Assembly: GCA_965243025.1 (NCBI GenBank) | Contig: CBDETY010000003.1 | Location: 6,176,001 to 6,240,000, forward strand | DNA length: 64,000 nt | Direction: 5' to 3' | Source of the DNA: Candidatus Latescibacterota bacterium | Lineage (GTDB): Bacteria > Latescibacterota > UBA2968 > UBA8231 | Part shown: in pieces, positions 1 to 64,000 of the stretch | Position numbering within the stretch: position 1 is the first letter of the stretch | How the letters are laid out: every line of letters starts with the position of its first letter | The notes under the pieces: generated by a model | What the model was told of the DNA's origin: nothing | What the model saw: only the letters and a program-made list of their open reading frames with translations | Database searches by the model: none | Program-made: the position numbers and the translations under genes

Positions 1-648
1 CAGCCGGACGGGCCGCCATGGAGCGAGGGACTATTCCGGCCTGCGACTCCCGACAGCTTGTTCATGCGGGACAGTTCGGTTCACACCGGGTTCATCGATA
101 CCCGTTTCGGAGGTATTGGAGGGCTGAACTTCGACAACGCCCTGCTCTGGATTCGCAACAGTCAAGCCGAGATTCCCGGTTTCGAAGAAGGGGATCCCCT
201 TGTGCAGCCTGAGGACGTGCGCTCCAAGATCGCCTTGGTCAACAAGGCCGATTACACCCGGCGCCTCGGCAGTTGGGAACTGATCGGCAAGTTCAAGCAC
301 CGCTTGCGGCATGAGAGCCTCGAAACGGAAGAAGGTGCGCGCGTGAACCAGTCGGAATTCATCCCGATCGCGACGGCGGAGTATTCGCTCACCGCAGGCA
401 CGCAGTTTCTGTTCGGTGCTCAAGGTATTCCATTTGTCCCTTACAAGATGTGGAATCGCGCCGACGAGAACGGGTCGTTTACGCAGACCGACTACCTCGC
501 GATGGTAAAAATAACCGCCGAATACTTCGGAATCAGCGGCAACAACCTTTTCATGGGATACCAGCGAACCAATCGCAAATTCGACAAGTTCAGCGACCGC
601 GATTTCAAATCCACCACCCTTTTCGTCGAACTCGTCTCTCCATTCTAG
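1..648 (+). CDS. C-terminal part of a large putative outer-membrane beta-barrel protein (5'-truncated by window edge); paralog of 4738-7650
   Basis: Frame 1 is open from base 1. Aligns by eye to the C-terminus of 4738-7650 (MRDS/MRNS, LNF.N.L.W.RNSQ, VNKADY, FKH, QG.PF). Amphipathic strands, terminal Phe. Confidence 0.75.
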   Translation, partial: QPDGPPWSEGLFRPATPDSLFMRDSSVHTGFIDTRFGGIGGLNFDNALLWIRNSQAEIPGFEEGDPLVQPEDVRSKIALVNKADYTRRLGSWELIGKFKHRLRHESLETEEGARVNQSEFIPIATAEYSLTAGTQFLFGAQGIPFVPYKMWNRADENGSFTQTDYLAMVKITAEYFGISGNNLFMGYQRTNRKFDKFSDRDFKSTTLFVELVSPF

Positions 649-664
649 GTCCTACGGTTTCATC

Positions 665-1414
665 ATGCGGATAACACAGATTCTCCTTTTCACGGTTGGC
701 CTGGGAACGCTGATCGTTGCGGGGTGCACCCCGATCGGCAAACTGGAATACCTGGTCGACGCCAGGCCGATTCTCAGTCCTTCCGACGGTGATTACCATA
801 TCGACCCGATCGACAGTTCGGTGGTGTGGACCCAGGAAGGAATCTCCGTCAAGGTAAAGTTCTACAACGATCAGATGCTCGACGCGGTGTACGATCCCAG
901 GACGAGCCCGTACACCCTGACCCCGTGGATCCATCCGGAGCACGGCTACACCCCGCCGCTCTGGACGGTTTTCGACATCACCGTAATCAACCAGACCCGG
1001 GACCGCGTCGAGCTCGATCCCACCAACGCGGTAATTCTGCTCGACAACGGCCGCCGCTTCTTCTGCCGCCAGGGGGTGGGTGTCTGGTACGACCCGACCG
1101 AGTACTACGACTATTCCTACGTGAAGTGGGGAGGGCGGGACGGCGTGACCCACTACCATGCCTCTTTTGACCGCAACGATGTCTGGGGAAAATCGGAATA
1201 CAGGCGGGAGAAGCCTGTAAGGAAGGGACGGACGTACAACGGAAAATTGACGTTTCCTCCACTACCGCCCGAAACAAAGAGCTTCACCCTGCGCATAGAC
1301 CAGTTTATCCTGGCCTTCGACAAGTTCGCGGTCGGATGGGGAAATCCGGTCGAGTTTACGGATATGGCCTTTCGCTTCGATGTCAGCCAGGGCGTACGTG
1401 AAATCGTCGAGTGA
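665..1414 (+). CDS. Putative lipoprotein, unknown function; paralog of 12644-13414
   Basis: Lipobox LIVAG-C; shared blocks DSS.V...EG..VKV, GY.PP..TVF..TV.N.T...VE.DP..AV.L.D.G. Confidence 0.75.
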   Translation: MRITQILLFTVGLGTLIVAGCTPIGKLEYLVDARPILSPSDGDYHIDPIDSSVVWTQEGISVKVKFYNDQMLDAVYDPRTSPYTLTPWIHPEHGYTPPLWTVFDITVINQTRDRVELDPTNAVILLDNGRRFFCRQGVGVWYDPTEYYDYSYVKWGGRDGVTHYHASFDRNDVWGKSEYRREKPVRKGRTYNGKLTFPPLPPETKSFTLRIDQFILAFDKFAVGWGNPVEFTDMAFRFDVSQGVREIVE

Positions 1415-1440
1415 GGTTAGGAGTTCGAGAGGGAATTGAG

Positions 1441-2106
1441 ATGCATTTGAGAGTTGTTGCTCCGACATGCCTTGTTGCGCTCGTTGCGTTGTCCTGCGGG
1501 TCTTTGAAGTACGAGCTTCTGAAGGATACATCCCTTCCCAACCCGCCATCCAAGCCGGTAAAGATCTACATCACCGGTTTTCCGGTCACCAGCAAGGCGA
1601 ACATCGTCGACCCCAAGGCGGCAGTGGGCTCGGGCCCCGGCGGATATTCGGGGGGCAACGCTGCAGCTGCGACGAACGAGTTGGCCTCGGTGGGAAACTA
1701 CCTTGCAGTCATATCCCGTCCGACCCGCATTGAGGATCTGTCGGGAGCGATCTTGCGCGAGTTGCGCAAATCCGACGTAAGGGTATTCACCGATCTCGAA
1801 ATGATCTCGGGAATGGACGCTGTAAGGACGATCGGCAATCCCTTCGAACTGGTAGCCGGTTCCGAGGAAGCGGACCTGGAGATCGAGGGCAACGTATTGC
1901 TGATGAGCGAGAGGGTTTCGAAGAAGTTTTCACAGAATACCACGAGTGTGGAAGTGCAGATCACCGTCCGCGACGTTTCTACCGACGCAGTCAGTGGCAA
2001 GAAGCCGCTGAGGGCGGGCATTCAGATGGTGTTCAACTCGCGTGAGCTCGAGGAAGCCATGGCTGTTGCGGCGATCACGGGCATGACCCAAAAAATCCTT
2101 TTTTGA
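1441..2106 (+). CDS. Putative lipoprotein (possible CsgG/LpoB/TolB-N-like alpha/beta fold)
   Basis: ATG at 1441 after GAGGG; lipobox VALS-C; fold guess from ADLEIEGNV...VEVQITVRDVST is weak. Confidence 0.6.
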   Translation: MHLRVVAPTCLVALVALSCGSLKYELLKDTSLPNPPSKPVKIYITGFPVTSKANIVDPKAAVGSGPGGYSGGNAAAATNELASVGNYLAVISRPTRIEDLSGAILRELRKSDVRVFTDLEMISGMDAVRTIGNPFELVAGSEEADLEIEGNVLLMSERVSKKFSQNTTSVEVQITVRDVSTDAVSGKKPLRAGIQMVFNSRELEEAMAVAAITGMTQKILF

Positions 2107-3761
2107 TCTGGGTTGGGGCATGGCTCATGGCGGCATGGCTGGGCAGCGGTTCCGCGGATGCGGACCTGCTTACGTGGATAGCGGATGACGCTGGGGATTT
2201 TTCTGGTGCGCAAAGCGATGGGGCCCGGATTCACCCTGACAGCCTGGTGATCCTCGCAGCCGTCAAGGATGAGACGAACTTGGCGTTTGGCCAGATTGCA
2301 GTCGACGAATATGACAAAACGGTTCCGTTGACCGATGGCGACACCTCGCTCAGCAGCGAATGGATTTCAGGTACCCCCAATGTCTTCGGGCGTTTTTTCA
2401 CCGTGGATCTGGGAGTCGACAGGGCCATTACCCGGGTGAAGACAAGGGCAGGAGCCACGGCGTTGAGTCAACCGGAATATTTCGTTCGCGGTTACCGCAT
2501 TGAGGCGGCCCGGGCGGCCACTCCGCAGATATGGCACTCGCTGGCGGAGGAAAGGGACAACAGAATCCTGAATTTCGATACGGAAGAGGATTCGACCTGG
2601 GCCGTTTTTGACGTAGATGGATCCCCCGCTCCCGTCATTGGTCGTTTCGTCCGGCTGACGGTGATCCGGCAGGACCGCAGCAACTGGATCACCCTGGGAG
2701 AGATCGAAGTTTTCGGCACCGGCTACACCAGCAGGGGGTGGTTGGAAGACGTGCTGACGAGCGACTCCGAAGTCAATGTCGGCCGGGTTCGATGGCGAGG
2801 GGGGACCCCTGAAAGCACCGCAATGGACCTCCGTTTCGGCCTCGCGGATGATTCATTGACAGGTGCAGTCCCGGCTCAGGCCCGGGAGACCCTGTTCCAG
2901 GGTTCGGAACCGACCCCGGCTGTTCGCTACCGCGTGGACCTGAGCAGTACGTCGCCGTTTTCCACTCCATCCCTGAGCCGTATCGAAGTGGAGTACGACC
3001 CCGTGCTCGTCGCGCGCCGGGTTTCCGGACGTGCGGAACCTGCGGTCGTAACCAAAGGTTCGCGTTCCACTTTCACGTACACGGTTGATCTTGAAATCCA
3101 GGACGGAGACCGGGGAGCGGATTGGCTGCTGATCGAAGGCGTCACTCTCGATATCGCTGAAGTGCGCGTGGACGGCCGCTCGCTGGACCGGGATTTGTCG
3201 CTGGAGTCGGGGTTCAGGTGGAACCTCACCGGGGACAAGGAAGGAAGTATCGTCGAGTTCGCACCATCGGAACGGCTTTCACGGGCATCGACAGTCGAAA
3301 TCGAGGCCACCGCCCTGTTCTTGAGAGACCAGACTACACTGAAGGTTGCGGCCGCAAGCCGGGAACAGGCAGACCGCGATGGCTACGTAAACTGGCAGAA
3401 CGGCGGGGAGAGCCCATTCGGGACATGGACCGTCGAGGCAACCGGAGCACCGCCGAAGCTGGTCGGGAAGGTCGAAGTTACGCCGGAGCCGTTTTCTCCG
3501 TACGCGGAAGGTGTCGCCAGTTTCAGGTTTGTCATCGGCAACATCAGGGAGTCGGCCGACGTCGTAGTCGAGCTTTTCACCCTGGACGGCCGCCGGGTGA
3601 AAAGACTGGTCGAACACGGACGCTCGCGGGAATACGAAATCGAGTGGGACGGGCGCGACAGCGACGGCCGCATTCTCCAACCCGGTTTGTACCTGTACCA
3701 AGTGAGGGTTGCCGGGGTTGCCGGCGGAGCCCGCCGGGGAACGATTGCCCTGGCGTACTGA
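2103..3761 (+). CDS. Secreted protein with discoidin (F5/8 type C)-like domain and C-terminal FlgD-Ig / T9SS-CTD-like domain
   Basis: Signal peptide; FTVDLG...ITRV...GYRIE...GRFVRL...LGEIEVFG; C-terminal PFSP...FTLDGRRVKRL...WDGRD..G..LQPGLYLYQV. Overlaps the upstream stop. Confidence 0.75.
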   Translation: MIWVGAWLMAAWLGSGSADADLLTWIADDAGDFSGAQSDGARIHPDSLVILAAVKDETNLAFGQIAVDEYDKTVPLTDGDTSLSSEWISGTPNVFGRFFTVDLGVDRAITRVKTRAGATALSQPEYFVRGYRIEAARAATPQIWHSLAEERDNRILNFDTEEDSTWAVFDVDGSPAPVIGRFVRLTVIRQDRSNWITLGEIEVFGTGYTSRGWLEDVLTSDSEVNVGRVRWRGGTPESTAMDLRFGLADDSLTGAVPAQARETLFQGSEPTPAVRYRVDLSSTSPFSTPSLSRIEVEYDPVLVARRVSGRAEPAVVTKGSRSTFTYTVDLEIQDGDRGADWLLIEGVTLDIAEVRVDGRSLDRDLSLESGFRWNLTGDKEGSIVEFAPSERLSRASTVEIEATALFLRDQTTLKVAAASREQADRDGYVNWQNGGESPFGTWTVEATGAPPKLVGKVEVTPEPFSPYAEGVASFRFVIGNIRESADVVVELFTLDGRRVKRLVEHGRSREYEIEWDGRDSDGRILQPGLYLYQVRVAGVAGGARRGTIALAY

Positions 3762-3770
3762 TGGGTCGAT

Positions 3771-4670
3771 GTGCCCGACCGATACTCGATTCTGTCCTGG
3801 AGTGGGGTAATATGTGCAGCAGTGCTGACATGTTCGTCGCCGATTCACTCCGCTTTCGAGCTCACCGGAACGGGAGCGAGGGCTTCTGCCCTGGGAGGGG
3901 CCCAGACTGCGGCGACAGGTACAGCCGACGGAATCTGGTTCAATCCCGCCTCCAACGCCCTGCGGGAAACCTGGCAGATCGGGACTGCGCACGCCCTTCT
4001 GTACCCCGGTCTGGACAAACCTCCGACTCTACACGGGCTGACGGCGGCCATACCGCTTTCGGGGCGGCTGGGCAAGAACAGGGTTCAGGTCGGGATGTCT
4101 TTCCTGAGCGCCAGGAACTGGGACGAGCAGGTGACCGCTCTGGGACTCAGCCGTCCACTCCACCCGCGCATGGCGGTCGGGCTGGCACTGCGGTCGAGTG
4201 CCTGGAGTACGGTGGGTCTGTCGCACCGCGCCTGGGATATGAACGTCGGCGCCACCTACGAAGTCGGGTGGGTTCATCCCGAAGCATATCTGCGCCTCGC
4301 AGGGGTGATGGAAAACCTCCGCGGTTCCAATCGGTCCTCTTCCGGGAAGAAGGCGGGACGTTCGCAGCGAAAGTTCACGGTCGGCGCCAGTCTCGAGTTG
4401 CAGGGGTCTGTTTTCTACCTCGACTGGGAGAACGTGGACGACCGGTTCGAGACGCGTTTCGGGCTGGACTCGGGCAGTGGGCCGGGCGGCGACCTTCGTA
4501 TTCGGGCCGGAGCCAGTGCGGTTTCCTTTCCCTGGGCAGGAAAGGAAGTAACCGCCGGCCTGGGCCATCGGAGTGGACGTTGGAACTACGACTATGCGTA
4601 CGCCTATCCCCTCGAAGCAACGGGTCTTGGGGGGATTCATCGCTTCAGCCTGGCCTACGAGGCGGATTGA
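3771..4670 (+). CDS. PorV/PorQ (FadL-like) family outer-membrane protein
   Basis: Signature GARASALGGA.TA....A.GIWFNPA after a signal peptide; C-terminal DYAY......LGGIHRFSL.Y. Confidence 0.75.
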   Translation: MPDRYSILSWSGVICAAVLTCSSPIHSAFELTGTGARASALGGAQTAATGTADGIWFNPASNALRETWQIGTAHALLYPGLDKPPTLHGLTAAIPLSGRLGKNRVQVGMSFLSARNWDEQVTALGLSRPLHPRMAVGLALRSSAWSTVGLSHRAWDMNVGATYEVGWVHPEAYLRLAGVMENLRGSNRSSSGKKAGRSQRKFTVGASLELQGSVFYLDWENVDDRFETRFGLDSGSGPGGDLRIRAGASAVSFPWAGKEVTAGLGHRSGRWNYDYAYAYPLEATGLGGIHRFSLAYEAD

Positions 4671-4737
4671 AACAGGAAAGCCGATGCCCTTGCGGTTCGC
4701 ACCGGCATCACACAGCCGATACGATGAGGATTCTGAC

Positions 4738-7650
4738 ATGATATTTTCGAGATCACACCTGGGCCTGCCGGCGATCATCGCGCTGCTTGCTGCGGCAATC
4801 ATCTCGTCCGACGCCGATGCCCAGACCCACCTGCGGAATCGGGCGTTCCTGAACCTTGGAGCCACGGAAGGTTACCTGAACTACGGCCGCAAGGAATACG
4901 ATCCCTATCCGGCGGTAATCAACGCCCGAAACCGGTACGACCGCCTCGGAAACTTTCTGTCCCGCGGTTACAAGGTGTTCACCTGGGAGTTCGAGCGTCC
5001 CGGCTTCAGCGAGATTACCACGCGAACCGCCCAGTACCTCGGGTGGTTCAACAACATGCTGATTCTCTCGGACTCGTACCGGGGCTGGGATTACCGGGTT
5101 ACCATGGGCGAGGACATTCGCACCAAGCTCACCGACCTCACCTACTCGAACCCGCGTTACTTCGGCATACAGTTCGACGGCGCCTCATCGGACAACAAGT
5201 TCACCCTGATGCTCAGCCAGGGCGACGACCTGCTGAATATCCCGAAGTTCTCTCATTTCTCGTCGACAAAGGAACAGTCGTCCGTCCTCGTCTTCGGAGC
5301 CCACTGGGAAACGAGGCTCGGCAGCATGCTTCGCCTCGGGACCACCTACTTCAACCAGCATATGGCGAACGTGACCGCCGCGGACGGTTCCTTCATCAAG
5401 GGCGACACTCCGTACAACATGCTCCCTCCGAACTTCATCGACGTAATTATCGAAGATGATTCACCGGACGAGCCCGGAATAACAGCAACGGTATACGACG
5501 TGAACATTGTAGTGCGGGGCTCTCGCCAGGGAGAGCCGATCGCGATGAGCTGCTGCGGACCCGAAGCGAATCCCGAAATCAGCCGTACGGTAAACGGCGG
5601 AATCACCGTGGCCGACGATGGTCTCCAGGTGGGCGGCCACGGCGACCGGGTCATCTACACATTCCAGCTTCCCGCCTATGATCTCGCCCCTCCGGACCAG
5701 TTCGCAGCAGACGCGGAGTCCGTGCTGCCCGGCCTGACGATCGAGTCAGTGCGGTTTTCAGCGGACGTCGCCGGAGACTACCGGATCTCGGTGCGGCAAA
5801 GGCATCTCTTCTTCGATGAAGGAGTGTACAACAAGAACATCGAGAAGGAGTACCTTCCCGGGAACGACAGGTACGTAAACCCTTACACCGGTTTGCAGGG
5901 GGAGGATGCGTCGAAGACGGTTCAGGAGCTGCTCGACGAGGGAGTGGACGTGTTCAGGAAGTGGCCTGTCGAACCCGACCCCACAATCGCAGCCGTGAAC
6001 CCTTTCATGCAGTACGCATGGGACCTGGAGGATCCCACCTCCATCTCCTACACCGTGCTGCGGTCGGATGGCAAAAACGACGGTGTCGACAATCGCAAAG
6101 TCGTGTCCTTCAACTACGGTATTCCGACGGGACAGGGGTTGTACGGCGCAGACTTCGACCTCACCTTCAAGAATACCAAGATCAAGGGAGAGATCGTAAC
6201 CAACCCGCAGTACTTCATCTTTCCTGTCGGCGTCAACGGCGGCAAAAGGGACGCCAAACGGCGCTGGGCCTATTTCATCAATGCCCAGCGAAAGCTCGGC
6301 TCCGTCGAGTTGGGCGGTGAGTTTTTCCGATTGGATCCCGACTACAGCGGCAACTACGACAGCCGTCGGGGCGGCATCCCCTTCTTCACGGACAAGTGCA
6401 TCACCTGTCCCCAGATGCAGGAGATGAACGTCATGACCGACAACGACGACAACGACCAGTGGCCGGACGAGTTCAACAACGAAAAGCCGAGCGCCGAGAA
6501 GTCCGACTCGGGTGTGTTCCCCGGCCTGGACGAAAACCAGGATCTGGTCCCGGACAGCGACCAGAACTTCAACGGCATCCCCGACTGGACCGAGCCGATC
6601 CTGTTCTACGACGCGGACCCGCCCGAATTCGTCTACGGCATTGACTTCAACAACAACGGGTATGTCGATTTCCGGGAGAATGACGCCTATCCGGACTATC
6701 CGTACCGCCGCGACCGCCGCGGTTGGCACGCGGTGGCGACCAAGGACGGCCTCGGACGCTGGGGCAAGTGGATATCCCTGGGATACTACAGCATGGAGGA
6801 GGAAGCCGGAGGCGGCGAGGCGTCGGCGGTCTACGGCCGCTACCACCACCGTTTCATCTCTCCTTACTTCGGGCGGCTCGAGATCAACGACGACCTCAAG
6901 TTCGTCAAGGACGACATCCCGGACGACGTCTACATATGGGAGGATGTCGGTTTCAACGAGAGAGTTGCCAGCCCGTATCCCCACCTGACCGGGAAGAACA
7001 TCGAACTTCGCGATCTCAATACCCAGTTGCTGCCGCCGGACAAGGATCCGCTGGCGATGCGCAACAGTATGGTCAACACCCTGTTCATCGAATCCGAACT
7101 CAAGGTCGTGTCGGCGCTGAACTTCGTGAACAACCTCCAGTGGGTGCGCAACAGCCAGAGAGAGGATGAATTCGGCGGCGGCCTTTTGCAGTCGGAGAGC
7201 CTCGAATCTACCATCACCATGGTCAACAAGGCCGACTACGACATTCCACTGGGGAATCTCAAAATCAAGCCGATGTTCAAGCATCTGCTGCTGTGGAAAA
7301 ATTCGCAGCGCCAGGAAGACCAGACCGGAGACGGCCGCCTGGCCTCGATCTCGAAGTGGTCGCCGATCATGCGCATCCGGTACGAGTTGACGAACAAGAC
7401 GAACCTGCAGCTCGGATTCCAGGGCTTTCCATTCTTCCGCTACCACGAAACCAACCGGGTCGACGATCTGCGAACTTTCAGGGAGTGGACGCTGGTCCTG
7501 ATGATGAGCAACCGCTCCGACCACTACGGCTACGCGATCTCGACCCAGTTCGGCCTGATAAAGACCGATCGCGTGTACGAAGAAGAGGTCAAACAGGGCG
7601 ACAACTTCAACTCGTCGAAGATGTTCTTCGATGTCGTGGCGGGGTTTTAG
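4738..7650 (+). CDS. Large exported / outer-membrane protein (~970 aa) with acidic Ca-binding-like repeats
   Basis: ATG 4738 after GAGGA; signal peptide ending ADA; DxDxN-type motifs (DNDDNDQWPD, GLDENQDLVPD, DQNFNGIPD, DFNNNGYVD); ends FFDVVAGF. Confidence 0.75.
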   Translation: MIFSRSHLGLPAIIALLAAAIISSDADAQTHLRNRAFLNLGATEGYLNYGRKEYDPYPAVINARNRYDRLGNFLSRGYKVFTWEFERPGFSEITTRTAQYLGWFNNMLILSDSYRGWDYRVTMGEDIRTKLTDLTYSNPRYFGIQFDGASSDNKFTLMLSQGDDLLNIPKFSHFSSTKEQSSVLVFGAHWETRLGSMLRLGTTYFNQHMANVTAADGSFIKGDTPYNMLPPNFIDVIIEDDSPDEPGITATVYDVNIVVRGSRQGEPIAMSCCGPEANPEISRTVNGGITVADDGLQVGGHGDRVIYTFQLPAYDLAPPDQFAADAESVLPGLTIESVRFSADVAGDYRISVRQRHLFFDEGVYNKNIEKEYLPGNDRYVNPYTGLQGEDASKTVQELLDEGVDVFRKWPVEPDPTIAAVNPFMQYAWDLEDPTSISYTVLRSDGKNDGVDNRKVVSFNYGIPTGQGLYGADFDLTFKNTKIKGEIVTNPQYFIFPVGVNGGKRDAKRRWAYFINAQRKLGSVELGGEFFRLDPDYSGNYDSRRGGIPFFTDKCITCPQMQEMNVMTDNDDNDQWPDEFNNEKPSAEKSDSGVFPGLDENQDLVPDSDQNFNGIPDWTEPILFYDADPPEFVYGIDFNNNGYVDFRENDAYPDYPYRRDRRGWHAVATKDGLGRWGKWISLGYYSMEEEAGGGEASAVYGRYHHRFISPYFGRLEINDDLKFVKDDIPDDVYIWEDVGFNERVASPYPHLTGKNIELRDLNTQLLPPDKDPLAMRNSMVNTLFIESELKVVSALNFVNNLQWVRNSQREDEFGGGLLQSESLESTITMVNKADYDIPLGNLKIKPMFKHLLLWKNSQRQEDQTGDGRLASISKWSPIMRIRYELTNKTNLQLGFQGFPFFRYHETNRVDDLRTFREWTLVLMMSNRSDHYGYAISTQFGLIKTDRVYEEEVKQGDNFNSSKMFFDVVAGF

Positions 7651-7714
7651 TCCGGAAGGACACTTGGCGCAGGAAACGAACGGAAGGAAATCTAAAGGGT
7701 AAAGGCAGCCGGAC

Positions 7715-10700
7715 ATGCTATTTGGACTCCTCATCGTCGCTGCTCTCGGTACGACCGTCACCCTGAGCAACCGATTCTTCTCGCCCGCCGAGCTGCAGGA
7801 CAGTTTCGAGAAGGGCCAGAAACTCTACGCTCTGGGTGATTTCGAGAAGGCGATAAAACGCTACATGTCGGTCCTGGAAACCGAGAGCAACGCCACGATC
7901 GACGTCGAACAAGTGGATGTAACCGTCGGCGAGTTCATCCTCCCGGTACGGGTGGCGGCGACCTACCAGCTCGCCAACACGTACAACAAACTCGGTCTGG
8001 AGAAGCTGCAGCGATCCAAGTTCCTTGAAACCGAAGGCAAGGAAGCGGAGTCGAGGCAGCGCTACGGGGAAGCTCGCGACGACCTGGGAAAAAGCCTGGA
8101 GTACTTCGACCGCCTTTTGACCGACCCGAATGTCGAAGAGCGTACCCGGGTGATGGCACAGTACCAGATCCTCGAGACAAACTACGAACTCGAGGATTTC
8201 GACCAGGTCATCATCGAGGCGAACAACCTGATCGAAAACTTCCCCAACAGCCTCTATGAAACCGCCGCCTACTACGATCTGGGATGGGCAAACTACGAGC
8301 AGGCGAATTACCGCGAGGCGATCGAAAACTTCGAGGAGGTCCTCACCCTGGCCCCGAGAGGCTCCCGCTCGGACCGCGCCCTTTTCCAGATCGCCGAATC
8401 GTACGGCAGCCTCGAAGATCACGACCGCGCCCTGATCTATCTCGACCGTCTGATCGACCGCTACGACTTCGACGCGATGACCGAAGAAGAGCTGATCGAG
8501 ATGACCACCCTGAAGATAAAGGGTCTGGTCGAGGAGACGGCGCGTGAGCTGGTTGCCAAGGCGCAGCTGAAAAAGGGGGATATCTTCGCGGGCAGGGGAA
8601 TGGTCGACGAAGCCCTTTCCGCATATGAAGTCGTACCCGAGCGCTACTCCGCCGAGTCAGTCCTCGTCGAGAATTCCCATTACAAGGTGGCGGAGCTGAT
8701 TCACGAAACCCGTGGTCTCGATGCCGCGATCTCATCCTACAAGTCGGCGATAACCAGCGTCGAGTCGCGGCGTTTCCAGGCGAAAACCCAGCTCACCGTG
8801 GCGAGGCTTCTGTTCGACGCAGGTCGCTACGAACAGGCTGCGGAGGAATACCGGGTCTACCTGAGTGCATACCCCGACCAGGCGGCGCGTCTGGGCTTCC
8901 AGGAAGACAAGGTGCTTCTGCGGCTGGCGAACTGTTTTCAGTTCGATGGTCAGGACAGGAAGGCGGAGGACCCGGCCGGTTCGTCCAGTTCACTCGATCA
9001 GGCGGCGTCGTACTACCGCCGTCTGCTGGAGGAATTCCCCGACAGCCCGTTGGTTCAGGACGCGGTGTTCGGACTTGGTTTCACCCACCAGCTGCAGGGC
9101 GACAATGAAGGGGCGCGACAGAATTTCGATCAGCTGGCAGTGAGACATCCAGACCACCCGGCCGCTCCCAACGCGTTGCTGCAGCTCGCCAGAATCGCGT
9201 ATGAACTCGAGGACATGGACGAAGCCAGAAGCAAGTATCTCGCCTTCCTCGAACGGTACGGTTCCTCCGACCTGGTAAACAGCGTTCACATGGAGCTCGG
9301 ACTGACATACGAACGAATCGGCGACTACCCGGCAGCTATCGCCTCTTTCAACAACATCGAGGAGAGCTGGGAGCAGTGGTCGAAGGTCCAGGTCAAGGCA
9401 GCCGAGCTCCACATGGCCAGGCAGGAGTACGACGCGGCGGAAGCGGTTCTCGCCAAGGCGATGGCTCGCGTCGAGGATCCGCACCTCAGCAGTCAACTGC
9501 ACTACATGGCGGGACGGATCAACTTCGTTCAGGGAGAGTACGTCGAGGCGATCGAAGAGCTCAGAAAAACCCTGGAGCTTTCTGCTTCTGACGACATAAT
9601 CGAAAGCGCCCTGCTCGCCAGGGGAAGCGCCCACTACGAGCTCGCCAAGGCCCGCGACGCCGCCAGCCGGACGCTTCCTGCCCGGGCTTCCTACGAGGCC
9701 TCCCTGGAGGACATGCAAGCGCTGCTCGAGCGCGACCCCGATCCCTACATCAAGGACAGTGCCTACCGCACTCTCGGGGCGAGCATGATCAGCCTCGGAA
9801 GGGTGGGAGAAGCGGCCCAGTACTACGATCAGCTCATTGCAGCTACCGCCGACGTGCAGGAGCAGGCGACCTTCCGCATGCTGCTCACCGAGCTGTTGTT
9901 CGAGAACCAGGATTTCCAACGCGCCAAGGACAATGCCCAGGGACTCCTCGACCTCGATTTTCAGGACGACAACGAGGCCGGCTACTATCGAAAAGAGCGC
10001 GCTTACTCGATCATCGGCAACGCCCTTCTTCAGGAAGGCCGGTACAAGGAAGCAAGTGGGGTATTCGCCGAGGGACTGCGTAAATACCCAAACTCCGGAG
10101 AGAGCGCAAACATGGCCTTTTCCGGGGCCTTTGCCCAATTCAGCGGGCAGGAATACCAGGCCGCGGCAAAGAGGTTCAAACGCTATGTCGATCGTTTTCC
10201 GAACGACCGCAACGCTGTGCACGGCCGCTACTACCTGGCCCACAGCTACCAGGCGCTGACCCGGTTCGAGCAGGCCGCAAAGGAGTTTTCCGCACTCGTC
10301 GACAAGTTTCCCGGATCGCTGTACGAGGAAGAAGCCCTCTACCTCATCGGCGAGAACTATTACAACGAACAGGATTTCGCCAATGCGGCGAAGGCCTACC
10401 TCGTCCTTTTGAAACGCTACTTCGGGGAATACAGCGACGAAGCACAGTACGCGCTGGCATGGGCGTACTTCGAGCAGGAGGAGATGGAGGAGGGGGTGTT
10501 GGCGATGGAGGAACTGGTCCGCCGGTTCCCCGATAGTGAATACGCCTCGAAAGCGCAATTCACGATTGGCGATTTCTACTACAACGTGCGCAACTACGAC
10601 CGGGCCCGCGACGCCTACACCCTTCTCGTGGAAAACTACTCCGAGTCGGAAGAGGCGGTGCGTGCCGAACGCCTCATCGGCGAACTCAGCGAGATCCAGG

Positions 10701-10981
10701 CGAGCCTCGAATACAAAGAGGTAATGAAGCTGTTCGAGGCCAAACAGTATGCGGAGGCCGTCGAGGGTTTCAGGACCATCATCAGTAAATACCCGGGGAC
10801 CTACACCGAGTTGGCCGCCTACTGCAACATGGGGCTCTCGTTCGAAATCATGAGAGAATGGTCGAAAGCGGTGGAAAACTACAACACGCTCCTGGAAAAA
10901 GGTGGAGAAGAAGCCCAGAACGCCGATGTGGTCAGCTTCGCAAAGCTGCATCGCGACTGGATCGTTGAAAACAGATTATAG
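7715..10981 (+). CDS. Membrane-anchored multi-TPR protein (BamD/CpoB-type repeats)
   Basis: N-terminal hydrophobic segment; many repeats such as FP.S....A.Y.LG..Y.....Y..A...F. Confidence 0.9.
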   Translation: MLFGLLIVAALGTTVTLSNRFFSPAELQDSFEKGQKLYALGDFEKAIKRYMSVLETESNATIDVEQVDVTVGEFILPVRVAATYQLANTYNKLGLEKLQRSKFLETEGKEAESRQRYGEARDDLGKSLEYFDRLLTDPNVEERTRVMAQYQILETNYELEDFDQVIIEANNLIENFPNSLYETAAYYDLGWANYEQANYREAIENFEEVLTLAPRGSRSDRALFQIAESYGSLEDHDRALIYLDRLIDRYDFDAMTEEELIEMTTLKIKGLVEETARELVAKAQLKKGDIFAGRGMVDEALSAYEVVPERYSAESVLVENSHYKVAELIHETRGLDAAISSYKSAITSVESRRFQAKTQLTVARLLFDAGRYEQAAEEYRVYLSAYPDQAARLGFQEDKVLLRLANCFQFDGQDRKAEDPAGSSSSLDQAASYYRRLLEEFPDSPLVQDAVFGLGFTHQLQGDNEGARQNFDQLAVRHPDHPAAPNALLQLARIAYELEDMDEARSKYLAFLERYGSSDLVNSVHMELGLTYERIGDYPAAIASFNNIEESWEQWSKVQVKAAELHMARQEYDAAEAVLAKAMARVEDPHLSSQLHYMAGRINFVQGEYVEAIEELRKTLELSASDDIIESALLARGSAHYELAKARDAASRTLPARASYEASLEDMQALLERDPDPYIKDSAYRTLGASMISLGRVGEAAQYYDQLIAATADVQEQATFRMLLTELLFENQDFQRAKDNAQGLLDLDFQDDNEAGYYRKERAYSIIGNALLQEGRYKEASGVFAEGLRKYPNSGESANMAFSGAFAQFSGQEYQAAAKRFKRYVDRFPNDRNAVHGRYYLAHSYQALTRFEQAAKEFSALVDKFPGSLYEEEALYLIGENYYNEQDFANAAKAYLVLLKRYFGEYSDEAQYALAWAYFEQEEMEEGVLAMEELVRRFPDSEYASKAQFTIGDFYYNVRNYDRARDAYTLLVENYSESEEAVRAERLIGELSEIQASLEYKEVMKLFEAKQYAEAVEGFRTIISKYPGTYTELAAYCNMGLSFEIMREWSKAVENYNTLLEKGGEEAQNADVVSFAKLHRDWIVENRL

Positions 10982-11041
10982 CCAACTGGGAAGTCGGCAG
11001 ATAACGACAGGCGCAAGCCTGCTACTAAGCGGAGGGATCCA

Positions 11042-11713
11042 ATGTCGCAGAATTTCTTAGTCGATTCGTTTGTCAAAGGCGGCCCGATGATGTGGCCGCT
11101 GTTGCTGTGCTCGCTCATTGCCCTGGGCGTGATCATCGACAGGTTTCTCAATCTCTTCAGAGTTCCGAGTGAAGAAGAGGCGGAGGCGGAGCTCAACGCC
11201 GCCGAGCAGGTGGTGCAAAGTGAGGGGGAACAGGCCGCTGTGGAGCATTTCAGACAGGGGAGCGGGGTTCTCAATTACGTGTTCGCAGCCGTGCTGAAGC
11301 GCTTCGACACTTTGATTCTCGAGAACCGCACCGATGTCGAGGACATGCGGCAGGAGCTGATTCTGGTGACCGAAGAGGCTGGCGTCGACTACCTTGGCCG
11401 TCTTTTGAACGCCCTGGCCACGATCGGGGTACTCGCACCCCTGATGGGACTTCTGGGTACGATCACGGGAATGATCCGGGCTTTCGACGCGATCGCGCGC
11501 GCCGGGGCCGGAGATCCGGCCGCGGTGGCCAGCGGCATTTCCGAAGCCCTGATCACCACGGCGTCCGGATTGATCGTCGCCATCCCCACCATTGTCTTTC
11601 ACCGCTTCCTTTCATCCCGCGCCGACAAGGTGTTCAAACAGGTCGAGCTTTATTGCCACGCTTTCGCCAATACCCTTCTGGTACGGCACACGTCCCAATC
11701 CAGACAGGCATGA
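11042..11713 (+). CDS. exbB: MotA/TolQ/ExbB proton channel subunit
   Basis: GGPMMWPL; APLMGLLGTITGMIRAF; GISEALITTASGLIVAIP. Confidence 0.95.
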   Translation: MSQNFLVDSFVKGGPMMWPLLLCSLIALGVIIDRFLNLFRVPSEEEAEAELNAAEQVVQSEGEQAAVEHFRQGSGVLNYVFAAVLKRFDTLILENRTDVEDMRQELILVTEEAGVDYLGRLLNALATIGVLAPLMGLLGTITGMIRAFDAIARAGAGDPAAVASGISEALITTASGLIVAIPTIVFHRFLSSRADKVFKQVELYCHAFANTLLVRHTSQSRQA

Positions 11714-11740
11714 ATCCGGGAGTCATGAGGAGGCTGCAGA

Positions 11741-12160
11741 ATGGCGAAAAAACGCCTCAGTCATAAGGAATCCCGCTTTGCAGGGGAGACGAATCCCGAC
11801 TTGACCCCCCTGATCAACTGCATGTTCCTGCTGCTGGTCTTTTTCATGGTGGCGACCACCTTCGTAAACCCCAAGGGCCTGAGCGTCGATCTGCCTGGCG
11901 GCCAGGGAGAAGAATCCCGGGCAACCAAGGACATGAACATCGTCATCGAGCAGGACGGAACGCTGACGGTCAATGGCCAATCGACGGCGAAAAACGAACT
12001 GGCGGCACGCATCAAGGAGATCATGGCGGTAGAGAACACCAAGAATGTCATCCTCGAGGCGGCTCGCTCCACAAGCCACGGTGATGTCGTCAAGGTTGTC
12101 GATATCGCCCGCGGGCAGGGGATCGAAGCGGTGGCTTTTGCCAAGGCTTCAGAAGGCTAA
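11741..12160 (+). CDS. exbD: ExbD/TolR family protein, variant with Asn at the conserved Asp
   Basis: DLTPLINCMFLLLVFFMVATTF; periplasmic VDLP...HGDVVKVVD. Confidence 0.9.
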   Translation: MAKKRLSHKESRFAGETNPDLTPLINCMFLLLVFFMVATTFVNPKGLSVDLPGGQGEESRATKDMNIVIEQDGTLTVNGQSTAKNELAARIKEIMAVENTKNVILEAARSTSHGDVVKVVDIARGQGIEAVAFAKASEG

Positions 12161-12181
12161 AGAAACGGAGGGGTTTACCGC

Positions 12182-12610
12182 ATGGCTGGTAGACGGTCCC
12201 TGGCGGAAGAGGCCGGAAAGGTCGAACTCAATCTCACGTCCCTGATAGATGCGGTGTTCCTGCTGCTGATTTTCTTCATGGTGACGACGGTATTCGTCAA
12301 GTCGACAGCCTTGAGAATCGAGTTGCCCGACGCGGTCAACTACGACCAGATCGAACAGGAGAAGAAACTGAATCTGCGCATCTCCTCGGAAGGAAAGCTG
12401 GAGATGAACAGCAGGCTCGTCGGCATGGGAGAGCTCGGCACGTGGATTCGACAGGAGAAGTTTCGCACCGGCTCGACAACCCTCATCATAACCGCCGACG
12501 ACAAGACTCCTCATGGGTACGTCATCGACGCAATGGAAGCTGCCGTTGGTGCCGGTGTCGAGAAAATCGATCTTGAAACAGAGGAACCCGGAAAGAGCAA
12601 GGCCGGGTAA
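12182..12610 (+). CDS. exbD: ExbD/TolR family protein, canonical Asp
   Basis: NLTSLIDAVFLLLIFFMVTT; ADDKTPHGYVIDAM...AGV. Confidence 0.93.
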   Translation: MAGRRSLAEEAGKVELNLTSLIDAVFLLLIFFMVTTVFVKSTALRIELPDAVNYDQIEQEKKLNLRISSEGKLEMNSRLVGMGELGTWIRQEKFRTGSTTLIITADDKTPHGYVIDAMEAAVGAGVEKIDLETEEPGKSKAG

Positions 12611-12643
12611 TTCGAACCAGAAACCAGGCAGGCTGCAAGGACC

Positions 12644-13414
12644 ATGACTCGAACCGCGATTAGTGGACTGGCACTGGCGGCGCTATTCGGGTGCGCCGGA
12701 CTGATCCCGAAGGACCTGAAATACACCGTCCATATGGAACCGGTGCTTCCCGAAGGCAGGCGCGACTATTTCGTGGATGTCGAAGACAGCTCCTTCGTCT
12801 TCAGCAAGGAGGGGGTGCTCGTCAAAGTCAGGCACATGACCGACGACGAGCTGGATCGCCGCTTCCCGCCGCTGTTCGACGGCCGGCACGTCAACCCCTA
12901 CACGCACAACATGAAAGACCCGGAGACCGGCTACATTCCCCCGCGGTTCACCGTTTTCGAAGTCACCGTCGTCAACCTTACGTACGCGAAGGTCGAGTTC
13001 GATCCCGCCAAGGCGGTGCTGTTGACCGACACCGGTGAAGAGCACAAGTACTACGATCCGGGACGGCAGGGAGCCGGCCCGCTCGGTGGAAACACCTTTG
13101 CGAAATACTACAAGACCGAGCTCGGGATATCCGGAAACGAAAAGGAAATCGCGTTGGAGCGCATGGGAATCGTCTACAAGACGATATACCACCGCGAACG
13201 CCCGGTCTTCAAGGGAGATCAACGGTCCGGAATGCTCGTCTTCGATCCTTTGCGCAAGGAGAACAAGGAGATCGCCCTCTCCATCTCGGACTTCGTGCTG
13301 TCTTTCGATGCGAGTGGCAATCCCGAAAGCACCGTCGACATCAGGTACGTACTGGAAGTTGACCAGGGCGTTGTGGAGCTCTCCGCGAAACAGACCGCCA
13401 TGGCTGGTGGTTAG
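12644..13414 (+). CDS. Putative lipoprotein; paralog of 665-1414
   Basis: Lipobox LFG-C; full-length similarity to 665-1414 including the terminal DV.QGV.E. Confidence 0.75.
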   Translation: MTRTAISGLALAALFGCAGLIPKDLKYTVHMEPVLPEGRRDYFVDVEDSSFVFSKEGVLVKVRHMTDDELDRRFPPLFDGRHVNPYTHNMKDPETGYIPPRFTVFEVTVVNLTYAKVEFDPAKAVLLTDTGEEHKYYDPGRQGAGPLGGNTFAKYYKTELGISGNEKEIALERMGIVYKTIYHRERPVFKGDQRSGMLVFDPLRKENKEIALSISDFVLSFDASGNPESTVDIRYVLEVDQGVVELSAKQTAMAGG

Positions 13415-13492
13415 ACTCGAACATCCCTGAGTTTACCCATCGGCAAGCCAACCACCTTCAGGAGCTGGAACGGGATTCCAGCTCCTGATTCT

Positions 13493-15175
13493 TTGTCGGC
13501 ACTGACGAGGACGGCGGTGACCTCCTTGTTTTTCGCCTGTTCGCAGCCCCAGGATCCATCCATTCTGGCAATTGTCGCCCAATCCCCCATCACCGTTGCC
13601 GATCTGCGCGCCCTCGAACCGGACGACCCGCCGCGGGTGGATGCCGGGGAACGGTTCGAGCGTCTCCGGGAGGATTTACAGACCCTCGTCGACAGGGAAC
13701 TGCTGCTGATCGCCTCCCGGGACCAGGGTCTCGATACCGGGGAGGTGGTTGTCAGCAGGCTGGAACGCAGCGAGGAGGTGCGGCTTGCCCGTACCGCGAT
13801 GGCCGTGGCGGCTGGCGAACGCATCTCCGTTACCAGCGCGGAAATTGCGGAAGTGTACGAAGCGGGGTGGAATGAACGCCTGGAAGCTCTCGAAATATTC
13901 GTCCCGGCCGAGGCGGAAGCCGACCGGGCGGTGCAACGGCTGGAAGCCGGCGGGAGTTTTGCGGATGTAGCGGCTGAATTCGCCGTCGACCCGGTAGTCA
14001 GGGTCCCGTCCGGCGGACCCCGGAAAGCGGCTTACCTGCCATTCCAATCACCGAGAGCGTTGGTCGAAATCCTGTTCGAACTCCAACCGGGCCAAAGGAC
14101 TCCACCGATAGCAGTCGCCGGAGGGTATGTGGTGGCCAAGGTTACGGCCCGCGATACGCTTGCCCTTGAAGAGTTGGAGAACCCCTTGAGGAAGCAGTTG
14201 GAAAAGGAGAAAGCGCAGGTATTCAGAGCCCGATACCTGCGACGTCTCCGCAAGGAGATCTCCCTGCAGGAGGATTCGACGGGATTGCGCGTTGCCGTCG
14301 AGGTCCTGCGGAATGGCACGCCTGTGTCCGACCTCAACCGGGAACAGCTGGATCACCCTGTCTACAGGTCGAGCGATTTTGTTGTCGATGTCGAGGAAGC
14401 CGTGGAGGCTCTGCGCGCAAGCCGTCGTACCTGGAAATCATCGGCGACCCGGCCCGCCGTGATCCAGGCGATTCGGGATCAGATACTGACGGCACGGGTG
14501 CTGGCATGGGATGGAAGGCGCCTGGGTGCCGATCGGACAGAGGAATTCCAGGCATGGCGGAACCGGGAGCTGGAAAAACAGATGATCACCCGGCTTCGGG
14601 AGCGGCTGTTGGCTGATTCCGTCGCGGTCGCCGAGGAGGACATCCAGGCCCACTACGAAACGACGAAACACAGGTTCCGGATTCCCGCCGCGGCGCTCGT
14701 TGCCGAAATACTGGTCGTTGAACCGGATCTCGCCCATCGCCTGCGCAAACGCCTGGAGGAAGGAGAGGACATCGAGGGGCTGGCATCCCGTTTCACGATA
14801 CGAGGGGCCGACCGTATCGAGGGGGCCCGGACGAGGTTCTGGGTCTACGACCTTCAGACTCCCATTTACAGCGAGGAGTGGATGAGAGCCGTCTTCAGCA
14901 CACCACTGCATCGGGTGACAGGGCCGCTGCTCACCAAGGGAGGATACTCGGTCTTTCAGGTACTCGATCGCCGCGGTGAGGAGTATCACCCGCTCGAGCT
15001 GCCGCGGGTCCGCGAGGGGGTGACCCGCGAAGTGCGGGAAATGGAGGGGCGCCGGGTTTTCAACCAGTATGTGAAACGGTTGCGCCGCCAGTACTCATCC
15101 TCGGTGGCGGTTTACGAGGACAATCTCAGGGCCTTCGGGGGCGGCCCCGACAACGCTCTCGCTTCCTCACCCTGA
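13493..15175 (+). CDS. SurA/PrsA-like chaperone with two degenerate parvulin (PpiC) domains; start uncertain
   Basis: Possible lipobox FFA-C; L..LVDRELL..A....GLD; two A......LE.G..F..A..F and T.P.....GY.V..V units. Confidence 0.75.
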   Translation: MSALTRTAVTSLFFACSQPQDPSILAIVAQSPITVADLRALEPDDPPRVDAGERFERLREDLQTLVDRELLLIASRDQGLDTGEVVVSRLERSEEVRLARTAMAVAAGERISVTSAEIAEVYEAGWNERLEALEIFVPAEAEADRAVQRLEAGGSFADVAAEFAVDPVVRVPSGGPRKAAYLPFQSPRALVEILFELQPGQRTPPIAVAGGYVVAKVTARDTLALEELENPLRKQLEKEKAQVFRARYLRRLRKEISLQEDSTGLRVAVEVLRNGTPVSDLNREQLDHPVYRSSDFVVDVEEAVEALRASRRTWKSSATRPAVIQAIRDQILTARVLAWDGRRLGADRTEEFQAWRNRELEKQMITRLRERLLADSVAVAEEDIQAHYETTKHRFRIPAAALVAEILVVEPDLAHRLRKRLEEGEDIEGLASRFTIRGADRIEGARTRFWVYDLQTPIYSEEWMRAVFSTPLHRVTGPLLTKGGYSVFQVLDRRGEEYHPLELPRVREGVTREVREMEGRRVFNQYVKRLRRQYSSSVAVYEDNLRAFGGGPDNALASSP

Positions 15176-15191
15176 CGACCGGAACAAGGCG

Positions 15192-17174
15192 ATGGCACGC
15201 GAAGCCCCGGAACGCTTCGACATCGTTCCCGAAGACGCACCGTTCGAGCCCGGGTTCAACCTCAAGACCCTGCTGGCGGCCCTTTTCGTCGGGTTCGTGA
15301 TGCTCCCGGGGGCCATTTACCTGGGGCTGGTAACCGGTCAGAGCACCGCAGGCGGCGCCGAATGGGTCACCCTGATCCTGTTCATCGAGATCACCAAACG
15401 CTCGTTCGTCAGACTGCGAACCCAAGAGATCATAATAATCTACTGGGTTGCCAGCGGACTGGTGATGATGGGAGGCAAGCTCGGAACCAGCGCCGAGCTG
15501 TTCGGCGGTCCTTTCGGCGTGCTGATCTGGGACCAGTACCTGATCCAGTCGCCGCAGGCGGACGGCCTGGCGGAATACATACCGGACTGGGTGGTTCCCC
15601 CGCGGGGATCCCGCGCCCTGCTCGAGCGCACCTTCCTCGACGGCGCCTGGATCAAACCCGTCATAGTACTCATCCTCGCCGTGGTATTGCAGCGCGTCAA
15701 CGCCTTGTCCCTCGGTTACGTGCTTTTTCGCGTGACCGGGGATGTCGAAAAGCTGCCGTTTCCCATGGCCCGCGTTCAGGCCGGGGGCGCCACCGCCCTG
15801 GCTGAAACCTCCGCGAAACAGGAGAGCTGGCGCTGGCACGTGTTCAGTACGGGCACATTCATCGGGGCTTCGTGGGGGGTTCTGTACGTCGTGGTGCCCA
15901 CTTTGTCGGGAGTATTCCTGACCGAAACCGTCTCGATCCTTCCAATCCCGTTCTTCGACTTCACGGTTACGATGAAGGCGGTCCTCCCGGCGACGGTAAT
16001 CGGCATGGCCACCGATCTCGTTCATTTCCTGATTGGCCTGGTCCTGCCCTTCTGGGTCGTGGTGGGGGCATTCTCGTCGTCCATCCTGATCAACCTGGTG
16101 GCCAATCCGATCTTGTACAGCGCCGGGGTGCTCCACACCTGGTCGCCCGGAATGTCGGCCCTGCCGACGATGATTTCGAATCTCTTCGACTTCTGGTTGA
16201 GCTTCTCGATCGGCGGAGCGATCGTGGTCGCCCTCACCGGGTTCTGGTTGGCAGGCAAGGCGATCGGCGCCGGGGGGTTGAGCGGTGCTGCCGCTTTCCG
16301 TTCCTCGACCCCGGAGGGCCGCGGCGACATGCGCATACTCAAGGCGCTGCTCATCTGGGCGGTGACCACTGCCGCCTTCGTCGTCATGGTATACGTGCTG
16401 GTTCCGGACTTTCCCGTCTGGATGACGGCATTCTTCGGGTTTGTCTGGACCCCCATCTACTCGTACATCGGGGCGCGCATGATCGGCATTACGGGCAGCC
16501 CCCAGGGGGTGACTTTTCCCTACCTGCGCGAGGGGAGCTTTTACATGTCCGGGTACCAGGGGGCGTCGATATGGTTCGCTCCGGTGCCGATCTTCCAGTG
16601 GGGCTACGAAGTCCAGGCCTTCAAGCAGCTCGACATGACCCGCACCACCTTCGGCAGCTTCGTCAAGATGACCGCGCTGGCGCTGCTGATCATGATATTC
16701 TGCAGTTTCCTGTTCTGGTCCTGGATCTGGGCCCTCGGAGAGATCCCTTCCTCCGCGTTTCCGTATGTGCAGAAGTTCTGGCCCTTCCACGCGACGATGC
16801 AGTCGTTCTGGGCCAAGTCGACGCTTCCCGGGGCGGAGGGGAGTCTGATCACCGAGATCATCCGCTGGGACTACATCGCCATCGGCGCTGCCTTCAGCGC
16901 CCTGTTCTACGCCGCGGTCAATGTTCTGAACGGCCCTGTAGGGCTATTTTACGGCTTCGTCGGGGGTTTGGGGCAGTGGCCCCATTTCGTCATCCCGAAC
17001 TTCATCGGCGCAATGGTCGGCAAATTCTATCTGCGCCGGAGATTCGGGGACCAGAGGTGGCAGGCCTACGCCCCCATCCTGCTCGCCGGGTATTCGTGCG
17101 GCGTCGGACTTATCGGCATGACGTCCATCGCCATTGCGCTGATTTCGAAAGCGGTCTCGCACGTCTCCTTCTGA
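15192..17174 (+). CDS. OPT-like polytopic membrane protein ('peptide transporter')
   Basis: Many TM helices; motif DVEKLPFPMA matches the OPT-family E.L.FP motif. Confidence 0.7.
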   Translation: MAREAPERFDIVPEDAPFEPGFNLKTLLAALFVGFVMLPGAIYLGLVTGQSTAGGAEWVTLILFIEITKRSFVRLRTQEIIIIYWVASGLVMMGGKLGTSAELFGGPFGVLIWDQYLIQSPQADGLAEYIPDWVVPPRGSRALLERTFLDGAWIKPVIVLILAVVLQRVNALSLGYVLFRVTGDVEKLPFPMARVQAGGATALAETSAKQESWRWHVFSTGTFIGASWGVLYVVVPTLSGVFLTETVSILPIPFFDFTVTMKAVLPATVIGMATDLVHFLIGLVLPFWVVVGAFSSSILINLVANPILYSAGVLHTWSPGMSALPTMISNLFDFWLSFSIGGAIVVALTGFWLAGKAIGAGGLSGAAAFRSSTPEGRGDMRILKALLIWAVTTAAFVVMVYVLVPDFPVWMTAFFGFVWTPIYSYIGARMIGITGSPQGVTFPYLREGSFYMSGYQGASIWFAPVPIFQWGYEVQAFKQLDMTRTTFGSFVKMTALALLIMIFCSFLFWSWIWALGEIPSSAFPYVQKFWPFHATMQSFWAKSTLPGAEGSLITEIIRWDYIAIGAAFSALFYAAVNVLNGPVGLFYGFVGGLGQWPHFVIPNFIGAMVGKFYLRRRFGDQRWQAYAPILLAGYSCGVGLIGMTSIAIALISKAVSHVSF

Positions 17175-17175
17175 G

Positions 17176-18135
17176 GTGGCAACGTTGCCTGGGCCTACAG
17201 ACGACACGCGGACAGCGATCACAATCCCCCTCGCCCACGTGCTGCTGGCGCTTTGTCTTTGCGAGTGGTCGTGCAGCGACGGCGGTTCGACCCCTGCCGG
17301 CCCGGCTGTTTCCGGGGACCCCCCTTCCTCGACGGGGCCGCCGTCGAACGGTTCCGCCCTCTCGGCAGCAGGGAGTGCCCCGGAAACTTCCGCCGCGAAC
17401 CCCGCACCGCAGGAGATCGCAGCCGGGGCCACCCTTTTCGTCTCCCCTGACAGCAGCGCGGCGCACCAGATGGTCCTGGTTTCAGAGGGTCCGTTCCAGA
17501 TGGGCTCCGAGACGGGGTACCCTGCCGAGTCCCCGGTTCACGTGGTGACCCTCGGAGCGTTTTTCATCGATGTCTATGAAGTGACAGTGGCTCAGTACCG
17601 GGCCTGTTTGGAAGCCGGTTTCTGCAGCGAGCCGGCGGACGCGGACCGCTGTGAGTGGACCGAGGGCGGTCCCGACAATCACCCGATCAACTGCGTGTAC
17701 TGGCAGCAGGCATTCGATTACTGCAGCTGGGCGGGGCTGCGCCTGCCGACCGAGGCGGAATGGGAAAAGGCAGCGCGCGGCACGGACGGTCGTACCTATC
17801 CCTGGGGGGAGGAGGAGATCGACCGGGACCGCGCCAACTACAAGGGGACAAACACCGCCAAGCCTGTAGGCAGCTATTCGGAAGGAGTCTCTCCCTACGG
17901 GGCCTACGACATGTCGGGCAATGTCTGGGAGTGGGTCGGGGATTGGTGGGACGAGAACTACTACTCGACCAGCCCCGCCGACAACCCGACGGGTCCCGAC
18001 AGCGGTGAGTTCAAGGTTCTGCGCAGCGGCTCCTGGTGTTTTCTGGAATTCTCGCAGCGTTCCACCCGCAGGGAACCGTACGATCCGCAAGTTACCGACA
18101 TGGACATCGGTTTTCGCTGCGCCCGCGACATATGA
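17176..18135 (+). CDS. FGE-sulfatase (SUMF1/CLec fold) domain lipoprotein
   Basis: FQMGS...P.H.V...F.ID.YEVT; RLPTEAEWEKAARG; YDMSGNVWEW; GFRCA; Pro/Ser/Ala linker after EWS-C. Confidence 0.9.
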   Translation: MATLPGPTDDTRTAITIPLAHVLLALCLCEWSCSDGGSTPAGPAVSGDPPSSTGPPSNGSALSAAGSAPETSAANPAPQEIAAGATLFVSPDSSAAHQMVLVSEGPFQMGSETGYPAESPVHVVTLGAFFIDVYEVTVAQYRACLEAGFCSEPADADRCEWTEGGPDNHPINCVYWQQAFDYCSWAGLRLPTEAEWEKAARGTDGRTYPWGEEEIDRDRANYKGTNTAKPVGSYSEGVSPYGAYDMSGNVWEWVGDWWDENYYSTSPADNPTGPDSGEFKVLRSGSWCFLEFSQRSTRREPYDPQVTDMDIGFRCARDI

Positions 18136-18180
18136 GCGGGGCGATCCTGTCTCCCGGGTACTCACCTTCACCGTAATCCC

Positions 18181-21100
18181 GTGGCCAAGTTCGCGAGCTT
18201 CTTCTGCCTGACGACGGCGGTGGCGATGATCGGGGTCCTCGCCTTTGGCGATCCCGACAGGATCAACCGCCGGGTCAACGAGCTGTTCGGGTGGCAGCCG
18301 CAGATGCCGGCCGACGTGCGCCTGGTACCGCTCGAAGAAGCATCCTCGATCCGCGAGCTCGCCGGCACCGTCTCCGCCTCGTGGGTGGAGGGGGAATTGA
18401 GGCGCTTTTCCGGCTTCGGATCCCGGGTCACGGGTTACCCCGGGGAAGCTCGTGCCTTCGAGTATCTCGAACGCCGTTTCCGCGAGCTGGGACTCCGGGA
18501 CATCAGGAGCGAAGGGTTCCAGGTTACGGTACCGGTCGACCGCGGCGGCCGGCTGGAAATCGGCGGCCGAACGCTGGCCGTGCACGCCCTGTGGCCCAAC
18601 GGGGTGCGCACTACGACCCTGCCCGGCGAAGGGGTCAGCGGTCCGCTGGTATACGGCGGCAAGGGAGGGCTGGAAGACCTCGACGGGTTGCCGATCGAGG
18701 GCAGCATCGTGCTGCTCGACTTCGACTGCGGCCAGAGCTACCTCAACGCCGCCTCCCTGGGCGCACAGGCCGTTCTCTTCTTCGACAACGGCCTCGTCAA
18801 CCGCGAGCAGGCCGCCGACAAGTTCCTGAAAGTTCCGGTGGACCTTCCACGTTTCTGGGTCGAGCGGCCGCAGGCGGAACTGCTGCTCGCCGAGCTCGAA
18901 GCCGGTCCGGCGCCGGCAAGGCTCAGCGGCCGCATGGACTGGGAAGCCGTCGAGGCGCGCAACCTGTACGGATGGATTCCGGGAACCGACGCCCTGCTGC
19001 CCGAAAACACCCGCGAGCATCCGCAGGCCTGGAAGGAGCAGGTGCTCGTCATCCAGGCTTACTACGACGCGGCTTCCGTAGTGCCGGGCATTGCCCCCGG
19101 CGCCGAGAACGCCGCCGGTATCGTCGCCCTGCTGAAGCTGGCCGAGATGCTGCGGCAGCGGCCGCCGAACTACACGGTCCTGATCCTCGCCACCTCAGGG
19201 CATTTCCAGGGCTTGGCGGGAATCAACGACTTCCTGTATCGCCACAGCCGCCGCAGCGAGTACTTCCGCGAACGCATGCCGGAGAGCGAACGCATCGACT
19301 TCGACCTGATGCTGAGTCTCGACCTCAGCAGCCACGGCCGGCGCACAATCAGTTTCGGCATGGGGACCTTCTACGCCCCCAAGTGGAAGACGGACAACTA
19401 CGTCAAGTTCATGCTGACGCCGTACTCCGCCCGCCTGACCCTGGCGGTCGAGGAGATATTCGGGGACACGACCCGCCACGTCGAAGGGATATCGCCTCAG
19501 AAACGCACGTGGAAAAACTTCATGCCCGTGCGGCTCGCCTTCGACAGCGAGTCAGCCGCCTTCGTCGGCCAGAAATCGCTGGCACTGGCCGCGGCCAACG
19601 ACGCCCGCAGGCGGGTCGACACGCCGGCCGACCTGCCGGAGTACGTCGATGCGGGCAACCTAACCCGCCAGATCGAGACACTGGGTGGCATGGTGCTCTG
19701 GGCGACGCGCGACAGCGGCCTGCTCAAGCCGACGAAGCTCGAGCTGGAAGACTACGGCCACAGCCTGGCGGGGTCGATCTACTGGTTCGACCGCGAGGTC
19801 AACTTCGCCGTGCCCAAGAAGCCGGTCCCCAACGCCCTCGTCACCTACCAGCAACTCGGTCCCAACAGCGTCGCCGGGGTGCGCACCCTGATGATCGAAC
19901 GCGCCGACGAAGAGGGGCGCTTTCAGTTCGACATCATGCGCAACAGGCTCGACAACACGATCAAGGCGTACGAGATCGGGCCGAACGGGGAGATCCTCTC
20001 GGCCCCGGACATGGGCCAGGAAGGGGACGAGACCTATCCGATGGAGCATCCGTGGGGCTGGTGGGAGAACGAGATGCTGCAGGTGGTGTTCAAGTGCCGC
20101 GCGCTCAGCCTGTTCGAGACAGTCGATTCGCAGTACCTGTCGGTCCTCGATCACCTCACCGTCCTCAACGACCGCAACGGGGAGCCGCAGTCCTGGGGGG
20201 CCGACTTCGTCGAGGACCAGAGCACCGAGGAGGGCAAGGTCACCCTGGCGGCGGCGGTCTACGCCGAGCCGGGAAATCGCGTAAAAGCCCTGATGAGCAC
20301 CAGTCTGTTCGGAGTGCGCTACCTGCTCAGCGGCGCGCCGGATGAGTGGGTGGAGCGGCCGGTGAATCCCGAAGAGGTGGACGAGAAGGTAGTCGCCAGG
20401 GCCTACGGAGCCGGTTACGCGGTCGACGACGGGGTCGTGTTGCGTCCTGGGTACGCCGCCGCCAAGGACATGTGGGTGCTCGACGACGTGCGTATCAAGC
20501 AGCTGGCTCGCTACGGCGTCCGCAACCAGAAATTCATGCGCCTGCACGAAGAAGCGCGGCAGTCGCTGCTGGCCGCCAGGGAGCACCTCGCGGCACGGGA
20601 GTACTCGGCCTTCAAGGCCGCAACCCGCCGCGCCTGGGGGCTGGAGGCACGCGGATACCCGGACGTCAAGTCGACGGCGGACGACACCGTGTACGGTGTG
20701 ATCTTCTACTTCGCCCTGCTTCTGCCGTTCTCGTTTTTCTGCGAGCGCCTGCTGTTCTCCCTGCCCGACGTGCGCAAACAGCTGCTCTGCGCATCCGGGT
20801 TCTTCCTCGGCATCTTCCTGGTCATGAGATACATACACCCGGCCTTCAAGCTGAGCAGCTCCCCCTACATCATCTTTCTCGCGTTCGTGATCTTCGCGAT
20901 CGGGGGCACCGCCCTGTTCATGGTTCTGGGGCGTTTCTCCCAATCGGTCAAAGAGCGCAAACGCGCGGTTTCAGGCATGCACGAGGCGGATATCGGCAGG
21001 TTGAGCGCCACGGCCGCGGCGATCAACCTGGGGATCTCCAACCTGCGAAAAAGACCGCTGCGCACCGCCCTGACCGTCGCGACCCTGACCTTGCTCACCT

Positions 21101-22800
21101 TTACCGCCCAGGCGTTCACCTCGGTGCAACCCTACCTGAAGTTTTACCGGATTCCCAGGGACACGGCCCCCGCGTACCAGGGGGCCCTGCTCCGGGACCC
21201 CGGCTGGAAGGGGCTGCAGCTTACGGTGCTCGACTACGCCGCCAGCGCCTTCGCGGACAACGCCAGGGTCCAACCGCGCAGCTGGCTCATCTCCAAGAAC
21301 ATCGGCGAACGCGCCTATATCGACATTCACCGGGACAAGCCATCGCAGGGAAAGACTTCCCGCCGCTCCAGCTTCGCGCACGCCCTGCTCGGACTGACCG
21401 CGGGTGAAACGGACGTCCTGGGGATCGACAGGCACCTGGTCGGAGAGCGGAGCCGCTGGTTCCGGGAGGGAGACTACGACGTCTGCATCCTGCCGCAGGC
21501 GATTGCGGGAATCCTCGGCATCGACGAGGAGGAGATCGGCGAAGCGACCGTGGAGCTGATGGGGGAGCCCCACCGCGTAATCGCCACCTTCGACGGCGAT
21601 GCAGTCGATCGCCTGCGCGATCTCGACGGCGAGAGCCTGATGCCGGTGGACACGGTCGCCGAGGCCAAGAAGATGGAGCAGATGGAGGATCTCGATCCGC
21701 GCCTGCGCGACAGCGCCGCCATCGAGAGCTTCGCCCACCTCGCAGCAGACAACGTAATCCTGCTGCCCTACCGGAAGGTCATCGACCTCGGAGGAACGTT
21801 GCGCTCGCTGGCTCTCGTCGGTTTTTCCGGAGACGAGGCCATGGTCGACCGGGTGGAGGAGTTCGTAACCCGGGTTGCGGTTCCGGTCTTCGTCGGCGAT
21901 GCCGACAAGGTGCGTGTGTACACCTCCATGGGATCGGCCGCCATCTCCGGACTGGGCAACCTCTTCGTGCCGCTTCTGATTGCCGCGCTCATCGTCCTCA
22001 ACACCATGATGGGTGCAGTTTACGAGCGCGACCGGGAGATCGGGGTGTACAGCTCGGTCGGCCTGGCGCCGAGCCACATCTCCGCCCTGTTCGTCGCCGA
22101 GGCGGTGGTCTTCGCCGCGGTGGGGGCGGTTCTCGGCTACCTCCTCGGGCAGTCGGTAACGCTGCTGATGGCGCGCCTGGAGTTCCTCGGCGGCATGTTC
22201 CTCAACTATTCCTCGCTTTCGGCGATCTCGTCGACAGCCATCGTCATGGCGACCGTGATCCTGTCGACCCTGTACCCGGCCCGCAAGGCGGCGGACATGT
22301 CGGTTCCCGACGTGACACGGCGCTGGAAGTTCCCCGAGCCGGAGGGGGACGACTGGCATTTCGATTTCCCGTTCACCATCGGCAACACCGACGCCCTCGG
22401 TATCAGCGCCTACCTGCACCGGGTGTTCTCATCCTACGGAGAGGGTTCGATAGGGGACTTCATGACCGAGGAAGTCGAGCTGACCACCGGCGCGGACCCC
22501 TCGGGTGAAGCGATCTACGTCTTGAGCATGATGGCCTGGCTGGCCCCCTACGATCTGGGAGTCAGCCAGCAGGTAACCCTGCGGTCGCTGCCCAGCGCCG
22601 AGCTCGCCGGTGTGTACCGCATAGAAATAGAACTGCACAGGGTGAGCGGCGACGTCGCCTCGTGGAAGCGGTTGAACACCGGGTTCCTCAATGTATTGCG
22701 CAAGCGGTTCCTGGTCTGGCGCACGATCAGTGGAGAGTTGCGCGAGGAGTATCTCGAAGAGGGCCGCGCGCTGGCGGGGGGACCGGCTGAAACCGCCTGA
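18181..22800 (+). CDS. FtsX/MacB-like permease fused to an N-terminal PA + degenerate M28 peptidase domain
   Basis: SRVTGYPG; PA-like GPLVYGG.G; AYYD...PGAENAAG; NLRKRPLRTALT; LNTMMGAVYER.REIGVYSSVGL.P..I..LF.AEA; YPARKAA. Confidence 0.85.
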   Translation: MAKFASFFCLTTAVAMIGVLAFGDPDRINRRVNELFGWQPQMPADVRLVPLEEASSIRELAGTVSASWVEGELRRFSGFGSRVTGYPGEARAFEYLERRFRELGLRDIRSEGFQVTVPVDRGGRLEIGGRTLAVHALWPNGVRTTTLPGEGVSGPLVYGGKGGLEDLDGLPIEGSIVLLDFDCGQSYLNAASLGAQAVLFFDNGLVNREQAADKFLKVPVDLPRFWVERPQAELLLAELEAGPAPARLSGRMDWEAVEARNLYGWIPGTDALLPENTREHPQAWKEQVLVIQAYYDAASVVPGIAPGAENAAGIVALLKLAEMLRQRPPNYTVLILATSGHFQGLAGINDFLYRHSRRSEYFRERMPESERIDFDLMLSLDLSSHGRRTISFGMGTFYAPKWKTDNYVKFMLTPYSARLTLAVEEIFGDTTRHVEGISPQKRTWKNFMPVRLAFDSESAAFVGQKSLALAAANDARRRVDTPADLPEYVDAGNLTRQIETLGGMVLWATRDSGLLKPTKLELEDYGHSLAGSIYWFDREVNFAVPKKPVPNALVTYQQLGPNSVAGVRTLMIERADEEGRFQFDIMRNRLDNTIKAYEIGPNGEILSAPDMGQEGDETYPMEHPWGWWENEMLQVVFKCRALSLFETVDSQYLSVLDHLTVLNDRNGEPQSWGADFVEDQSTEEGKVTLAAAVYAEPGNRVKALMSTSLFGVRYLLSGAPDEWVERPVNPEEVDEKVVARAYGAGYAVDDGVVLRPGYAAAKDMWVLDDVRIKQLARYGVRNQKFMRLHEEARQSLLAAREHLAAREYSAFKAATRRAWGLEARGYPDVKSTADDTVYGVIFYFALLLPFSFFCERLLFSLPDVRKQLLCASGFFLGIFLVMRYIHPAFKLSSSPYIIFLAFVIFAIGGTALFMVLGRFSQSVKERKRAVSGMHEADIGRLSATAAAINLGISNLRKRPLRTALTVATLTLLTFTAQAFTSVQPYLKFYRIPRDTAPAYQGALLRDPGWKGLQLTVLDYAASAFADNARVQPRSWLISKNIGERAYIDIHRDKPSQGKTSRRSSFAHALLGLTAGETDVLGIDRHLVGERSRWFREGDYDVCILPQAIAGILGIDEEEIGEATVELMGEPHRVIATFDGDAVDRLRDLDGESLMPVDTVAEAKKMEQMEDLDPRLRDSAAIESFAHLAADNVILLPYRKVIDLGGTLRSLALVGFSGDEAMVDRVEEFVTRVAVPVFVGDADKVRVYTSMGSAAISGLGNLFVPLLIAALIVLNTMMGAVYERDREIGVYSSVGLAPSHISALFVAEAVVFAAVGAVLGYLLGQSVTLLMARLEFLGGMFLNYSSLSAISSTAIVMATVILSTLYPARKAADMSVPDVTRRWKFPEPEGDDWHFDFPFTIGNTDALGISAYLHRVFSSYGEGSIGDFMTEEVELTTGADPSGEAIYVLSMMAWLAPYDLGVSQQVTLRSLPSAELAGVYRIEIELHRVSGDVASWKRLNTGFLNVLRKRFLVWRTISGELREEYLEEGRALAGGPAETA

Positions 22801-22817
22801 TCCGGAAAGGGCCGCAG

Positions 22818-24719
22818 ATGAGTGTTGAAATCCGCTTCGAGGACCTCGACGGAGACGGGGACCGCGAAGTAGTCGTGGAGAATCCCTGGCTGCGCGCGGT
22901 CCTGCGTTTCCCCGGGCAGGTAGGGGAAGAGTACTACGGCAGGCGCTTCACATGGGGCGGACGCATGCAGTCCCTGGTCTACAAACCGACCCGGCGCGAG
23001 CATTTCATGACCGAGATGCTCGATCCGGAAGATGTGCGCCCCTTCGGGCTGCCGGACGAGCTGTTCGCCTCGTTCCCGTTGGCACCCGGTCCGAACGGAG
23101 AACCGGGGGAGCTCAAAATGGGGGTGGGGGTAACCAGGACCTCGGCCGGGGTTCCCCGGCTCGAGCCCCTGCCCTGGACCTGGCGCGAAGAGAAGGTTGG
23201 CGCCGAGACCGTTGTCGTCTTCCGCCAGGAAGAAGAGGTCGAGCAGTATTCGTACGTCTACGAAAAGCGCTACCGCTTCCGCCCGGACGCTGCCTGGTTC
23301 GCCATGGATGTCGTGTGGGAGAATCGCGGCGAAACCGCGCTGGCGTCCGACTGGGACATCCACTCCTTCCACGTCTCCGGGGCGCCTCCGAACTCCTCCT
23401 GGATGGTTGCTCCCAAGCGCGCCTGGGTATCCTGTGGCAACACCCGCCTGCGCACGGTTCTGAAGGAGGCGAGCCCGATCTTCAGCACTCCGGATGAAAA
23501 CCAGATGGTCGCCGACCTCATCGACTGGAGCCTCGACAGGGAACCGTGGTGGTACGCGCTCGGCCCGGGGGACGGCGACGAGTTCTACCTGTTGCGCGCC
23601 CGTTTCGAGCCCTGCCGCGGGCTCTGGTGGACGGCCTGGGAGGCCTTCACCCCGCAGGGTATCAACCACGTCGAGGTTCCCGCGGGAGACCGCGCGGTGT
23701 GGGGATTCGACGTCACCCTGGGCAGGGGTGGCCGCAACTTCGTGTGCGCCGGCGAGGACTGCGGCCTGACCCTGGACCGACGGGGAAGGGGCGTGTCGGC
23801 AGCCCTGCACGCCGCCGGGGAGCGTTCCGGCAGGCTGGAAGTAACCGTGGTCGACCGGAAAGGGAGGCCGCATGCAAATGCCGCCGCGGAAGGGGGAGCC
23901 CGGCCCCAGGCAGCGCTGAAGGTCGATGCCCCGCTGCCGGAAAAGGGAGAGTATGCGACCGTCGAGGCCGTCTACCGGGAAGGCGAACGCACCCTGCTGC
24001 ACGCGAGCGAGCTGGTAGCCCTGGAGGAGCGGCGGCCCACGGCTCATCTGCCGGCCGACACAGCCGGACTCCGCGTCCTCATCGGCAGCCACCACGATGC
24101 CGGGCTGCCCCACACGGACGGACTGTTCCTCTACAGCCACGCTCTCGAGAGCGGGTGCACGGCGACGTGGGAGAAGGCGGGGGAGCTGAGCGCCGACCCT
24201 GCAGGATACGAGGTCATCTGCCTGGTGGGGGATGCGTGGCCGCCGGGACAGGCAACAATGCTGCGCGAGTGGGTAAACGGCGGCGGCGGCCTGCTGGTGT
24301 GCGCCCCGTTCGGCCACCTGTCGCATGAGCTCGACGATCTGCTTCCGCTGCAGCCGCTGGGCCCGGGGAGTCTGCAGGCGGCCGAGCCCCCGCTGGGGCT
24401 CGAGGCCGGGGCCCGCCACTGGACGAGCGACCGCCTGATGCTGCATCCCGACGGCGAGGCCCGGGTGGGGTTCTGGACACCGGCACGGCCAGCCGGCCAG
24501 GCTGTTGTTTCCCTCTGCTTCGACGACCCCGGCCGCCACCCGGCCGTGGCTGTCGCGGAACGGGGGCGCGGCCGGGTGGCCGGGTGCGCCAGCCGGCCCG
24601 CATGGGGGACCCCGGCCCGCAGCGCCATCTGGTCGGGGTGGGGGCAATATCACCGGTCGCTGTTCGCCGGACTGATCGCCTGGCTGGGGCGGCGCGACCG
24701 CGGAAACGGAACCGGCTGA
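22818..24719 (+). CDS. Hypothetical protein: galactose-mutarotase-like N-terminal half plus class I GATase-like C-terminal domain
   Basis: LREWV.GGGGLLV...LDDLLPL...G.GRV in the C-terminal part; beta-rich N-terminal part; no signal peptide. Confidence 0.55.
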   Translation: MSVEIRFEDLDGDGDREVVVENPWLRAVLRFPGQVGEEYYGRRFTWGGRMQSLVYKPTRREHFMTEMLDPEDVRPFGLPDELFASFPLAPGPNGEPGELKMGVGVTRTSAGVPRLEPLPWTWREEKVGAETVVVFRQEEEVEQYSYVYEKRYRFRPDAAWFAMDVVWENRGETALASDWDIHSFHVSGAPPNSSWMVAPKRAWVSCGNTRLRTVLKEASPIFSTPDENQMVADLIDWSLDREPWWYALGPGDGDEFYLLRARFEPCRGLWWTAWEAFTPQGINHVEVPAGDRAVWGFDVTLGRGGRNFVCAGEDCGLTLDRRGRGVSAALHAAGERSGRLEVTVVDRKGRPHANAAAEGGARPQAALKVDAPLPEKGEYATVEAVYREGERTLLHASELVALEERRPTAHLPADTAGLRVLIGSHHDAGLPHTDGLFLYSHALESGCTATWEKAGELSADPAGYEVICLVGDAWPPGQATMLREWVNGGGGLLVCAPFGHLSHELDDLLPLQPLGPGSLQAAEPPLGLEAGARHWTSDRLMLHPDGEARVGFWTPARPAGQAVVSLCFDDPGRHPAVAVAERGRGRVAGCASRPAWGTPARSAIWSGWGQYHRSLFAGLIAWLGRRDRGNGTG

Positions 24720-24751
24720 GGATTCCCCGGGTGGACCGGGCAAAACTGTCT

Positions 24752-24779
24752 TTGTCCGGCGGGGGTTATGGAGTAAATT
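24752..24779 (+). promoter_or_regulatory. Possible sigma70-type promoter TTGTCC-N16-TAAATT
   Basis: Lies in the 103-bp gap before 24823 and resembles other promoters in the window. Confidence 0.35.
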
Positions 24780-24822
24780 CACTCAGGCATTCGAAGCGGA
24801 CGAACCGAAAGGTCACAACGCC

Positions 24823-26001
24823 ATGAGCCCGTCATCCCGGTTTTCCTCTCCGGTCTCGGGGTTCGATCCCAGTGAACTCCTGGGCCGGCTTCGCAAGCTC
24901 TTCCTGGCCTGTCTCCTCCTTGCCGCCCTGCTGCACCTGGGCCTGGTGGCAGTCGATCCGTTCAAGGAGCAGGCCGCCAAAGCGCCCAAGCCGCTGACTA
25001 CCAAGTTCATCAAGCGCGAGCCGCGGCTGACCAAGCCGCTGGAGCTGCGCAAGATTCCCCAGCCGAAGCGAAAGATGGTGAAGCGCGAGGTGAAACTCGC
25101 CGCCGCCCGCATGGACCAGGTAGAGGCGACCGCTGCTTTCAACACCGGGGCCGTGATCGGCCAGGTGGCCAACCCGAGGGTGGCGCTGTCGCGGGCGTCT
25201 ACTTTCTCGACCGCGAACCTGGAGCCGCGGACGATCGTTCCCGAGATGCTGGCCGGCAGCCGGGCCCCGGAGAACAAGATCGACATGGCGCTGGAAATGA
25301 TGGACGTCAAAAGCATGGACACAGGCCGCTACCGGGCGATGGTGGTGCAGGATCCCAAGGACCGCCAGAACGTGACCGGATTCGTGCGCTTCGCCCATGT
25401 CCAGTCAGCGCGTTCCATCGAGTTCGGCCGCGGGGGAATCAGCAGCTTCTTCATCGATGAAGTTCGGGACGCCCTGAACGAGTACACCGGCATCGAGGCC
25501 AAGTACGAGGGGTACATCACCTACGACGACAGCCGGCTGATGGAGATCCCCATCATCTTCAGCGCGGGGGGCGCCAACGAAAGCGAGCTGGAGATGATAT
25601 GCCGCTACATGCAGGCCGGGGGGTTCGTGTTCGGCGGCGCCAACTTCAAGTCGCTGGAGAAGTACGGCGGGATGGTGTCGGGCCGGGACTTCTGGGCCGA
25701 GCGGCTACAGGACGACCATCCCGTCTTCAGCGCTTTCTTCGACATCCGCGGGGGCGCTCCTTCATCCTACCAGGGGGGCCAGCTCGCCAGCGGCAAGCAG
25801 GGGGTGAACCCCTGGAACAGGACGACAGGGTATTTCGTCAAGGGCCGCCTATCCGGGATCAGCTTTTCCTGGGGTACCGGGCTCGGCAACCGGCGCGAGA
25901 AGGAGGCCGGGCGCAACCGCCAGCTCGTCGTCAACGTGATCATCTACGCCCTGACCCAGGAAGGTTCGATGACCCAGCGGTTGATGCAGATGGTCAATTA
26001 G
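24823..26001 (+). CDS. Single-pass membrane protein with TonB-like N-terminus and DUF4159-like C-terminal domain
   Basis: TM LLLAALLHLGLV; Lys/Pro-rich linker; P.IF......E...I..Y...GGFVF; L..DHPVFSAFFD; VNVIIYALT. Confidence 0.7.
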   Translation: MSPSSRFSSPVSGFDPSELLGRLRKLFLACLLLAALLHLGLVAVDPFKEQAAKAPKPLTTKFIKREPRLTKPLELRKIPQPKRKMVKREVKLAAARMDQVEATAAFNTGAVIGQVANPRVALSRASTFSTANLEPRTIVPEMLAGSRAPENKIDMALEMMDVKSMDTGRYRAMVVQDPKDRQNVTGFVRFAHVQSARSIEFGRGGISSFFIDEVRDALNEYTGIEAKYEGYITYDDSRLMEIPIIFSAGGANESELEMICRYMQAGGFVFGGANFKSLEKYGGMVSGRDFWAERLQDDHPVFSAFFDIRGGAPSSYQGGQLASGKQGVNPWNRTTGYFVKGRLSGISFSWGTGLGNRREKEAGRNRQLVVNVIIYALTQEGSMTQRLMQMVN

Positions 26002-26010
26002 CGGGAAGGA

Positions 26011-28932
26011 CTACATCCCCCCGGGCGGCGTGAGTCGCCCCCCTTCCTCTCCTGCCCGCTTCTCTCCCAGTTTCTCCCGGATCCTGGCGTAGGCCGCCTG
26101 CACGGACTCCCTCGCCGGCCCGGAATCGCCGGCGAGATCCCTGGCCCGGCCGAAAACCTCCAGAGCGAGATCCGCGTTCCCCATCTCGGCGTGCAGGTAG
26201 GCCAGCGACAGAAAGGCCTTGAGGAATCGCGGGGCCGTCTCCGTCAGTCGTTCGAACGTCTCCCGCGCATCTTCCCAGCGCCCTGAACGGGCGTACTCAT
26301 TTCCCAGTCTCCAGCGCACCTCGAAGTCCCGCGGTCGGACGCGCAGATGCGCCTTCATCTGCGAGATCAGCTGATCGCTGAAATGGCGGACGAAGAAGGC
26401 GGCGGTGCGGTCTTCCGGATTGACCGCCAGGGCCTTTCGGTACTCGGCGAGGGCTGCCCTGCCCCGTTTCCGCATGCGCAGGAGATCGGCCTGCAGGACG
26501 TGTCCCCTGCCGAGATGATACGCCTCGAGGCGGCGCTCGATTTCGGCGGCCGGCAGCGGGCCCCGGCCGGCGTTGCGCAACAGGGGAAACACCCGCACGC
26601 GGTGTCCACCCGCCTCCTGAAGAACTTCCCAGCCCGTTTTCCGGAATCCCCGTTCCCCGGCGTAGCTGATGTGAGGCCGGTCGTCGCTGTTCAGAGGCCC
26701 TTCTCCCGTATACTGGCGCAGGGTGCCCGCGTCCATCAGGAAGCAGCTCATGATCGCGAACGGGTCGCCGAGGTCCACCGCTTCGAGGCTGCGCCGGACC
26801 TTCGGGGCGCGCAGCTTCTGCCGCAGTTGATTCCAGTCGAGGAACAGCGGTTTCACGGTGCCGGTAACCACGGTGTAGTCGTTGGTCAGCCACAGTGAAG
26901 CGTGGGGGAACACCGACTGAAAGGTGCGCAGGATGGTCTTGTAATCCTCCGGTGCAAGCCCGTGCAGCGGCAGCCACTGAGCCATGATTCCGTCATCGGC
27001 GAGGTGGTCCCTGCACAGTTCGTAGAAATCGCGCGTGTAGAGCATCCAGCTGTCGGCGCTGGTCGGGTGGGTCGCGTCTCCGGTGATGACGTCGTAGACC
27101 CTGTCGCTGCGAAGCAGGAAGTTGCGGCCGTCGTCGGCGATGATGTCCACGCGGGCGGCTTCGAGGCTGTCGAGGATGTTGTGGTTGAACTCGGCGAAGT
27201 GGTCCCTGGCGGCGTTCATCACCTCCGGGACGATCTCGACACACTCGATGCGCCGCGCCTCGTGCTGGGCGACGCCGCCGAGGGCGATGCCCCCCCCGAA
27301 CGCCACGACGAGGGCGTCCTGCGGATCCGGGTGCAGCAGCATCGGCAGGTGGCCGAGCAACCGGAACAGTTGTACGGAGGCGTAGTCGCTGGGTACCTGG
27401 CCGCCCCCGTTGACCATGAGACGCCGGTACCCGTCCGCCGACCTGTCGACGGTGACGATCCCGGCGATTCCCTCCTCGTAATGGACGAGCTCGGCGTCGC
27501 GGGAGGTGCTCGAGGCGCGCACGAGAACGTCCGGCGGGGTCGTCAGGAGGATCGCCGCGGCCGCCCCCACGGCGATTGTCCCGAAGCCGGATTTCCAGCG
27601 CGGCGAGCGGCGGGGGTGAAGGCCCAGCACGACAAGCCCGATCCCCAGGTTGAGTCCCGCGAGAACGTGCACCGTGCGCTCGGTACCGATGAGCGGCATC
27701 AACACGAACCCGGCTGCAAATGCACCTCCTATGGCACCGAGACTGTTGGCCGCCCCGACGTCCCCGACGCCGCGTCCCACCCGGTCGAGGCCGCTCGTGT
27801 AGATGCGGCTCACCACCGGGAAGGCTGCACCCATCAACAACGCGGGTACCGTGATGATCGCCGCGGAAACGGCAAAGACGCCCCCCCTGAACCCCCACCA
27901 GCTCTCCGCGGAGCGGACCGAGGCGATCCAGGAGGGCAGGGCGGCGAATACCGGAATGGAGAGCAGGGCCAACAGGCCGATGAAGATCTCGACCGCGGCG
28001 AAAGCGAGTGCCAGGTCGCGGATCCGGTCGAGGAAGCGGCTGCAGGCGAAGCTTCCCAGCGACAGCCCCAGGAGAAAAGCGACGAGGATGATGCTGAATT
28101 CGTAGTGCGAGTTGGCGGCAAAGGCGAGGGTCAGCATTCGGGTCCAGGCGACTTCGTACCCGAGCGCGGCGAAACCGGAAAGGGCGAAGCCGGCGAGCAC
28201 CCACTTCACGAGGTTCGCCGGCATGGCCGGGGCAGGGTCCGGGGCATCTTCCGCGACCGCACCGGTGGCGGCCCCGCCTTTTCCTGCCGCCATCGGGGTC
28301 CTGCCGAGCCGGAATGCCAGGCCTCCGACTGCGAGGTTGCCGCACGCCATGGCGTAGCACGTTCCCCTGAGCCCCAGCGCCTCCATAAGGAGGAAGGTCG
28401 CCGCCAGCACTCCGGCGACGGCGCCGAGGGTGTTCACGGCGTACAATCCGCCGACGCCGGCGCCGAGACGGCTGTAGCGGCGCACCAGCATTCGCGACAT
28501 CACCGGCAGAGTAGCCCCCATGAACGACACCGGCACCAGCAGGAGGAGGAAGCTCAAACCGAAACGGACCAGGGAAAGCATGTAGAAGCTCCCCCGCGGA
28601 AGCCACGCGTGCGTGGTCCCGAGAAGGAGTTCGACGAGGTGCGGAAAAACCAGGGCGTACAGCCCGATGCCGATTTCCAGAATTCCGAAAACGCGCAGGG
28701 GACGTTCCCGGGCGTCGATCCACCTGCCGAAGACGAAGCTGCCCAACGCCAGTCCCGCCATGAAGGCGCTGAGCACCGTGCTCACCGCCAGGGAGGTGGT
28801 GCCGAACACGACGCCGAGCATGCGCGCCCATACCACCTGGTAGACGAGGCCGAACGCCCCCGAGGCGAAGAACAGCAGGGGAACTGCCCAGGCCAGTCCC
28901 CGGTCGATCTCCAACTGCCTTTCCCGCGTCAT
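26011..28932 (-). CDS. Fused membrane (MFS-like) / spermidine-synthase-like SAM-fold protein with C-terminal TPRs
   Basis: FFASGA.GLVYQVVW.R; YAVNTLGA; CVEIVPEV; DDGRNFL; YDVI..D; YTRDFY; QWLP. Confidence 0.9.
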   Translation of the reverse strand: MTRERQLEIDRGLAWAVPLLFFASGAFGLVYQVVWARMLGVVFGTTSLAVSTVLSAFMAGLALGSFVFGRWIDARERPLRVFGILEIGIGLYALVFPHLVELLLGTTHAWLPRGSFYMLSLVRFGLSFLLLLVPVSFMGATLPVMSRMLVRRYSRLGAGVGGLYAVNTLGAVAGVLAATFLLMEALGLRGTCYAMACGNLAVGGLAFRLGRTPMAAGKGGAATGAVAEDAPDPAPAMPANLVKWVLAGFALSGFAALGYEVAWTRMLTLAFAANSHYEFSIILVAFLLGLSLGSFACSRFLDRIRDLALAFAAVEIFIGLLALLSIPVFAALPSWIASVRSAESWWGFRGGVFAVSAAIITVPALLMGAAFPVVSRIYTSGLDRVGRGVGDVGAANSLGAIGGAFAAGFVLMPLIGTERTVHVLAGLNLGIGLVVLGLHPRRSPRWKSGFGTIAVGAAAAILLTTPPDVLVRASSTSRDAELVHYEEGIAGIVTVDRSADGYRRLMVNGGGQVPSDYASVQLFRLLGHLPMLLHPDPQDALVVAFGGGIALGGVAQHEARRIECVEIVPEVMNAARDHFAEFNHNILDSLEAARVDIIADDGRNFLLRSDRVYDVITGDATHPTSADSWMLYTRDFYELCRDHLADDGIMAQWLPLHGLAPEDYKTILRTFQSVFPHASLWLTNDYTVVTGTVKPLFLDWNQLRQKLRAPKVRRSLEAVDLGDPFAIMSCFLMDAGTLRQYTGEGPLNSDDRPHISYAGERGFRKTGWEVLQEAGGHRVRVFPLLRNAGRGPLPAAEIERRLEAYHLGRGHVLQADLLRMRKRGRAALAEYRKALAVNPEDRTAAFFVRHFSDQLISQMKAHLRVRPRDFEVRWRLGNEYARSGRWEDARETFERLTETAPRFLKAFLSLAYLHAEMGNADLALEVFGRARDLAGDSGPARESVQAAYARIREKLGEKRAGEEGGRLTPPGGM

Positions 28933-28956
28933 GGAAGCGGTGAAGCCGTGAGGGAA

Positions 28957-30918
28957 TCAGCCGTGCAGAATGAAGTGGCCATTGCCGGGAAAAAAGATCC
29001 AGTCGACGAAAAAGGATATTCCCACCCCGAGGAAGTGACCCAGGATGAGGCCGATGAAAAACGGAGCCGCCCTGCGGTAGAGTTCAAACCCTCCGAAACG
29101 CATGATGATCGACTTGGCCGCCCAGGAGAGGAAGATGGCAGCCGCTATATTGCGGATCATCCACAGCGATGCAACCGTCAACCCGATGGGATGCAACGGC
29201 CACCAGGGAAAACGGTACTGCAGAAAGGTCAAAAGCGACATGGCGGCGGCACCCGCTCCGAAGAAGGCCAGTTTCTGGGGGTGGAGCCCGGCGGGATCCT
29301 TGATCCTTGAGACGACGTCGTTGAACGTCGTGACACCCGCCCCGGAGGAGACCCGGTACACCCACGAGTTGAAGTTCGATGCGCCCAGGTCGTACCCCAT
29401 GTACAGGATGTTGGCGATGGCGAGGGCGAAGCCGGTTATCACCGCAAGGAGGATCGCCGCGCACAGTCCGCGCCCTCTGAGGCGCATGAATCCGTGCAAT
29501 CGCCCGGCGTGAGCCGCGGCGGGCATGAAGATCGACTGCACGTCGCCGAAGAAGGAATAGGTCAGTCCGAGAGCGACCAGCCCCTGCGGGGCGATCGAGG
29601 CTGTCCCCAGGGTCATCATCGTCATGGCCTGGGATACGACAGGTGTCGTCAGGTAGTACAGGCCGGCCTGAATCACCAGGCGTGTGATGCCGAGGTAGGC
29701 GATCAGCACGCCGGCCAGAAACATCGTCGCGACGGCCCACGACATCCCCGCCTGGAGCAGCCAGCACAGCATGTAGGCCAGGCCGAGTATCACCGCCAGA
29801 ACCGCGGTGCGGTAGGAGAGCAACTCCCTTTCGCCGCCGGAACCGCGGGGACGCCACGCCTGCCTCAAAACCTCCAGAAGATGGCGGCGGGCCATCCACA
29901 ACCCCCACAGGACCATGACGACGAAAGCCCCCCAGGACTGCCAGGACACCGACGGCAGGCCCCACACGAACCAGTCGCTTTCCGTAACTCCGAGTCCGAG
30001 GCGGGTAAAGATCCCCTCTTCGAGCATCGACAGGAGAAAGAAGAACCAGATGCTGAACGAAACATTGAGGTTGACGAAATACATGAAACCGACGACGGGG
30101 AAATTCAGCCTGACGTTGAGGGTGGGGAAGGATCTGGCGAGCTGGATCGAATAGTGCCAGTCGATATCGGGGAAGAAGTGGTAGAAGAAGCCGACAATGT
30201 TCCAGAAGACGACGACCAGCGGCACCGCCGCGCCCGCCCACAGGAGGCGGCTCCGCAGGATACCCGGAAGCCGGCCCCCGTCGCTTTCCAACAGGAGCGC
30301 CCTCGGGACCTCCATCAACGGGAAGGCCAGCCGCTCGGTCTCCACCCACTGTTTGCGCAGAATGACGACGAGGCAGAACGAGACCAGGTAGAGGGTCCAT
30401 ATGAAGCTCAGCCACCAGAAAAGCGGCATCGCCCATGCGGACAGCAGCGTCCCCCACGGGATTTCCCGGCCGGGCGGAAGGCCCTCGAAGAACCACGTCA
30501 TCGCCATTCCCTCGTTGCCGGGAACGAGGAACGCCGGCAGGTGGGGAAGTATGTACTGCCCCCATTGATTCTCGGGGGAGGCGAAGTAATGGGGTGTGGT
30601 GGGAATGGCGAGAAGGTAGCCGCAGATGAAAGCGGGGATTCCGGTTGCCACCAGGCCCATCACCATGATGGTGACGAGTTCGGATGGACGCAGGGCCCAG
30701 CTTCGCCGCAGGGTCCCCGCGGCTGCGTTGAGCAGGATCAGGCAGATGAAGGGAAACCCGACGCCGACGGGGAAGAACGACCAGGTGATTTCCGAGGACC
30801 CGAGGGTCCAGATCGAAAACGGGCCACCGACGCAGATGGCGAAGACCAGCAGAAGCCCGATGAGAAGGGAGCGTGCCGTCAAACCTCCGCCCGTGCCGCT
30901 GCTGTCGGGCTCCGCCAT
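28957..30918 (-). CDS. DUF6785/DUF6784-type OPT-like membrane protein
   Basis: Likely start MAEPDS at 30918 (the track's longer ORF overlaps the upstream gene); ILRKQW.E.ERL.FPL; WWPLHPIG; PFFIGLILG. Confidence 0.8.
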   Translation of the reverse strand: MAEPDSSGTGGGLTARSLLIGLLLVFAICVGGPFSIWTLGSSEITWSFFPVGVGFPFICLILLNAAAGTLRRSWALRPSELVTIMVMGLVATGIPAFICGYLLAIPTTPHYFASPENQWGQYILPHLPAFLVPGNEGMAMTWFFEGLPPGREIPWGTLLSAWAMPLFWWLSFIWTLYLVSFCLVVILRKQWVETERLAFPLMEVPRALLLESDGGRLPGILRSRLLWAGAAVPLVVVFWNIVGFFYHFFPDIDWHYSIQLARSFPTLNVRLNFPVVGFMYFVNLNVSFSIWFFFLLSMLEEGIFTRLGLGVTESDWFVWGLPSVSWQSWGAFVVMVLWGLWMARRHLLEVLRQAWRPRGSGGERELLSYRTAVLAVILGLAYMLCWLLQAGMSWAVATMFLAGVLIAYLGITRLVIQAGLYYLTTPVVSQAMTMMTLGTASIAPQGLVALGLTYSFFGDVQSIFMPAAAHAGRLHGFMRLRGRGLCAAILLAVITGFALAIANILYMGYDLGASNFNSWVYRVSSGAGVTTFNDVVSRIKDPAGLHPQKLAFFGAGAAAMSLLTFLQYRFPWWPLHPIGLTVASLWMIRNIAAAIFLSWAAKSIIMRFGGFELYRRAAPFFIGLILGHFLGVGISFFVDWIFFPGNGHFILHG

Positions 30919-30923
30919 TTCCC

Positions 30924-32834
30924 CTACCACGGCACTCCGTGACCGTGACCGAAGAACCAGGTGACATCCACGAAAAAGGAAACACCCACCCCGAAAAAGA
31001 ACCCGGCGACCAGTCCCACGAAAAAGGGCCGCGCCCGGCGGTACGCCGCGATGCCTCCGTAGGCGAGCAGGATGGTCTTGGCCGTCCAGGCCATGAACAC
31101 GGAAAACCCCCCGTACTGGATCATCCACATCGGGGCGAGGGCGATCCCCACCGGATGCAGCGGCCACCAGTGAAAACGGTACTGGCACAGGGCGACCGCG
31201 GAATAGGCGAGCGCTCCGACTGCGGAGTAAAACAGTTTCCCCCAATCGGTTCCGGCAGGGTTGTCCATCTGGCGGATGACGCCGCTGAACGCCATCCTGC
31301 CGATGCCGCCACCGGCTCCGAAGTACCAGGAGCGAAGGTTGCCGGCTCCGTACTCGTGGCAGACGTGCAGGATGTACCAGAAGGCTGATACAAAGCCGAC
31401 CAGGACCGCCGCCGCTATGGCCAGGGACATGAGCCGCCGCCCCCGGGTGATGCGCTCGAGGCGGGAAGCGTGTGCAGCCGAGGGCATGAAGATCGACTGC
31501 ACGTCTCCGTGCCAGGCGTACTGCAGCCCGAGGGGGACGAGGTTGCCGGCTCCCATCGCGGTGCCACTGACCGCGGCGGCGAAGGCCTGGCCGTTCACAG
31601 GGGTGGTCAGGTAGTACATCCCGGTCTGCACGACCAGTCTCGTCATGCCGGTGTAGGCGATCAGCACACCGGCGGTGAACAGGAGCGCGACGTGCAGGTC
31701 GAGACCGGCGGCGCACAGCCAGGCGACGAAGTACGCCAGTCCCAGGATCAGTCCGTACGCGGCAGTCCGGTAACCGAGCATCTCGGAACCGTCGTCGAGG
31801 CGTTTCCCGGGGCTGAAGGTGTGGCGAAATACCGACCGAAGGTGGCGCCTGCCCATCCACAGGCTCCATGCCAGCATTGCGCAGAAAGCGCCCCAGCCCT
31901 GCCACGACAGCGACTGCATGCCCCAGACGAAGGCATCCGGCTGCGTGACGTCATAGCCGATGCGGTTGGTGATTCCCTCCTGGAGGATGGCGACGAGGTA
32001 GAAGAACCAGATGCTGAACGAGATGCCGGTATTGGCAAAGAACATGAACCCCAGGATGGGGGGGACGACGCGGAAGTTCAGGGTGGGGAAACCGTGACCG
32101 AGGGGAAACGGATTGCTCTCCCAGACGGCGAGGTCCGCGAAGCCGGGCTGGAAAAACCGCACCATGCTGAAAAGCACCATCCCGAGGGAAATGGAGAACC
32201 CCGTCCAGAAAACCGGAGATCGGAGAATGGTGCCCCGGCCGGCGCTTCCGTTCTCCAGCAACAGGCGCGGCAGCTCGGTAACCGGGTATACGAGCCGCTC
32301 CTCGTCCTGCCACTGCCGCCTGAGAATCACGACGATGCAGAAACAGATGAAGTAGATGGCGAGCAGGAGGGTGAGCCACCAGAACAGGGGGCCAAGCCAG
32401 AGATGGTAGGGCAGGTCCTGGCCCGAGGGCAGCCCCTCCCAGAACCAGCGAATCGCGTCCCCTTCGGGCTGAGGAACCGCGAAACGGGGAAGGTAGGGCT
32501 GGATCAGCACCCGCCACTGGTTCTCCGGGGTGGCGGCGTAGAAAGGCGCGGAAATCAACGCCATCAGGGTTCCCAGCACGAAAATGGGGATGCCGGTAAC
32601 CACCAGTCCCATCACCAGCATGGTGATCAGCTCCGGGGGGCGGAGCGCCCAGGAGATCCCCGCTCTGCGCAGCAGGGCATTCCCCAGAACGAGGACGACA
32701 AACGGACAGCCGACGGAGGAGGGGAAATAGGACCATGTCGGCTCGGTCGAGCCGACCAGCCATAGGGAATACGGAGAGCCGACGCAGATGCCGATGACCC
32801 ATAACAGGCCGAGGATGATCGCGCGCGTGCTCAC
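30924..32834 (-). CDS. DUF6785/DUF6784-type OPT-like membrane protein, tandem paralog
   Basis: Probable GTG start at 32834; ILRRQW..EERL.YP; WWPLHPVG; PFFVGL..G; GDVQSIFMP.AAHA shared with its neighbour. Confidence 0.8.
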   Translation of the reverse strand: MSTRAIILGLLWVIGICVGSPYSLWLVGSTEPTWSYFPSSVGCPFVVLVLGNALLRRAGISWALRPPELITMLVMGLVVTGIPIFVLGTLMALISAPFYAATPENQWRVLIQPYLPRFAVPQPEGDAIRWFWEGLPSGQDLPYHLWLGPLFWWLTLLLAIYFICFCIVVILRRQWQDEERLVYPVTELPRLLLENGSAGRGTILRSPVFWTGFSISLGMVLFSMVRFFQPGFADLAVWESNPFPLGHGFPTLNFRVVPPILGFMFFANTGISFSIWFFYLVAILQEGITNRIGYDVTQPDAFVWGMQSLSWQGWGAFCAMLAWSLWMGRRHLRSVFRHTFSPGKRLDDGSEMLGYRTAAYGLILGLAYFVAWLCAAGLDLHVALLFTAGVLIAYTGMTRLVVQTGMYYLTTPVNGQAFAAAVSGTAMGAGNLVPLGLQYAWHGDVQSIFMPSAAHASRLERITRGRRLMSLAIAAAVLVGFVSAFWYILHVCHEYGAGNLRSWYFGAGGGIGRMAFSGVIRQMDNPAGTDWGKLFYSAVGALAYSAVALCQYRFHWWPLHPVGIALAPMWMIQYGGFSVFMAWTAKTILLAYGGIAAYRRARPFFVGLVAGFFFGVGVSFFVDVTWFFGHGHGVPW

Positions 32835-32933
32835 GCCAGGCCCGCCGGGCTGCCGGCTGCGGGGGATCCGCCCTCGGGACGAGGACGGACCCGGCAAGCC
32901 ATCTGAGCTTCCGGGGTGCTTCCTGGGAGCCGG

Positions 32934-33755
32934 CTACTCCTCTCTGCGCTCGACAGGTCCGGAGGGACCAACCAGGACCGCCTTGAACCAGGTGCTGTCA
33001 TCGTCGCCGGTTCCATAAAGGATGAAATGGCCTCCGTACGCCCCTCCGTCGGGGTCGCAGTGCACGATTTCGAGGCTGTAAACGTGGCCGACCTCGGGAG
33101 GCCTCCAATCGGGGTCGCTTGCTCCCAGGGTAGGGGCCGTGGCAACGCGGGCCTCCAGGGTGAAGTCACCGGCCGAGGTGTCGGACCGGGTCATGCTGAT
33201 GGCGTAGTCGACGGCGGCGGGCGGAATCGGCTCTTCTATGTAGTTTTTCCCCGGGGAGCCGTGTCGCCACCAGGCCCCGTGGCGGGGCCTGGCGGCATCG
33301 ATGACGAAACAGAAGGCGTTGTCTCCAGTCCCGAACCGCTCGGGTGCCTCGTCGCGCGGCGCCTCCATGAACCAGCAGACCGAGTCCCTGAAGTACCAGC
33401 GCTTATCTTCGGGTTCGGGATCGGTCACGTCGTTGACGTTGTCGACCGCCTCAACCCCGAAGTACAGGTACTCCCTGTCCCATCCCGTGTAGTAGCGGGC
33501 GCGCAGGTCGTCGGCCGGGCGGGGTTCGTTTCCGTGGTCGGTCAGGCGGTTGCGGCGCGGATCGAACCAGGAGGTACGTCGGAGCCGGTCGATATCCCAG
33601 ACCCCGTCGCTGAAAGCGTTGTCTTTCCAGTCGGAGAGGTCGCCGTCGATGACAGGCTTCGTTTCCAGCAGCGGAATGTGGAGGACAGGTTCCCCGCTGA
33701 GTCCGACGGAAGGCAGAAGCGATAGAAAGCAGGCGATGAAGAGCGGTGTGGGCAT
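32934..33755 (-). CDS. Secreted CBM9/DOMON-like sugar-binding protein
   Basis: Signal peptide; PVIDGDLSDW; WD.EYLYFGVEA.D; DSV..F; TLEA.V. Confidence 0.7.
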   Translation of the reverse strand: MPTPLFIACFLSLLPSVGLSGEPVLHIPLLETKPVIDGDLSDWKDNAFSDGVWDIDRLRRTSWFDPRRNRLTDHGNEPRPADDLRARYYTGWDREYLYFGVEAVDNVNDVTDPEPEDKRWYFRDSVCWFMEAPRDEAPERFGTGDNAFCFVIDAARPRHGAWWRHGSPGKNYIEEPIPPAAVDYAISMTRSDTSAGDFTLEARVATAPTLGASDPDWRPPEVGHVYSLEIVHCDPDGGAYGGHFILYGTGDDDSTWFKAVLVGPSGPVERREE

Positions 33756-33989
33756 GAGCGGTTCGGGTTTTCAGAAGTCCGAGGGTGGCGGGTCGAGGGC
33801 AGGGACGATCGACGGCAGCCGACCTCCGGGCAATCGGATATCGGACCGGCTCGAGGATATTCGATGTCCGGGATACCGGGGTGAAAAACAAACCCCGGCT
33901 CATGGAGCTGGCAACCGGTCGCGTTCCGGGGAAACCGGGGGAGTGTCGACTGCCTTTCGGACACCAGGGCCGGGCGCAGGGTGGAAGCG

Positions 33990-35279
33990 ATGAAACGGAT
34001 TGCTGAAAGGGTCCTGTCAAGTGCGGCCGCCGCGGCGCTGGCCGCGACGGGATGGGCCTGCGCCGACCCGGGCAGGCCGGGGCCGGGAGAAGCGGTCGAG
34101 ATCCTGGTGTGGGACTTCGGCGGGGTACCGGGTCACCGCCAGTGGATCCGGCAGGCCGTAAGGGATTTCAACGCCGCTCGCGACGACATCCGCATAGAGA
34201 TCGAAACGCCGGACTGGAAGACACAACGCGAGAGTCTGATCAGTACCACGGTAATCGGAGAAGGGCCGGACGTCATCCGCGTGCACCACAAGTACTCGGT
34301 CGAATTCGGTGAGCTGGGGGGGCTGCTGCCCCTGGAGATGTTCTCCGACTGGCCCGAGGTTCGGCGACGGCTTTTCGAAAACGTGCTCGAGCACGTCCGC
34401 TACCAGGGCAGGCATTACGGTCTTCCGGTCACGATGCTGCCGTTCGTGCTCGCCGCCAACCGCTCGATCCTCGACCGCTACGGAGTGGCGGTTCCGCGCA
34501 CCTGGGGGGAAATGAAAGCGGCCGGGGCGGTGTTGAAGGAACACGGGATCCACGCCTTCACCATGCCGGCCGGCCTCAACCTCGATACGGCTTATCGTTT
34601 CCTGCCCCTGCTGTACGGCGCCGGAGGCCGCGTCTTCAACGAAGACTGGACGAAAGCCGCTTTCAACGGCCCCGCGGGGCGCGCGGCTCTGCAGTTCCTG
34701 GTGGATATGAAGGAAGCCGGGTACATGCCCGCCGCCAGTTCGGCCTACGCCTTCGACGAGAACGCCGCCCACTGGACGACGGGGAGGGCGGCGTTCTCCA
34801 TCGAGGGGCCCTGGTGGCAGGACATCGTGCGCGGGAACTTCGACTTCGACCTGTCGCAGCTGGTGCTCGCCCAGGTGCCGGTCCCGGAGGATCCGCCCGG
34901 GAAGCATCCGTCCCGCACCCTGCTCGACGTGATCATGGTGGCGATCACCGCGTACACTCCGCATCCGCAAGAGGCCTGGACGGTCCTGAAGGCGCTCAAT
35001 TTCGACGACCCGGTCTGGAAGGTGCCCGACCCGAAGATGGGAGGGCTGCCCACCTACCGGGACGCGTACGGCCCCGGGGTGGAGCCGCGTTACATCGGCC
35101 TCGATCAGCTGGAAGCGGCGGGAAGGAACGGCCTGGGGTGGCCGGGGCACCCGGCGATCACCGAGATTCAGCGCCATATTTCCGATGCCGTGAACCGGGC
35201 CATGACCGGCGTGATGACGCCCCGGGAAGCCCTCGACCACGCCGCCGCACAAGTCGACGAGCTGCTCGCCGACTATTGA
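33990..35279 (+). CDS. Carbohydrate ABC transporter substrate-binding lipoprotein
   Basis: Lipobox GWA-C; GPDV; G.L.PL; Y.G..YGLP; P.TW.E; G.AA..I.GPW. Confidence 0.92.
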   Translation: MKRIAERVLSSAAAAALAATGWACADPGRPGPGEAVEILVWDFGGVPGHRQWIRQAVRDFNAARDDIRIEIETPDWKTQRESLISTTVIGEGPDVIRVHHKYSVEFGELGGLLPLEMFSDWPEVRRRLFENVLEHVRYQGRHYGLPVTMLPFVLAANRSILDRYGVAVPRTWGEMKAAGAVLKEHGIHAFTMPAGLNLDTAYRFLPLLYGAGGRVFNEDWTKAAFNGPAGRAALQFLVDMKEAGYMPAASSAYAFDENAAHWTTGRAAFSIEGPWWQDIVRGNFDFDLSQLVLAQVPVPEDPPGKHPSRTLLDVIMVAITAYTPHPQEAWTVLKALNFDDPVWKVPDPKMGGLPTYRDAYGPGVEPRYIGLDQLEAAGRNGLGWPGHPAITEIQRHISDAVNRAMTGVMTPREALDHAAAQVDELLADY

Positions 35280-35295
35280 GAAACCGGATACCCGC

Positions 35296-36213
35296 GTGCC
35301 CCTGGATACTGCAACCAGACGGAGACTCCACCGGACCCTGACTCCGTATTACTTCCTGGTGCCCGCACTCGCCGTGCTCGCCGTCATCATTCTCTTTCCG
35401 ATCCTGAGCAATGTCTCCATGAGCGTGCAGAAGGTGCGCCTGCTCAAGGGGGGCGGAGGCGAGTTCGTCGGACTGGCCAACTACGCCAAACTGCTGGGCA
35501 GCCCGACTTTTCAGGGCAGCGTGGGCAGCTCCCTTCGGTTCACCCTGCTTTCGCTGCCGCTGGCGTTTGCGCTCGGACTGGGAATGGCCCTGGTCTTCAA
35601 CGAGATCCGCAAGTACCGCCCGGTGTTCACCGGGTTTCTCCTGGTCCCGTGGGCCATCGCACCGGTCGTGACCGGGTTCATGTGGCGGTGGCTGTTTCAC
35701 GACTCCTTCGGACTCGTGAACCACTTCCTGAAGACACTCGGCCTGATCGACGCCAACATTCCCTGGCTGGCCCAGCCCGACACCGCGATGGCAGCGGTCG
35801 TCGTCGCCAACGTCTGGCGCTTCATGCCCTACATAACCATCATGCTGCTCGCCGGACTGCAGGGCATTTCGACCGAGCTCTACGAAGCTGCCCACGTCGA
35901 CGGGGCCGGGGTGACCGGGCGTTTCTGGTACGTGACCCTGCCGCAGCTGCGGCACGTCATCGCCGTGGTTTTCCTGTTCGCCACGATATGGATGGTCAAC
36001 GACTTCGCCTTGATCTACATCATGACCGAGGGCGGCCCGGCCCAGTCCACCCAGGTCGTTCCCATCACCGTGTACCGCTACGCCTTCGAACACCTTCGCC
36101 TCGGGCGCGGGGCCGCAGCGGCGATGATTTTGCTGCTGTTCCTCCTCGCCGTCAGCATGGTTTTCATCCGCGTGCTGTTCGCCGAGAAAAGGGCGGAGGC
36201 AAAACCGGCATGA
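35296..36213 (+). CDS. Carbohydrate ABC transporter permease (MalF-like)
   Basis: FVGLANY; LAGLQGI..ELYEAA.VDGA EAA loop; MTEGGP. Confidence 0.95.
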   Translation: MPLDTATRRRLHRTLTPYYFLVPALAVLAVIILFPILSNVSMSVQKVRLLKGGGGEFVGLANYAKLLGSPTFQGSVGSSLRFTLLSLPLAFALGLGMALVFNEIRKYRPVFTGFLLVPWAIAPVVTGFMWRWLFHDSFGLVNHFLKTLGLIDANIPWLAQPDTAMAAVVVANVWRFMPYITIMLLAGLQGISTELYEAAHVDGAGVTGRFWYVTLPQLRHVIAVVFLFATIWMVNDFALIYIMTEGGPAQSTQVVPITVYRYAFEHLRLGRGAAAAMILLLFLLAVSMVFIRVLFAEKRAEAKPA

Positions 36214-37049
36214 AACAGAGGACCCAGGAAAGGGTTCGGGCGGGCATCGGCTACGGCCTTGGAGGCATGTTCGTCTTCCTCCTGGTGCTGCCGCTGATCT
36301 GGGTGGTCAGCACGTCGGTCAGGCCGATCTCCGAAATGACGCAGACGCCGCCGCTGGTGTGGCCGCAGTCAATGACCTTCGACGCCTACTTCGACATCTG
36401 GGACGAAGCCCCCTTCGTCCGCTATTTCCTGAACAGCGCCGGGATTTCGCTGGCGACCGCCCTGGTTTCCCTGGCTTTCAGCGTCGGCGCCGCCTATGCC
36501 TTCGCCCGCTTCCGGTTCCGCGGCGCCACCCTGTTGCTGATGCTCGTGGTGATGTCGCAGATGCTGCCGGGAAGCTCCATCCTGATCCCGCTGTTCCAGG
36601 TTATCCGCAACCTCGGTCTCCTCGATACCCACCTCGGCATGGTGCTGATCTACACCGGGTTCGCGATTCCGTTCTGCACCTGGCTTCTCAACGGCTACTT
36701 CAAGGCGATACCCGAGGACCTGGAGCAGGCCGCCCTGATCGACGGCTGCTCGCGGCTCGAGCTGTTGTGGCGGATCGTGCTGCCCCTGGCCGCACCGGCC
36801 GTGGTCGCTGTCGGCACCTTTGCGTTCCTGCTGTCGTGGAACGAGTTCCTTTTCGCCTACGTCTTCACCAAATCGACCGCGCTGACCATTCCCGTCGGGA
36901 TCAGGACCGCCTTTCTCGGGCAGTACGTCAACAAGTACGACCAGCTCTTTGCCGCTTCCCTCATCTTCAGCCTCCCCCCCATTGCCATCTTCGTCTCGCT
37001 GCAACGCTACTTCGTCCAGGGATTGACCGCGGGGGCGGTAAAGGAATAG
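36210..37049 (+). CDS. Carbohydrate ABC transporter permease (MalG-like)
   Basis: ATG overlaps the upstream TGA; IPEDLEQAALIDG; WNEFLFA; QRYFVQGLTAGAVKE. Confidence 0.95.
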   Translation: MKQRTQERVRAGIGYGLGGMFVFLLVLPLIWVVSTSVRPISEMTQTPPLVWPQSMTFDAYFDIWDEAPFVRYFLNSAGISLATALVSLAFSVGAAYAFARFRFRGATLLLMLVVMSQMLPGSSILIPLFQVIRNLGLLDTHLGMVLIYTGFAIPFCTWLLNGYFKAIPEDLEQAALIDGCSRLELLWRIVLPLAAPAVVAVGTFAFLLSWNEFLFAYVFTKSTALTIPVGIRTAFLGQYVNKYDQLFAASLIFSLPPIAIFVSLQRYFVQGLTAGAVKE

Positions 37050-37230
37050 CGCGTATTTGCGAGGGGCTCCGGGCCCGGAGGCAAGGGTCCGGGACTTGAG
37101 GATTCAGGTCCCGGTGATTCTACCGCCCCGTTTTCCCGGGCCGCTCCTGTATGCGGCTCCGGGAAAGCGCCGGCCCTGATCGATCACGGGCACATTCCCC
37201 GGGCCTTGAGTCATGCACCGGGTTTTGCTC

Positions 37231-37270
37231 AAAAAGAAACGGGCAGCAGTGTGGAACTGCTGCCCGTCTC
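37231..37270 (-). terminator. Intrinsic terminator after tRNA-Val(CAC)
   Basis: Stem ACGGGCAGCAGT / ACTGCTGCCCGT, 5-nt loop, followed on the minus strand by TTCTTTTT. Confidence 0.85.
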
Positions 37271-37277
37271 GTGCAGG

Positions 37278-37354
37278 TGGTGGGCGATACTAGATTCGAA
37301 CTAGTGACCTCTGGTATGTGAAACCAGCGCTCTAACCAGCTGAGCTAATCGCCC
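37278..37354 (-). tRNA. tRNA-Val(CAC)
   Basis: GGGCGATTAGCTCAGCTGGTTAGAGCG CTGGT-TTCACAT-ACCAG ...GTTCGAATC...TCGCCCACCA; 77 nt with encoded CCA. Confidence 0.97.
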
Positions 37355-37386
37355 GGAAACCGCCGGCCCTGAAGAGGAACGGGCCT

Positions 37387-38748
37387 TCAAGCTGTAACCG
37401 GGGCGGTCTTTTCCAACTGTTGCAGAGCCTGCCTGAAAGCGGCTGCGGTCTGCTCGAGGTCCTCATCTGTGTGGACCGCCGATACCAGTCCTCCCGGCCA
37501 GGGAACCAGATCGACTCCGGCGGCGAGCATCCCGGTGCGGAAGTCGCTGATCCAGGCACCGGACATGCCTTTAAACATCCCATAGGGAACCTCGCCCCTG
37601 TAGATCGCGTCGCAGGTGACACCCCGATTCTCGTCGTCGAAGAAGAAGTGGAAGCCGGAAAACGTCCCGTAGACGACGACATCGCTGTCCTCTTCGGCGC
37701 TGACTTCGGTCAGCAGCCGGCGGAGCCGTTCTCCGTTGGCGTTTGCGCGCTCGATCACATCCCCTTCGTCTACGATCCTCAACTGGGCGAGTCCGGCGGC
37801 TGCGGAGACCGGGTTGGCGTTGAAGGTTCCCTGGTGCGCGATGCGGCGCCTGGCGTTCCACTGCGCGTCTTTCATGGTCAGCATGTCCATTACATCCGTC
37901 CGTCCCACCACCGCTCCCCCGGGAAAACCGCCAGCCATCGACTTGGCCATCACGGCGAGATCGGGAGTGACGCCGAACACCTCCTGGGCACCTCCCCTGG
38001 CGACGCGGAACCCGGAAATGACTTCGTCGAAGATGAGCAGCGTCCCGGTGCGCGCCGTCAGTTGCCGCAGCTTTTCCGGAACGCCGTCAGCCGTCGGCAC
38101 CCGGCCGAACGTCGCCCCTGTCGGCTCGAAGATCACCGCGGCGATCTCGCCGCTGTCGAGCAGCTCCTCGGCCGCATCCATGTCGTTCGGCGGACAGAGG
38201 GCGATGTTCTCCGCCATGCCCCGGGTGATCCCGCTCGGCAGGTCGTCCGAAGGGGAGGTTGGGGAACCGAATGCAACCTGGTCGTGCCAGCCGTGAAAAT
38301 GGGTGTCGAAACGCAGGATCTTCCGCCGTTCCGTGTAGGCCCGGGCAATGCGCAGGGCAAGCATGGTGGCCTCGGTCCCCGAGCTCGTAAACCGCACCTT
38401 CTCGGCGCACGGGACCATCCGCACGATCAGCTCCGCCCACTCCAGCTCGAGTTCGTGCGAGGCGCCGTAATGGGTGCCGCGACCGAGTTGCTCGCGAACC
38501 GCTGCGGTGACGGCGGGGTGGTTGTGACCCAGCATCAAGGCGCCGTGGCCCCCGAAGTAATCGACGTATTCGTTGCCGTCGACATCCCACTTGCGCGATC
38601 CCTGTGCGCGGTCGACGTAGATCGGATGGGGCTCCAGATAGCGGGTGTCGTGGGTGACGCCGCTTGGAAGCACCCTCACGGACCGTTCGTAGAGAGCCCG
38701 CGAGGAAGGGGTTCTGATTTCGAAGGAATCGGAAGGCACAGGTTCCAT
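37387..38748 (-). CDS. Class III PLP aminotransferase, glutamate-1-semialdehyde aminomutase-like
   Basis: WDVDGNEYVD; SSGTEATM.ALR.AR; FHGWHD; LIFDEVISGFR; PDL...AK..AGG.PGG; GTFNANP. Confidence 0.9.
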   Translation of the reverse strand: MEPVPSDSFEIRTPSSRALYERSVRVLPSGVTHDTRYLEPHPIYVDRAQGSRKWDVDGNEYVDYFGGHGALMLGHNHPAVTAAVREQLGRGTHYGASHELELEWAELIVRMVPCAEKVRFTSSGTEATMLALRIARAYTERRKILRFDTHFHGWHDQVAFGSPTSPSDDLPSGITRGMAENIALCPPNDMDAAEELLDSGEIAAVIFEPTGATFGRVPTADGVPEKLRQLTARTGTLLIFDEVISGFRVARGGAQEVFGVTPDLAVMAKSMAGGFPGGAVVGRTDVMDMLTMKDAQWNARRRIAHQGTFNANPVSAAAGLAQLRIVDEGDVIERANANGERLRRLLTEVSAEEDSDVVVYGTFSGFHFFFDDENRGVTCDAIYRGEVPYGMFKGMSGAWISDFRTGMLAAGVDLVPWPGGLVSAVHTDEDLEQTAAAFRQALQQLEKTAPVTA

Positions 38749-38875
38749 GGCAGTCGATTCTCTGATTTATCGCCCGGCTTCCCGGACCGCTGCAGCGGGC
38801 GAGAGTTCACCGAAGGGCGGAAGAGGCGGTTTGGGCGCCGGGCGGCAACCCGGCCATGACTGCGTCTCGAATTGC

Positions 38876-38952
38876 TGGTGGGCCCAGTAGGACTCGAACC
38901 TACGACCAACGGATTATGAGTCCGCCGCTCTAACCGACTGAGCTATGGGCCC
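38876..38952 (-). tRNA. tRNA with CAT anticodon, most likely Ile2 (lysidine type)
   Basis: GGGCCCATAGCTCAGTCGGTTAGAGCG GCGGA-CTCATAA-TCCGT ...GGGCCCACCA; paired G1-C72 and no triple G-C anticodon stem, so not initiator; resembles ileX-type genes. Confidence 0.9.
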
Positions 38953-38964
38953 GGTGCGAGTCCG

Positions 38965-38992
38965 AAACTACCGGAAAATCCCCGCGGGTCAA
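38965..38992 (-). promoter_or_regulatory. Promoter for tRNA-Ile2: TTGACC-N16-TAGTTT
   Basis: -10 ends 12 nt before the tRNA; -35 overlaps the dnaG stop codon. Confidence 0.65.
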
Positions 38993-40797
38993 GCATTCTC
39001 GTCCCCGAGCTTGACGGCGTCGAGCTCGTGCAGTTCGCGGATGAGATCCATGATGCCGGAGTTGAGGATATCGACGTCCCGGGCGCCCGAGGCGCGTTCG
39101 GCGGCCGCCAGTTCGCGTTTGGATTCCTCGATTCTGCGGGTCAGGAAGTTTCTGCGAAAAACTCTCACGTAATCGCGCCATTGCCGCTCCACCTGTTCCT
39201 CGTCGAACCCGATCAGGGCACAGGACGAAATCAGGTCGGCGAGGCCCGGGTTCTCGAGGCTCGACATCAAGGTGAGAAGGTCGGGCAAGTGGTCGGGCCC
39301 GTGGGAGAACAGCAGTTCCGCCAACTCGCGTACGCGCGCATCGGTGAGATGTTCCGCAGTCAACTCCGCCGCCGACCGCGGGATCAGTTGCGGGTGCTGC
39401 AGGAGAAGGCCCATGAAATCCCGCTCCGGACCTGGAGGCTCCGGGTAGGAGGGAGTTTCCGGCAGTTCTTCCGCCGGGGGTCGGGTACGGAGATTCCTCG
39501 CGACAAGGGTCTTGCCCATGTCGTCTCGAAGCGCCCGTTCGTCGACCCTGAGCCGTTGCGCCACCTGCCGCAGCATCAGGTCGCGGGAAACCGATTTGGT
39601 GCAGTTGGCGATCAGCGGCACCACGCGCTCGATGGCGCGCGTTTTGCCGGCCATGGTTGAAAGGTCGATTTCCCCGGCCAGCCGCGTGATGTAGAAAGCG
39701 ATGACGGATTCCGCTTCGTCGACAAGCTGCCCGAAGCGCTCGGCGCCTTCCCGGCGCACGAAACTGTCGGGGTCGTCGTCGCCGGGAAGGGGAACCACCT
39801 GCGCGTCGAGACCGGCACCGATAAGCACCTCGAGCCCGCGCATGGCCGCGGCCGAACCGGCGGCATCGCCGTCGAACACCAGAACGACACGGCGCGCGTA
39901 GCGGTCGAGGGTCCGGCACTGCTGTTCCGTCAGGGCGGTGCCGGACGAGGCCACCACGTGGGCGATTCCCGCCTGCGCCAGCGCCAGGAGATCCATGTAC
40001 CCTTCGACGACGATGGCGCAGTCGCGGCTGACGATCTCCTTGCGCGTCCAGTTCAACCCGTAGAGCACGGATCCCTTGCGGTAGACCGGGGTTTCGGGCG
40101 AGTTGAGGTACTTGGGTTCATCGCCCGGCTTCAAAGCCCTGGCGCCGAATCCGATCGAGCGGCGCGACAGGTTGGCGATCGGAAACATCACGCGGTCGCG
40201 AAAGCGGTCGTAGTGACCTCTCCCGGAGCGGCTCGGAAGCGCCAGTCCCGCCTTTTCCAGCAATTCGGGGGCATGCCCGCGGCGGCCTGCCCGTTCCAGC
40301 AGCGAGGTCCCGCCCCCCGGGGCGTACCCGAGGTAGAAGCGGTCGATCACCTCGTCGGAGAGCCCCCGGCCGTGAAGGTAGTCGAGGGCCCTGCGGCCTT
40401 CATCCTTCCGCAGGAGGTAGTGGTAGTACCTGGCGGCCCATTCGTTGGCCCGGTAAATCTTGTCGGTGACTTGCCCGTCCCGCCGCGCTCCCCCGCCCTC
40501 GGGGATCTCCACCCCGCAACGCCGGGCCAGGAAGGATACCGCCTCCGGGAAACTGACCCGGTCCATCTCCTGAACGAACTTGAAGATGTTGCCGCCTGCT
40601 CCGCAGCCGAAACAGCGATAGATCTGCAGCTCGGGGTTGACGTTGAAAGACGGGGTTTTCTCGGTGTGAAAGGGGCACAGTCCGAGGAAATTCCGGCCCT
40701 TCCGGGTCAGCTGGACATGGCCCGACACCAGATCGACGATGTCGATTGCCGCCCTGATGCGTTCCAGGGTTTCTTCCGGGATGAGATTCCGGGGCAT
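38989..40797 (-). CDS. dnaG: DNA primase
   Basis: CPFH.EKTPSF...CFGC zinc finger; YDRFRDRVMFPI; KYLNSPET; VEGYMD; FDGDAAG; DPD. Confidence 0.98.
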   Translation of the reverse strand: MPRNLIPEETLERIRAAIDIVDLVSGHVQLTRKGRNFLGLCPFHTEKTPSFNVNPELQIYRCFGCGAGGNIFKFVQEMDRVSFPEAVSFLARRCGVEIPEGGGARRDGQVTDKIYRANEWAARYYHYLLRKDEGRRALDYLHGRGLSDEVIDRFYLGYAPGGGTSLLERAGRRGHAPELLEKAGLALPSRSGRGHYDRFRDRVMFPIANLSRRSIGFGARALKPGDEPKYLNSPETPVYRKGSVLYGLNWTRKEIVSRDCAIVVEGYMDLLALAQAGIAHVVASSGTALTEQQCRTLDRYARRVVLVFDGDAAGSAAAMRGLEVLIGAGLDAQVVPLPGDDDPDSFVRREGAERFGQLVDEAESVIAFYITRLAGEIDLSTMAGKTRAIERVVPLIANCTKSVSRDLMLRQVAQRLRVDERALRDDMGKTLVARNLRTRPPAEELPETPSYPEPPGPERDFMGLLLQHPQLIPRSAAELTAEHLTDARVRELAELLFSHGPDHLPDLLTLMSSLENPGLADLISSCALIGFDEEQVERQWRDYVRVFRRNFLTRRIEESKRELAAAERASGARDVDILNSGIMDLIRELHELDAVKLGDENA

Positions 40798-40862
40798 TTT
40801 ACGCCCGACACTTTTGGTAAAGGAAGAATCTGCGATTGGCCGGACCGGCGGCCGGAAACCAG

Positions 40863-40891
40863 AAGCTACCCGGGTTGGATAACCGGGTCAA
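40863..40891 (-). promoter_or_regulatory. Promoter for dnaG: TTGACC-N17-TAGCTT
   Basis: Read on the minus strand, 65 nt upstream of the ATG. Confidence 0.6.
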
Positions 40892-41087
40892 ACCGCCATA
40901 TTTTGGGGTGTGCTGACTTCGCACACACAGTATGAAGAGCCGTTGGAAAGGCGCCATACCGGCGCCTCGCGAGGATCCTCGGGGGAGAAAGTTGCCCAGA
41001 TGTGCAGGACTTGAGGGATTTGCGCACCGGAACCGATTGACTACTTTTCAGGGCCGCAAAGCAGCCTGGAGCAGAGGAGGAATTTGC

Positions 41088-41115
41088 TTGACTTGCACCG
41101 ACAATACCCTAAATT
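41088..41115 (+). promoter_or_regulatory. Promoter TTGACT-N16-TAAATT for the surface protein gene
   Basis: Sigma70-like hexamers ~160 nt upstream of the ATG. Confidence 0.5.
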
Positions 41116-41273
41116 TGCGGTACTTGGGGCTTTTTCAGTAACTAGCGATCTCGTCTTGAGTTGCGGGATTTTCCGGACTGAGGGATCCAGGGACGCGAAA
41201 AAGTGCTCCTCAAGGCCCTTCACGATCGAACAATCCCCCGATTACAGAGATTCCCATGAGGAGGAAATCGAAT

Positions 41274-42701
41274 ATGTCGAGAGGTAGAAAGACGTTGTCG
41301 GCAGGCGTCGGCCTTTTCGGGCTGGCTGTCGTCCTTGTTTGGGCAAACTTCGCAACGGCTCAGACTGTGTCGGATCCGGTTGCCGGGGTCGACAACATCC
41401 CGCCGGATGCACCGGAAAACCTGATGGCGGAAGCCGACTTCGCCGGGCCAAGCGTGATTTTGACATGGGATTCGTCCCCTTCGGATGGGTATCGGTCAGT
41501 GCCGGCCGGCTCCGATTTTACTTCAGCCGGTGCGTCCATTCGTGTCAACGATGTCCTGAGCTACAATGTCAGACGCAGTGAACTCGGTGGTGAGCCCGAA
41601 TTGATCGCCGAAGTATCGGTGGCAGCCGGGTACGATTCCTACTCATACACCGATGAAACAGTGGAAAGCGGAATCACCTACGACTACTCCGTCACCGCTG
41701 TCGATGGCGGCGGCAACGAAAGCGAAGCAGCGGATTCAGGCCCGGTGGCAGTCGGGCCACCGCCTGTCGCCACCATATCTCCTGAAGGAGAGATCGACTT
41801 CGGGGAGGTTGGCCCGGACTCGGAAACCTCTGATTCAGTCACAATTACCAATGTGGCCACTGAGGAGGGTTCCCTGCTGGGTGTCAATGTTTCGGTCGAG
41901 GGTGACGGGTTCGCAACAGACCTGGCCGGCAATGAGCCGGTCATTCTCGCGAATGATGAATCGGTCACGTTCGCGGTAAGTTTTCTCGCTTCCGAGGTCG
42001 GCAACTACAATCTGGACTACAAGGGGACCCTGACCATCAGGACGAACGATCCAGACAAGCGCGAGACGGTCATTGCGTTGAGCGCGACTATCGTCGGAGG
42101 TATGGATCCGCCTAAAATGGTTTTGAGCCGTACGGGGATCAATTTCTGGAACGTTGTCGTCGACTCGAGCAAGAGAAAACTCCTGACGATCGCTAACGAC
42201 GGATCAGTGAAACTCGAAGCCAGCATTGCCTTGGAGGGAGACGGCCCTTTCTATATCAATCATGTCGCCGAAGAAGAAGCATCACCCCTTCGCCAGTTTG
42301 GAATAGATTTGGAGCCTGGGGATGACGAGACCTACTGGGTTGAGTTTACTCCCGCAGAAACGGGCGACTTCCGTGGTGCCATCGCGGTTACCAGCAACGA
42401 TCCCCTGAAGGCAGAGCTCGAGCTGGATCTCCTGGGAAGTGGAGTTACCGAGCTTGTATGTGGCCGTGTCGAGTCAGCGGTCGATCCGGAAACGGGAGAG
42501 GAAAGCAGCGTGGTGGGTTTCATGGACGACGACAATGACATCGACTACGACGATTTCTTCCTTTTCGCTGACGTTTACGGTTCCACCGATGATGATGATG
42601 ACTACAATCCCAGGGCTGACATGGTGGATTGCCACAATACGGTCAATCTCGATGATTTCATGAAGTTTGCCGACTCCTTTGGATATGGCGTCAGTAACTG
42701 A
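41274..42701 (+). CDS. Acidic secreted/surface protein: FN3, two ASH/choice-of-anchor-D Ig domains, C-terminal dockerin-like EF-hand pair
   Basis: GAGGAGG RBS; signal peptide ATA; PP.APENL...LTWD...YTD.TV..G.TY.Y.VTAVD..GNES; IDFG.V...TNDP twice; DDDNDIDYDDFFLFAD.YG / D...VNLDDF..FADSFG. Confidence 0.8.
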   Translation: MSRGRKTLSAGVGLFGLAVVLVWANFATAQTVSDPVAGVDNIPPDAPENLMAEADFAGPSVILTWDSSPSDGYRSVPAGSDFTSAGASIRVNDVLSYNVRRSELGGEPELIAEVSVAAGYDSYSYTDETVESGITYDYSVTAVDGGGNESEAADSGPVAVGPPPVATISPEGEIDFGEVGPDSETSDSVTITNVATEEGSLLGVNVSVEGDGFATDLAGNEPVILANDESVTFAVSFLASEVGNYNLDYKGTLTIRTNDPDKRETVIALSATIVGGMDPPKMVLSRTGINFWNVVVDSSKRKLLTIANDGSVKLEASIALEGDGPFYINHVAEEEASPLRQFGIDLEPGDDETYWVEFTPAETGDFRGAIAVTSNDPLKAELELDLLGSGVTELVCGRVESAVDPETGEESSVVGFMDDDNDIDYDDFFLFADVYGSTDDDDDYNPRADMVDCHNTVNLDDFMKFADSFGYGVSN

Positions 42702-42726
42702 GTCCTGCTGAAATCGGTTCCAAACG

Positions 42727-42761
42727 GGCGCGCCACCGACTTGCGGTGGCGCGCCTTTTTT
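42727..42761 (+). terminator. Intrinsic terminator
   Basis: GGCGCGCCACCG-acttg-CGGTGGCGCGCC followed by TTTTTT. Confidence 0.92.
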
Positions 42762-42863
42762 CGGTGAGCTCTGGCGCCGCCAAGCCCTTCAACCTACCGG
42801 GCCCCCCGGAAGGATCGCGAAACCCCGCCGGCACCGGGCCGGTGGAGGGGGTTTCCAAAAGGC

Positions 42864-42892
42864 TTGACAACCGCCCCATTCTACTATAGCTT
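42864..42892 (+). promoter_or_regulatory. rho promoter TTGACA-N17-TAGCTT
   Basis: Perfect -35, 17-nt spacer. Confidence 0.65.
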
Positions 42893-43228
42893 TCCGTCTA
42901 CCCTTCGCAGCTATTCAAAACCTCTCCTTTAAATTCACTTCGTTTCTAGCGGTCGGCTGTTCGTTGTTTCCGGCAGTCGCCCCGGATACCAAGACCTTCA
43001 GCAGTAATCCGATCAGCAACAGGCTTTAATTTCAATCGCATCGTTCGCCAGCAGGATGCGCGCAAGTTCGCTTCCCCATCAGGGGCAGCAAATGCAAAAC
43101 TGACTGCTGAGATACCCGCAGCCCGGTTTTCGATCCGTCCTGTGGGTGTCCCGATCGAAAATTCGACAAGCCCTCGAATAAACCCCCACTGGACGCGCTC
43201 CCCGCGTTTCGGTCGGGTGTGACACCCA

Positions 43229-44608
43229 ATGGTAACTACCCACGAAAGGTCTCCGATGCCCGCCGAGCGCACCAAGGCAGCGCCGGAACGGAAGCGTTCG
43301 CCCTCCGAACGCAACCACAACCGTTCCAGATCCGAACGCGCCAACGAGCGCAGCATAAAGCTCAACATCATCGACTTGCAGAGGATGAACATCCTCGATC
43401 AGCAGGAGTTGGCTCGCGATCTCAACGTTCCCGACTACCATTCGCTGCGCAAACAGGAGCTGATCTTCGCCATCCTCAAGGCTCAGACCGAGCGCAGCGG
43501 GCTGCTGTTTGCCCAGGGGGTGCTCGAAGTCCTCGACGAGGGTTTCGGCTTCCTGCGCTCACCCAGCTACAACTACCTGCCCGGACCCGACGATATCTAC
43601 GTCTCGCATTCGCAGATAAAGCGATTCGGTCTGCGCACCGGGGACACCATATCCGGGCAGATCAGACCTCCGAAAAACGACGAGAAGTACTTTGCACTGT
43701 TGCGCGTCGAAGCGATCAACTTCGAGGATCCCGAGGTAACCAAGAGCAAGACGATTTTCGAGAACCTCACTGCCCTGCATCCGACTGAGCGCATGGTGCT
43801 CGAACACAATCCCAAAGATCTCACCACGCGGATCCTCGACCTGCTGTCACCGATCGGCAAGGGCCAACGGGGGCTGATCGTGGCGCCCCCGTTCACCGGG
43901 AAGACGGTACTGCTTCAGAAAATCGCCAATGCCATAACCCACAATCACCCCGAAGTGATTCTGATAGTGCTGCTGATCGACGAACGCCCGGAAGAGGTCA
44001 CCGACATGCAGCGTTCGGTGAAAGGTGAGGTGGTCAGCTCTACCTTCGACGAGCCCGCCACCCGGCACGTTCAGGTTGCGGAGATGGTCATCGAGAAAGC
44101 CCGCCGGCTGATCGAGCACAAACGGGACGTCGTCATTCTGCTCGACAGCATGACGCGCCTGGCGCGGGCTTACAACACGGTAACCCCGCACAGCGGACGT
44201 ATACTGACGGGCGGCGTCGACTCGACGGCTCTGCAATGGCCGCGCCGGTTCTTCGCAGCCGCGCGCAACGTCGAGGAAGGGGGCAGCCTGACCATCGTCT
44301 CGACAACCCTCGTCGATACCGGCAGCCGTATGGACGAGGTGATCTTCGAGGAGTTCAAGGGCACCGGAAACATGCAGGTAACCCTGGATCGCAAGCTGAG
44401 CAACCGGCGCACCTATCCGGCTATCGACGTGACCGCGACCAGCACACGCAAGGAGGAGCTTCTCCTCGGCGAGCTGGAACTGAGCCGGTCGTACATCCTG
44501 CGGCGTATCCTCAACCAGATGGGTGTCGTGGAGGGAATGGAATTCCTCACCGAGAAGATGCAGGGGACCGCGTCGAACGAAGAATTCCTGAAGGCCATGA
44601 ACGAGTAG
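43229..44608 (+). CDS. rho: Transcription termination factor Rho
   Basis: GFGFLRS; [18 protein letters not shown]; [14 protein letters not shown]; [12 protein letters not shown]; EEFKGTGN. Confidence 0.99.
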
Positions 44609-44708
44609 CTCTGTCCCGGGGCGTCGAGCCGGTTTCGCCGTTTGCGCCACTGTGGCTGGGCCGTATCTTTTCGTCCAACCCGTTGCAACGACAGAACGCG
44701 AAAGAGCC

Positions 44709-44969
44709 ATGAAAAGCGACATTCACCCCGACTACCGGTCAGTTGTCATTCAGGACGTAAGCAGCGACTTCAAGGTGCTTACAAGGTCGACGGCGGCTAC
44801 CGACCAGACGATCGAGTGGGAAGACGGCAAAACCTATCCACTGATCCGTGTCGAGATCAGCTCCGCATCCCACCCGTTCTATACCGGCAAGCGCCAGCAG
44901 ATCGCGGAACGGGGTGGCCGCATCGAACAGTTCAGGCGCCGCTACGGCGACAAGGGCGCGGGGAACTGA
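44709..44969 (+). CDS. rpmE2: 50S ribosomal protein L31, type B (Cys-free)
   Basis: MKSDIHPDY...RST...[24 protein letters not shown]; 86 aa, no Cys. Confidence 0.95.
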
Positions 44970-44984
44970 TTTTCGTCCCATCTG

Positions 44985-45031
44985 AGGCGACAGGTTCGTC
45001 CCATGTAGAGGACGGCCCTGTCGCCTTTTTT
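44985..45031 (+). terminator. Intrinsic terminator after L31
   Basis: AGGCGACAGG...CCTGTCGCCT followed by TTTTT. Confidence 0.8.
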
Positions 45032-45060
45032 ATGTACTCCGGCGAACCTGGCCGAAACGA

Positions 45061-46125
45061 ATGAACAGGGATTTCTCAACCTCTCCAGGCCCCCGGGAAT
45101 CGGAAGACCTGCCGATAGGGGGGCAGGCCGTCATCGAAGGGGTGATGATCCGGGCGCAGGAGAGGATTGTCACCGCAGTGCGCACTCCAGACCGCGGGAT
45201 CCTGGTCCGGGAAGAGGAGCACATCCCCTGGTCCCGGCGTTTGCCGCTGTTTGGAGTACCGGTTGTTCGCGGCGCCGTGTCGTTTTTCGAGATGGCGATC
45301 ATCGGGGTGCGCACCCTCAATTTCTCTGCGGACATGGCCATGCAGGCCGAAGCGCGTCAGCAGGGCGAGCCGGAACAGGCAACCGGTTCGGGGCAAAACC
45401 GGCTGGCCCTTGCACTGACCGTAGCGATCAGCCTCGCGGCAGGGGTGGGGATCTTCTTTTTTCTGCCGCTGTTCGCAGCCGAGCTCAGCGGCGCGGCCCG
45501 GGATGCCTTTCGGTTCAACCTGCTGGCTGGTTCGGTGAGGCTGGCGCTTTTCATCCTTTACCTGTGGGGTTTGAGCCACTGGAGCGAGATACGCCGGGTT
45601 TTCGAGTATCACGGGGCCGAGCACAAGAGCATCTTCACGCAGGAGGCAGGCGACGATCTGACAGTCGCCCGTGCCCGGCAGTACGGGCGTCTGCACCCGA
45701 GGTGCGGTACCAGTTTCCTGCTGATCGTCGTCCTTGTATCGATACTTGCTTTCGCACTGGTCGATTCGGCCGTCGCCGAGGCCATCGGGCGCCGGCAATC
45801 CCTTATCGAGCGTTTCGCCACGCATCTTTGCGTGCTGCCGCTGATTTCCGGGGTGAGCTTCGAGCTGCTGAAACTGTCCGGCAGAAAACGCAATCATCCC
45901 CTGACCCGGCTGCTGATCGCCCCCGGCCTCTGGCTGCAGCGGATAACGACCCGGGAGCCGGACGACGCCCAGCTCGAGGTTGCCCTGGTAGCCCTGAGCC
46001 GCGCCCTCGGATTGCCTGCGGCCGCCGCGTACGGAATCTGTCCCCAGGACGGACCGACCCCTCCTGAAGAAGGCCGGGTGGAGGCGGCAGAACCTCCGCA
46101 ACTTTCCGACAGGGTCGGCGAATGA
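45061..46125 (+). CDS. DUF1385 family membrane protein
   Basis: IGGQAVIEGVM; YHGAEHK; HPRCGTSF; PGLWLQ.ITTREP; usual position between rpmE and prfA. Confidence 0.93.
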   Translation: MNRDFSTSPGPRESEDLPIGGQAVIEGVMIRAQERIVTAVRTPDRGILVREEEHIPWSRRLPLFGVPVVRGAVSFFEMAIIGVRTLNFSADMAMQAEARQQGEPEQATGSGQNRLALALTVAISLAAGVGIFFFLPLFAAELSGAARDAFRFNLLAGSVRLALFILYLWGLSHWSEIRRVFEYHGAEHKSIFTQEAGDDLTVARARQYGRLHPRCGTSFLLIVVLVSILAFALVDSAVAEAIGRRQSLIERFATHLCVLPLISGVSFELLKLSGRKRNHPLTRLLIAPGLWLQRITTREPDDAQLEVALVALSRALGLPAAAAYGICPQDGPTPPEEGRVEAAEPPQLSDRVGE

Positions 46126-47204
46126 GCGAAACCCCCTCTCCCCTGCTCGACAAGCTCGGCGAGAAAGAGCGGCGTTTCGACGAGATCAGCGAAGAGCTCG
46201 CCGATCCCGAGGCCGCACGGAATCCCTCGAGGTACCAGCGGCTGGCGCGTGAGCTGGGTGAGCTTCGCGAGACGGTCGACTCCGCCAGAAGGTATCGCCA
46301 GTGCCTGGGGCGCCGCGCAGATGCCGTGCAGATTATCGCAGAGGGGGGCGATGACGAGCTCGTGGAGCTGGCAAATGAAGACCTGCGGGAGCTCGAGGGA
46401 GAGATAGGCCGCCTGGAAGCGGCGATTCAGCTGCTGCTGGTTCCCAGGGATCCGAATGCCGGCCGCAACGCCATCGTCGAGATCCGGGCGGGTACCGGAG
46501 GTGACGAAGCCGGCCTGTTCGCCAGCGACCTGTTCCGGATGTACCACCGTTTCGCCGAACGGAATTCCTGGAAAACCGAGCCGCTTTCCTCGAGCACCAA
46601 TCCCTCGGGGGGATTCAAGGAAATCGTCTTCATGGTCTCGGGTGCTTCCGCGTACGGAAAGCTGAAATTCGAAAGCGGAGTTCACCGGGTTCAGCGCGTT
46701 CCCAAGACCGAAGCCAGCGGCCGTATTCACACCTCGGCAGCATCGGTGGCGGTGCTTCCCGAGGCCGACGACATCGACGTCGAGATCTCCCCCGAAGAGA
46801 TCGAGGTCGACGTGTTCCGCTCCAGCGGTCCGGGCGGACAGAGTGTGAACACGACCGACTCGGCAGTGCGGATCACGCACAAACCGACCGGAATGGTGGT
46901 CAGCTGCCAGGACGAAAAGTCGCAGCTGAAGAACAAGAACAAGGCGATGAAGGTCCTGCGCGCCCGTCTCCTGGATCAACGCCGGGAGGAACAGGAGGCC
47001 GAGCTTTCGCGGGAGCGGCGGCAGCAGATCGGGTCGGGCGACCGCAGCGCCAAGATCCGTACCTACAACTTTCCCCAGGGACGCGTTACCGACCACCGCA
47101 TCGGCCTGTCGGTTTACCGGCTGGATGGCGTTCTCGACGGCGAGCTCGACGAGTTCGTCGACAAGCTCGCCGAAGCGGAACAAGGGGAGGCGCTGGCCTC
47201 ATGA
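46122..47204 (+). CDS. prfA: Peptide chain release factor 1
   Basis: GTGGDEA; ESGVHRVQRVPKTE (PxT motif); GGQ; RTYNFPQ.RVTDHRI. Confidence 0.99.
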   Translation: MSETPSPLLDKLGEKERRFDEISEELADPEAARNPSRYQRLARELGELRETVDSARRYRQCLGRRADAVQIIAEGGDDELVELANEDLRELEGEIGRLEAAIQLLLVPRDPNAGRNAIVEIRAGTGGDEAGLFASDLFRMYHRFAERNSWKTEPLSSSTNPSGGFKEIVFMVSGASAYGKLKFESGVHRVQRVPKTEASGRIHTSAASVAVLPEADDIDVEISPEEIEVDVFRSSGPGGQSVNTTDSAVRITHKPTGMVVSCQDEKSQLKNKNKAMKVLRARLLDQRREEQEAELSRERRQQIGSGDRSAKIRTYNFPQGRVTDHRIGLSVYRLDGVLDGELDEFVDKLAEAEQGEALAS

Positions 47205-47320
47205 GCCCGGCGCCTTCAGGTGTCGTGTTTTCAGAAACGGACTGACGAAATCCGGCCAGCGAAGACAGGACGGACCTGTCGAAGAACGGCGAGGAAGTTG
47301 TGAGACGGGACGCCCATTAA

Positions 47321-48205
47321 ATGAACACCCCCTGGAAGCTGCTCGACCTTCTGAACGAAGCGAGCGGCTTTTTTGCGTCACGGGGGATCGAAAATCCCAG
47401 GCTGCAGGCCGAGCTGCTGCTCGCGGCGGCCGTGGGTATGAAGCGGCTCGACCTCTATCTCCAGTTCGAAAGGACCGTCGTCGAAGATGAGGTCGCCCGT
47501 TTCCGTGGCTACGTGCGCGAACGCCTGGCCGGGGTTCCCGTGCAGTACATCACCGGTACGGCGAGCTTTCGATTGCTCGAGCTGGAGGTGTCGGAGTCGG
47601 TCCTGATTCCCCGTCCGGAAACCGAAGTCCTGGTCGACTGCGCCCTGGAGTTCCTGGCAGCGAGGGAAAACCCGACTGTCCTTGATCTCGGGTGCGGCAG
47701 CGGCGCCATAGCGGTTTCCATCGCCCACGAGGAGCCTTCGGCGCGCGTGACCGCAATCGATATCGAACTCGATTCCCTGACGACGACGCGGCGCAACGCC
47801 ACGGCCTGCGGTGTCGGCGGGCGCCTCCGTATCGCCCGCAGCGACCTCCTGTCCGCATTCGCCCCCGGCGGCCACTTCCAGGCGGTCGTGTGCAACCCCC
47901 CTTACATACCCAGCGCCGAGATCGAGCAACTCGATGAGGAAGTGCGCGATTTCGAGCCGCGCCGGGCCTTGGACGGCGGCCCCGACGGGCTCGACTTCTA
48001 CCGGCGGCTCGCGGTTTCTGCAGGGTCGGTTCTGGCTCCGGACGGGGCGCTCCTGCTCGAGGTCGGGGACGGCCAGGCATCCGAGGTGTCGGGGATCCTG
48101 GAGGAGAGCGGAGATTTCACCACTGTCGGTATTCGTCCCGACCTCGCCGGCACCCCGCGCGTCGTGCTCGCCCGCCACAGCGCCGCTGTCGCCCGCTCGG
48201 CCTGA
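47321..48205 (+). CDS. prmC: Release factor glutamine methyltransferase
   Basis: VLIPRPETE; DLGCGSGAI; NPPY; EP..ALDGG.DGL. Confidence 0.98.
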   Translation: MNTPWKLLDLLNEASGFFASRGIENPRLQAELLLAAAVGMKRLDLYLQFERTVVEDEVARFRGYVRERLAGVPVQYITGTASFRLLELEVSESVLIPRPETEVLVDCALEFLAARENPTVLDLGCGSGAIAVSIAHEEPSARVTAIDIELDSLTTTRRNATACGVGGRLRIARSDLLSAFAPGGHFQAVVCNPPYIPSAEIEQLDEEVRDFEPRRALDGGPDGLDFYRRLAVSAGSVLAPDGALLLEVGDGQASEVSGILEESGDFTTVGIRPDLAGTPRVVLARHSAAVARSA

Positions 48206-48438
48206 CACCTTTCGGAAACACCTCCGTATCCGACGATACCCGGCGTCCGGGCCGCCCACCCTGTCCCGGAATCACCTGATCTATTCTGCAAGTTCCGTTG
48301 AAACAAGTGGTTATGGCCTGATTGACCAGCGGCGTGCCGTCCGGGCACGGCAGTTGAAGGACATCGACCGTCACGGACACCAGGAGGCGAGCGGGGGGCT
48401 CGTCAAACTCCCTTTCGGGGGGAAGTGAATGTCCCGGC

Positions 48439-48477
48439 TTGACAACTGAACAAATATTCAGTATTCTTATGTTCAGT
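48439..48477 (+). promoter_or_regulatory. recA promoter TTGACA-N17-TATTCT with overlapping palindromic operator (candidate LexA box)
   Basis: ACTGAA-CAAATA-TTCAGT fills the spacer; additional half-site TGTTCAGT at 48470-48477. Confidence 0.75.
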
Positions 48478-48564
48478 CAGAGACAAGGGCACGTCGAGAG
48501 GCAGCCCCCATCGTCGCCGCTGGATTTCCCTTCAGCGAGACAGCCGAGAGGCGGGAGGACGGAG

Positions 48565-49809
48565 ATGGTATCGGCCAAGTTCAGCACGCAGAGAGTTTTG
48601 GACGCCAGGAAGGACGGCAAGGGACAGGACCGGCAAAAAGCGATGCAGCAGGCCCTGACCCAGGTGCAAAAGCAATTCGGGAAGGGGGCCATCATGCGCC
48701 TGGGTGAATCCCAGGTCGTCGACATCGACATCGTCCCGACGGGCTGCCTCTCGCTCGACGCCGCTCTCGGGATCGGGGGCGTCCCCCGGGGGCGCGTTAT
48801 CGAGATGTACGGTCCCGAGTCGGCCGGCAAGACGATGTGCGCTCTCAACATGATAGCCCAGGCTCAGAAGCAGGGTGGCATCGCCGCATTCATCGACGCC
48901 GAGCACGCCCTCGACGTCACCTTTGCGCGCAAGCTGGGGGTCGACGTGGAGAACCTGCTGGTCGCGCAGCCGGACTGCGGCGAAGAAGCCCTCGAGATCA
49001 CCGACACACTGGTCCGCAGCGGCGCCCTCGACGTCATCGTCGTCGATTCCGTGGCGGCGCTGGTTCCGCGGGCCGAGCTCGAAGGGGAGATGGGGGACGC
49101 CCAGATGGGGCTGCAGGCGCGGCTGATGTCGCAGGCGTTGAGAAAGCTGACCGGATCGATCCAGAAGTCGCGAACGACGGTGATCTTCATCAACCAGCTG
49201 CGCATGAAGATCGGCGTGATGTTCGGCAATCCGGAAACCACGACCGGGGGCCGCGCCCTCTGCTTCTACGCCTCGGTGCGCATGGATATCCGCAGCATCG
49301 GCAACATAAAGGACGGCGACGAGGTAATCGGGCGGCGAACCCGGGTGAAAGTGGTCAAGAACAAGGTCGCTCCTCCTTTCAGAGAGGCCGAGTTCGACAT
49401 CCTCTTCCGTGGGGATGACGTCGGTATCTCCAAAGAGGGGGACCTGCTCGATCTGGGAGTTCAGCACCGGGTCGTCGAGAAGAGCGGAACCTGGTTTTCG
49501 TACGGTGGACTGCGCCTGGGGCAGGGCAGGGAGAATGCGCGCATTTACCTGAAAGAGAACGAGCAGGTCTCCGGCCGCATCGAAGAAGAGATCCGCGCGG
49601 CGATGAATATTCCCCTGTCGCGAGCAGCCGCCGGCGAGGATGCCGATGCCGCTGCCGGCAAGACTTCCGCCTCCACGGACGGAACCGGCAGCGGCCCGGA
49701 TCCGGCGGGCCGTACTCCGGCGGTCAACGCCGGAAACGGCAAGGCGGCAGTCCAGAAGGCCGCACCGGCCAGTCAGTCAGGGGCGAAACAGAAACCGATG
49801 GCGGCGTAA
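48565..49809 (+). CDS. recA: Recombinase RecA
   Basis: ATG after GGAGG; FGKGAIM.LG; GPESAGKT; FIDAEHALD; DSVAALVP; [12 protein letters not shown]; KNKVAPPF. Confidence 0.99.
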
Positions 49810-49947
49810 CAGGAAACCGGCCGCTCAGGCGGCCGGCTACTCAGGCGATACCGCGGCAGCAAACCAGGGCCGCCAGCCCTGCCGCGGTTTTCGCCTCCCC
49901 GTTCCCCGAGTCGAAGGGCTGCTTGCAAGGAGAGCAGCCCTTCGCTT

Positions 49948-50346
49948 TTGTACGGCCAGATCCCGCTCCACCCGTACGCAGCGCCTTACCTGGAGTTGGG
50001 CATGGACCCGCGCTGGCTTGTAAAGAAAGACGAGTGGTCAGAGGAGGCCGCGAACGCTCTCCATTTCTTCGAGGAACTTCGCGTTCTTTTCGCGTCGGAA
50101 GAACTGATTCAACATTTCCCGGTCGTCCTGGAGTATTACCAGCGCAGCGATATCCGCCGGCGGACCGGCGAGTCCGGGCTGAGAACGACGCGCGCCGACT
50201 TCCACATTCGTACCATCATCTCCTATCTCGAGGAATCCGTGGAGGGAATCTTCGTCATCGAACGCCACCTGCCGCCGGACATGGTCGAGGATCGCGCCAT
50301 TCTTCTCAAGGCCCTGGAAAACGCGGCCCGCGGCCCTGGACGGTGA
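49948..50346 (+). CDS. Hypothetical helical protein (start may be ATG 50002)
   Basis: Protein-like composition; stop overlaps the hpt GTG (GTGA). Confidence 0.55.
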   Translation: MYGQIPLHPYAAPYLELGMDPRWLVKKDEWSEEAANALHFFEELRVLFASEELIQHFPVVLEYYQRSDIRRRTGESGLRTTRADFHIRTIISYLEESVEGIFVIERHLPPDMVEDRAILLKALENAARGPGR

Positions 50347-50906
50347 GTATTTCAGGCAGGCGGGAGACAGCCATCGGCGCGGACGGCATCCGCATCCTGT
50401 TCGACGCCGGCGAGGTTGAGGGTCGCGTCGGAGAGCTGGCGCGCCGGATCAGCGGCGATTTCGGGGGGGGACCGACGGTCCTGATCGGCATCCTGACCGG
50501 GGCGGCACAGTTTGTCATCGACCTGCTGAGGGCAATGCCGGCGGAGTTCGCCAGGGAGGTCGAGTACGACTTCATCAAGATCAGCAGCTACCATGGCAGG
50601 GAGTCGACGGGGTCGCCGCGGGTGGCCGCGTCGACAGCAGTGGAGTTGGAAGGAAGGCAGGTGCTGTTGGTCGACGGCATCGTCGACACCGGGGGCACCA
50701 TGCAGGCGGCAATCGCCGCGGTTCAGGCGCATTCGCCCTCCTCGATCCACACCTGCGCCCTGATCGACAAACCGGAGAGACGCCGGGTGCCGGTACGTCT
50801 CGACTACGTCGGGTACACGATCGGCGACCTGTTCGTCGTCGGCTACGGCATGGATTACTGCCAGCGCTACCGGGCTCTTCCATGCATCGGCGTGCTCGAC
50901 CCCTAG
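50343..50906 (+). CDS. hpt: Hypoxanthine phosphoribosyltransferase
   Basis: IGILTGA..F..DL; ISSY; VLLVDGIVDTGGT; LIDK; FVVGYGMDY...YR.LP. Confidence 0.92.
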   Translation: MSISGRRETAIGADGIRILFDAGEVEGRVGELARRISGDFGGGPTVLIGILTGAAQFVIDLLRAMPAEFAREVEYDFIKISSYHGRESTGSPRVAASTAVELEGRQVLLVDGIVDTGGTMQAAIAAVQAHSPSSIHTCALIDKPERRRVPVRLDYVGYTIGDLFVVGYGMDYCQRYRALPCIGVLDP

Positions 50907-50955
50907 AACCCACCTCCCGCGTATATTCAAAGCAGAAAGAGAAAGGGGGCCCCAG

Positions 50956-51768
50956 GTGGCGAAAAAAGTTCTCATCACCGGAGTCTACGGCCTGATACCG
51001 GGGGTGGTCTACCGCCACCTGGAGCAGGTGGGCGGCTACGACCTGTATGCACTGGCGCGACGCAGGCAGCCATCGGAACGGGCGCCGAAAGAAACCGCCC
51101 CGTCGATTCCGGATGACCGTTTCTTCCTGGCCGATCTCGCAAATCTGGAAGCGGTCGAGCGGGCGGTTCAGGGAATGGACGTCGTCGTCCAGATGGCCGC
51201 GGACCCGCGGCCGGACGCCAACTGGGACAGCCTCCTGGCCAGCAACATCATCGGTGTGCGCAACGTGTTCGAGGCCGCGGTGCGGGGGGGCGTGAAAAGG
51301 GTGGTTTACGCCTCGTCGATCATGGTATCCTGGGGATACCACCTCGACCATCCCTACAAGGCCCTGTCCGAGGGGCGGTTCGACGACTTCGCCGGGACTC
51401 AGATCCATCCCGTGACCCACGAATGGCCGCACCGTCCCACGGGATTGTATCCGGCCACCAAGATCTGGGGAGAAGCACTGGCTCGATATACGGCCGACGT
51501 CCACGGCATCTCCTCCCTTTGTCTCCGCATCGGCTGGGTCAACGCCGAGGACCACCCCCAGAAGCCGGAATCGGGTGCCGTCTGGTGCAGCCAGCGGGAC
51601 GTCGCCCGGCTTACGCAGCGGGCGGTCGACGCGCCGGACGATCTCAAGTTCGACATCTTCTACGGGGTCTCCAACAACCGTTACCGCTGGGTCGACTTGG
51701 ATCACGCCAGGCAGGTCCTGGGATTCATACCCGAGGACAGCGCCGAAGAAGTGCTGACCGGCTCCTGA
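50956..51768 (+). CDS. NAD-dependent epimerase/dehydrogenase (uronate dehydrogenase-like extended SDR)
   Basis: VLITG..G; NI.G..NVFEAA; YASS; YPATK; LRIG; FYGVSNN. Confidence 0.85.
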   Translation: MAKKVLITGVYGLIPGVVYRHLEQVGGYDLYALARRRQPSERAPKETAPSIPDDRFFLADLANLEAVERAVQGMDVVVQMAADPRPDANWDSLLASNIIGVRNVFEAAVRGGVKRVVYASSIMVSWGYHLDHPYKALSEGRFDDFAGTQIHPVTHEWPHRPTGLYPATKIWGEALARYTADVHGISSLCLRIGWVNAEDHPQKPESGAVWCSQRDVARLTQRAVDAPDDLKFDIFYGVSNNRYRWVDLDHARQVLGFIPEDSAEEVLTGS

Positions 51769-51947
51769 ACCGATTGGGTCCGCGCAAGGGGAGCTGGGAT
51801 GCGGTCGCTGAAATCCTCGCTTGCATGGGAAACCCTGCTCCGTGAGGGGAATTTGCGGTCGAACGATTCCCACCGGGTCAACACTGACGGAATGGTTCAC
51901 AGCGACCGCTTCCACGGCACTCTTCCCGCGCTGATCCTGCAGCCCTG

Positions 51948-53861
51948 ATGTTCAGCTCCAGCAGGTGGCCTGCGGCGGTGCTCGCCTTCGCGGGCTCCTT
52001 TGGCGTCTACCTCGCGACCCTGTGCCCGACCGTCTACGTCGAGGGCTCGGGAGAGCTGATCGGCGCCGTGCACGCCCTGGGCACACCTCACCCGACTGGA
52101 TATCCCCTGTTCGTCCTCGCGGGGCGCCTGTTTTCGGCGCTGCTGCCGTTCTTCGACAGCGTCGCCTACCGGATCAACGTCGCCACCGCGTTCACTGCCG
52201 CCCTGGCGGTCGCGGCGCTGTCCGCTTTCCTGAGAGACCGTGGCTGTCGTCCCTGGATCAGCCTGGCAGGGGGGCTCCTTTTCGCCTTCTCCGGGACCTT
52301 CTGGAGCAACGCCGTCGTCGCCGAGGTGTACGGCGCGAGCTTGCTCGGGGCAGTGGCGATGATCTGGCTCGGGTTGCGGGCTGCCGAGGTACCGGACCCG
52401 CGAAACCTCATGCTGGCGGGCTACGCTGCCGGAATGGCACTGACGACCCATCTCAGCCAGTCCCTGATTCTGCCCGGCCTGCTGTCGGCGTGGGCGTGGC
52501 ACTGGTACCGAGGACGGCCGAACCGGCCTCCTGCGGCGAAAGCCGCAGAGCTGACGGGGAGGGCCGCAAAGGTTGCCGCAGCTGCCATCCTCGGATACAG
52601 CCTGGTTCTGTACCTGCCGCTCCGCTCCTCACTGGGCCCGGGATTTCACTGGGGCCCCCTGGATACCCCCACCCTGTTCTGGGACCACATCACCGGCGCG
52701 GAGTACCGCTTCGCCTTCTTCTCCATGCCGGCAACCGGAATCCTGCTGAACGCGGGCCGCTGGCTGGAGCATCTGTTTTCCGCCTACACCCCGGCCCTCT
52801 GCCTCGTCGCGGTCTGGGGCCTGTGGGTGAGCGCCCGCCGCGACGGAACGACCGCATGGGTTGTCGGCACCACGGTCCTGATCAACCTCGCAGTGGCTCT
52901 GAACTACCACCGCGACCCGAACGGAATCGGTGTCTTCTTCCTGCTCAGCTTTCTCGGCGCCGCGGTTTTCATCGCATATGGGCTGGAAGACCTCTGCCTT
53001 CGCCTCGGACGTGTCTTCGGCCGCGGTGGAATTCCCGCGGCCGCGGCGGTTGCGGCTGTGGCGGTCGTTATGGCGATGAATTATCGCGAGGCGGACCGAA
53101 AGGGAATTGACATCGCCCACAGGTACGGCATGGACATCCTCGCCGGGCTGCCGCAGAACGCCATCCTCATAACCGAGGGTGACGATGCAAGCTTCATCGT
53201 CGACTACCTGAGCAGGGTCGAAGGAGCCAGGCCGGACGTGACCCTGTACATGCGGGCGGGAAGGGGAACCGACATCCTTCCCGCAAGTGCGCGCAACTTG
53301 AAACCGCGTGAGAAAGCGCGGGTGCGGCGAAGGATGATCAAACGCCTGGTGGAGGAGTCTGTCGCCGGCAGACCGGTGCATTTCCTCGCGCCTCGCGATC
53401 TTCCCGCCAAAGGGTTCGATTTCGTACCGGCGGGATTGTCGTACCGGGTTCTGAAGACGGGAACGAAGCTCGCTGCGGAAATGGCATCCCCGGATACCGC
53501 TGGCGCCGCCGCGGCGGGGGACCTGGCCGATCCCTGGGCGCGTATCATTCAGGCGAACTACTGGTTCAAGAGAGGGGAAAACCTGCTGTTCCGGGAGGAA
53601 AGGGAAGAGGCGCTGGTCGCTTTCGAGCGCGCCGCCGAGATTGCCCACGACTCGCGCACGATTCGCTACAACGTCGCCCTCAGGCTGGACGACCTCGGAA
53701 AGCACGACCGCGCCTGGGTGCACATCAAGGCGGCGATTGCCATCGATCCGATGATGCCGCAGGTGTACAAGCTCGCCGACCGGATCCTGCGCCGTGCGGG
53801 GAGGCGGCAGGAGCTGCCGGCGTTGCGCCGCGAGGCGGCGCGCTGGGGCCAGCCCACATGA
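51948..53861 (+). CDS. DUF2723 / TMEM260-like GT-C membrane protein with C-terminal TPR
   Basis: YL.TL.PTV...SGEL......LG.PHPTGYPLF; FWS.AV.AEVY; YLPLRS; EGDD..F. Confidence 0.88.
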   Translation: MFSSSRWPAAVLAFAGSFGVYLATLCPTVYVEGSGELIGAVHALGTPHPTGYPLFVLAGRLFSALLPFFDSVAYRINVATAFTAALAVAALSAFLRDRGCRPWISLAGGLLFAFSGTFWSNAVVAEVYGASLLGAVAMIWLGLRAAEVPDPRNLMLAGYAAGMALTTHLSQSLILPGLLSAWAWHWYRGRPNRPPAAKAAELTGRAAKVAAAAILGYSLVLYLPLRSSLGPGFHWGPLDTPTLFWDHITGAEYRFAFFSMPATGILLNAGRWLEHLFSAYTPALCLVAVWGLWVSARRDGTTAWVVGTTVLINLAVALNYHRDPNGIGVFFLLSFLGAAVFIAYGLEDLCLRLGRVFGRGGIPAAAAVAAVAVVMAMNYREADRKGIDIAHRYGMDILAGLPQNAILITEGDDASFIVDYLSRVEGARPDVTLYMRAGRGTDILPASARNLKPREKARVRRRMIKRLVEESVAGRPVHFLAPRDLPAKGFDFVPAGLSYRVLKTGTKLAAEMASPDTAGAAAAGDLADPWARIIQANYWFKRGENLLFREEREEALVAFERAAEIAHDSRTIRYNVALRLDDLGKHDRAWVHIKAAIAIDPMMPQVYKLADRILRRAGRRQELPALRREAARWGQPT

Positions 53862-53950
53862 CTTTTCTCCCTCCGAGAACCCCACCTCCCTTGGATCTAC
53901 ATCGTTGAGGAGTTCGATAACCTTCCCGAAGCGAAGTCAGGTGTACGGCG

Positions 53951-55147
53951 ATGGTAATTTCAGGTTTCCTTTGCTGTACATTGGCTTTCCTTTTTTCGCA
54001 AATTGCCCTCGTCGGAACGGGCAATGCAGTAGACGACGATGACCTCGGCGGCCCGGGAATTTCAGGTCGAGGATGCAGTCCGCTACTGTCAATGGTCGGG
54101 ATTGCGCTTGCCCACCAGCCGAATGGGAGAAAGCCGCCCGCGGCGTGGCCGGTCACCGATACCCTTGGGGAGATCGGCCGCCGGGTGCGGCGGGTGACTG
54201 CGACCGCGCCATAATGATGCGGATCGGCCTGGGTCTGGGTTGCGAATACGACTGCACCGGGCCGGTGGGCACGCGCCGAAACGGGGCGAGTGTCCACGGG
54301 GGCGACGACATGGCGGGCAACGTCTGGGAATGGGTTGCCGATTCGTACGACCGCGACTACTATGAACGCAGCCCCGAAGCCAACCCCGTCAACCTTTCGG
54401 AAACCGGCTTCAAAGTGGTGCGCGGGAATTCCTGGTATTACGTGGAAGCCGACCCCGATATGCGTTCGGCCAATCCCTACCGGTTCAGACCCCACCGCTG
54501 GCACCCGCTGGTTGGCGTGCGCTGCGCACGCTCGACTCAGGGGAGCCCGTTCGATCTCGCCTTCGAACTCGAGGCTGTGTCGCCGGCCGAGTACTCCCAC
54601 TGGATGCGGCGCAACCGGGCGGCCATGGCTGCCGAGGGGGACACCATCCCCGGCGCAGGAGATATGGAGCATCCCGTCGGAGAGATGGTATTCATCGCAG
54701 CCGGGGAGTTCATCCGGGGCAGGGAAAACGGCGAAAGCGACGAGAGGCCGCAACGCACGGTCTGGGTCGATGCCTGTTTCATCGACCGTTTCGAGGTGAC
54801 CGCCGGCGAGTACCGGAAATGCGTGGAGGAGGATCGGTGCACCCCCGCACATAGCGGTCCCCGTCTGTACCGGCTCGCTTTTGAAGACCACTACACGAAC
54901 TGGAACAGGGGCCAGCCCGTACGGCGTTATGGATATGTCGGGAAACGTCTGGGAATGGGTTCAGGACTGGTGGGACGGCGGTTACTATGGTAGGGGTCCA
55001 GCGGAAAACCCCCAACACCGAAGAGGGGGATGGCTGCAAGATCCTGCGCGGCGGTTCGTTCGCCGGTCAGTACGGCCGAATTCACTCGGCGACCAACCGC
55101 CCGGGATGCGATCCGAACCAAGCACTATGACTGCACCATTGGATTAA
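53951..55147 (+). pseudogene. Decayed tandem FGE-sulfatase domain gene
   Basis: Frameshift inside RLPT/EAEWEKAARG at ~54117; second domain jumps frame and loses its core near 54910; KILRGGSF lies in another frame near 55040. Confidence 0.75.
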
Positions 55148-55158
55148 CTGTGCCCGGG

Positions 55159-56346
55159 ATGGAGACTCCTGATAAACAGGGGCCGCCTTTGCGGGTCCTC
55201 CACGTCATCACCAACCTGCACCTGGGCGGTGCCCAGATATCCGTAGTGGGCATATGCGAGGGCCTGCGAAAGTGTGGAATCGACGTGCAGGTTGCCTGCT
55301 CCCCGGTGGGCGCAGGCGGCAACCTCCTGCGTCGTCTCGGTGAAAGCCGAATCGCCATCCACGAGGTCCCGCAGATGACTCGGGAACCGGCGCCCTGGAA
55401 GGACCTTCGGGCTTTGCTCCGGCTGTGCCAGGTCATCCGCGACGTCCGCCCCGACGTGGTTCACACCCACCTGTCCAAGGCCGGTGTTCTGGGCCGACTG
55501 GCCGCCCGTATCGCTGGCGTGCCCCACGTCGTGCACAGCATCCGGACCTGGTCGTTCTACGCGCCCACCTCACGGCTGAAGAAGAGCATGTACGTGGCCG
55601 TGGAGTCACTGGCGAGCCGCCTCACCGACCGCTTCGTGGCGGTATCCCGGCAGCTGATCCGCGACGGCCTGGATTCCGGCCTGGGCCTGCGCGAGCGAAG
55701 TACCGTCATCCGGTCCGGGATCTGTCCGGGCCGCTTCCGGGGTGCTCTCGACGAAAGGGACCGGCGGCGGGGGGAGCTGGGCCTGGATGCCGATGCCGCC
55801 CTCGTCGGTACGGTCATGAGGCTGGAGCCGGCCAAAGCGCCCGGGGACTTCGTGCTCGCCTGTGCCCGCATCGCCGCCCAGGCACCGGCGACCCGATTCC
55901 TCCTGGTGGGAGACGGTTGCCTCCATGACGAGGTTTCGGCGGAACTGCGCAGCTGCGGGCTTGCGGACCGTGTCCAACGTCTGGGCGCCCGCGGAGACGT
56001 CGACCGCCTCCTGCCCCTGATGGACGTCTTTCTGCTGACCTCGCGGTGGGAAGGGATGCCCCGAGTGGTGATGGAGGCCGTGGCCGCCGGCGTGCCGGTC
56101 GTCTCGACCCGGGTCGGGGGGGTGCCCGAGCTCATCCAGCATGGCGTGTCCGGCCTGCTGGCACCCATTGGAGACGTCCAGTGCCTGGCCGCACACGTTT
56201 TGCGCCTGTTGGCGGATCCCGCCCTGGGACGCGATCTGGCCCGAGCTGCAAGCCAGCGGCTCGGCGAGGAGTACGACCTCGACCGGGTGGTCTTGGACCA
56301 CGTCCGGCTCTACGAACGGCTCGCCGCCCCCGGTGCGTCCCGATGA
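55159..56346 (+). CDS. GT4 family glycosyltransferase
   Basis: RVLHVIT.L.LGGAQ; PDVVHTH.SKAG; LVGDG; TSRWEG.P.V.MEA.AAG.PVV. Confidence 0.93.
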   Translation: METPDKQGPPLRVLHVITNLHLGGAQISVVGICEGLRKCGIDVQVACSPVGAGGNLLRRLGESRIAIHEVPQMTREPAPWKDLRALLRLCQVIRDVRPDVVHTHLSKAGVLGRLAARIAGVPHVVHSIRTWSFYAPTSRLKKSMYVAVESLASRLTDRFVAVSRQLIRDGLDSGLGLRERSTVIRSGICPGRFRGALDERDRRRGELGLDADAALVGTVMRLEPAKAPGDFVLACARIAAQAPATRFLLVGDGCLHDEVSAELRSCGLADRVQRLGARGDVDRLLPLMDVFLLTSRWEGMPRVVMEAVAAGVPVVSTRVGGVPELIQHGVSGLLAPIGDVQCLAAHVLRLLADPALGRDLARAASQRLGEEYDLDRVVLDHVRLYERLAAPGASR

Positions 56347-57176
56347 CGGCACAGCGTCTTGTAGCCGTTACCGGCGGCCTGGGTTTCATCGGCTCGGCGG
56401 TGATGCGTGAGCTCGAGGCGCGCGGGTACCGCGCCTTCCCCATCGACCGGGCAGCGGGAGGAGACCTGCTGCGGGATGATCTGCCGGCGCTTCTGGGGGA
56501 TTGCTGCGCGGTGATTCACCTGGCGGGGATTCTGGGCACGGCGGAGCTTTTCCAGTCCGTCGACGAGGCGATCGATACCAACATCAAGGGAACGGTCCGC
56601 GTCCTCGAAGCTTGCCAGGCCAAGGGCTTTGCCTACGTCGGGATCACCCTGCCCGAGCATTGGGACAACGTCTATTCGGCGACGAAAAAGTGCGCCAGAC
56701 AACTCGCCTCTGCCTGGCACCGTCACTGCGGCGTGCGCGTGAGCCACGTGCGCGCTTTCAATGTCTTCGGACCGGGTCAGAAGACCACGGGGGTCCAGAA
56801 GATCATACCGACCTTTGCCGAATGCGCCTGGCGCGGCCAGCCTTTGCCCATCTGGGGGGACGGCACGCAACGGGTGGATCTAGTCCACGTCGAAGACGTA
56901 GCCCGCATGATGGCCGACGCCCTCCGCTTCGGCGACAACGAGCTCTTCGACGCGGCTACCGGCCAGCTGTTCACCGTCAACGAGGTGGCGCGGATGGTGC
57001 TGGAAATCACCGGCTCCCGTTCTCCTCTCGAGTACTTGCCGATGCGAAAAGGGGAGCACGCCGTCCGGGAGGTGGAAAACACCGGCGCCGGATGGGACCT
57101 GCTGCCGTGGCGGCCCCGCTTCGATTTCGAGCGCCTGCGCGGCACGGTGGAGTCCTACCGACCCACCGGCCGATAG
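56343..57176 (+). CDS. NAD-dependent nucleotide-sugar epimerase/dehydratase
   Basis: VTGGLGFIGS; YSATK; NVFGPGQ; GDGTQ..D.VHVEDVA; ATGA overlap. Confidence 0.9.
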   Translation: MTAQRLVAVTGGLGFIGSAVMRELEARGYRAFPIDRAAGGDLLRDDLPALLGDCCAVIHLAGILGTAELFQSVDEAIDTNIKGTVRVLEACQAKGFAYVGITLPEHWDNVYSATKKCARQLASAWHRHCGVRVSHVRAFNVFGPGQKTTGVQKIIPTFAECAWRGQPLPIWGDGTQRVDLVHVEDVARMMADALRFGDNELFDAATGQLFTVNEVARMVLEITGSRSPLEYLPMRKGEHAVREVENTGAGWDLLPWRPRFDFERLRGTVESYRPTGR

Positions 57177-57185
57177 GAACCGTTC

Positions 57186-57860
57186 GTGGCCGCAGCGAGT
57201 TCGGATGGCCTTGGAGCCTGGGCGGGTCAGAAGATCCTGGTCGCCGTCGCCCATCCCGACGATGAGGCGATCGCGTGCGGGGGTACAATCGCCAGGGCGG
57301 CGGCCCTCGGGTGCCAGTGCCGGGTCCTGTTGCCGTTTCGCCGTTGCGATCCCCGCGGCCGGAGAAACTGGCAGGCCCTGATCGGCGCTTTCGAGCGCTC
57401 CTGCGATACCCTGGGCGCGGTGCCCGTCCTCCCCGCGCACCTGATTGACGAGCGCCGGGCCGAGACCGACCTCGCCGAAGTGCACGACCTGATTGTCCCC
57501 GAGGTCGAGTGGGCCGACCGGGTCCTCACTCACTGGTGGGGAGACGCCAACCAGGTCCATCGCGGGCTCTCCCGCGCCGTGGAAGTGGCCACCCGGCCCT
57601 TCCGGAGGCGCCGGGACGTCCTGCTTTTCGAAGTGGCCACCTCGACAGACCAGGTGTTCTCGAATGCTTTCACGCCGAATGCGTTCGTTCTGCTGAAGGC
57701 CGCCCATGTCGAGGCCAAGTGCGCGGCCATGGAACAGTACAGCACCGAGTTCGAGCCGGGGCGCCTGCCCGACGACCTGCGCCTCAAGGCCCGGGTCCGG
57801 GGAGCCGAGGCCGGGACCGAGTATGCCGAAGCGTTCGCTATGGCCCGGACGTTCCTGTGA
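57186..57860 (+). CDS. PIG-L/LmbE family deacetylase
   Basis: VAVAHPDDE...GGTIA; K..AM..Y..E; AEAF. Confidence 0.88.
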   Translation: MAAASSDGLGAWAGQKILVAVAHPDDEAIACGGTIARAAALGCQCRVLLPFRRCDPRGRRNWQALIGAFERSCDTLGAVPVLPAHLIDERRAETDLAEVHDLIVPEVEWADRVLTHWWGDANQVHRGLSRAVEVATRPFRRRRDVLLFEVATSTDQVFSNAFTPNAFVLLKAAHVEAKCAAMEQYSTEFEPGRLPDDLRLKARVRGAEAGTEYAEAFAMARTFL

Positions 57861-58498
57861 CGGTTCCCGGGCCGGGACGATGGGCCCTGTTCTGGAAGCG
57901 CGCCCTCGATCTCCTCATCGCCGTTCCCCTGCTGCTGCTGGCCGCGCCTCTCCTGCTCCTGGTGTCGGTACCCGTGTGGTTGCTCGACCGCGGCCCCGTC
58001 CTGTTCCGCCAGCAGCGGGAGGGCCTTCAAGGCCGTCGCTTCACCCTGTGGAAGCTGCGCACCATGTACCGGCGAGCCGACGATATCCTCGAATCCTGCC
58101 TTGGACGTCACCCGGAGGCGCAAGCCGAGTGGCAGGCTTACTGCCGACTGCGCGATGACCCTCGAGTTTTGCCGCTCGTCGGCCGCCTCGCCCGCCGCTT
58201 CAGCATCGACGAGCTGCCGCAGCTCTGGAATGTCATCGAGGGCAGCATGAGCCTGGTCGGTCCGCGGCCGGTCGCCGTGGACCACCTCCCCTACCTGCGG
58301 CCCCGGTATCGCCGCCTCCGCGCTCGCGTGAAGCCGGGCCTTACCGGCCTGTGGCAGGTCTCGGGCCGAAGCGACCTGGAGCTGGCGAGAATGGAAGGGA
58401 TGGACGCTTTGTACGTGCGGCGCTTCTCCTTCCGGCTCGACCTGTGGATCCTGTGGCGGACGGTTCCGGCGGTTCTGTCAGGCCGCGGCGCCTATTGA
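57857..58498 (+). CDS. Priming phosphoglycosyl transferase (Bac_transf)
   Basis: KRALD; K.RTM; DDPRV; [20 protein letters not shown]; [13 protein letters not shown]. Confidence 0.95.
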
Positions 58499-58811
58499 AT
58501 CCGGGTCTTCGCAAGGCCGGTGCGGCCGGACGGTGGGAGCTGGCGCGCCGTCAGCGGAACGAGGAGACGTAACCGAACCCGGGCGGACGATGGAGGAGCG
58601 TCCGCAGGATGCTGCGGGAACAGAAGTACGGTGATTCATCTCGAGAATCCATACCGGGTCTACCACCCTTTGTCTGTGACCGTCCAAATGGACCACGCAT
58701 GATCGCCCTGCCATTCCGCGATTCCACCCGCCGCCATTCCGGCGTTCAACACGGTTCTCATCCTCTTGCAAGGAATCGGGTAGCCGTCCAGACAGGACGC
58801 GGGGAAACGGG

Positions 58812-60287
58812 ATGACCCCGGCCCGGGCGCAGCATTGGTTCGAACCCGGCGACAGCCGGTTGATCGGGGCGGCCTGCGCGCTCATCTGCGCCGTCGTTGT
58901 GGGGCCGGTATTCTGGTTTGCCCATTTAGCCCCGCTGTTCGCCACGGCCCTGCTGACGGCGGGTGTCATGCTGTTCTCGGTCAGGCGCGCGCTGGTCGTC
59001 CTTCTCGTGGCGACCGCGGTGACCCCGGGGCCGGTGCTGGAGTTTCTGCGCATTCCCCTCGGGTTCAAGCCGACCGAGGTGCTGTTGATGGCCACCCTGC
59101 TGTTTCTGGCGATCGACGTCGTATGGGCGCGCCGCCTGCGGGTGGCGACCACCGGCGTCGACGGTCTCGTCGCCGCCTTCCTTGCCGTCGCCCTGTTTTC
59201 CGGCCTGCTCGGGGCGTACTACGGCAACGAGAACGGGACCATCCTCCGCAATCTCCGCTACCCGCTCTACTACGTCGCCTTCTTCGCCGCCACCCAGGCG
59301 TTCTCCCCCCGGGACGGGGCGCGCCTGATCGCACCGATCCTCATGCTCGTCGGTCCGGTGGTGGGAATGACCTACATCTTCGAGTTCCTCGGCGCCATCG
59401 ACCTGTCGACCGGGAAACGCTTCTTCCGCGTCATGGGGCCGCAGGGAGTGGTATTGCCGGTGGCCATGCTGGTAATCGCAAACCTCCTGATTCACGACCC
59501 GCGGCGTTTCGGGCGCCTGCTGCCGGCCCTGGCGTTTTTGCCCACCGGGCTGGCGTTCGTTCTGACCGTGGGCCGGGGAATGTGGGTCGCCTTCGCGGTC
59601 GGCTTGGCAGCGACTTTGTGGATCAGTCACCGCAGCCGGCCCCGCGGGGCCCGCCAGGCCTGGGGGGCCGCAGTTCCCGCCGCGGCGGTGGTGGCCGTTC
59701 TCCTGGCATCGGTGCTGGTTTTCCAGCGCTTCACCGGGGCCGCGGTCAGCGCCCACGCCCTCGAACGCTCGCGCACCTTCGTCGACGTCAGCCGCGACGT
59801 GCAGGTGTTGGGGCGCCTCATGGGCTATTCCGAGGTGCTGCAAGCGATTGCCGAGCGCCCGGTTTTCGGAAGCGGCCAGGGCAGGATTCTCAAGCTTTTC
59901 GCCTTCGATCCGGAAGAGGGCCGCTTCGAGACCTGGGAGGCCTGGACCGTGGACAGCCTGTATTTGACCCTTTGGCTGAAGATGGGTCTGCCCGGACTGA
60001 TCCTCTTTGCGCTGTTGTATCTGAAGCTGTTGCGCATTTCATGGGGGCAGAGTCACGCTGCGAGCCCTCCGGACCGGCGCGCCTTCGCGGCAGGGGCCTT
60101 CAGCGTTATGGTGGCGATGGGGGTTCTGGGCATCTCCGACGGCTCGATGATCAACGGCCGCTTCGCGGTCCTGTTCGCGATTCTGTTCGCCGCGGTGGCG
60201 CGCGGCGCAACGGACCCTTCCCCCGCAACCGATCAGCGCATTGCATCTTCTCGAGGGGTGGTCCCGGCGAAGCGGAGAGTTCCTTGA
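58812..60287 (+). CDS. O-antigen ligase / Wzy_C family membrane protein
   Basis: Multiple TM; LT.GRG.W; R........I.E.PVFG.G.G; DSLYL....K.GLPG. Confidence 0.8.
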   Translation: MTPARAQHWFEPGDSRLIGAACALICAVVVGPVFWFAHLAPLFATALLTAGVMLFSVRRALVVLLVATAVTPGPVLEFLRIPLGFKPTEVLLMATLLFLAIDVVWARRLRVATTGVDGLVAAFLAVALFSGLLGAYYGNENGTILRNLRYPLYYVAFFAATQAFSPRDGARLIAPILMLVGPVVGMTYIFEFLGAIDLSTGKRFFRVMGPQGVVLPVAMLVIANLLIHDPRRFGRLLPALAFLPTGLAFVLTVGRGMWVAFAVGLAATLWISHRSRPRGARQAWGAAVPAAAVVAVLLASVLVFQRFTGAAVSAHALERSRTFVDVSRDVQVLGRLMGYSEVLQAIAERPVFGSGQGRILKLFAFDPEEGRFETWEAWTVDSLYLTLWLKMGLPGLILFALLYLKLLRISWGQSHAASPPDRRAFAAGAFSVMVAMGVLGISDGSMINGRFAVLFAILFAAVARGATDPSPATDQRIASSRGVVPAKRRVP

Positions 60288-60342
60288 ATCGCCGGGGTGA
60301 TGGAGACTACCGGGGGTTCCCCGGCCCGCACCGCTCAACACA

Positions 60343-61893
60343 GTGAACGAGATCCGGGAAAAAGCCCTCTCCCTGGCCACCGCCATCGTGCTTGGCCTGC
60401 TGTTATTGTATCAGCACCGGAACTTTTTTCACGACGACGCCTACATCACCCTGCGCTACGTCCAGCAGTTTCTCGGGGGAAACGGAATTGTCTGGAATAC
60501 CGGGGAACGGGTCGAAGGCTATACGAATTTCCTCTTCCTCCTGCTGGTCAGCCTCACCGGGAGCACAGGGTGGGATCTGGTTCTGGCCACGAGGTTGGTC
60601 AACGTCACTGCGCTGGTTCTCACCGCCCTCGCAGTGGCGTGTATCGCTGGACACCGCGGCTGGCTCTTTGGACTGCCAGCTGCCTTCGTCCTGGGCTCGG
60701 CCCCCCTCGTCATCTGGTCCATGGGAGGCATGGAAGCCCCCTTCTTCGGGCTGCTGGGCACAGCCGGCGCAGGCATGTTTCTGCGGGCGCGGGAATCAGG
60801 ATTTGACCTGCGGCCCCTTGGCTTGAGCGCACTCATCCTGGCGCTTGCGGTTCTGGCCCGGCCGGACGGTCTCATCTTCGTGGTGGTGAGCGTGGCCTTT
60901 CTGCTCCATTGCCGGCGGACATGGAAGCAGGTGCTGCTTTTCCTGGGGGTTATCACCCTGGTTCTGGTCCCTTACCTCGTGTGGAAATGGGGATACTACG
61001 GGAGCCTGCTCCCCAACACGTTTTATGCCAAGAGCGCCGGGACCCTGGAAATCGAGCGGATGTGGTACGCCTCCAAGTATCTGGCTAATCATGCGAAAAA
61101 GCCTCCGTTTCTCTTTCTGTGGGTCCTGGTGGCCCTGGGGCATCTGTGGCGCAGGAAGGCATTGAACAGTGGCCATGCATACTTGCTATCCATGGCCGGG
61201 GCGTATATCGCTTACGTGATCTGGGTCGGGGCCGATCACATGCCCGGACACCGGTTTATTGCGCCTGTAATTCCCCTTCTGGCGGCCTTTGTTTTTCGCG
61301 CCATACCCCCGGCCCCGGGTCTTCTGGAGGCATGGAAGCTCTTGGCCCTTCACAGTTTGAGCGCCGTTCTCCTTGCGTTTCAGATCCCTGCGTTGGAGGA
61401 GCGCACGAAAAAGCCCGATCCAGCAGCCTTTGTCGGCCGGATCATAGGCGGTTACATCGCAGAGAACTGGCCTCCCGGCTCCAGCGTGGCACTCAACACC
61501 GCGGGTTCGATCCCGTATTACAGTTCGGGGAACACCTACATTGACATGCTGGGGCTCAACGACCGGCAGATCGCTCGGAGACCTGTCGAGGACCGGGGAC
61601 TGCCCTGGCAGAAAATCCAGGGGCATCGCAAGGGGGATGGAGCCTACGTCCTTTCACGCGAGCCGGACTACATCATTGCAGGTCCTGCCCAGGGCACATC
61701 GATAGATCAGCCCTACTTCCTCTCCGACCTGGAAATGGCTGAAGACCCTCGCTTCGAGAGGATGTACGCCAGGGAGCAGATCCAGATCGATGTCCGCCGG
61801 TTCGCAGGATACCGACACTATCTGGCAACCCGGACCGGGGGTCTGGAATTCACCTACTACAGGCGGCGGGTGAAGGACGCTCCGACGGAATGA
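60343..61893 (+). CDS. GT-C fold membrane glycosyltransferase (AftB-like)
   Basis: DDAYITLRY; WN.GERVEGYTNFL; GME; RPDG; YYG.LLPNTFYAK; IDMLGLND. Confidence 0.8.
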   Translation: MNEIREKALSLATAIVLGLLLLYQHRNFFHDDAYITLRYVQQFLGGNGIVWNTGERVEGYTNFLFLLLVSLTGSTGWDLVLATRLVNVTALVLTALAVACIAGHRGWLFGLPAAFVLGSAPLVIWSMGGMEAPFFGLLGTAGAGMFLRARESGFDLRPLGLSALILALAVLARPDGLIFVVVSVAFLLHCRRTWKQVLLFLGVITLVLVPYLVWKWGYYGSLLPNTFYAKSAGTLEIERMWYASKYLANHAKKPPFLFLWVLVALGHLWRRKALNSGHAYLLSMAGAYIAYVIWVGADHMPGHRFIAPVIPLLAAFVFRAIPPAPGLLEAWKLLALHSLSAVLLAFQIPALEERTKKPDPAAFVGRIIGGYIAENWPPGSSVALNTAGSIPYYSSGNTYIDMLGLNDRQIARRPVEDRGLPWQKIQGHRKGDGAYVLSREPDYIIAGPAQGTSIDQPYFLSDLEMAEDPRFERMYAREQIQIDVRRFAGYRHYLATRTGGLEFTYYRRRVKDAPTE

Positions 61894-62140
61894 GGGTGGA
61901 GGCAAATCGCCGGGAAACGCCGGGAACGTGCCAAGGGGGAGGAGGGGAACCCCGGTTTATTTCGGAGTCCACGTATGGCGCCAGGGCCAGCGGCTGCCAT
62001 GGGGTCGCGGACCGCGCCGCTGGTTCCGGGGGGCGGCGGGGTACACACCAGACAACGGTACTGGTGCGACAACAGTAGGGAAAACCGCAATTGAGCAACC
62101 TGTATCAATCGATAAAAAACAACAGGTTGCGTTAGTTTCA

Positions 62141-62217
62141 TGGTGGGCGATACCGGAATCGAACCAGTGACCTCCTGCATGTCAAGCAGGCACTCTAACC
62201 AGCTGAGCTAATCGCCC
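62141..62217 (-). tRNA. tRNA-Val(GAC)
   Basis: GGGCGATTAGCTCAGCTGGTTAGAGTG CCTGC-TTGACAT-GCAGG ...TCGCCCACCA; 77 nt. Confidence 0.97.
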
Positions 62218-62225
62218 CTGGTTTC

Positions 62226-62254
62226 AAGCTAGAGCTGCCCGCAGGCATGGTCAA
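62226..62254 (-). promoter_or_regulatory. Promoter for tRNA-Val(GAC): TTGACC-N17-TAGCTT
   Basis: -10 ends 8 nt before the tRNA 5' end. Confidence 0.65.
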
Positions 62255-62463
62255 GAGCGGGCGGCCCGGATGCATGGAAGCTCCAGGAGGCCGGGACGTC
62301 TCCGTGGCGTTCCTCCTCAATCCCAAAGAGCGCGATAAGACGGCTCATCAGATCCTCCGCGCGCAGGTCATACAGAAGAAGAACGGGTCGGTCCGGAAGG
62401 ATCCGGGAATCCCGTGATCAGATGGCCGCGTATGTGGTGCGCTTCCCTGCACTCCGGGGGGAT

Positions 62464-63612
62464 TCAGAAGTAGCTCATCAGGATTTCCCACAGCGACATG
62501 CGCTGCACCGTCTTTTGCGCTACCAGGTCGACGGCGGCCAGCAGGGTCTCGCCGGTCGTCACCCTGAGAGTGCCGAGGGAGTCCCCCGCCGCGACCGGGG
62601 CGGTTCGCTCGGAGTCGATCTCGACCTCCCTGCGAATGCCTCGGACCTCCTCGTTGCCGAGAACCGCCACAACCGAGTCGGTGGCCACCGCGGCGACTTC
62701 CGGTTCGACGCCCCAATCGAGGGTGACCGCGGCAACGGGGTCTCCGGAACTGACGATCGCCACCCTGGAATAGTGGTTGAACCCCCAGTCGAGGATGCGC
62801 CGGGTCTCGCGGTAGCGGGCTCTCTCGCTCCGGGAACCAAGAACCACCGAGATGAGACGCATTTTGCGGCGCTCCGCCGTGGCCACGAGACAGTAACCGG
62901 CACGCTTGGTGTACCCGGTCTTGAGTCCGTCGAGGCCGCGGAATTTCCCCAGCAGCCTGTTGGTCGCCCGGAGGATGAAGGTCCCGTTGCGGAACGGCTT
63001 CTGGCGGATCGTGGACCACTCCATGATGTCGTCGTAGGCGACAATCTCCCTGCTGACCTTTGCGAGGTCCGCCGCAGTGGTGGTGTTGCCCTTCGTGGGC
63101 GGAGTATTGTCGAGTCCGTGCACATTGACGCAACGCGTCCCCTCCAACCCCAGAACGGCGGCCTTGCTGTTCATCAGGTCGACGAAGCCCTGCTCGGTGC
63201 CGCCGATGTGCTCGGCGACCGCCACGCAGGCGTCGTTGGCGGAGGCGATGACGATCGTCTCCATCAGCTCTCCAAGGGTGAACACCTCCCCTTCCTTGAG
63301 GTACACCTGCGAACCCCCGGTGCGGCTCGCCTCGGCGGAGATGTGGACCGAGTCCGAGAGGGCGACGCGGCCGTCGGCGACAGCCTCCATGACCAGGAGC
63401 TGCAGCAGCAGCTTGAGAGTGCTGGCAGGTGAGCGCGGAGCGCTGCCGTGGTGCTCGAACAGGACCTTGCCGGTTTCGGCCTCGACGAGAATGGCCGAGG
63501 CGAAAGGAGGCCCCCCTTCCCAGCTGGGGGGAACGAGGCCCGGCGCCGGTTGCGGCAGCACAGAGCCGCCCAGGGCGCCGAGCAGACATACTGCAACCAG
63601 GCGTACGGACAT
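62464..63612 (-). CDS. D-alanyl-D-alanine carboxypeptidase (peptidase S11, PBP5/6-like)
   Basis: PASTLK (SxxK), SAN (SxN), GLKTGYT (KTG); start MSVR after GAGGA. Confidence 0.95.
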   Translation of the reverse strand: MSVRLVAVCLLGALGGSVLPQPAPGLVPPSWEGGPPFASAILVEAETGKVLFEHHGSAPRSPASTLKLLLQLLVMEAVADGRVALSDSVHISAEASRTGGSQVYLKEGEVFTLGELMETIVIASANDACVAVAEHIGGTEQGFVDLMNSKAAVLGLEGTRCVNVHGLDNTPPTKGNTTTAADLAKVSREIVAYDDIMEWSTIRQKPFRNGTFILRATNRLLGKFRGLDGLKTGYTKRAGYCLVATAERRKMRLISVVLGSRSERARYRETRRILDWGFNHYSRVAIVSSGDPVAAVTLDWGVEPEVAAVATDSVVAVLGNEEVRGIRREVEIDSERTAPVAAGDSLGTLRVTTGETLLAAVDLVAQKTVQRMSLWEILMSYF

Positions 63613-63723
63613 GAATCCTCGAACAGTTGTCGGGGTGAAGCCGGGGGGAGAACCGCTGGGGGAATGAGCCAAAGATAAAAGCGTGGTCCCGGTGAGAAAA
63701 GGCACCGGCGCGGAACCGGTTTC

Positions 63724-63751
63724 TTGACCGCCGTCAGGCTGGGGTTAGTTT
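63724..63751 (+). promoter_or_regulatory. Promoter TTGACC-N16-TAGTTT
   Basis: Same hexamers and spacing as the tRNA-Ile2 promoter; 35 nt before ATG 63787. Confidence 0.55.
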
Positions 63752-63786
63752 GAGAAAAAATCCCTCGAAAGTAGAAGGTGATTCCG

Positions 63787-64000
63787 ATGCCGGAAGGCTC
63801 CGCACAGCTGCTGACCTACCGGGGTGAGGCCATCGATTCCGCCCTCCTCGGCGAGCTGCATGACGCCTCGAGCGCCCTCGGCGACAGGGAGGCCCTGCGC
63901 AGGGGCATGGCGCGGGACGGCTACCTCTACCTTCCGGGGTTCCTCGACCGGGAGGAGGTCATGGCGGCGAGGATGTCGGTGCTGTCCAGGCTCTCCGCCA
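63787..64000 (+). CDS. Phytanoyl-CoA dioxygenase (PhyH) family protein, N-terminus (runs off window)
   Basis: Hand translation MPEGSAQLLTYRGE...ALRRGMARDGYLYLPGFLDREEVMAAR. Confidence 0.7.
   Translation, partial: MPEGSAQLLTYRGEAIDSALLGELHDASSALGDREALRRGMARDGYLYLPGFLDREEVMAARMSVLSRLSA

Follow-up and report, generated by a model that had tools for sequence, protein, structure and literature searches.

Barrel A and barrel B, two large outer-membrane proteins encoded in one operon of a Candidatus Latescibacterota bacterium, are best read as two members, both conserved and not equivalent to each other, of an undescribed family of plug-less giant outer-membrane beta-barrels. That both are giant barrels other than TonB-dependent receptors (TBDTs) is well supported, and the neighborhood of the family suggests an unknown mode by which material is displayed or taken up at the cell surface. 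Neither Pfam nor NCBIfam has a model for the family, and every source-given name encountered among its homologs is "hypothetical protein." The MAGs that carry it are labelled Latescibacterota or Gemmatimonadota, and the family forms 471 clusters at 50% identity.

The window analyzed here is a stretch of 64,000 nucleotides (nt), and all features described below are on its plus strand. Only the C-terminal 215 amino acids (aa) of barrel A are in the window (1..648); the full gene (G000:C3:6173700-6176648), retrieved as the initial annotation had asked, starts 2301 nt before it and encodes 982 aa that match most of the length of B. Barrel B (4738..7650) is a protein of 970 aa whose signal peptide spans residues 1-28 and whose giant beta-barrel starts near residue 105 and runs to residue 970. 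The ATG at 4738 is its likely start, and the GTG at 4573 is less so, because AGGA is found 9 to 12 nt upstream of the ATG and the signal peptide follows it. Barrel A also has a signal peptide, and the mature proteins are ∼940 aa each. The paralogy proposed from the window alone was confirmed: the open reading frames (ORFs) 1-648 and 4573/4738-7650 share 70 of 209 residues (33%; E 1e-29), and the full-length proteins are 34% identical across residues 31-357 of B and 41% identical across its residues 408-970. The C-terminal strand of B (7612..7647) has alternating hydrophobic residues and a final Phe, resembling a beta-signal. This Phe, which the initial annotation had pointed out, is present on both A and B but is no family trait, since only 3 of 41 paralogs have it; most paralogs in the genome terminate in ...YAGLE or ...FAGLR.

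AlphaFold2 modelled B as a single giant beta-barrel (pLDDT 82.6, pTM 0.83). The DSSP string of the model, rather than its coordinates, gives roughly 24 to 28 membrane strands, with the long connections all on one side and turns of 2 to 9 residues all on the other. The top Foldseek match was SlpA of Deinococcus (E about 1e-9), a barrel of 30 strands; in VIA-align, the model (residues 105-970) aligned with SlpA (7zgx_A) over 406 residues (Z 13.9, rmsd 7.7). The next matches were MtrB, LptD, ushers, and SprA. Pfam Plug (PF07715) and TonB_dep_Rec had no match in A or B, and Plug was also absent from 39 homologs. The early impression of large proteins with no recognizable plug, unlike TBDTs, thus held: on this strand count and domain content, B appears to be neither a 22-strand barrel with a standard plug nor devoid of a transmembrane barrel. 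SprA_N (PF14349) was likewise not found in the barrels and matches one ORF of this genome, a separate one of 2063 aa. A highly divergent TBDT whose plug is missed by the profiles would be consistent with a size near that of SusC-like receptors, with the ExbB/ExbD-like genes nearby, and with the mid-ranking of TBDTs in the fold search (Z 10-12, about 250 residues aligned). We regard this as very improbable: the same Plug model detects ordinary receptors in 29 other genes of this genome, none of which coincides with the 41 family members, the stretch from the signal peptide of B to the first barrel strand of the model is only about 75 residues long, and the best-aligned folds are barrels of 26 to 30 strands (about 400 residues aligned).

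The family is defined by an acidic module, DNDDND ... PGLDENQD ... DQNFNGIPDWTE ... DFNNNGYVDFREND ... YPDYPY (6439..6705, residues 568-656 of B), which has no regular secondary structure in the model and whose columns are near-invariant across 83 family members. The acidic motifs of the DxDxN(G) type seen earlier in this region are therefore a property of the family; in this genome, DNDDxD and PGxDxxxD are found in all 41 paralogs and DxNNNxxxDxxE[ND]D in 33. DQNFNGIPDWTE and DFNNNGYVDFRE fit the 12-residue EF-hand loop pattern. The module, of ∼90 aa, probably holds several calcium ions. The proposal of Ca-stabilized loops is thus supported at the level of motifs and near-invariant acidic columns, with metal binding itself a prediction. 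Strand parity in the secondary-structure string would place the module in a long loop on the outer face. The CITC pair (6397..6408, residues 554-557), also noted before, is present in B in a low-confidence loop of the model but is peculiar to this copy: it is missing from ortholog P0004 (59% identical to B), and the last 900 aa of 30 of the 41 paralogs are free of Cys. The large insertion attributed to B was recovered as two extra segments within 5677..5985, residues 314-332 (nt 5677-5733) and residues 358-416 (nt 5809-5985). They are partly helical in the model and lineage specific, being shared with P0004 and absent from the other 11 rows of the alignment.

The host genome encodes 41 paralogs in 29 arrays and so has more barrels of this family than TBDTs (41 versus 29). 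In tandem arrays, the position of a copy corresponds to a separate clade of the genome-wide tree: first-of-two copies (8/8) and second-of-two copies (8/8) form sister clades (SH-aLRT 95 and 99), and two triple arrays match position by position (support 99-100). An ortholog of barrel A (49-56% identity) lies upstream in 17/17 assessable loci, that is, in all related loci long enough to show A/B pairing. The heteromeric channel suggested by the initial annotation has indirect support from this pairing and from the separate clades, and the two barrels may interact. Across the phylum, the barrels were found in 44 of 81 sampled genomes (0/24, 0/6, and 0/5 in three families) and SprA in 74 of 81, which indicates that the barrels are an accessory and not a core part of secretion.

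SlpA of Deinococcus radiodurans (PDB 7zgx, 8ae1, 8agd), which ranked first in both Foldseek and VIA-align, resembles B as a giant single-chain barrel and through weak profile similarity on one hairpin. SlpA_C (PF21620) matched that same hairpin below threshold in B (21.1 bits) and in 8 of 39 homologs (best, 30.2 bits; Pfam cutoff, 35), and a six-frame scan of the genome gave just two places at E<=0.01, both within family members. The pore of SlpA, moreover, is reported to be associated with long, acidic, metal-stabilized insertions (PMC9388160). It could be argued from these recurrent likenesses that the barrels are an abundant envelope scaffold or general porin like SlpA/OmpM, located near surface-protein genes by chance. 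This seems improbable to us, as every SlpA_C score is under the cutoff, no SLH domain was matched in the profile scan of the barrels, and there is no coiled-coil stalk, with ∼75 residues preceding the barrel. SlpA also belongs to another phylum. In addition, 41 diversified, cargo-linked copies in position-specific clades are unlike the one abundant tether that SlpA represents.

Across 22 genomes, related loci preserve the gene order of the A/B operon. The protein encoded ahead of barrel A is CBM9-like and has another kind of C-terminal tail than the cargo described below. Barrel A is followed by two predicted lipoproteins with conserved synteny, one of 249 aa (665..1414; lipobox-like LIVAGC) without a Pfam match or known family and one of 231 aa (1411..2106) of no known family. 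Relatives of the former are encoded directly downstream of other single barrels. The next gene (2103..3761) encodes a secreted protein of 552 aa that combines an F5/8 type C (discoidin) domain with a type IX secretion system (T9SS)-type domain at its C terminus (FlgD_ig/CHU_C-like), and between it and B lies the gene for a small outer-membrane barrel of 299 aa (3771..4670). The latter is PorV/PorQ/PorP-like, with all matches below curated cutoffs (NCBIfam PorV_fam, E 7e-8, 32 bits versus a cutoff of 90; Pfam PorP_SprF, E 0.079); a jackhmmer search of the genome with it matched nine other ORFs, and no small PorP/PorV-like barrel gene was found in the other arrays. Downstream of B are a TPR protein of 1088 aa that begins with a membrane anchor or signal (7715..10981), present in 22/22 related loci, and one TolQ/ExbB-like gene (11042..11713) and two TolR/ExbD-like genes (11741..12160, 12182..12610). 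These three are present in 19 of the 22 loci, absent from 2, and lost to a contig end in 1. No TonB-like gene was recognized in the operon; the product of 12644..13414 is not a TonB and is a predicted lipoprotein (256 aa, synteny conserved) paralogous to that at 665..1414. A parvulin-type peptidyl-prolyl isomerase of 560 aa (13493..15175; SurA/PrsA-like) follows, and a similar gene adjoins another barrel pair.

The protein encoded at 2103..3761 belongs to a cargo family encoded beside the barrels throughout the genome; in these flanking proteins, FlgD_ig/CHU_C is found together with an F5/8 type C domain. In 19 of the 29 arrays, the gene directly upstream encodes such a discoidin-domain protein with a T9SS C-terminal domain (CTD) and ends within about 200 nt on the same strand; 8 of the 29 have no CTD gene directly upstream. 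Of 97 independent Pfam CHU_C matches, 50 are no more than 8 kb away from an array, compared to 7.4 expected. The host has the T9SS itself, with one SprA, a PorV-like protein, and at least 97 CHU_C domains. Neither this link to T9SS cargo nor the 41-copy expansion had been part of the initial annotation.

Based on gene content and order, the non-equivalent giant barrels may serve binding proteins displayed by the T9SS as dedicated partners in the outer membrane, and possibly as conduits, a reading that we hold with slightly less than even confidence. The discoidin-domain protein would exit via SprA and then remain surface bound, docked (probably by its type-B-like CTD) onto the giant barrel or barrels whose genes directly follow its own. 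The barrels, two or three of different kinds, would work jointly, and their wide lumen, shaped or gated by calcium-stiffened loops, may pass what the surface protein captures. The A/B pair would be the conserved core version, co-transcribed with a cargo-like protein, a PorV-like barrel, lipoproteins, and the giant TPR protein, and the adjacent TolQ/TolR/TolR-type motor may energize it. A precedent is offered by the small PorP/SprF barrels of Bacteroidota (SprB-SprF, PG1035-PorP), which anchor or shuttle type B CTD cargo of the T9SS. Type B CTD proteins are described as binding cognate PorP-like barrels, sprB adjoins sprF, and 10 PorP-like proteins have been reported for F. johnsoniae (PMC9143113). 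Both systems have a barrel gene adjoining a gene for a type-B-like CTD protein and many copies per genome that are, here putatively, cargo specific. In contrast to PorP/SprF, the barrels described here are about three times larger, come in ordered pairs or triples, and carry the invariant acidic module. We found no sequence relationship: PF11751 had no match in direct scans of the barrels and was silent in the genome, as it was in control genomes too. For anchoring in Bacteroidota, a PorP/SprF barrel of ∼273 positions suffices, so that this role by itself leaves the size of the giant barrels unexplained.

The barrels could alternatively be nutrient-uptake channels functionally analogous to SusC/SusD, with the T9SS-delivered discoidin/CBM proteins as substrate-binding lids, passive or motor-driven import through the barrels, and anchoring not the main role. 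Both systems have large barrels multiplied in cassettes with surface ligand-binding proteins, an expansion that recalls polysaccharide utilization loci; the flanking proteins have carbohydrate-binding-type domains (F5/8 type C, CBM9-like), ExbB/ExbD-family motor genes adjoin the core A/B pair, and DUF6785 polytopic membrane proteins are mildly enriched near the arrays (9 of 50 genome-wide Pfam matches within 8 kb). We nevertheless consider this unlikely. The barrels have neither Plug nor a recognizable TonB box and appear, in the model, to have more strands than TBDTs, their partners are T9SS cargo and not SusD lipoproteins, and the binding-protein gene comes first, the reverse of the susC-susD order. 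Moreover, no catabolic enzymes, including glycoside hydrolases and peptidases, were seen in 50 flanking ORFs scanned, and 2 of the 22 syntenic loci lack the motor, of which the scanned flanks of other arrays showed no trace either. It is also doubtful that each array is a private translocon or usher for its upstream protein, acting beside SprA or replacing it. The tight cargo-barrel operons and a barrel diameter in the range of the protein-conducting PapC/FimD and SprA, both among the fold matches, would suit this idea; however, with a recognizable T9SS signal domain on the cargo, and with SprA and a PorV-like protein encoded in the genome, export is already accounted for and a second pore would be redundant.

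For the neighbors of the A/B pair, as opposed to the barrels themselves, the gene layout resembles that of the Agl-Glt core complex of Myxococcus and other bacteria, with one TolQ-like and two TolR-like genes by a very large exported TPR protein. In that complex, AglR is described as TolQ-like, AglQ and AglS as TolR-like, GltD/E/C as TPR proteins, and GltG as TonB-like, and the outer-membrane parts are small (GltA, 256 aa; GltB, 275 aa) (PMC3169522). The A/B operon differs in its giant barrels, and no GltG-like protein was identified in it. More speculatively, and in our view with a low probability, bacteria of the Latescibacterota/Gemmatimonadota type might have evolved their own modular surface machine of ordered hetero-oligomers, in which two or three calcium-gated giant barrels are capped by T9SS-delivered binding proteins. 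Such a machine would be a counterpart of the Bacteroidota SusCD "utilisome" made from unrelated parts, and an Agl/Glt-like TolQRR-TPR motor would move or energize the conserved A/B core version to which it is coupled.

Giant single-chain outer-membrane barrels are rare, and those characterized so far, LptD, SprA, SlpA, ushers, and MtrB, have each revealed a distinct envelope process. The barrels described here represent a whole unannotated giant-barrel family tied to type IX secretion outside Bacteroidota, and their invariant acidic module is a compact, testable candidate for a calcium-binding element. If the barrels do anchor or serve T9SS cargo, they would explain how uncultured, environmentally widespread bacteria build their surface and would constitute a second, independent solution to the problem solved by SusCD.

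The barrel A and barrel B genes belong to one long same-strand array, in which neighboring genes are separated by 9 to 78 nucleotides (nt) or overlap by 4 nt. Barrel A is represented by the last 215 codons (positions 1 to 648) of a gene for a 982-amino-acid (aa) protein that starts 2301 nt before the window. The barrel B ORF extends from 4573 to 7650, and ATG 4738, which gives a product of 970 aa, is most likely its start, since the sequence AGGA lies 9 to 12 nt upstream and the product has an N-terminal signal peptide ending in ...SSDADA. Between the two barrel genes are genes for two predicted lipoproteins, a 552-aa protein that carries an F5/8 type C domain and has a FlgD_ig/CHU_C-like domain at its C terminus, and a small PorV/PorQ/PorP-like barrel of 299 aa for which every profile score was below the cutoff. 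Barrel B is followed by genes for a 1088-aa TPR protein, one TolQ/ExbB-like and two TolR/ExbD-like proteins, a lipoprotein that is a paralog of the first lipoprotein between A and B, and a SurA-like parvulin. The 256-aa protein encoded next to the ExbD-like genes, on their 3' side, was first taken for TonB but proved to be a predicted lipoprotein of no known family. The G+C content of the operon (window 1 to 14000, 1-kb windows) is 56 to 62%, compared to 65.4% for the chromosome.

A and B share 33% identity over their last 209 residues (E value of 1e-29) and 34 to 41% over most of their length, so that the paralogy proposed in the initial annotation is confirmed. The Pfam Plug domain is absent, as that annotation had supposed, and the insertion it noted corresponds to extra segments at B residues 314 to 332 and 358 to 416, which are common to B and an ortholog with 59% identity. 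Two of its observations turned out to be local: the terminal Phe is present in both A and B but ends only 3 of the 41 family paralogs in this genome, and the CITC pair is real (B residues 554 to 557) but missing even from the 59%-identical ortholog. Cysteine is nearly absent from the family, with none within the last 900 residues of 30/41 paralogs. The acidic motifs (B residues 568 to 656, nt 6439 to 6705), by comparison, are where conservation within the family is highest, the D/N/E columns being near-invariant across 83 sequences; DNDDxD and PGxDxxxD occur in all 41 paralogs and DxNNNxxxDxxE[ND]D in 33. Two of these motifs, DQNFNGIPDWTE and DFNNNGYVDFRE, fit the pattern of the EF-hand loop, which has 12 residues: D-x-[DN]-x-[DN]-G-x-x-D-x-x-E.

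A, B, and the homologs scanned are not covered by any model in Pfam or NCBIfam, and neither sequence nor profile searches found anything relevant to the barrels in the PDB. An HMMER scan of 1.84 billion representatives yielded 471 clusters at an E value of ≤1e-3, and wherever a source-given name exists among the 71 closest clusters, it is "hypothetical protein." Searches of the open-access literature on Gemmatimonadota and Latescibacter* turned up no account of the family. In this genome, 41 family members were detected by phmmer in a set of 20,987 ORFs with a length of 100 aa or more (gene calls in this survey being simple ORFs), and none of them overlaps with the 29 Plug-containing receptors. 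We are confident in describing A and B as giant outer-membrane barrels that lack a plug and belong to a new family.

AlphaFold2 gave an unusable model of B without an alignment (pLDDT 29.7) and a model with a pLDDT of 82.6 and a pTM of 0.83 when an 83-row family alignment was supplied. According to the secondary-structure string of this model, long strands span residues 107 to 969. When the strands were paired backwards from the C terminus, using this string only, all turns of 2 to 9 residues fell on one side and all long connections, including the acidic module (533 to 659) and the 212-to-453 insertion, on the other. Short turns on one side and long connections on the other are the usual arrangement in outer-membrane proteins, and the acidic module would accordingly face the outside. 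The predicted barrel would have 24 strands with residues 233 to 355 counted as an inserted beta-sandwich and 28 with these residues counted as part of the wall. The best Foldseek matches to the model were three Deinococcus SlpA entries (E value of about 1e-9), followed by MtrB, LptD, PapC/FimD, and SprA. VIA-align against 48,161 chains likewise ranked SlpA first (Z score of 13.9, 406 residues aligned, model residues 105 to 970), with the following rows near a Z score of 12 and TonB-dependent receptors aligned over just about 250 residues; a cryptic TonB-dependent receptor is thus one of the less likely explanations for this Plug-free family. Sub-threshold Pfam SlpA_C matches fell on one shared hairpin of B and 8/39 homologs (top score of 30.2 bits, compared to a cutoff of 35), and a SlpA-like scaffold is likewise among the less likely readings. 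The SlpA paper describes a 30-strand barrel with metal-site-stabilized insertions inside the pore. This sets a precedent for giant barrels with acidic loops that bind metal, as the acidic loops here are predicted to do with calcium.

The 41 barrel genes fall into 29 arrays, each holding one to three barrels on a single strand. A gene with a C-terminal type IX secretion (T9SS)-type domain (CTD) ends within about 200 nt upstream of 19 of these arrays. With our own CTD profile, 61/172 matching ORFs lay within 8 kb of an array, compared to 14.7 expected; because this profile had been seeded from barrel neighbors, the count was repeated with the independent Pfam CHU_C model, which placed 50/97 matches within 8 kb (7.4 expected), although a binomial P value for such proximity is not strictly valid since the genes cluster. 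Those flanking proteins that were scanned range from 589 to 940 aa, and most combine F5/8 type C and FlgD_ig/CHU_C domains; together, they constitute a family of their own. In a quick-mode maximum-likelihood tree of 40 of the 41 paralogs (a 570-aa fragment was left out; SH-aLRT support only, midpoint root), all eight first-of-two copies formed one clade (support of 95) and all eight second-of-two copies its sister clade (99), the two triple arrays matched position by position (99 to 100), and A and B grouped with two single copies in a separate clade. These position-specific clades indicate that modules were duplicated as units and that no two barrels of a module are interchangeable. One barrel-cargo module contains a DDE_3 transposase gene (G000:C3:5436784-5437872, equivalent to L075:3784-4872). 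Relatives of the 249-aa lipoprotein (window 665 to 1414) lie directly 3' of other single-copy barrels (G000:C3:152274-156215, 6743174-6743992, and 1128571-1129377), and a barrel plus a lipoprotein of this type may represent another form of module, alternative to the one with two barrels.

Among known systems, the genetic logic that comes closest is that of Bacteroidota, where, according to PMC9143113, type B CTD cargo genes adjoin their cognate PorP/SprF barrels, which bind the CTD and keep the cargo on the surface. Here, judged from gene context, the giant barrels take the PorP/SprF position beside the CTD cargo, and none of the other arrays contains a small PorP/PorV-like barrel gene. For these two reasons, we tentatively favor the view that the barrels are dedicated partners of T9SS-displayed binding proteins and form ordered hetero-assemblies whose lumen may act as a conduit. 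The main rival, that they serve purely for uptake in a SusCD-like manner, seems rather unlikely to us, and a private export pore for the cargo is another of the less likely alternatives. A complex prediction for a smaller paralog (residues 27 to 898) with the 99-aa CTD of the cargo encoded upstream of it gave no answer (score of 0.00); run without controls, it is evidence neither way.

PorP_SprF, GldM, and GldL had no match in this genome, but they had none in the control genomes either, so that absence is not established. The sole SprA-like gene of this genome (2063 aa; G000:C3:6660196-6666387) is found some 5 kb past the downstream end of the barrel pair at 6649899-6655485. In the window, the parvulin gene is followed by a 660-aa ORF that belongs to no known family (15192 to 17174) and then by a gene for a 319-aa FGE-sulfatase-domain protein [17176 to 18135(+)], whose top NCBIfam match is PorK/GldK at 85 bits, compared to a cutoff of 350 and level with EgtB-type matches. 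Next come a 1539-aa protein with PA, M28-peptidase-like, and FtsX-type permease domains [18181 to 22800(+)] and DUF4350-like and DUF4159 proteins (22818 to 26001). Polytopic DUF6785+DUF6784 membrane proteins account for 50 Pfam matches in the genome, including 28957 to 31905(-) and 30924 to 32897(-) in the window; 9 are no more than 8 kb away from a barrel array, compared to about 4 expected, a mild enrichment. Genes of roughly 300 aa near the arrays, first taken for PorV-like barrels, encode secreted, CBM9-like proteins whose C-terminal tail is distinct. This family comprises 113 ORFs [for example, G000:C3:6172396-6173358, just upstream of barrel A; L071:9309-10211(-); and L070:3563-4564(+)], about 15 of them near arrays, and all share a tail of roughly AVEExSWGRIKASL, which resembles a tag for sorting or docking of an undescribed kind.

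The operon itself is conserved. In 22 related loci, sought with an alignment of 13 close rows, the order lipoprotein, lipoprotein, F5/8C-CTD protein, PorV-like barrel, barrel B (57 to 64% identity), TPR, TolQ-like, TolR-like, TolR-like, lipoprotein, parvulin is retained as far as the contigs reach, with the motor genes present in 19 loci, absent from two with continuous sequence (L016 and L019), and off the contig end in one. In each of the 17 loci that extend far enough upstream, barrel A (49 to 56% identity) and a CBM9-like protein lie 5' of this block; the remaining five end too early for this to be assessed. The TPR-TolQ-TolR-TolR neighbors resemble the Agl-Glt core complex (PMC3169522) in gene layout.

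The related loci come from metagenome-assembled genomes labeled Candidatus Latescibacterota, Gemmatimonadota/-etes, and Handelsmanbacteria, with one record each from Zipacnadia and Planctomycetota. Among 81 sampled genomes of the window's phylum, the family is present in 44, including 14/14 of the window's own taxonomic family, compared to 0/24, 0/6, and 0/5 in three other taxonomic families. SprA, in contrast, was found in 74 of the same 81 genomes, and the barrels are therefore an accessory of some T9SS-bearing lineages rather than a core secretion component.
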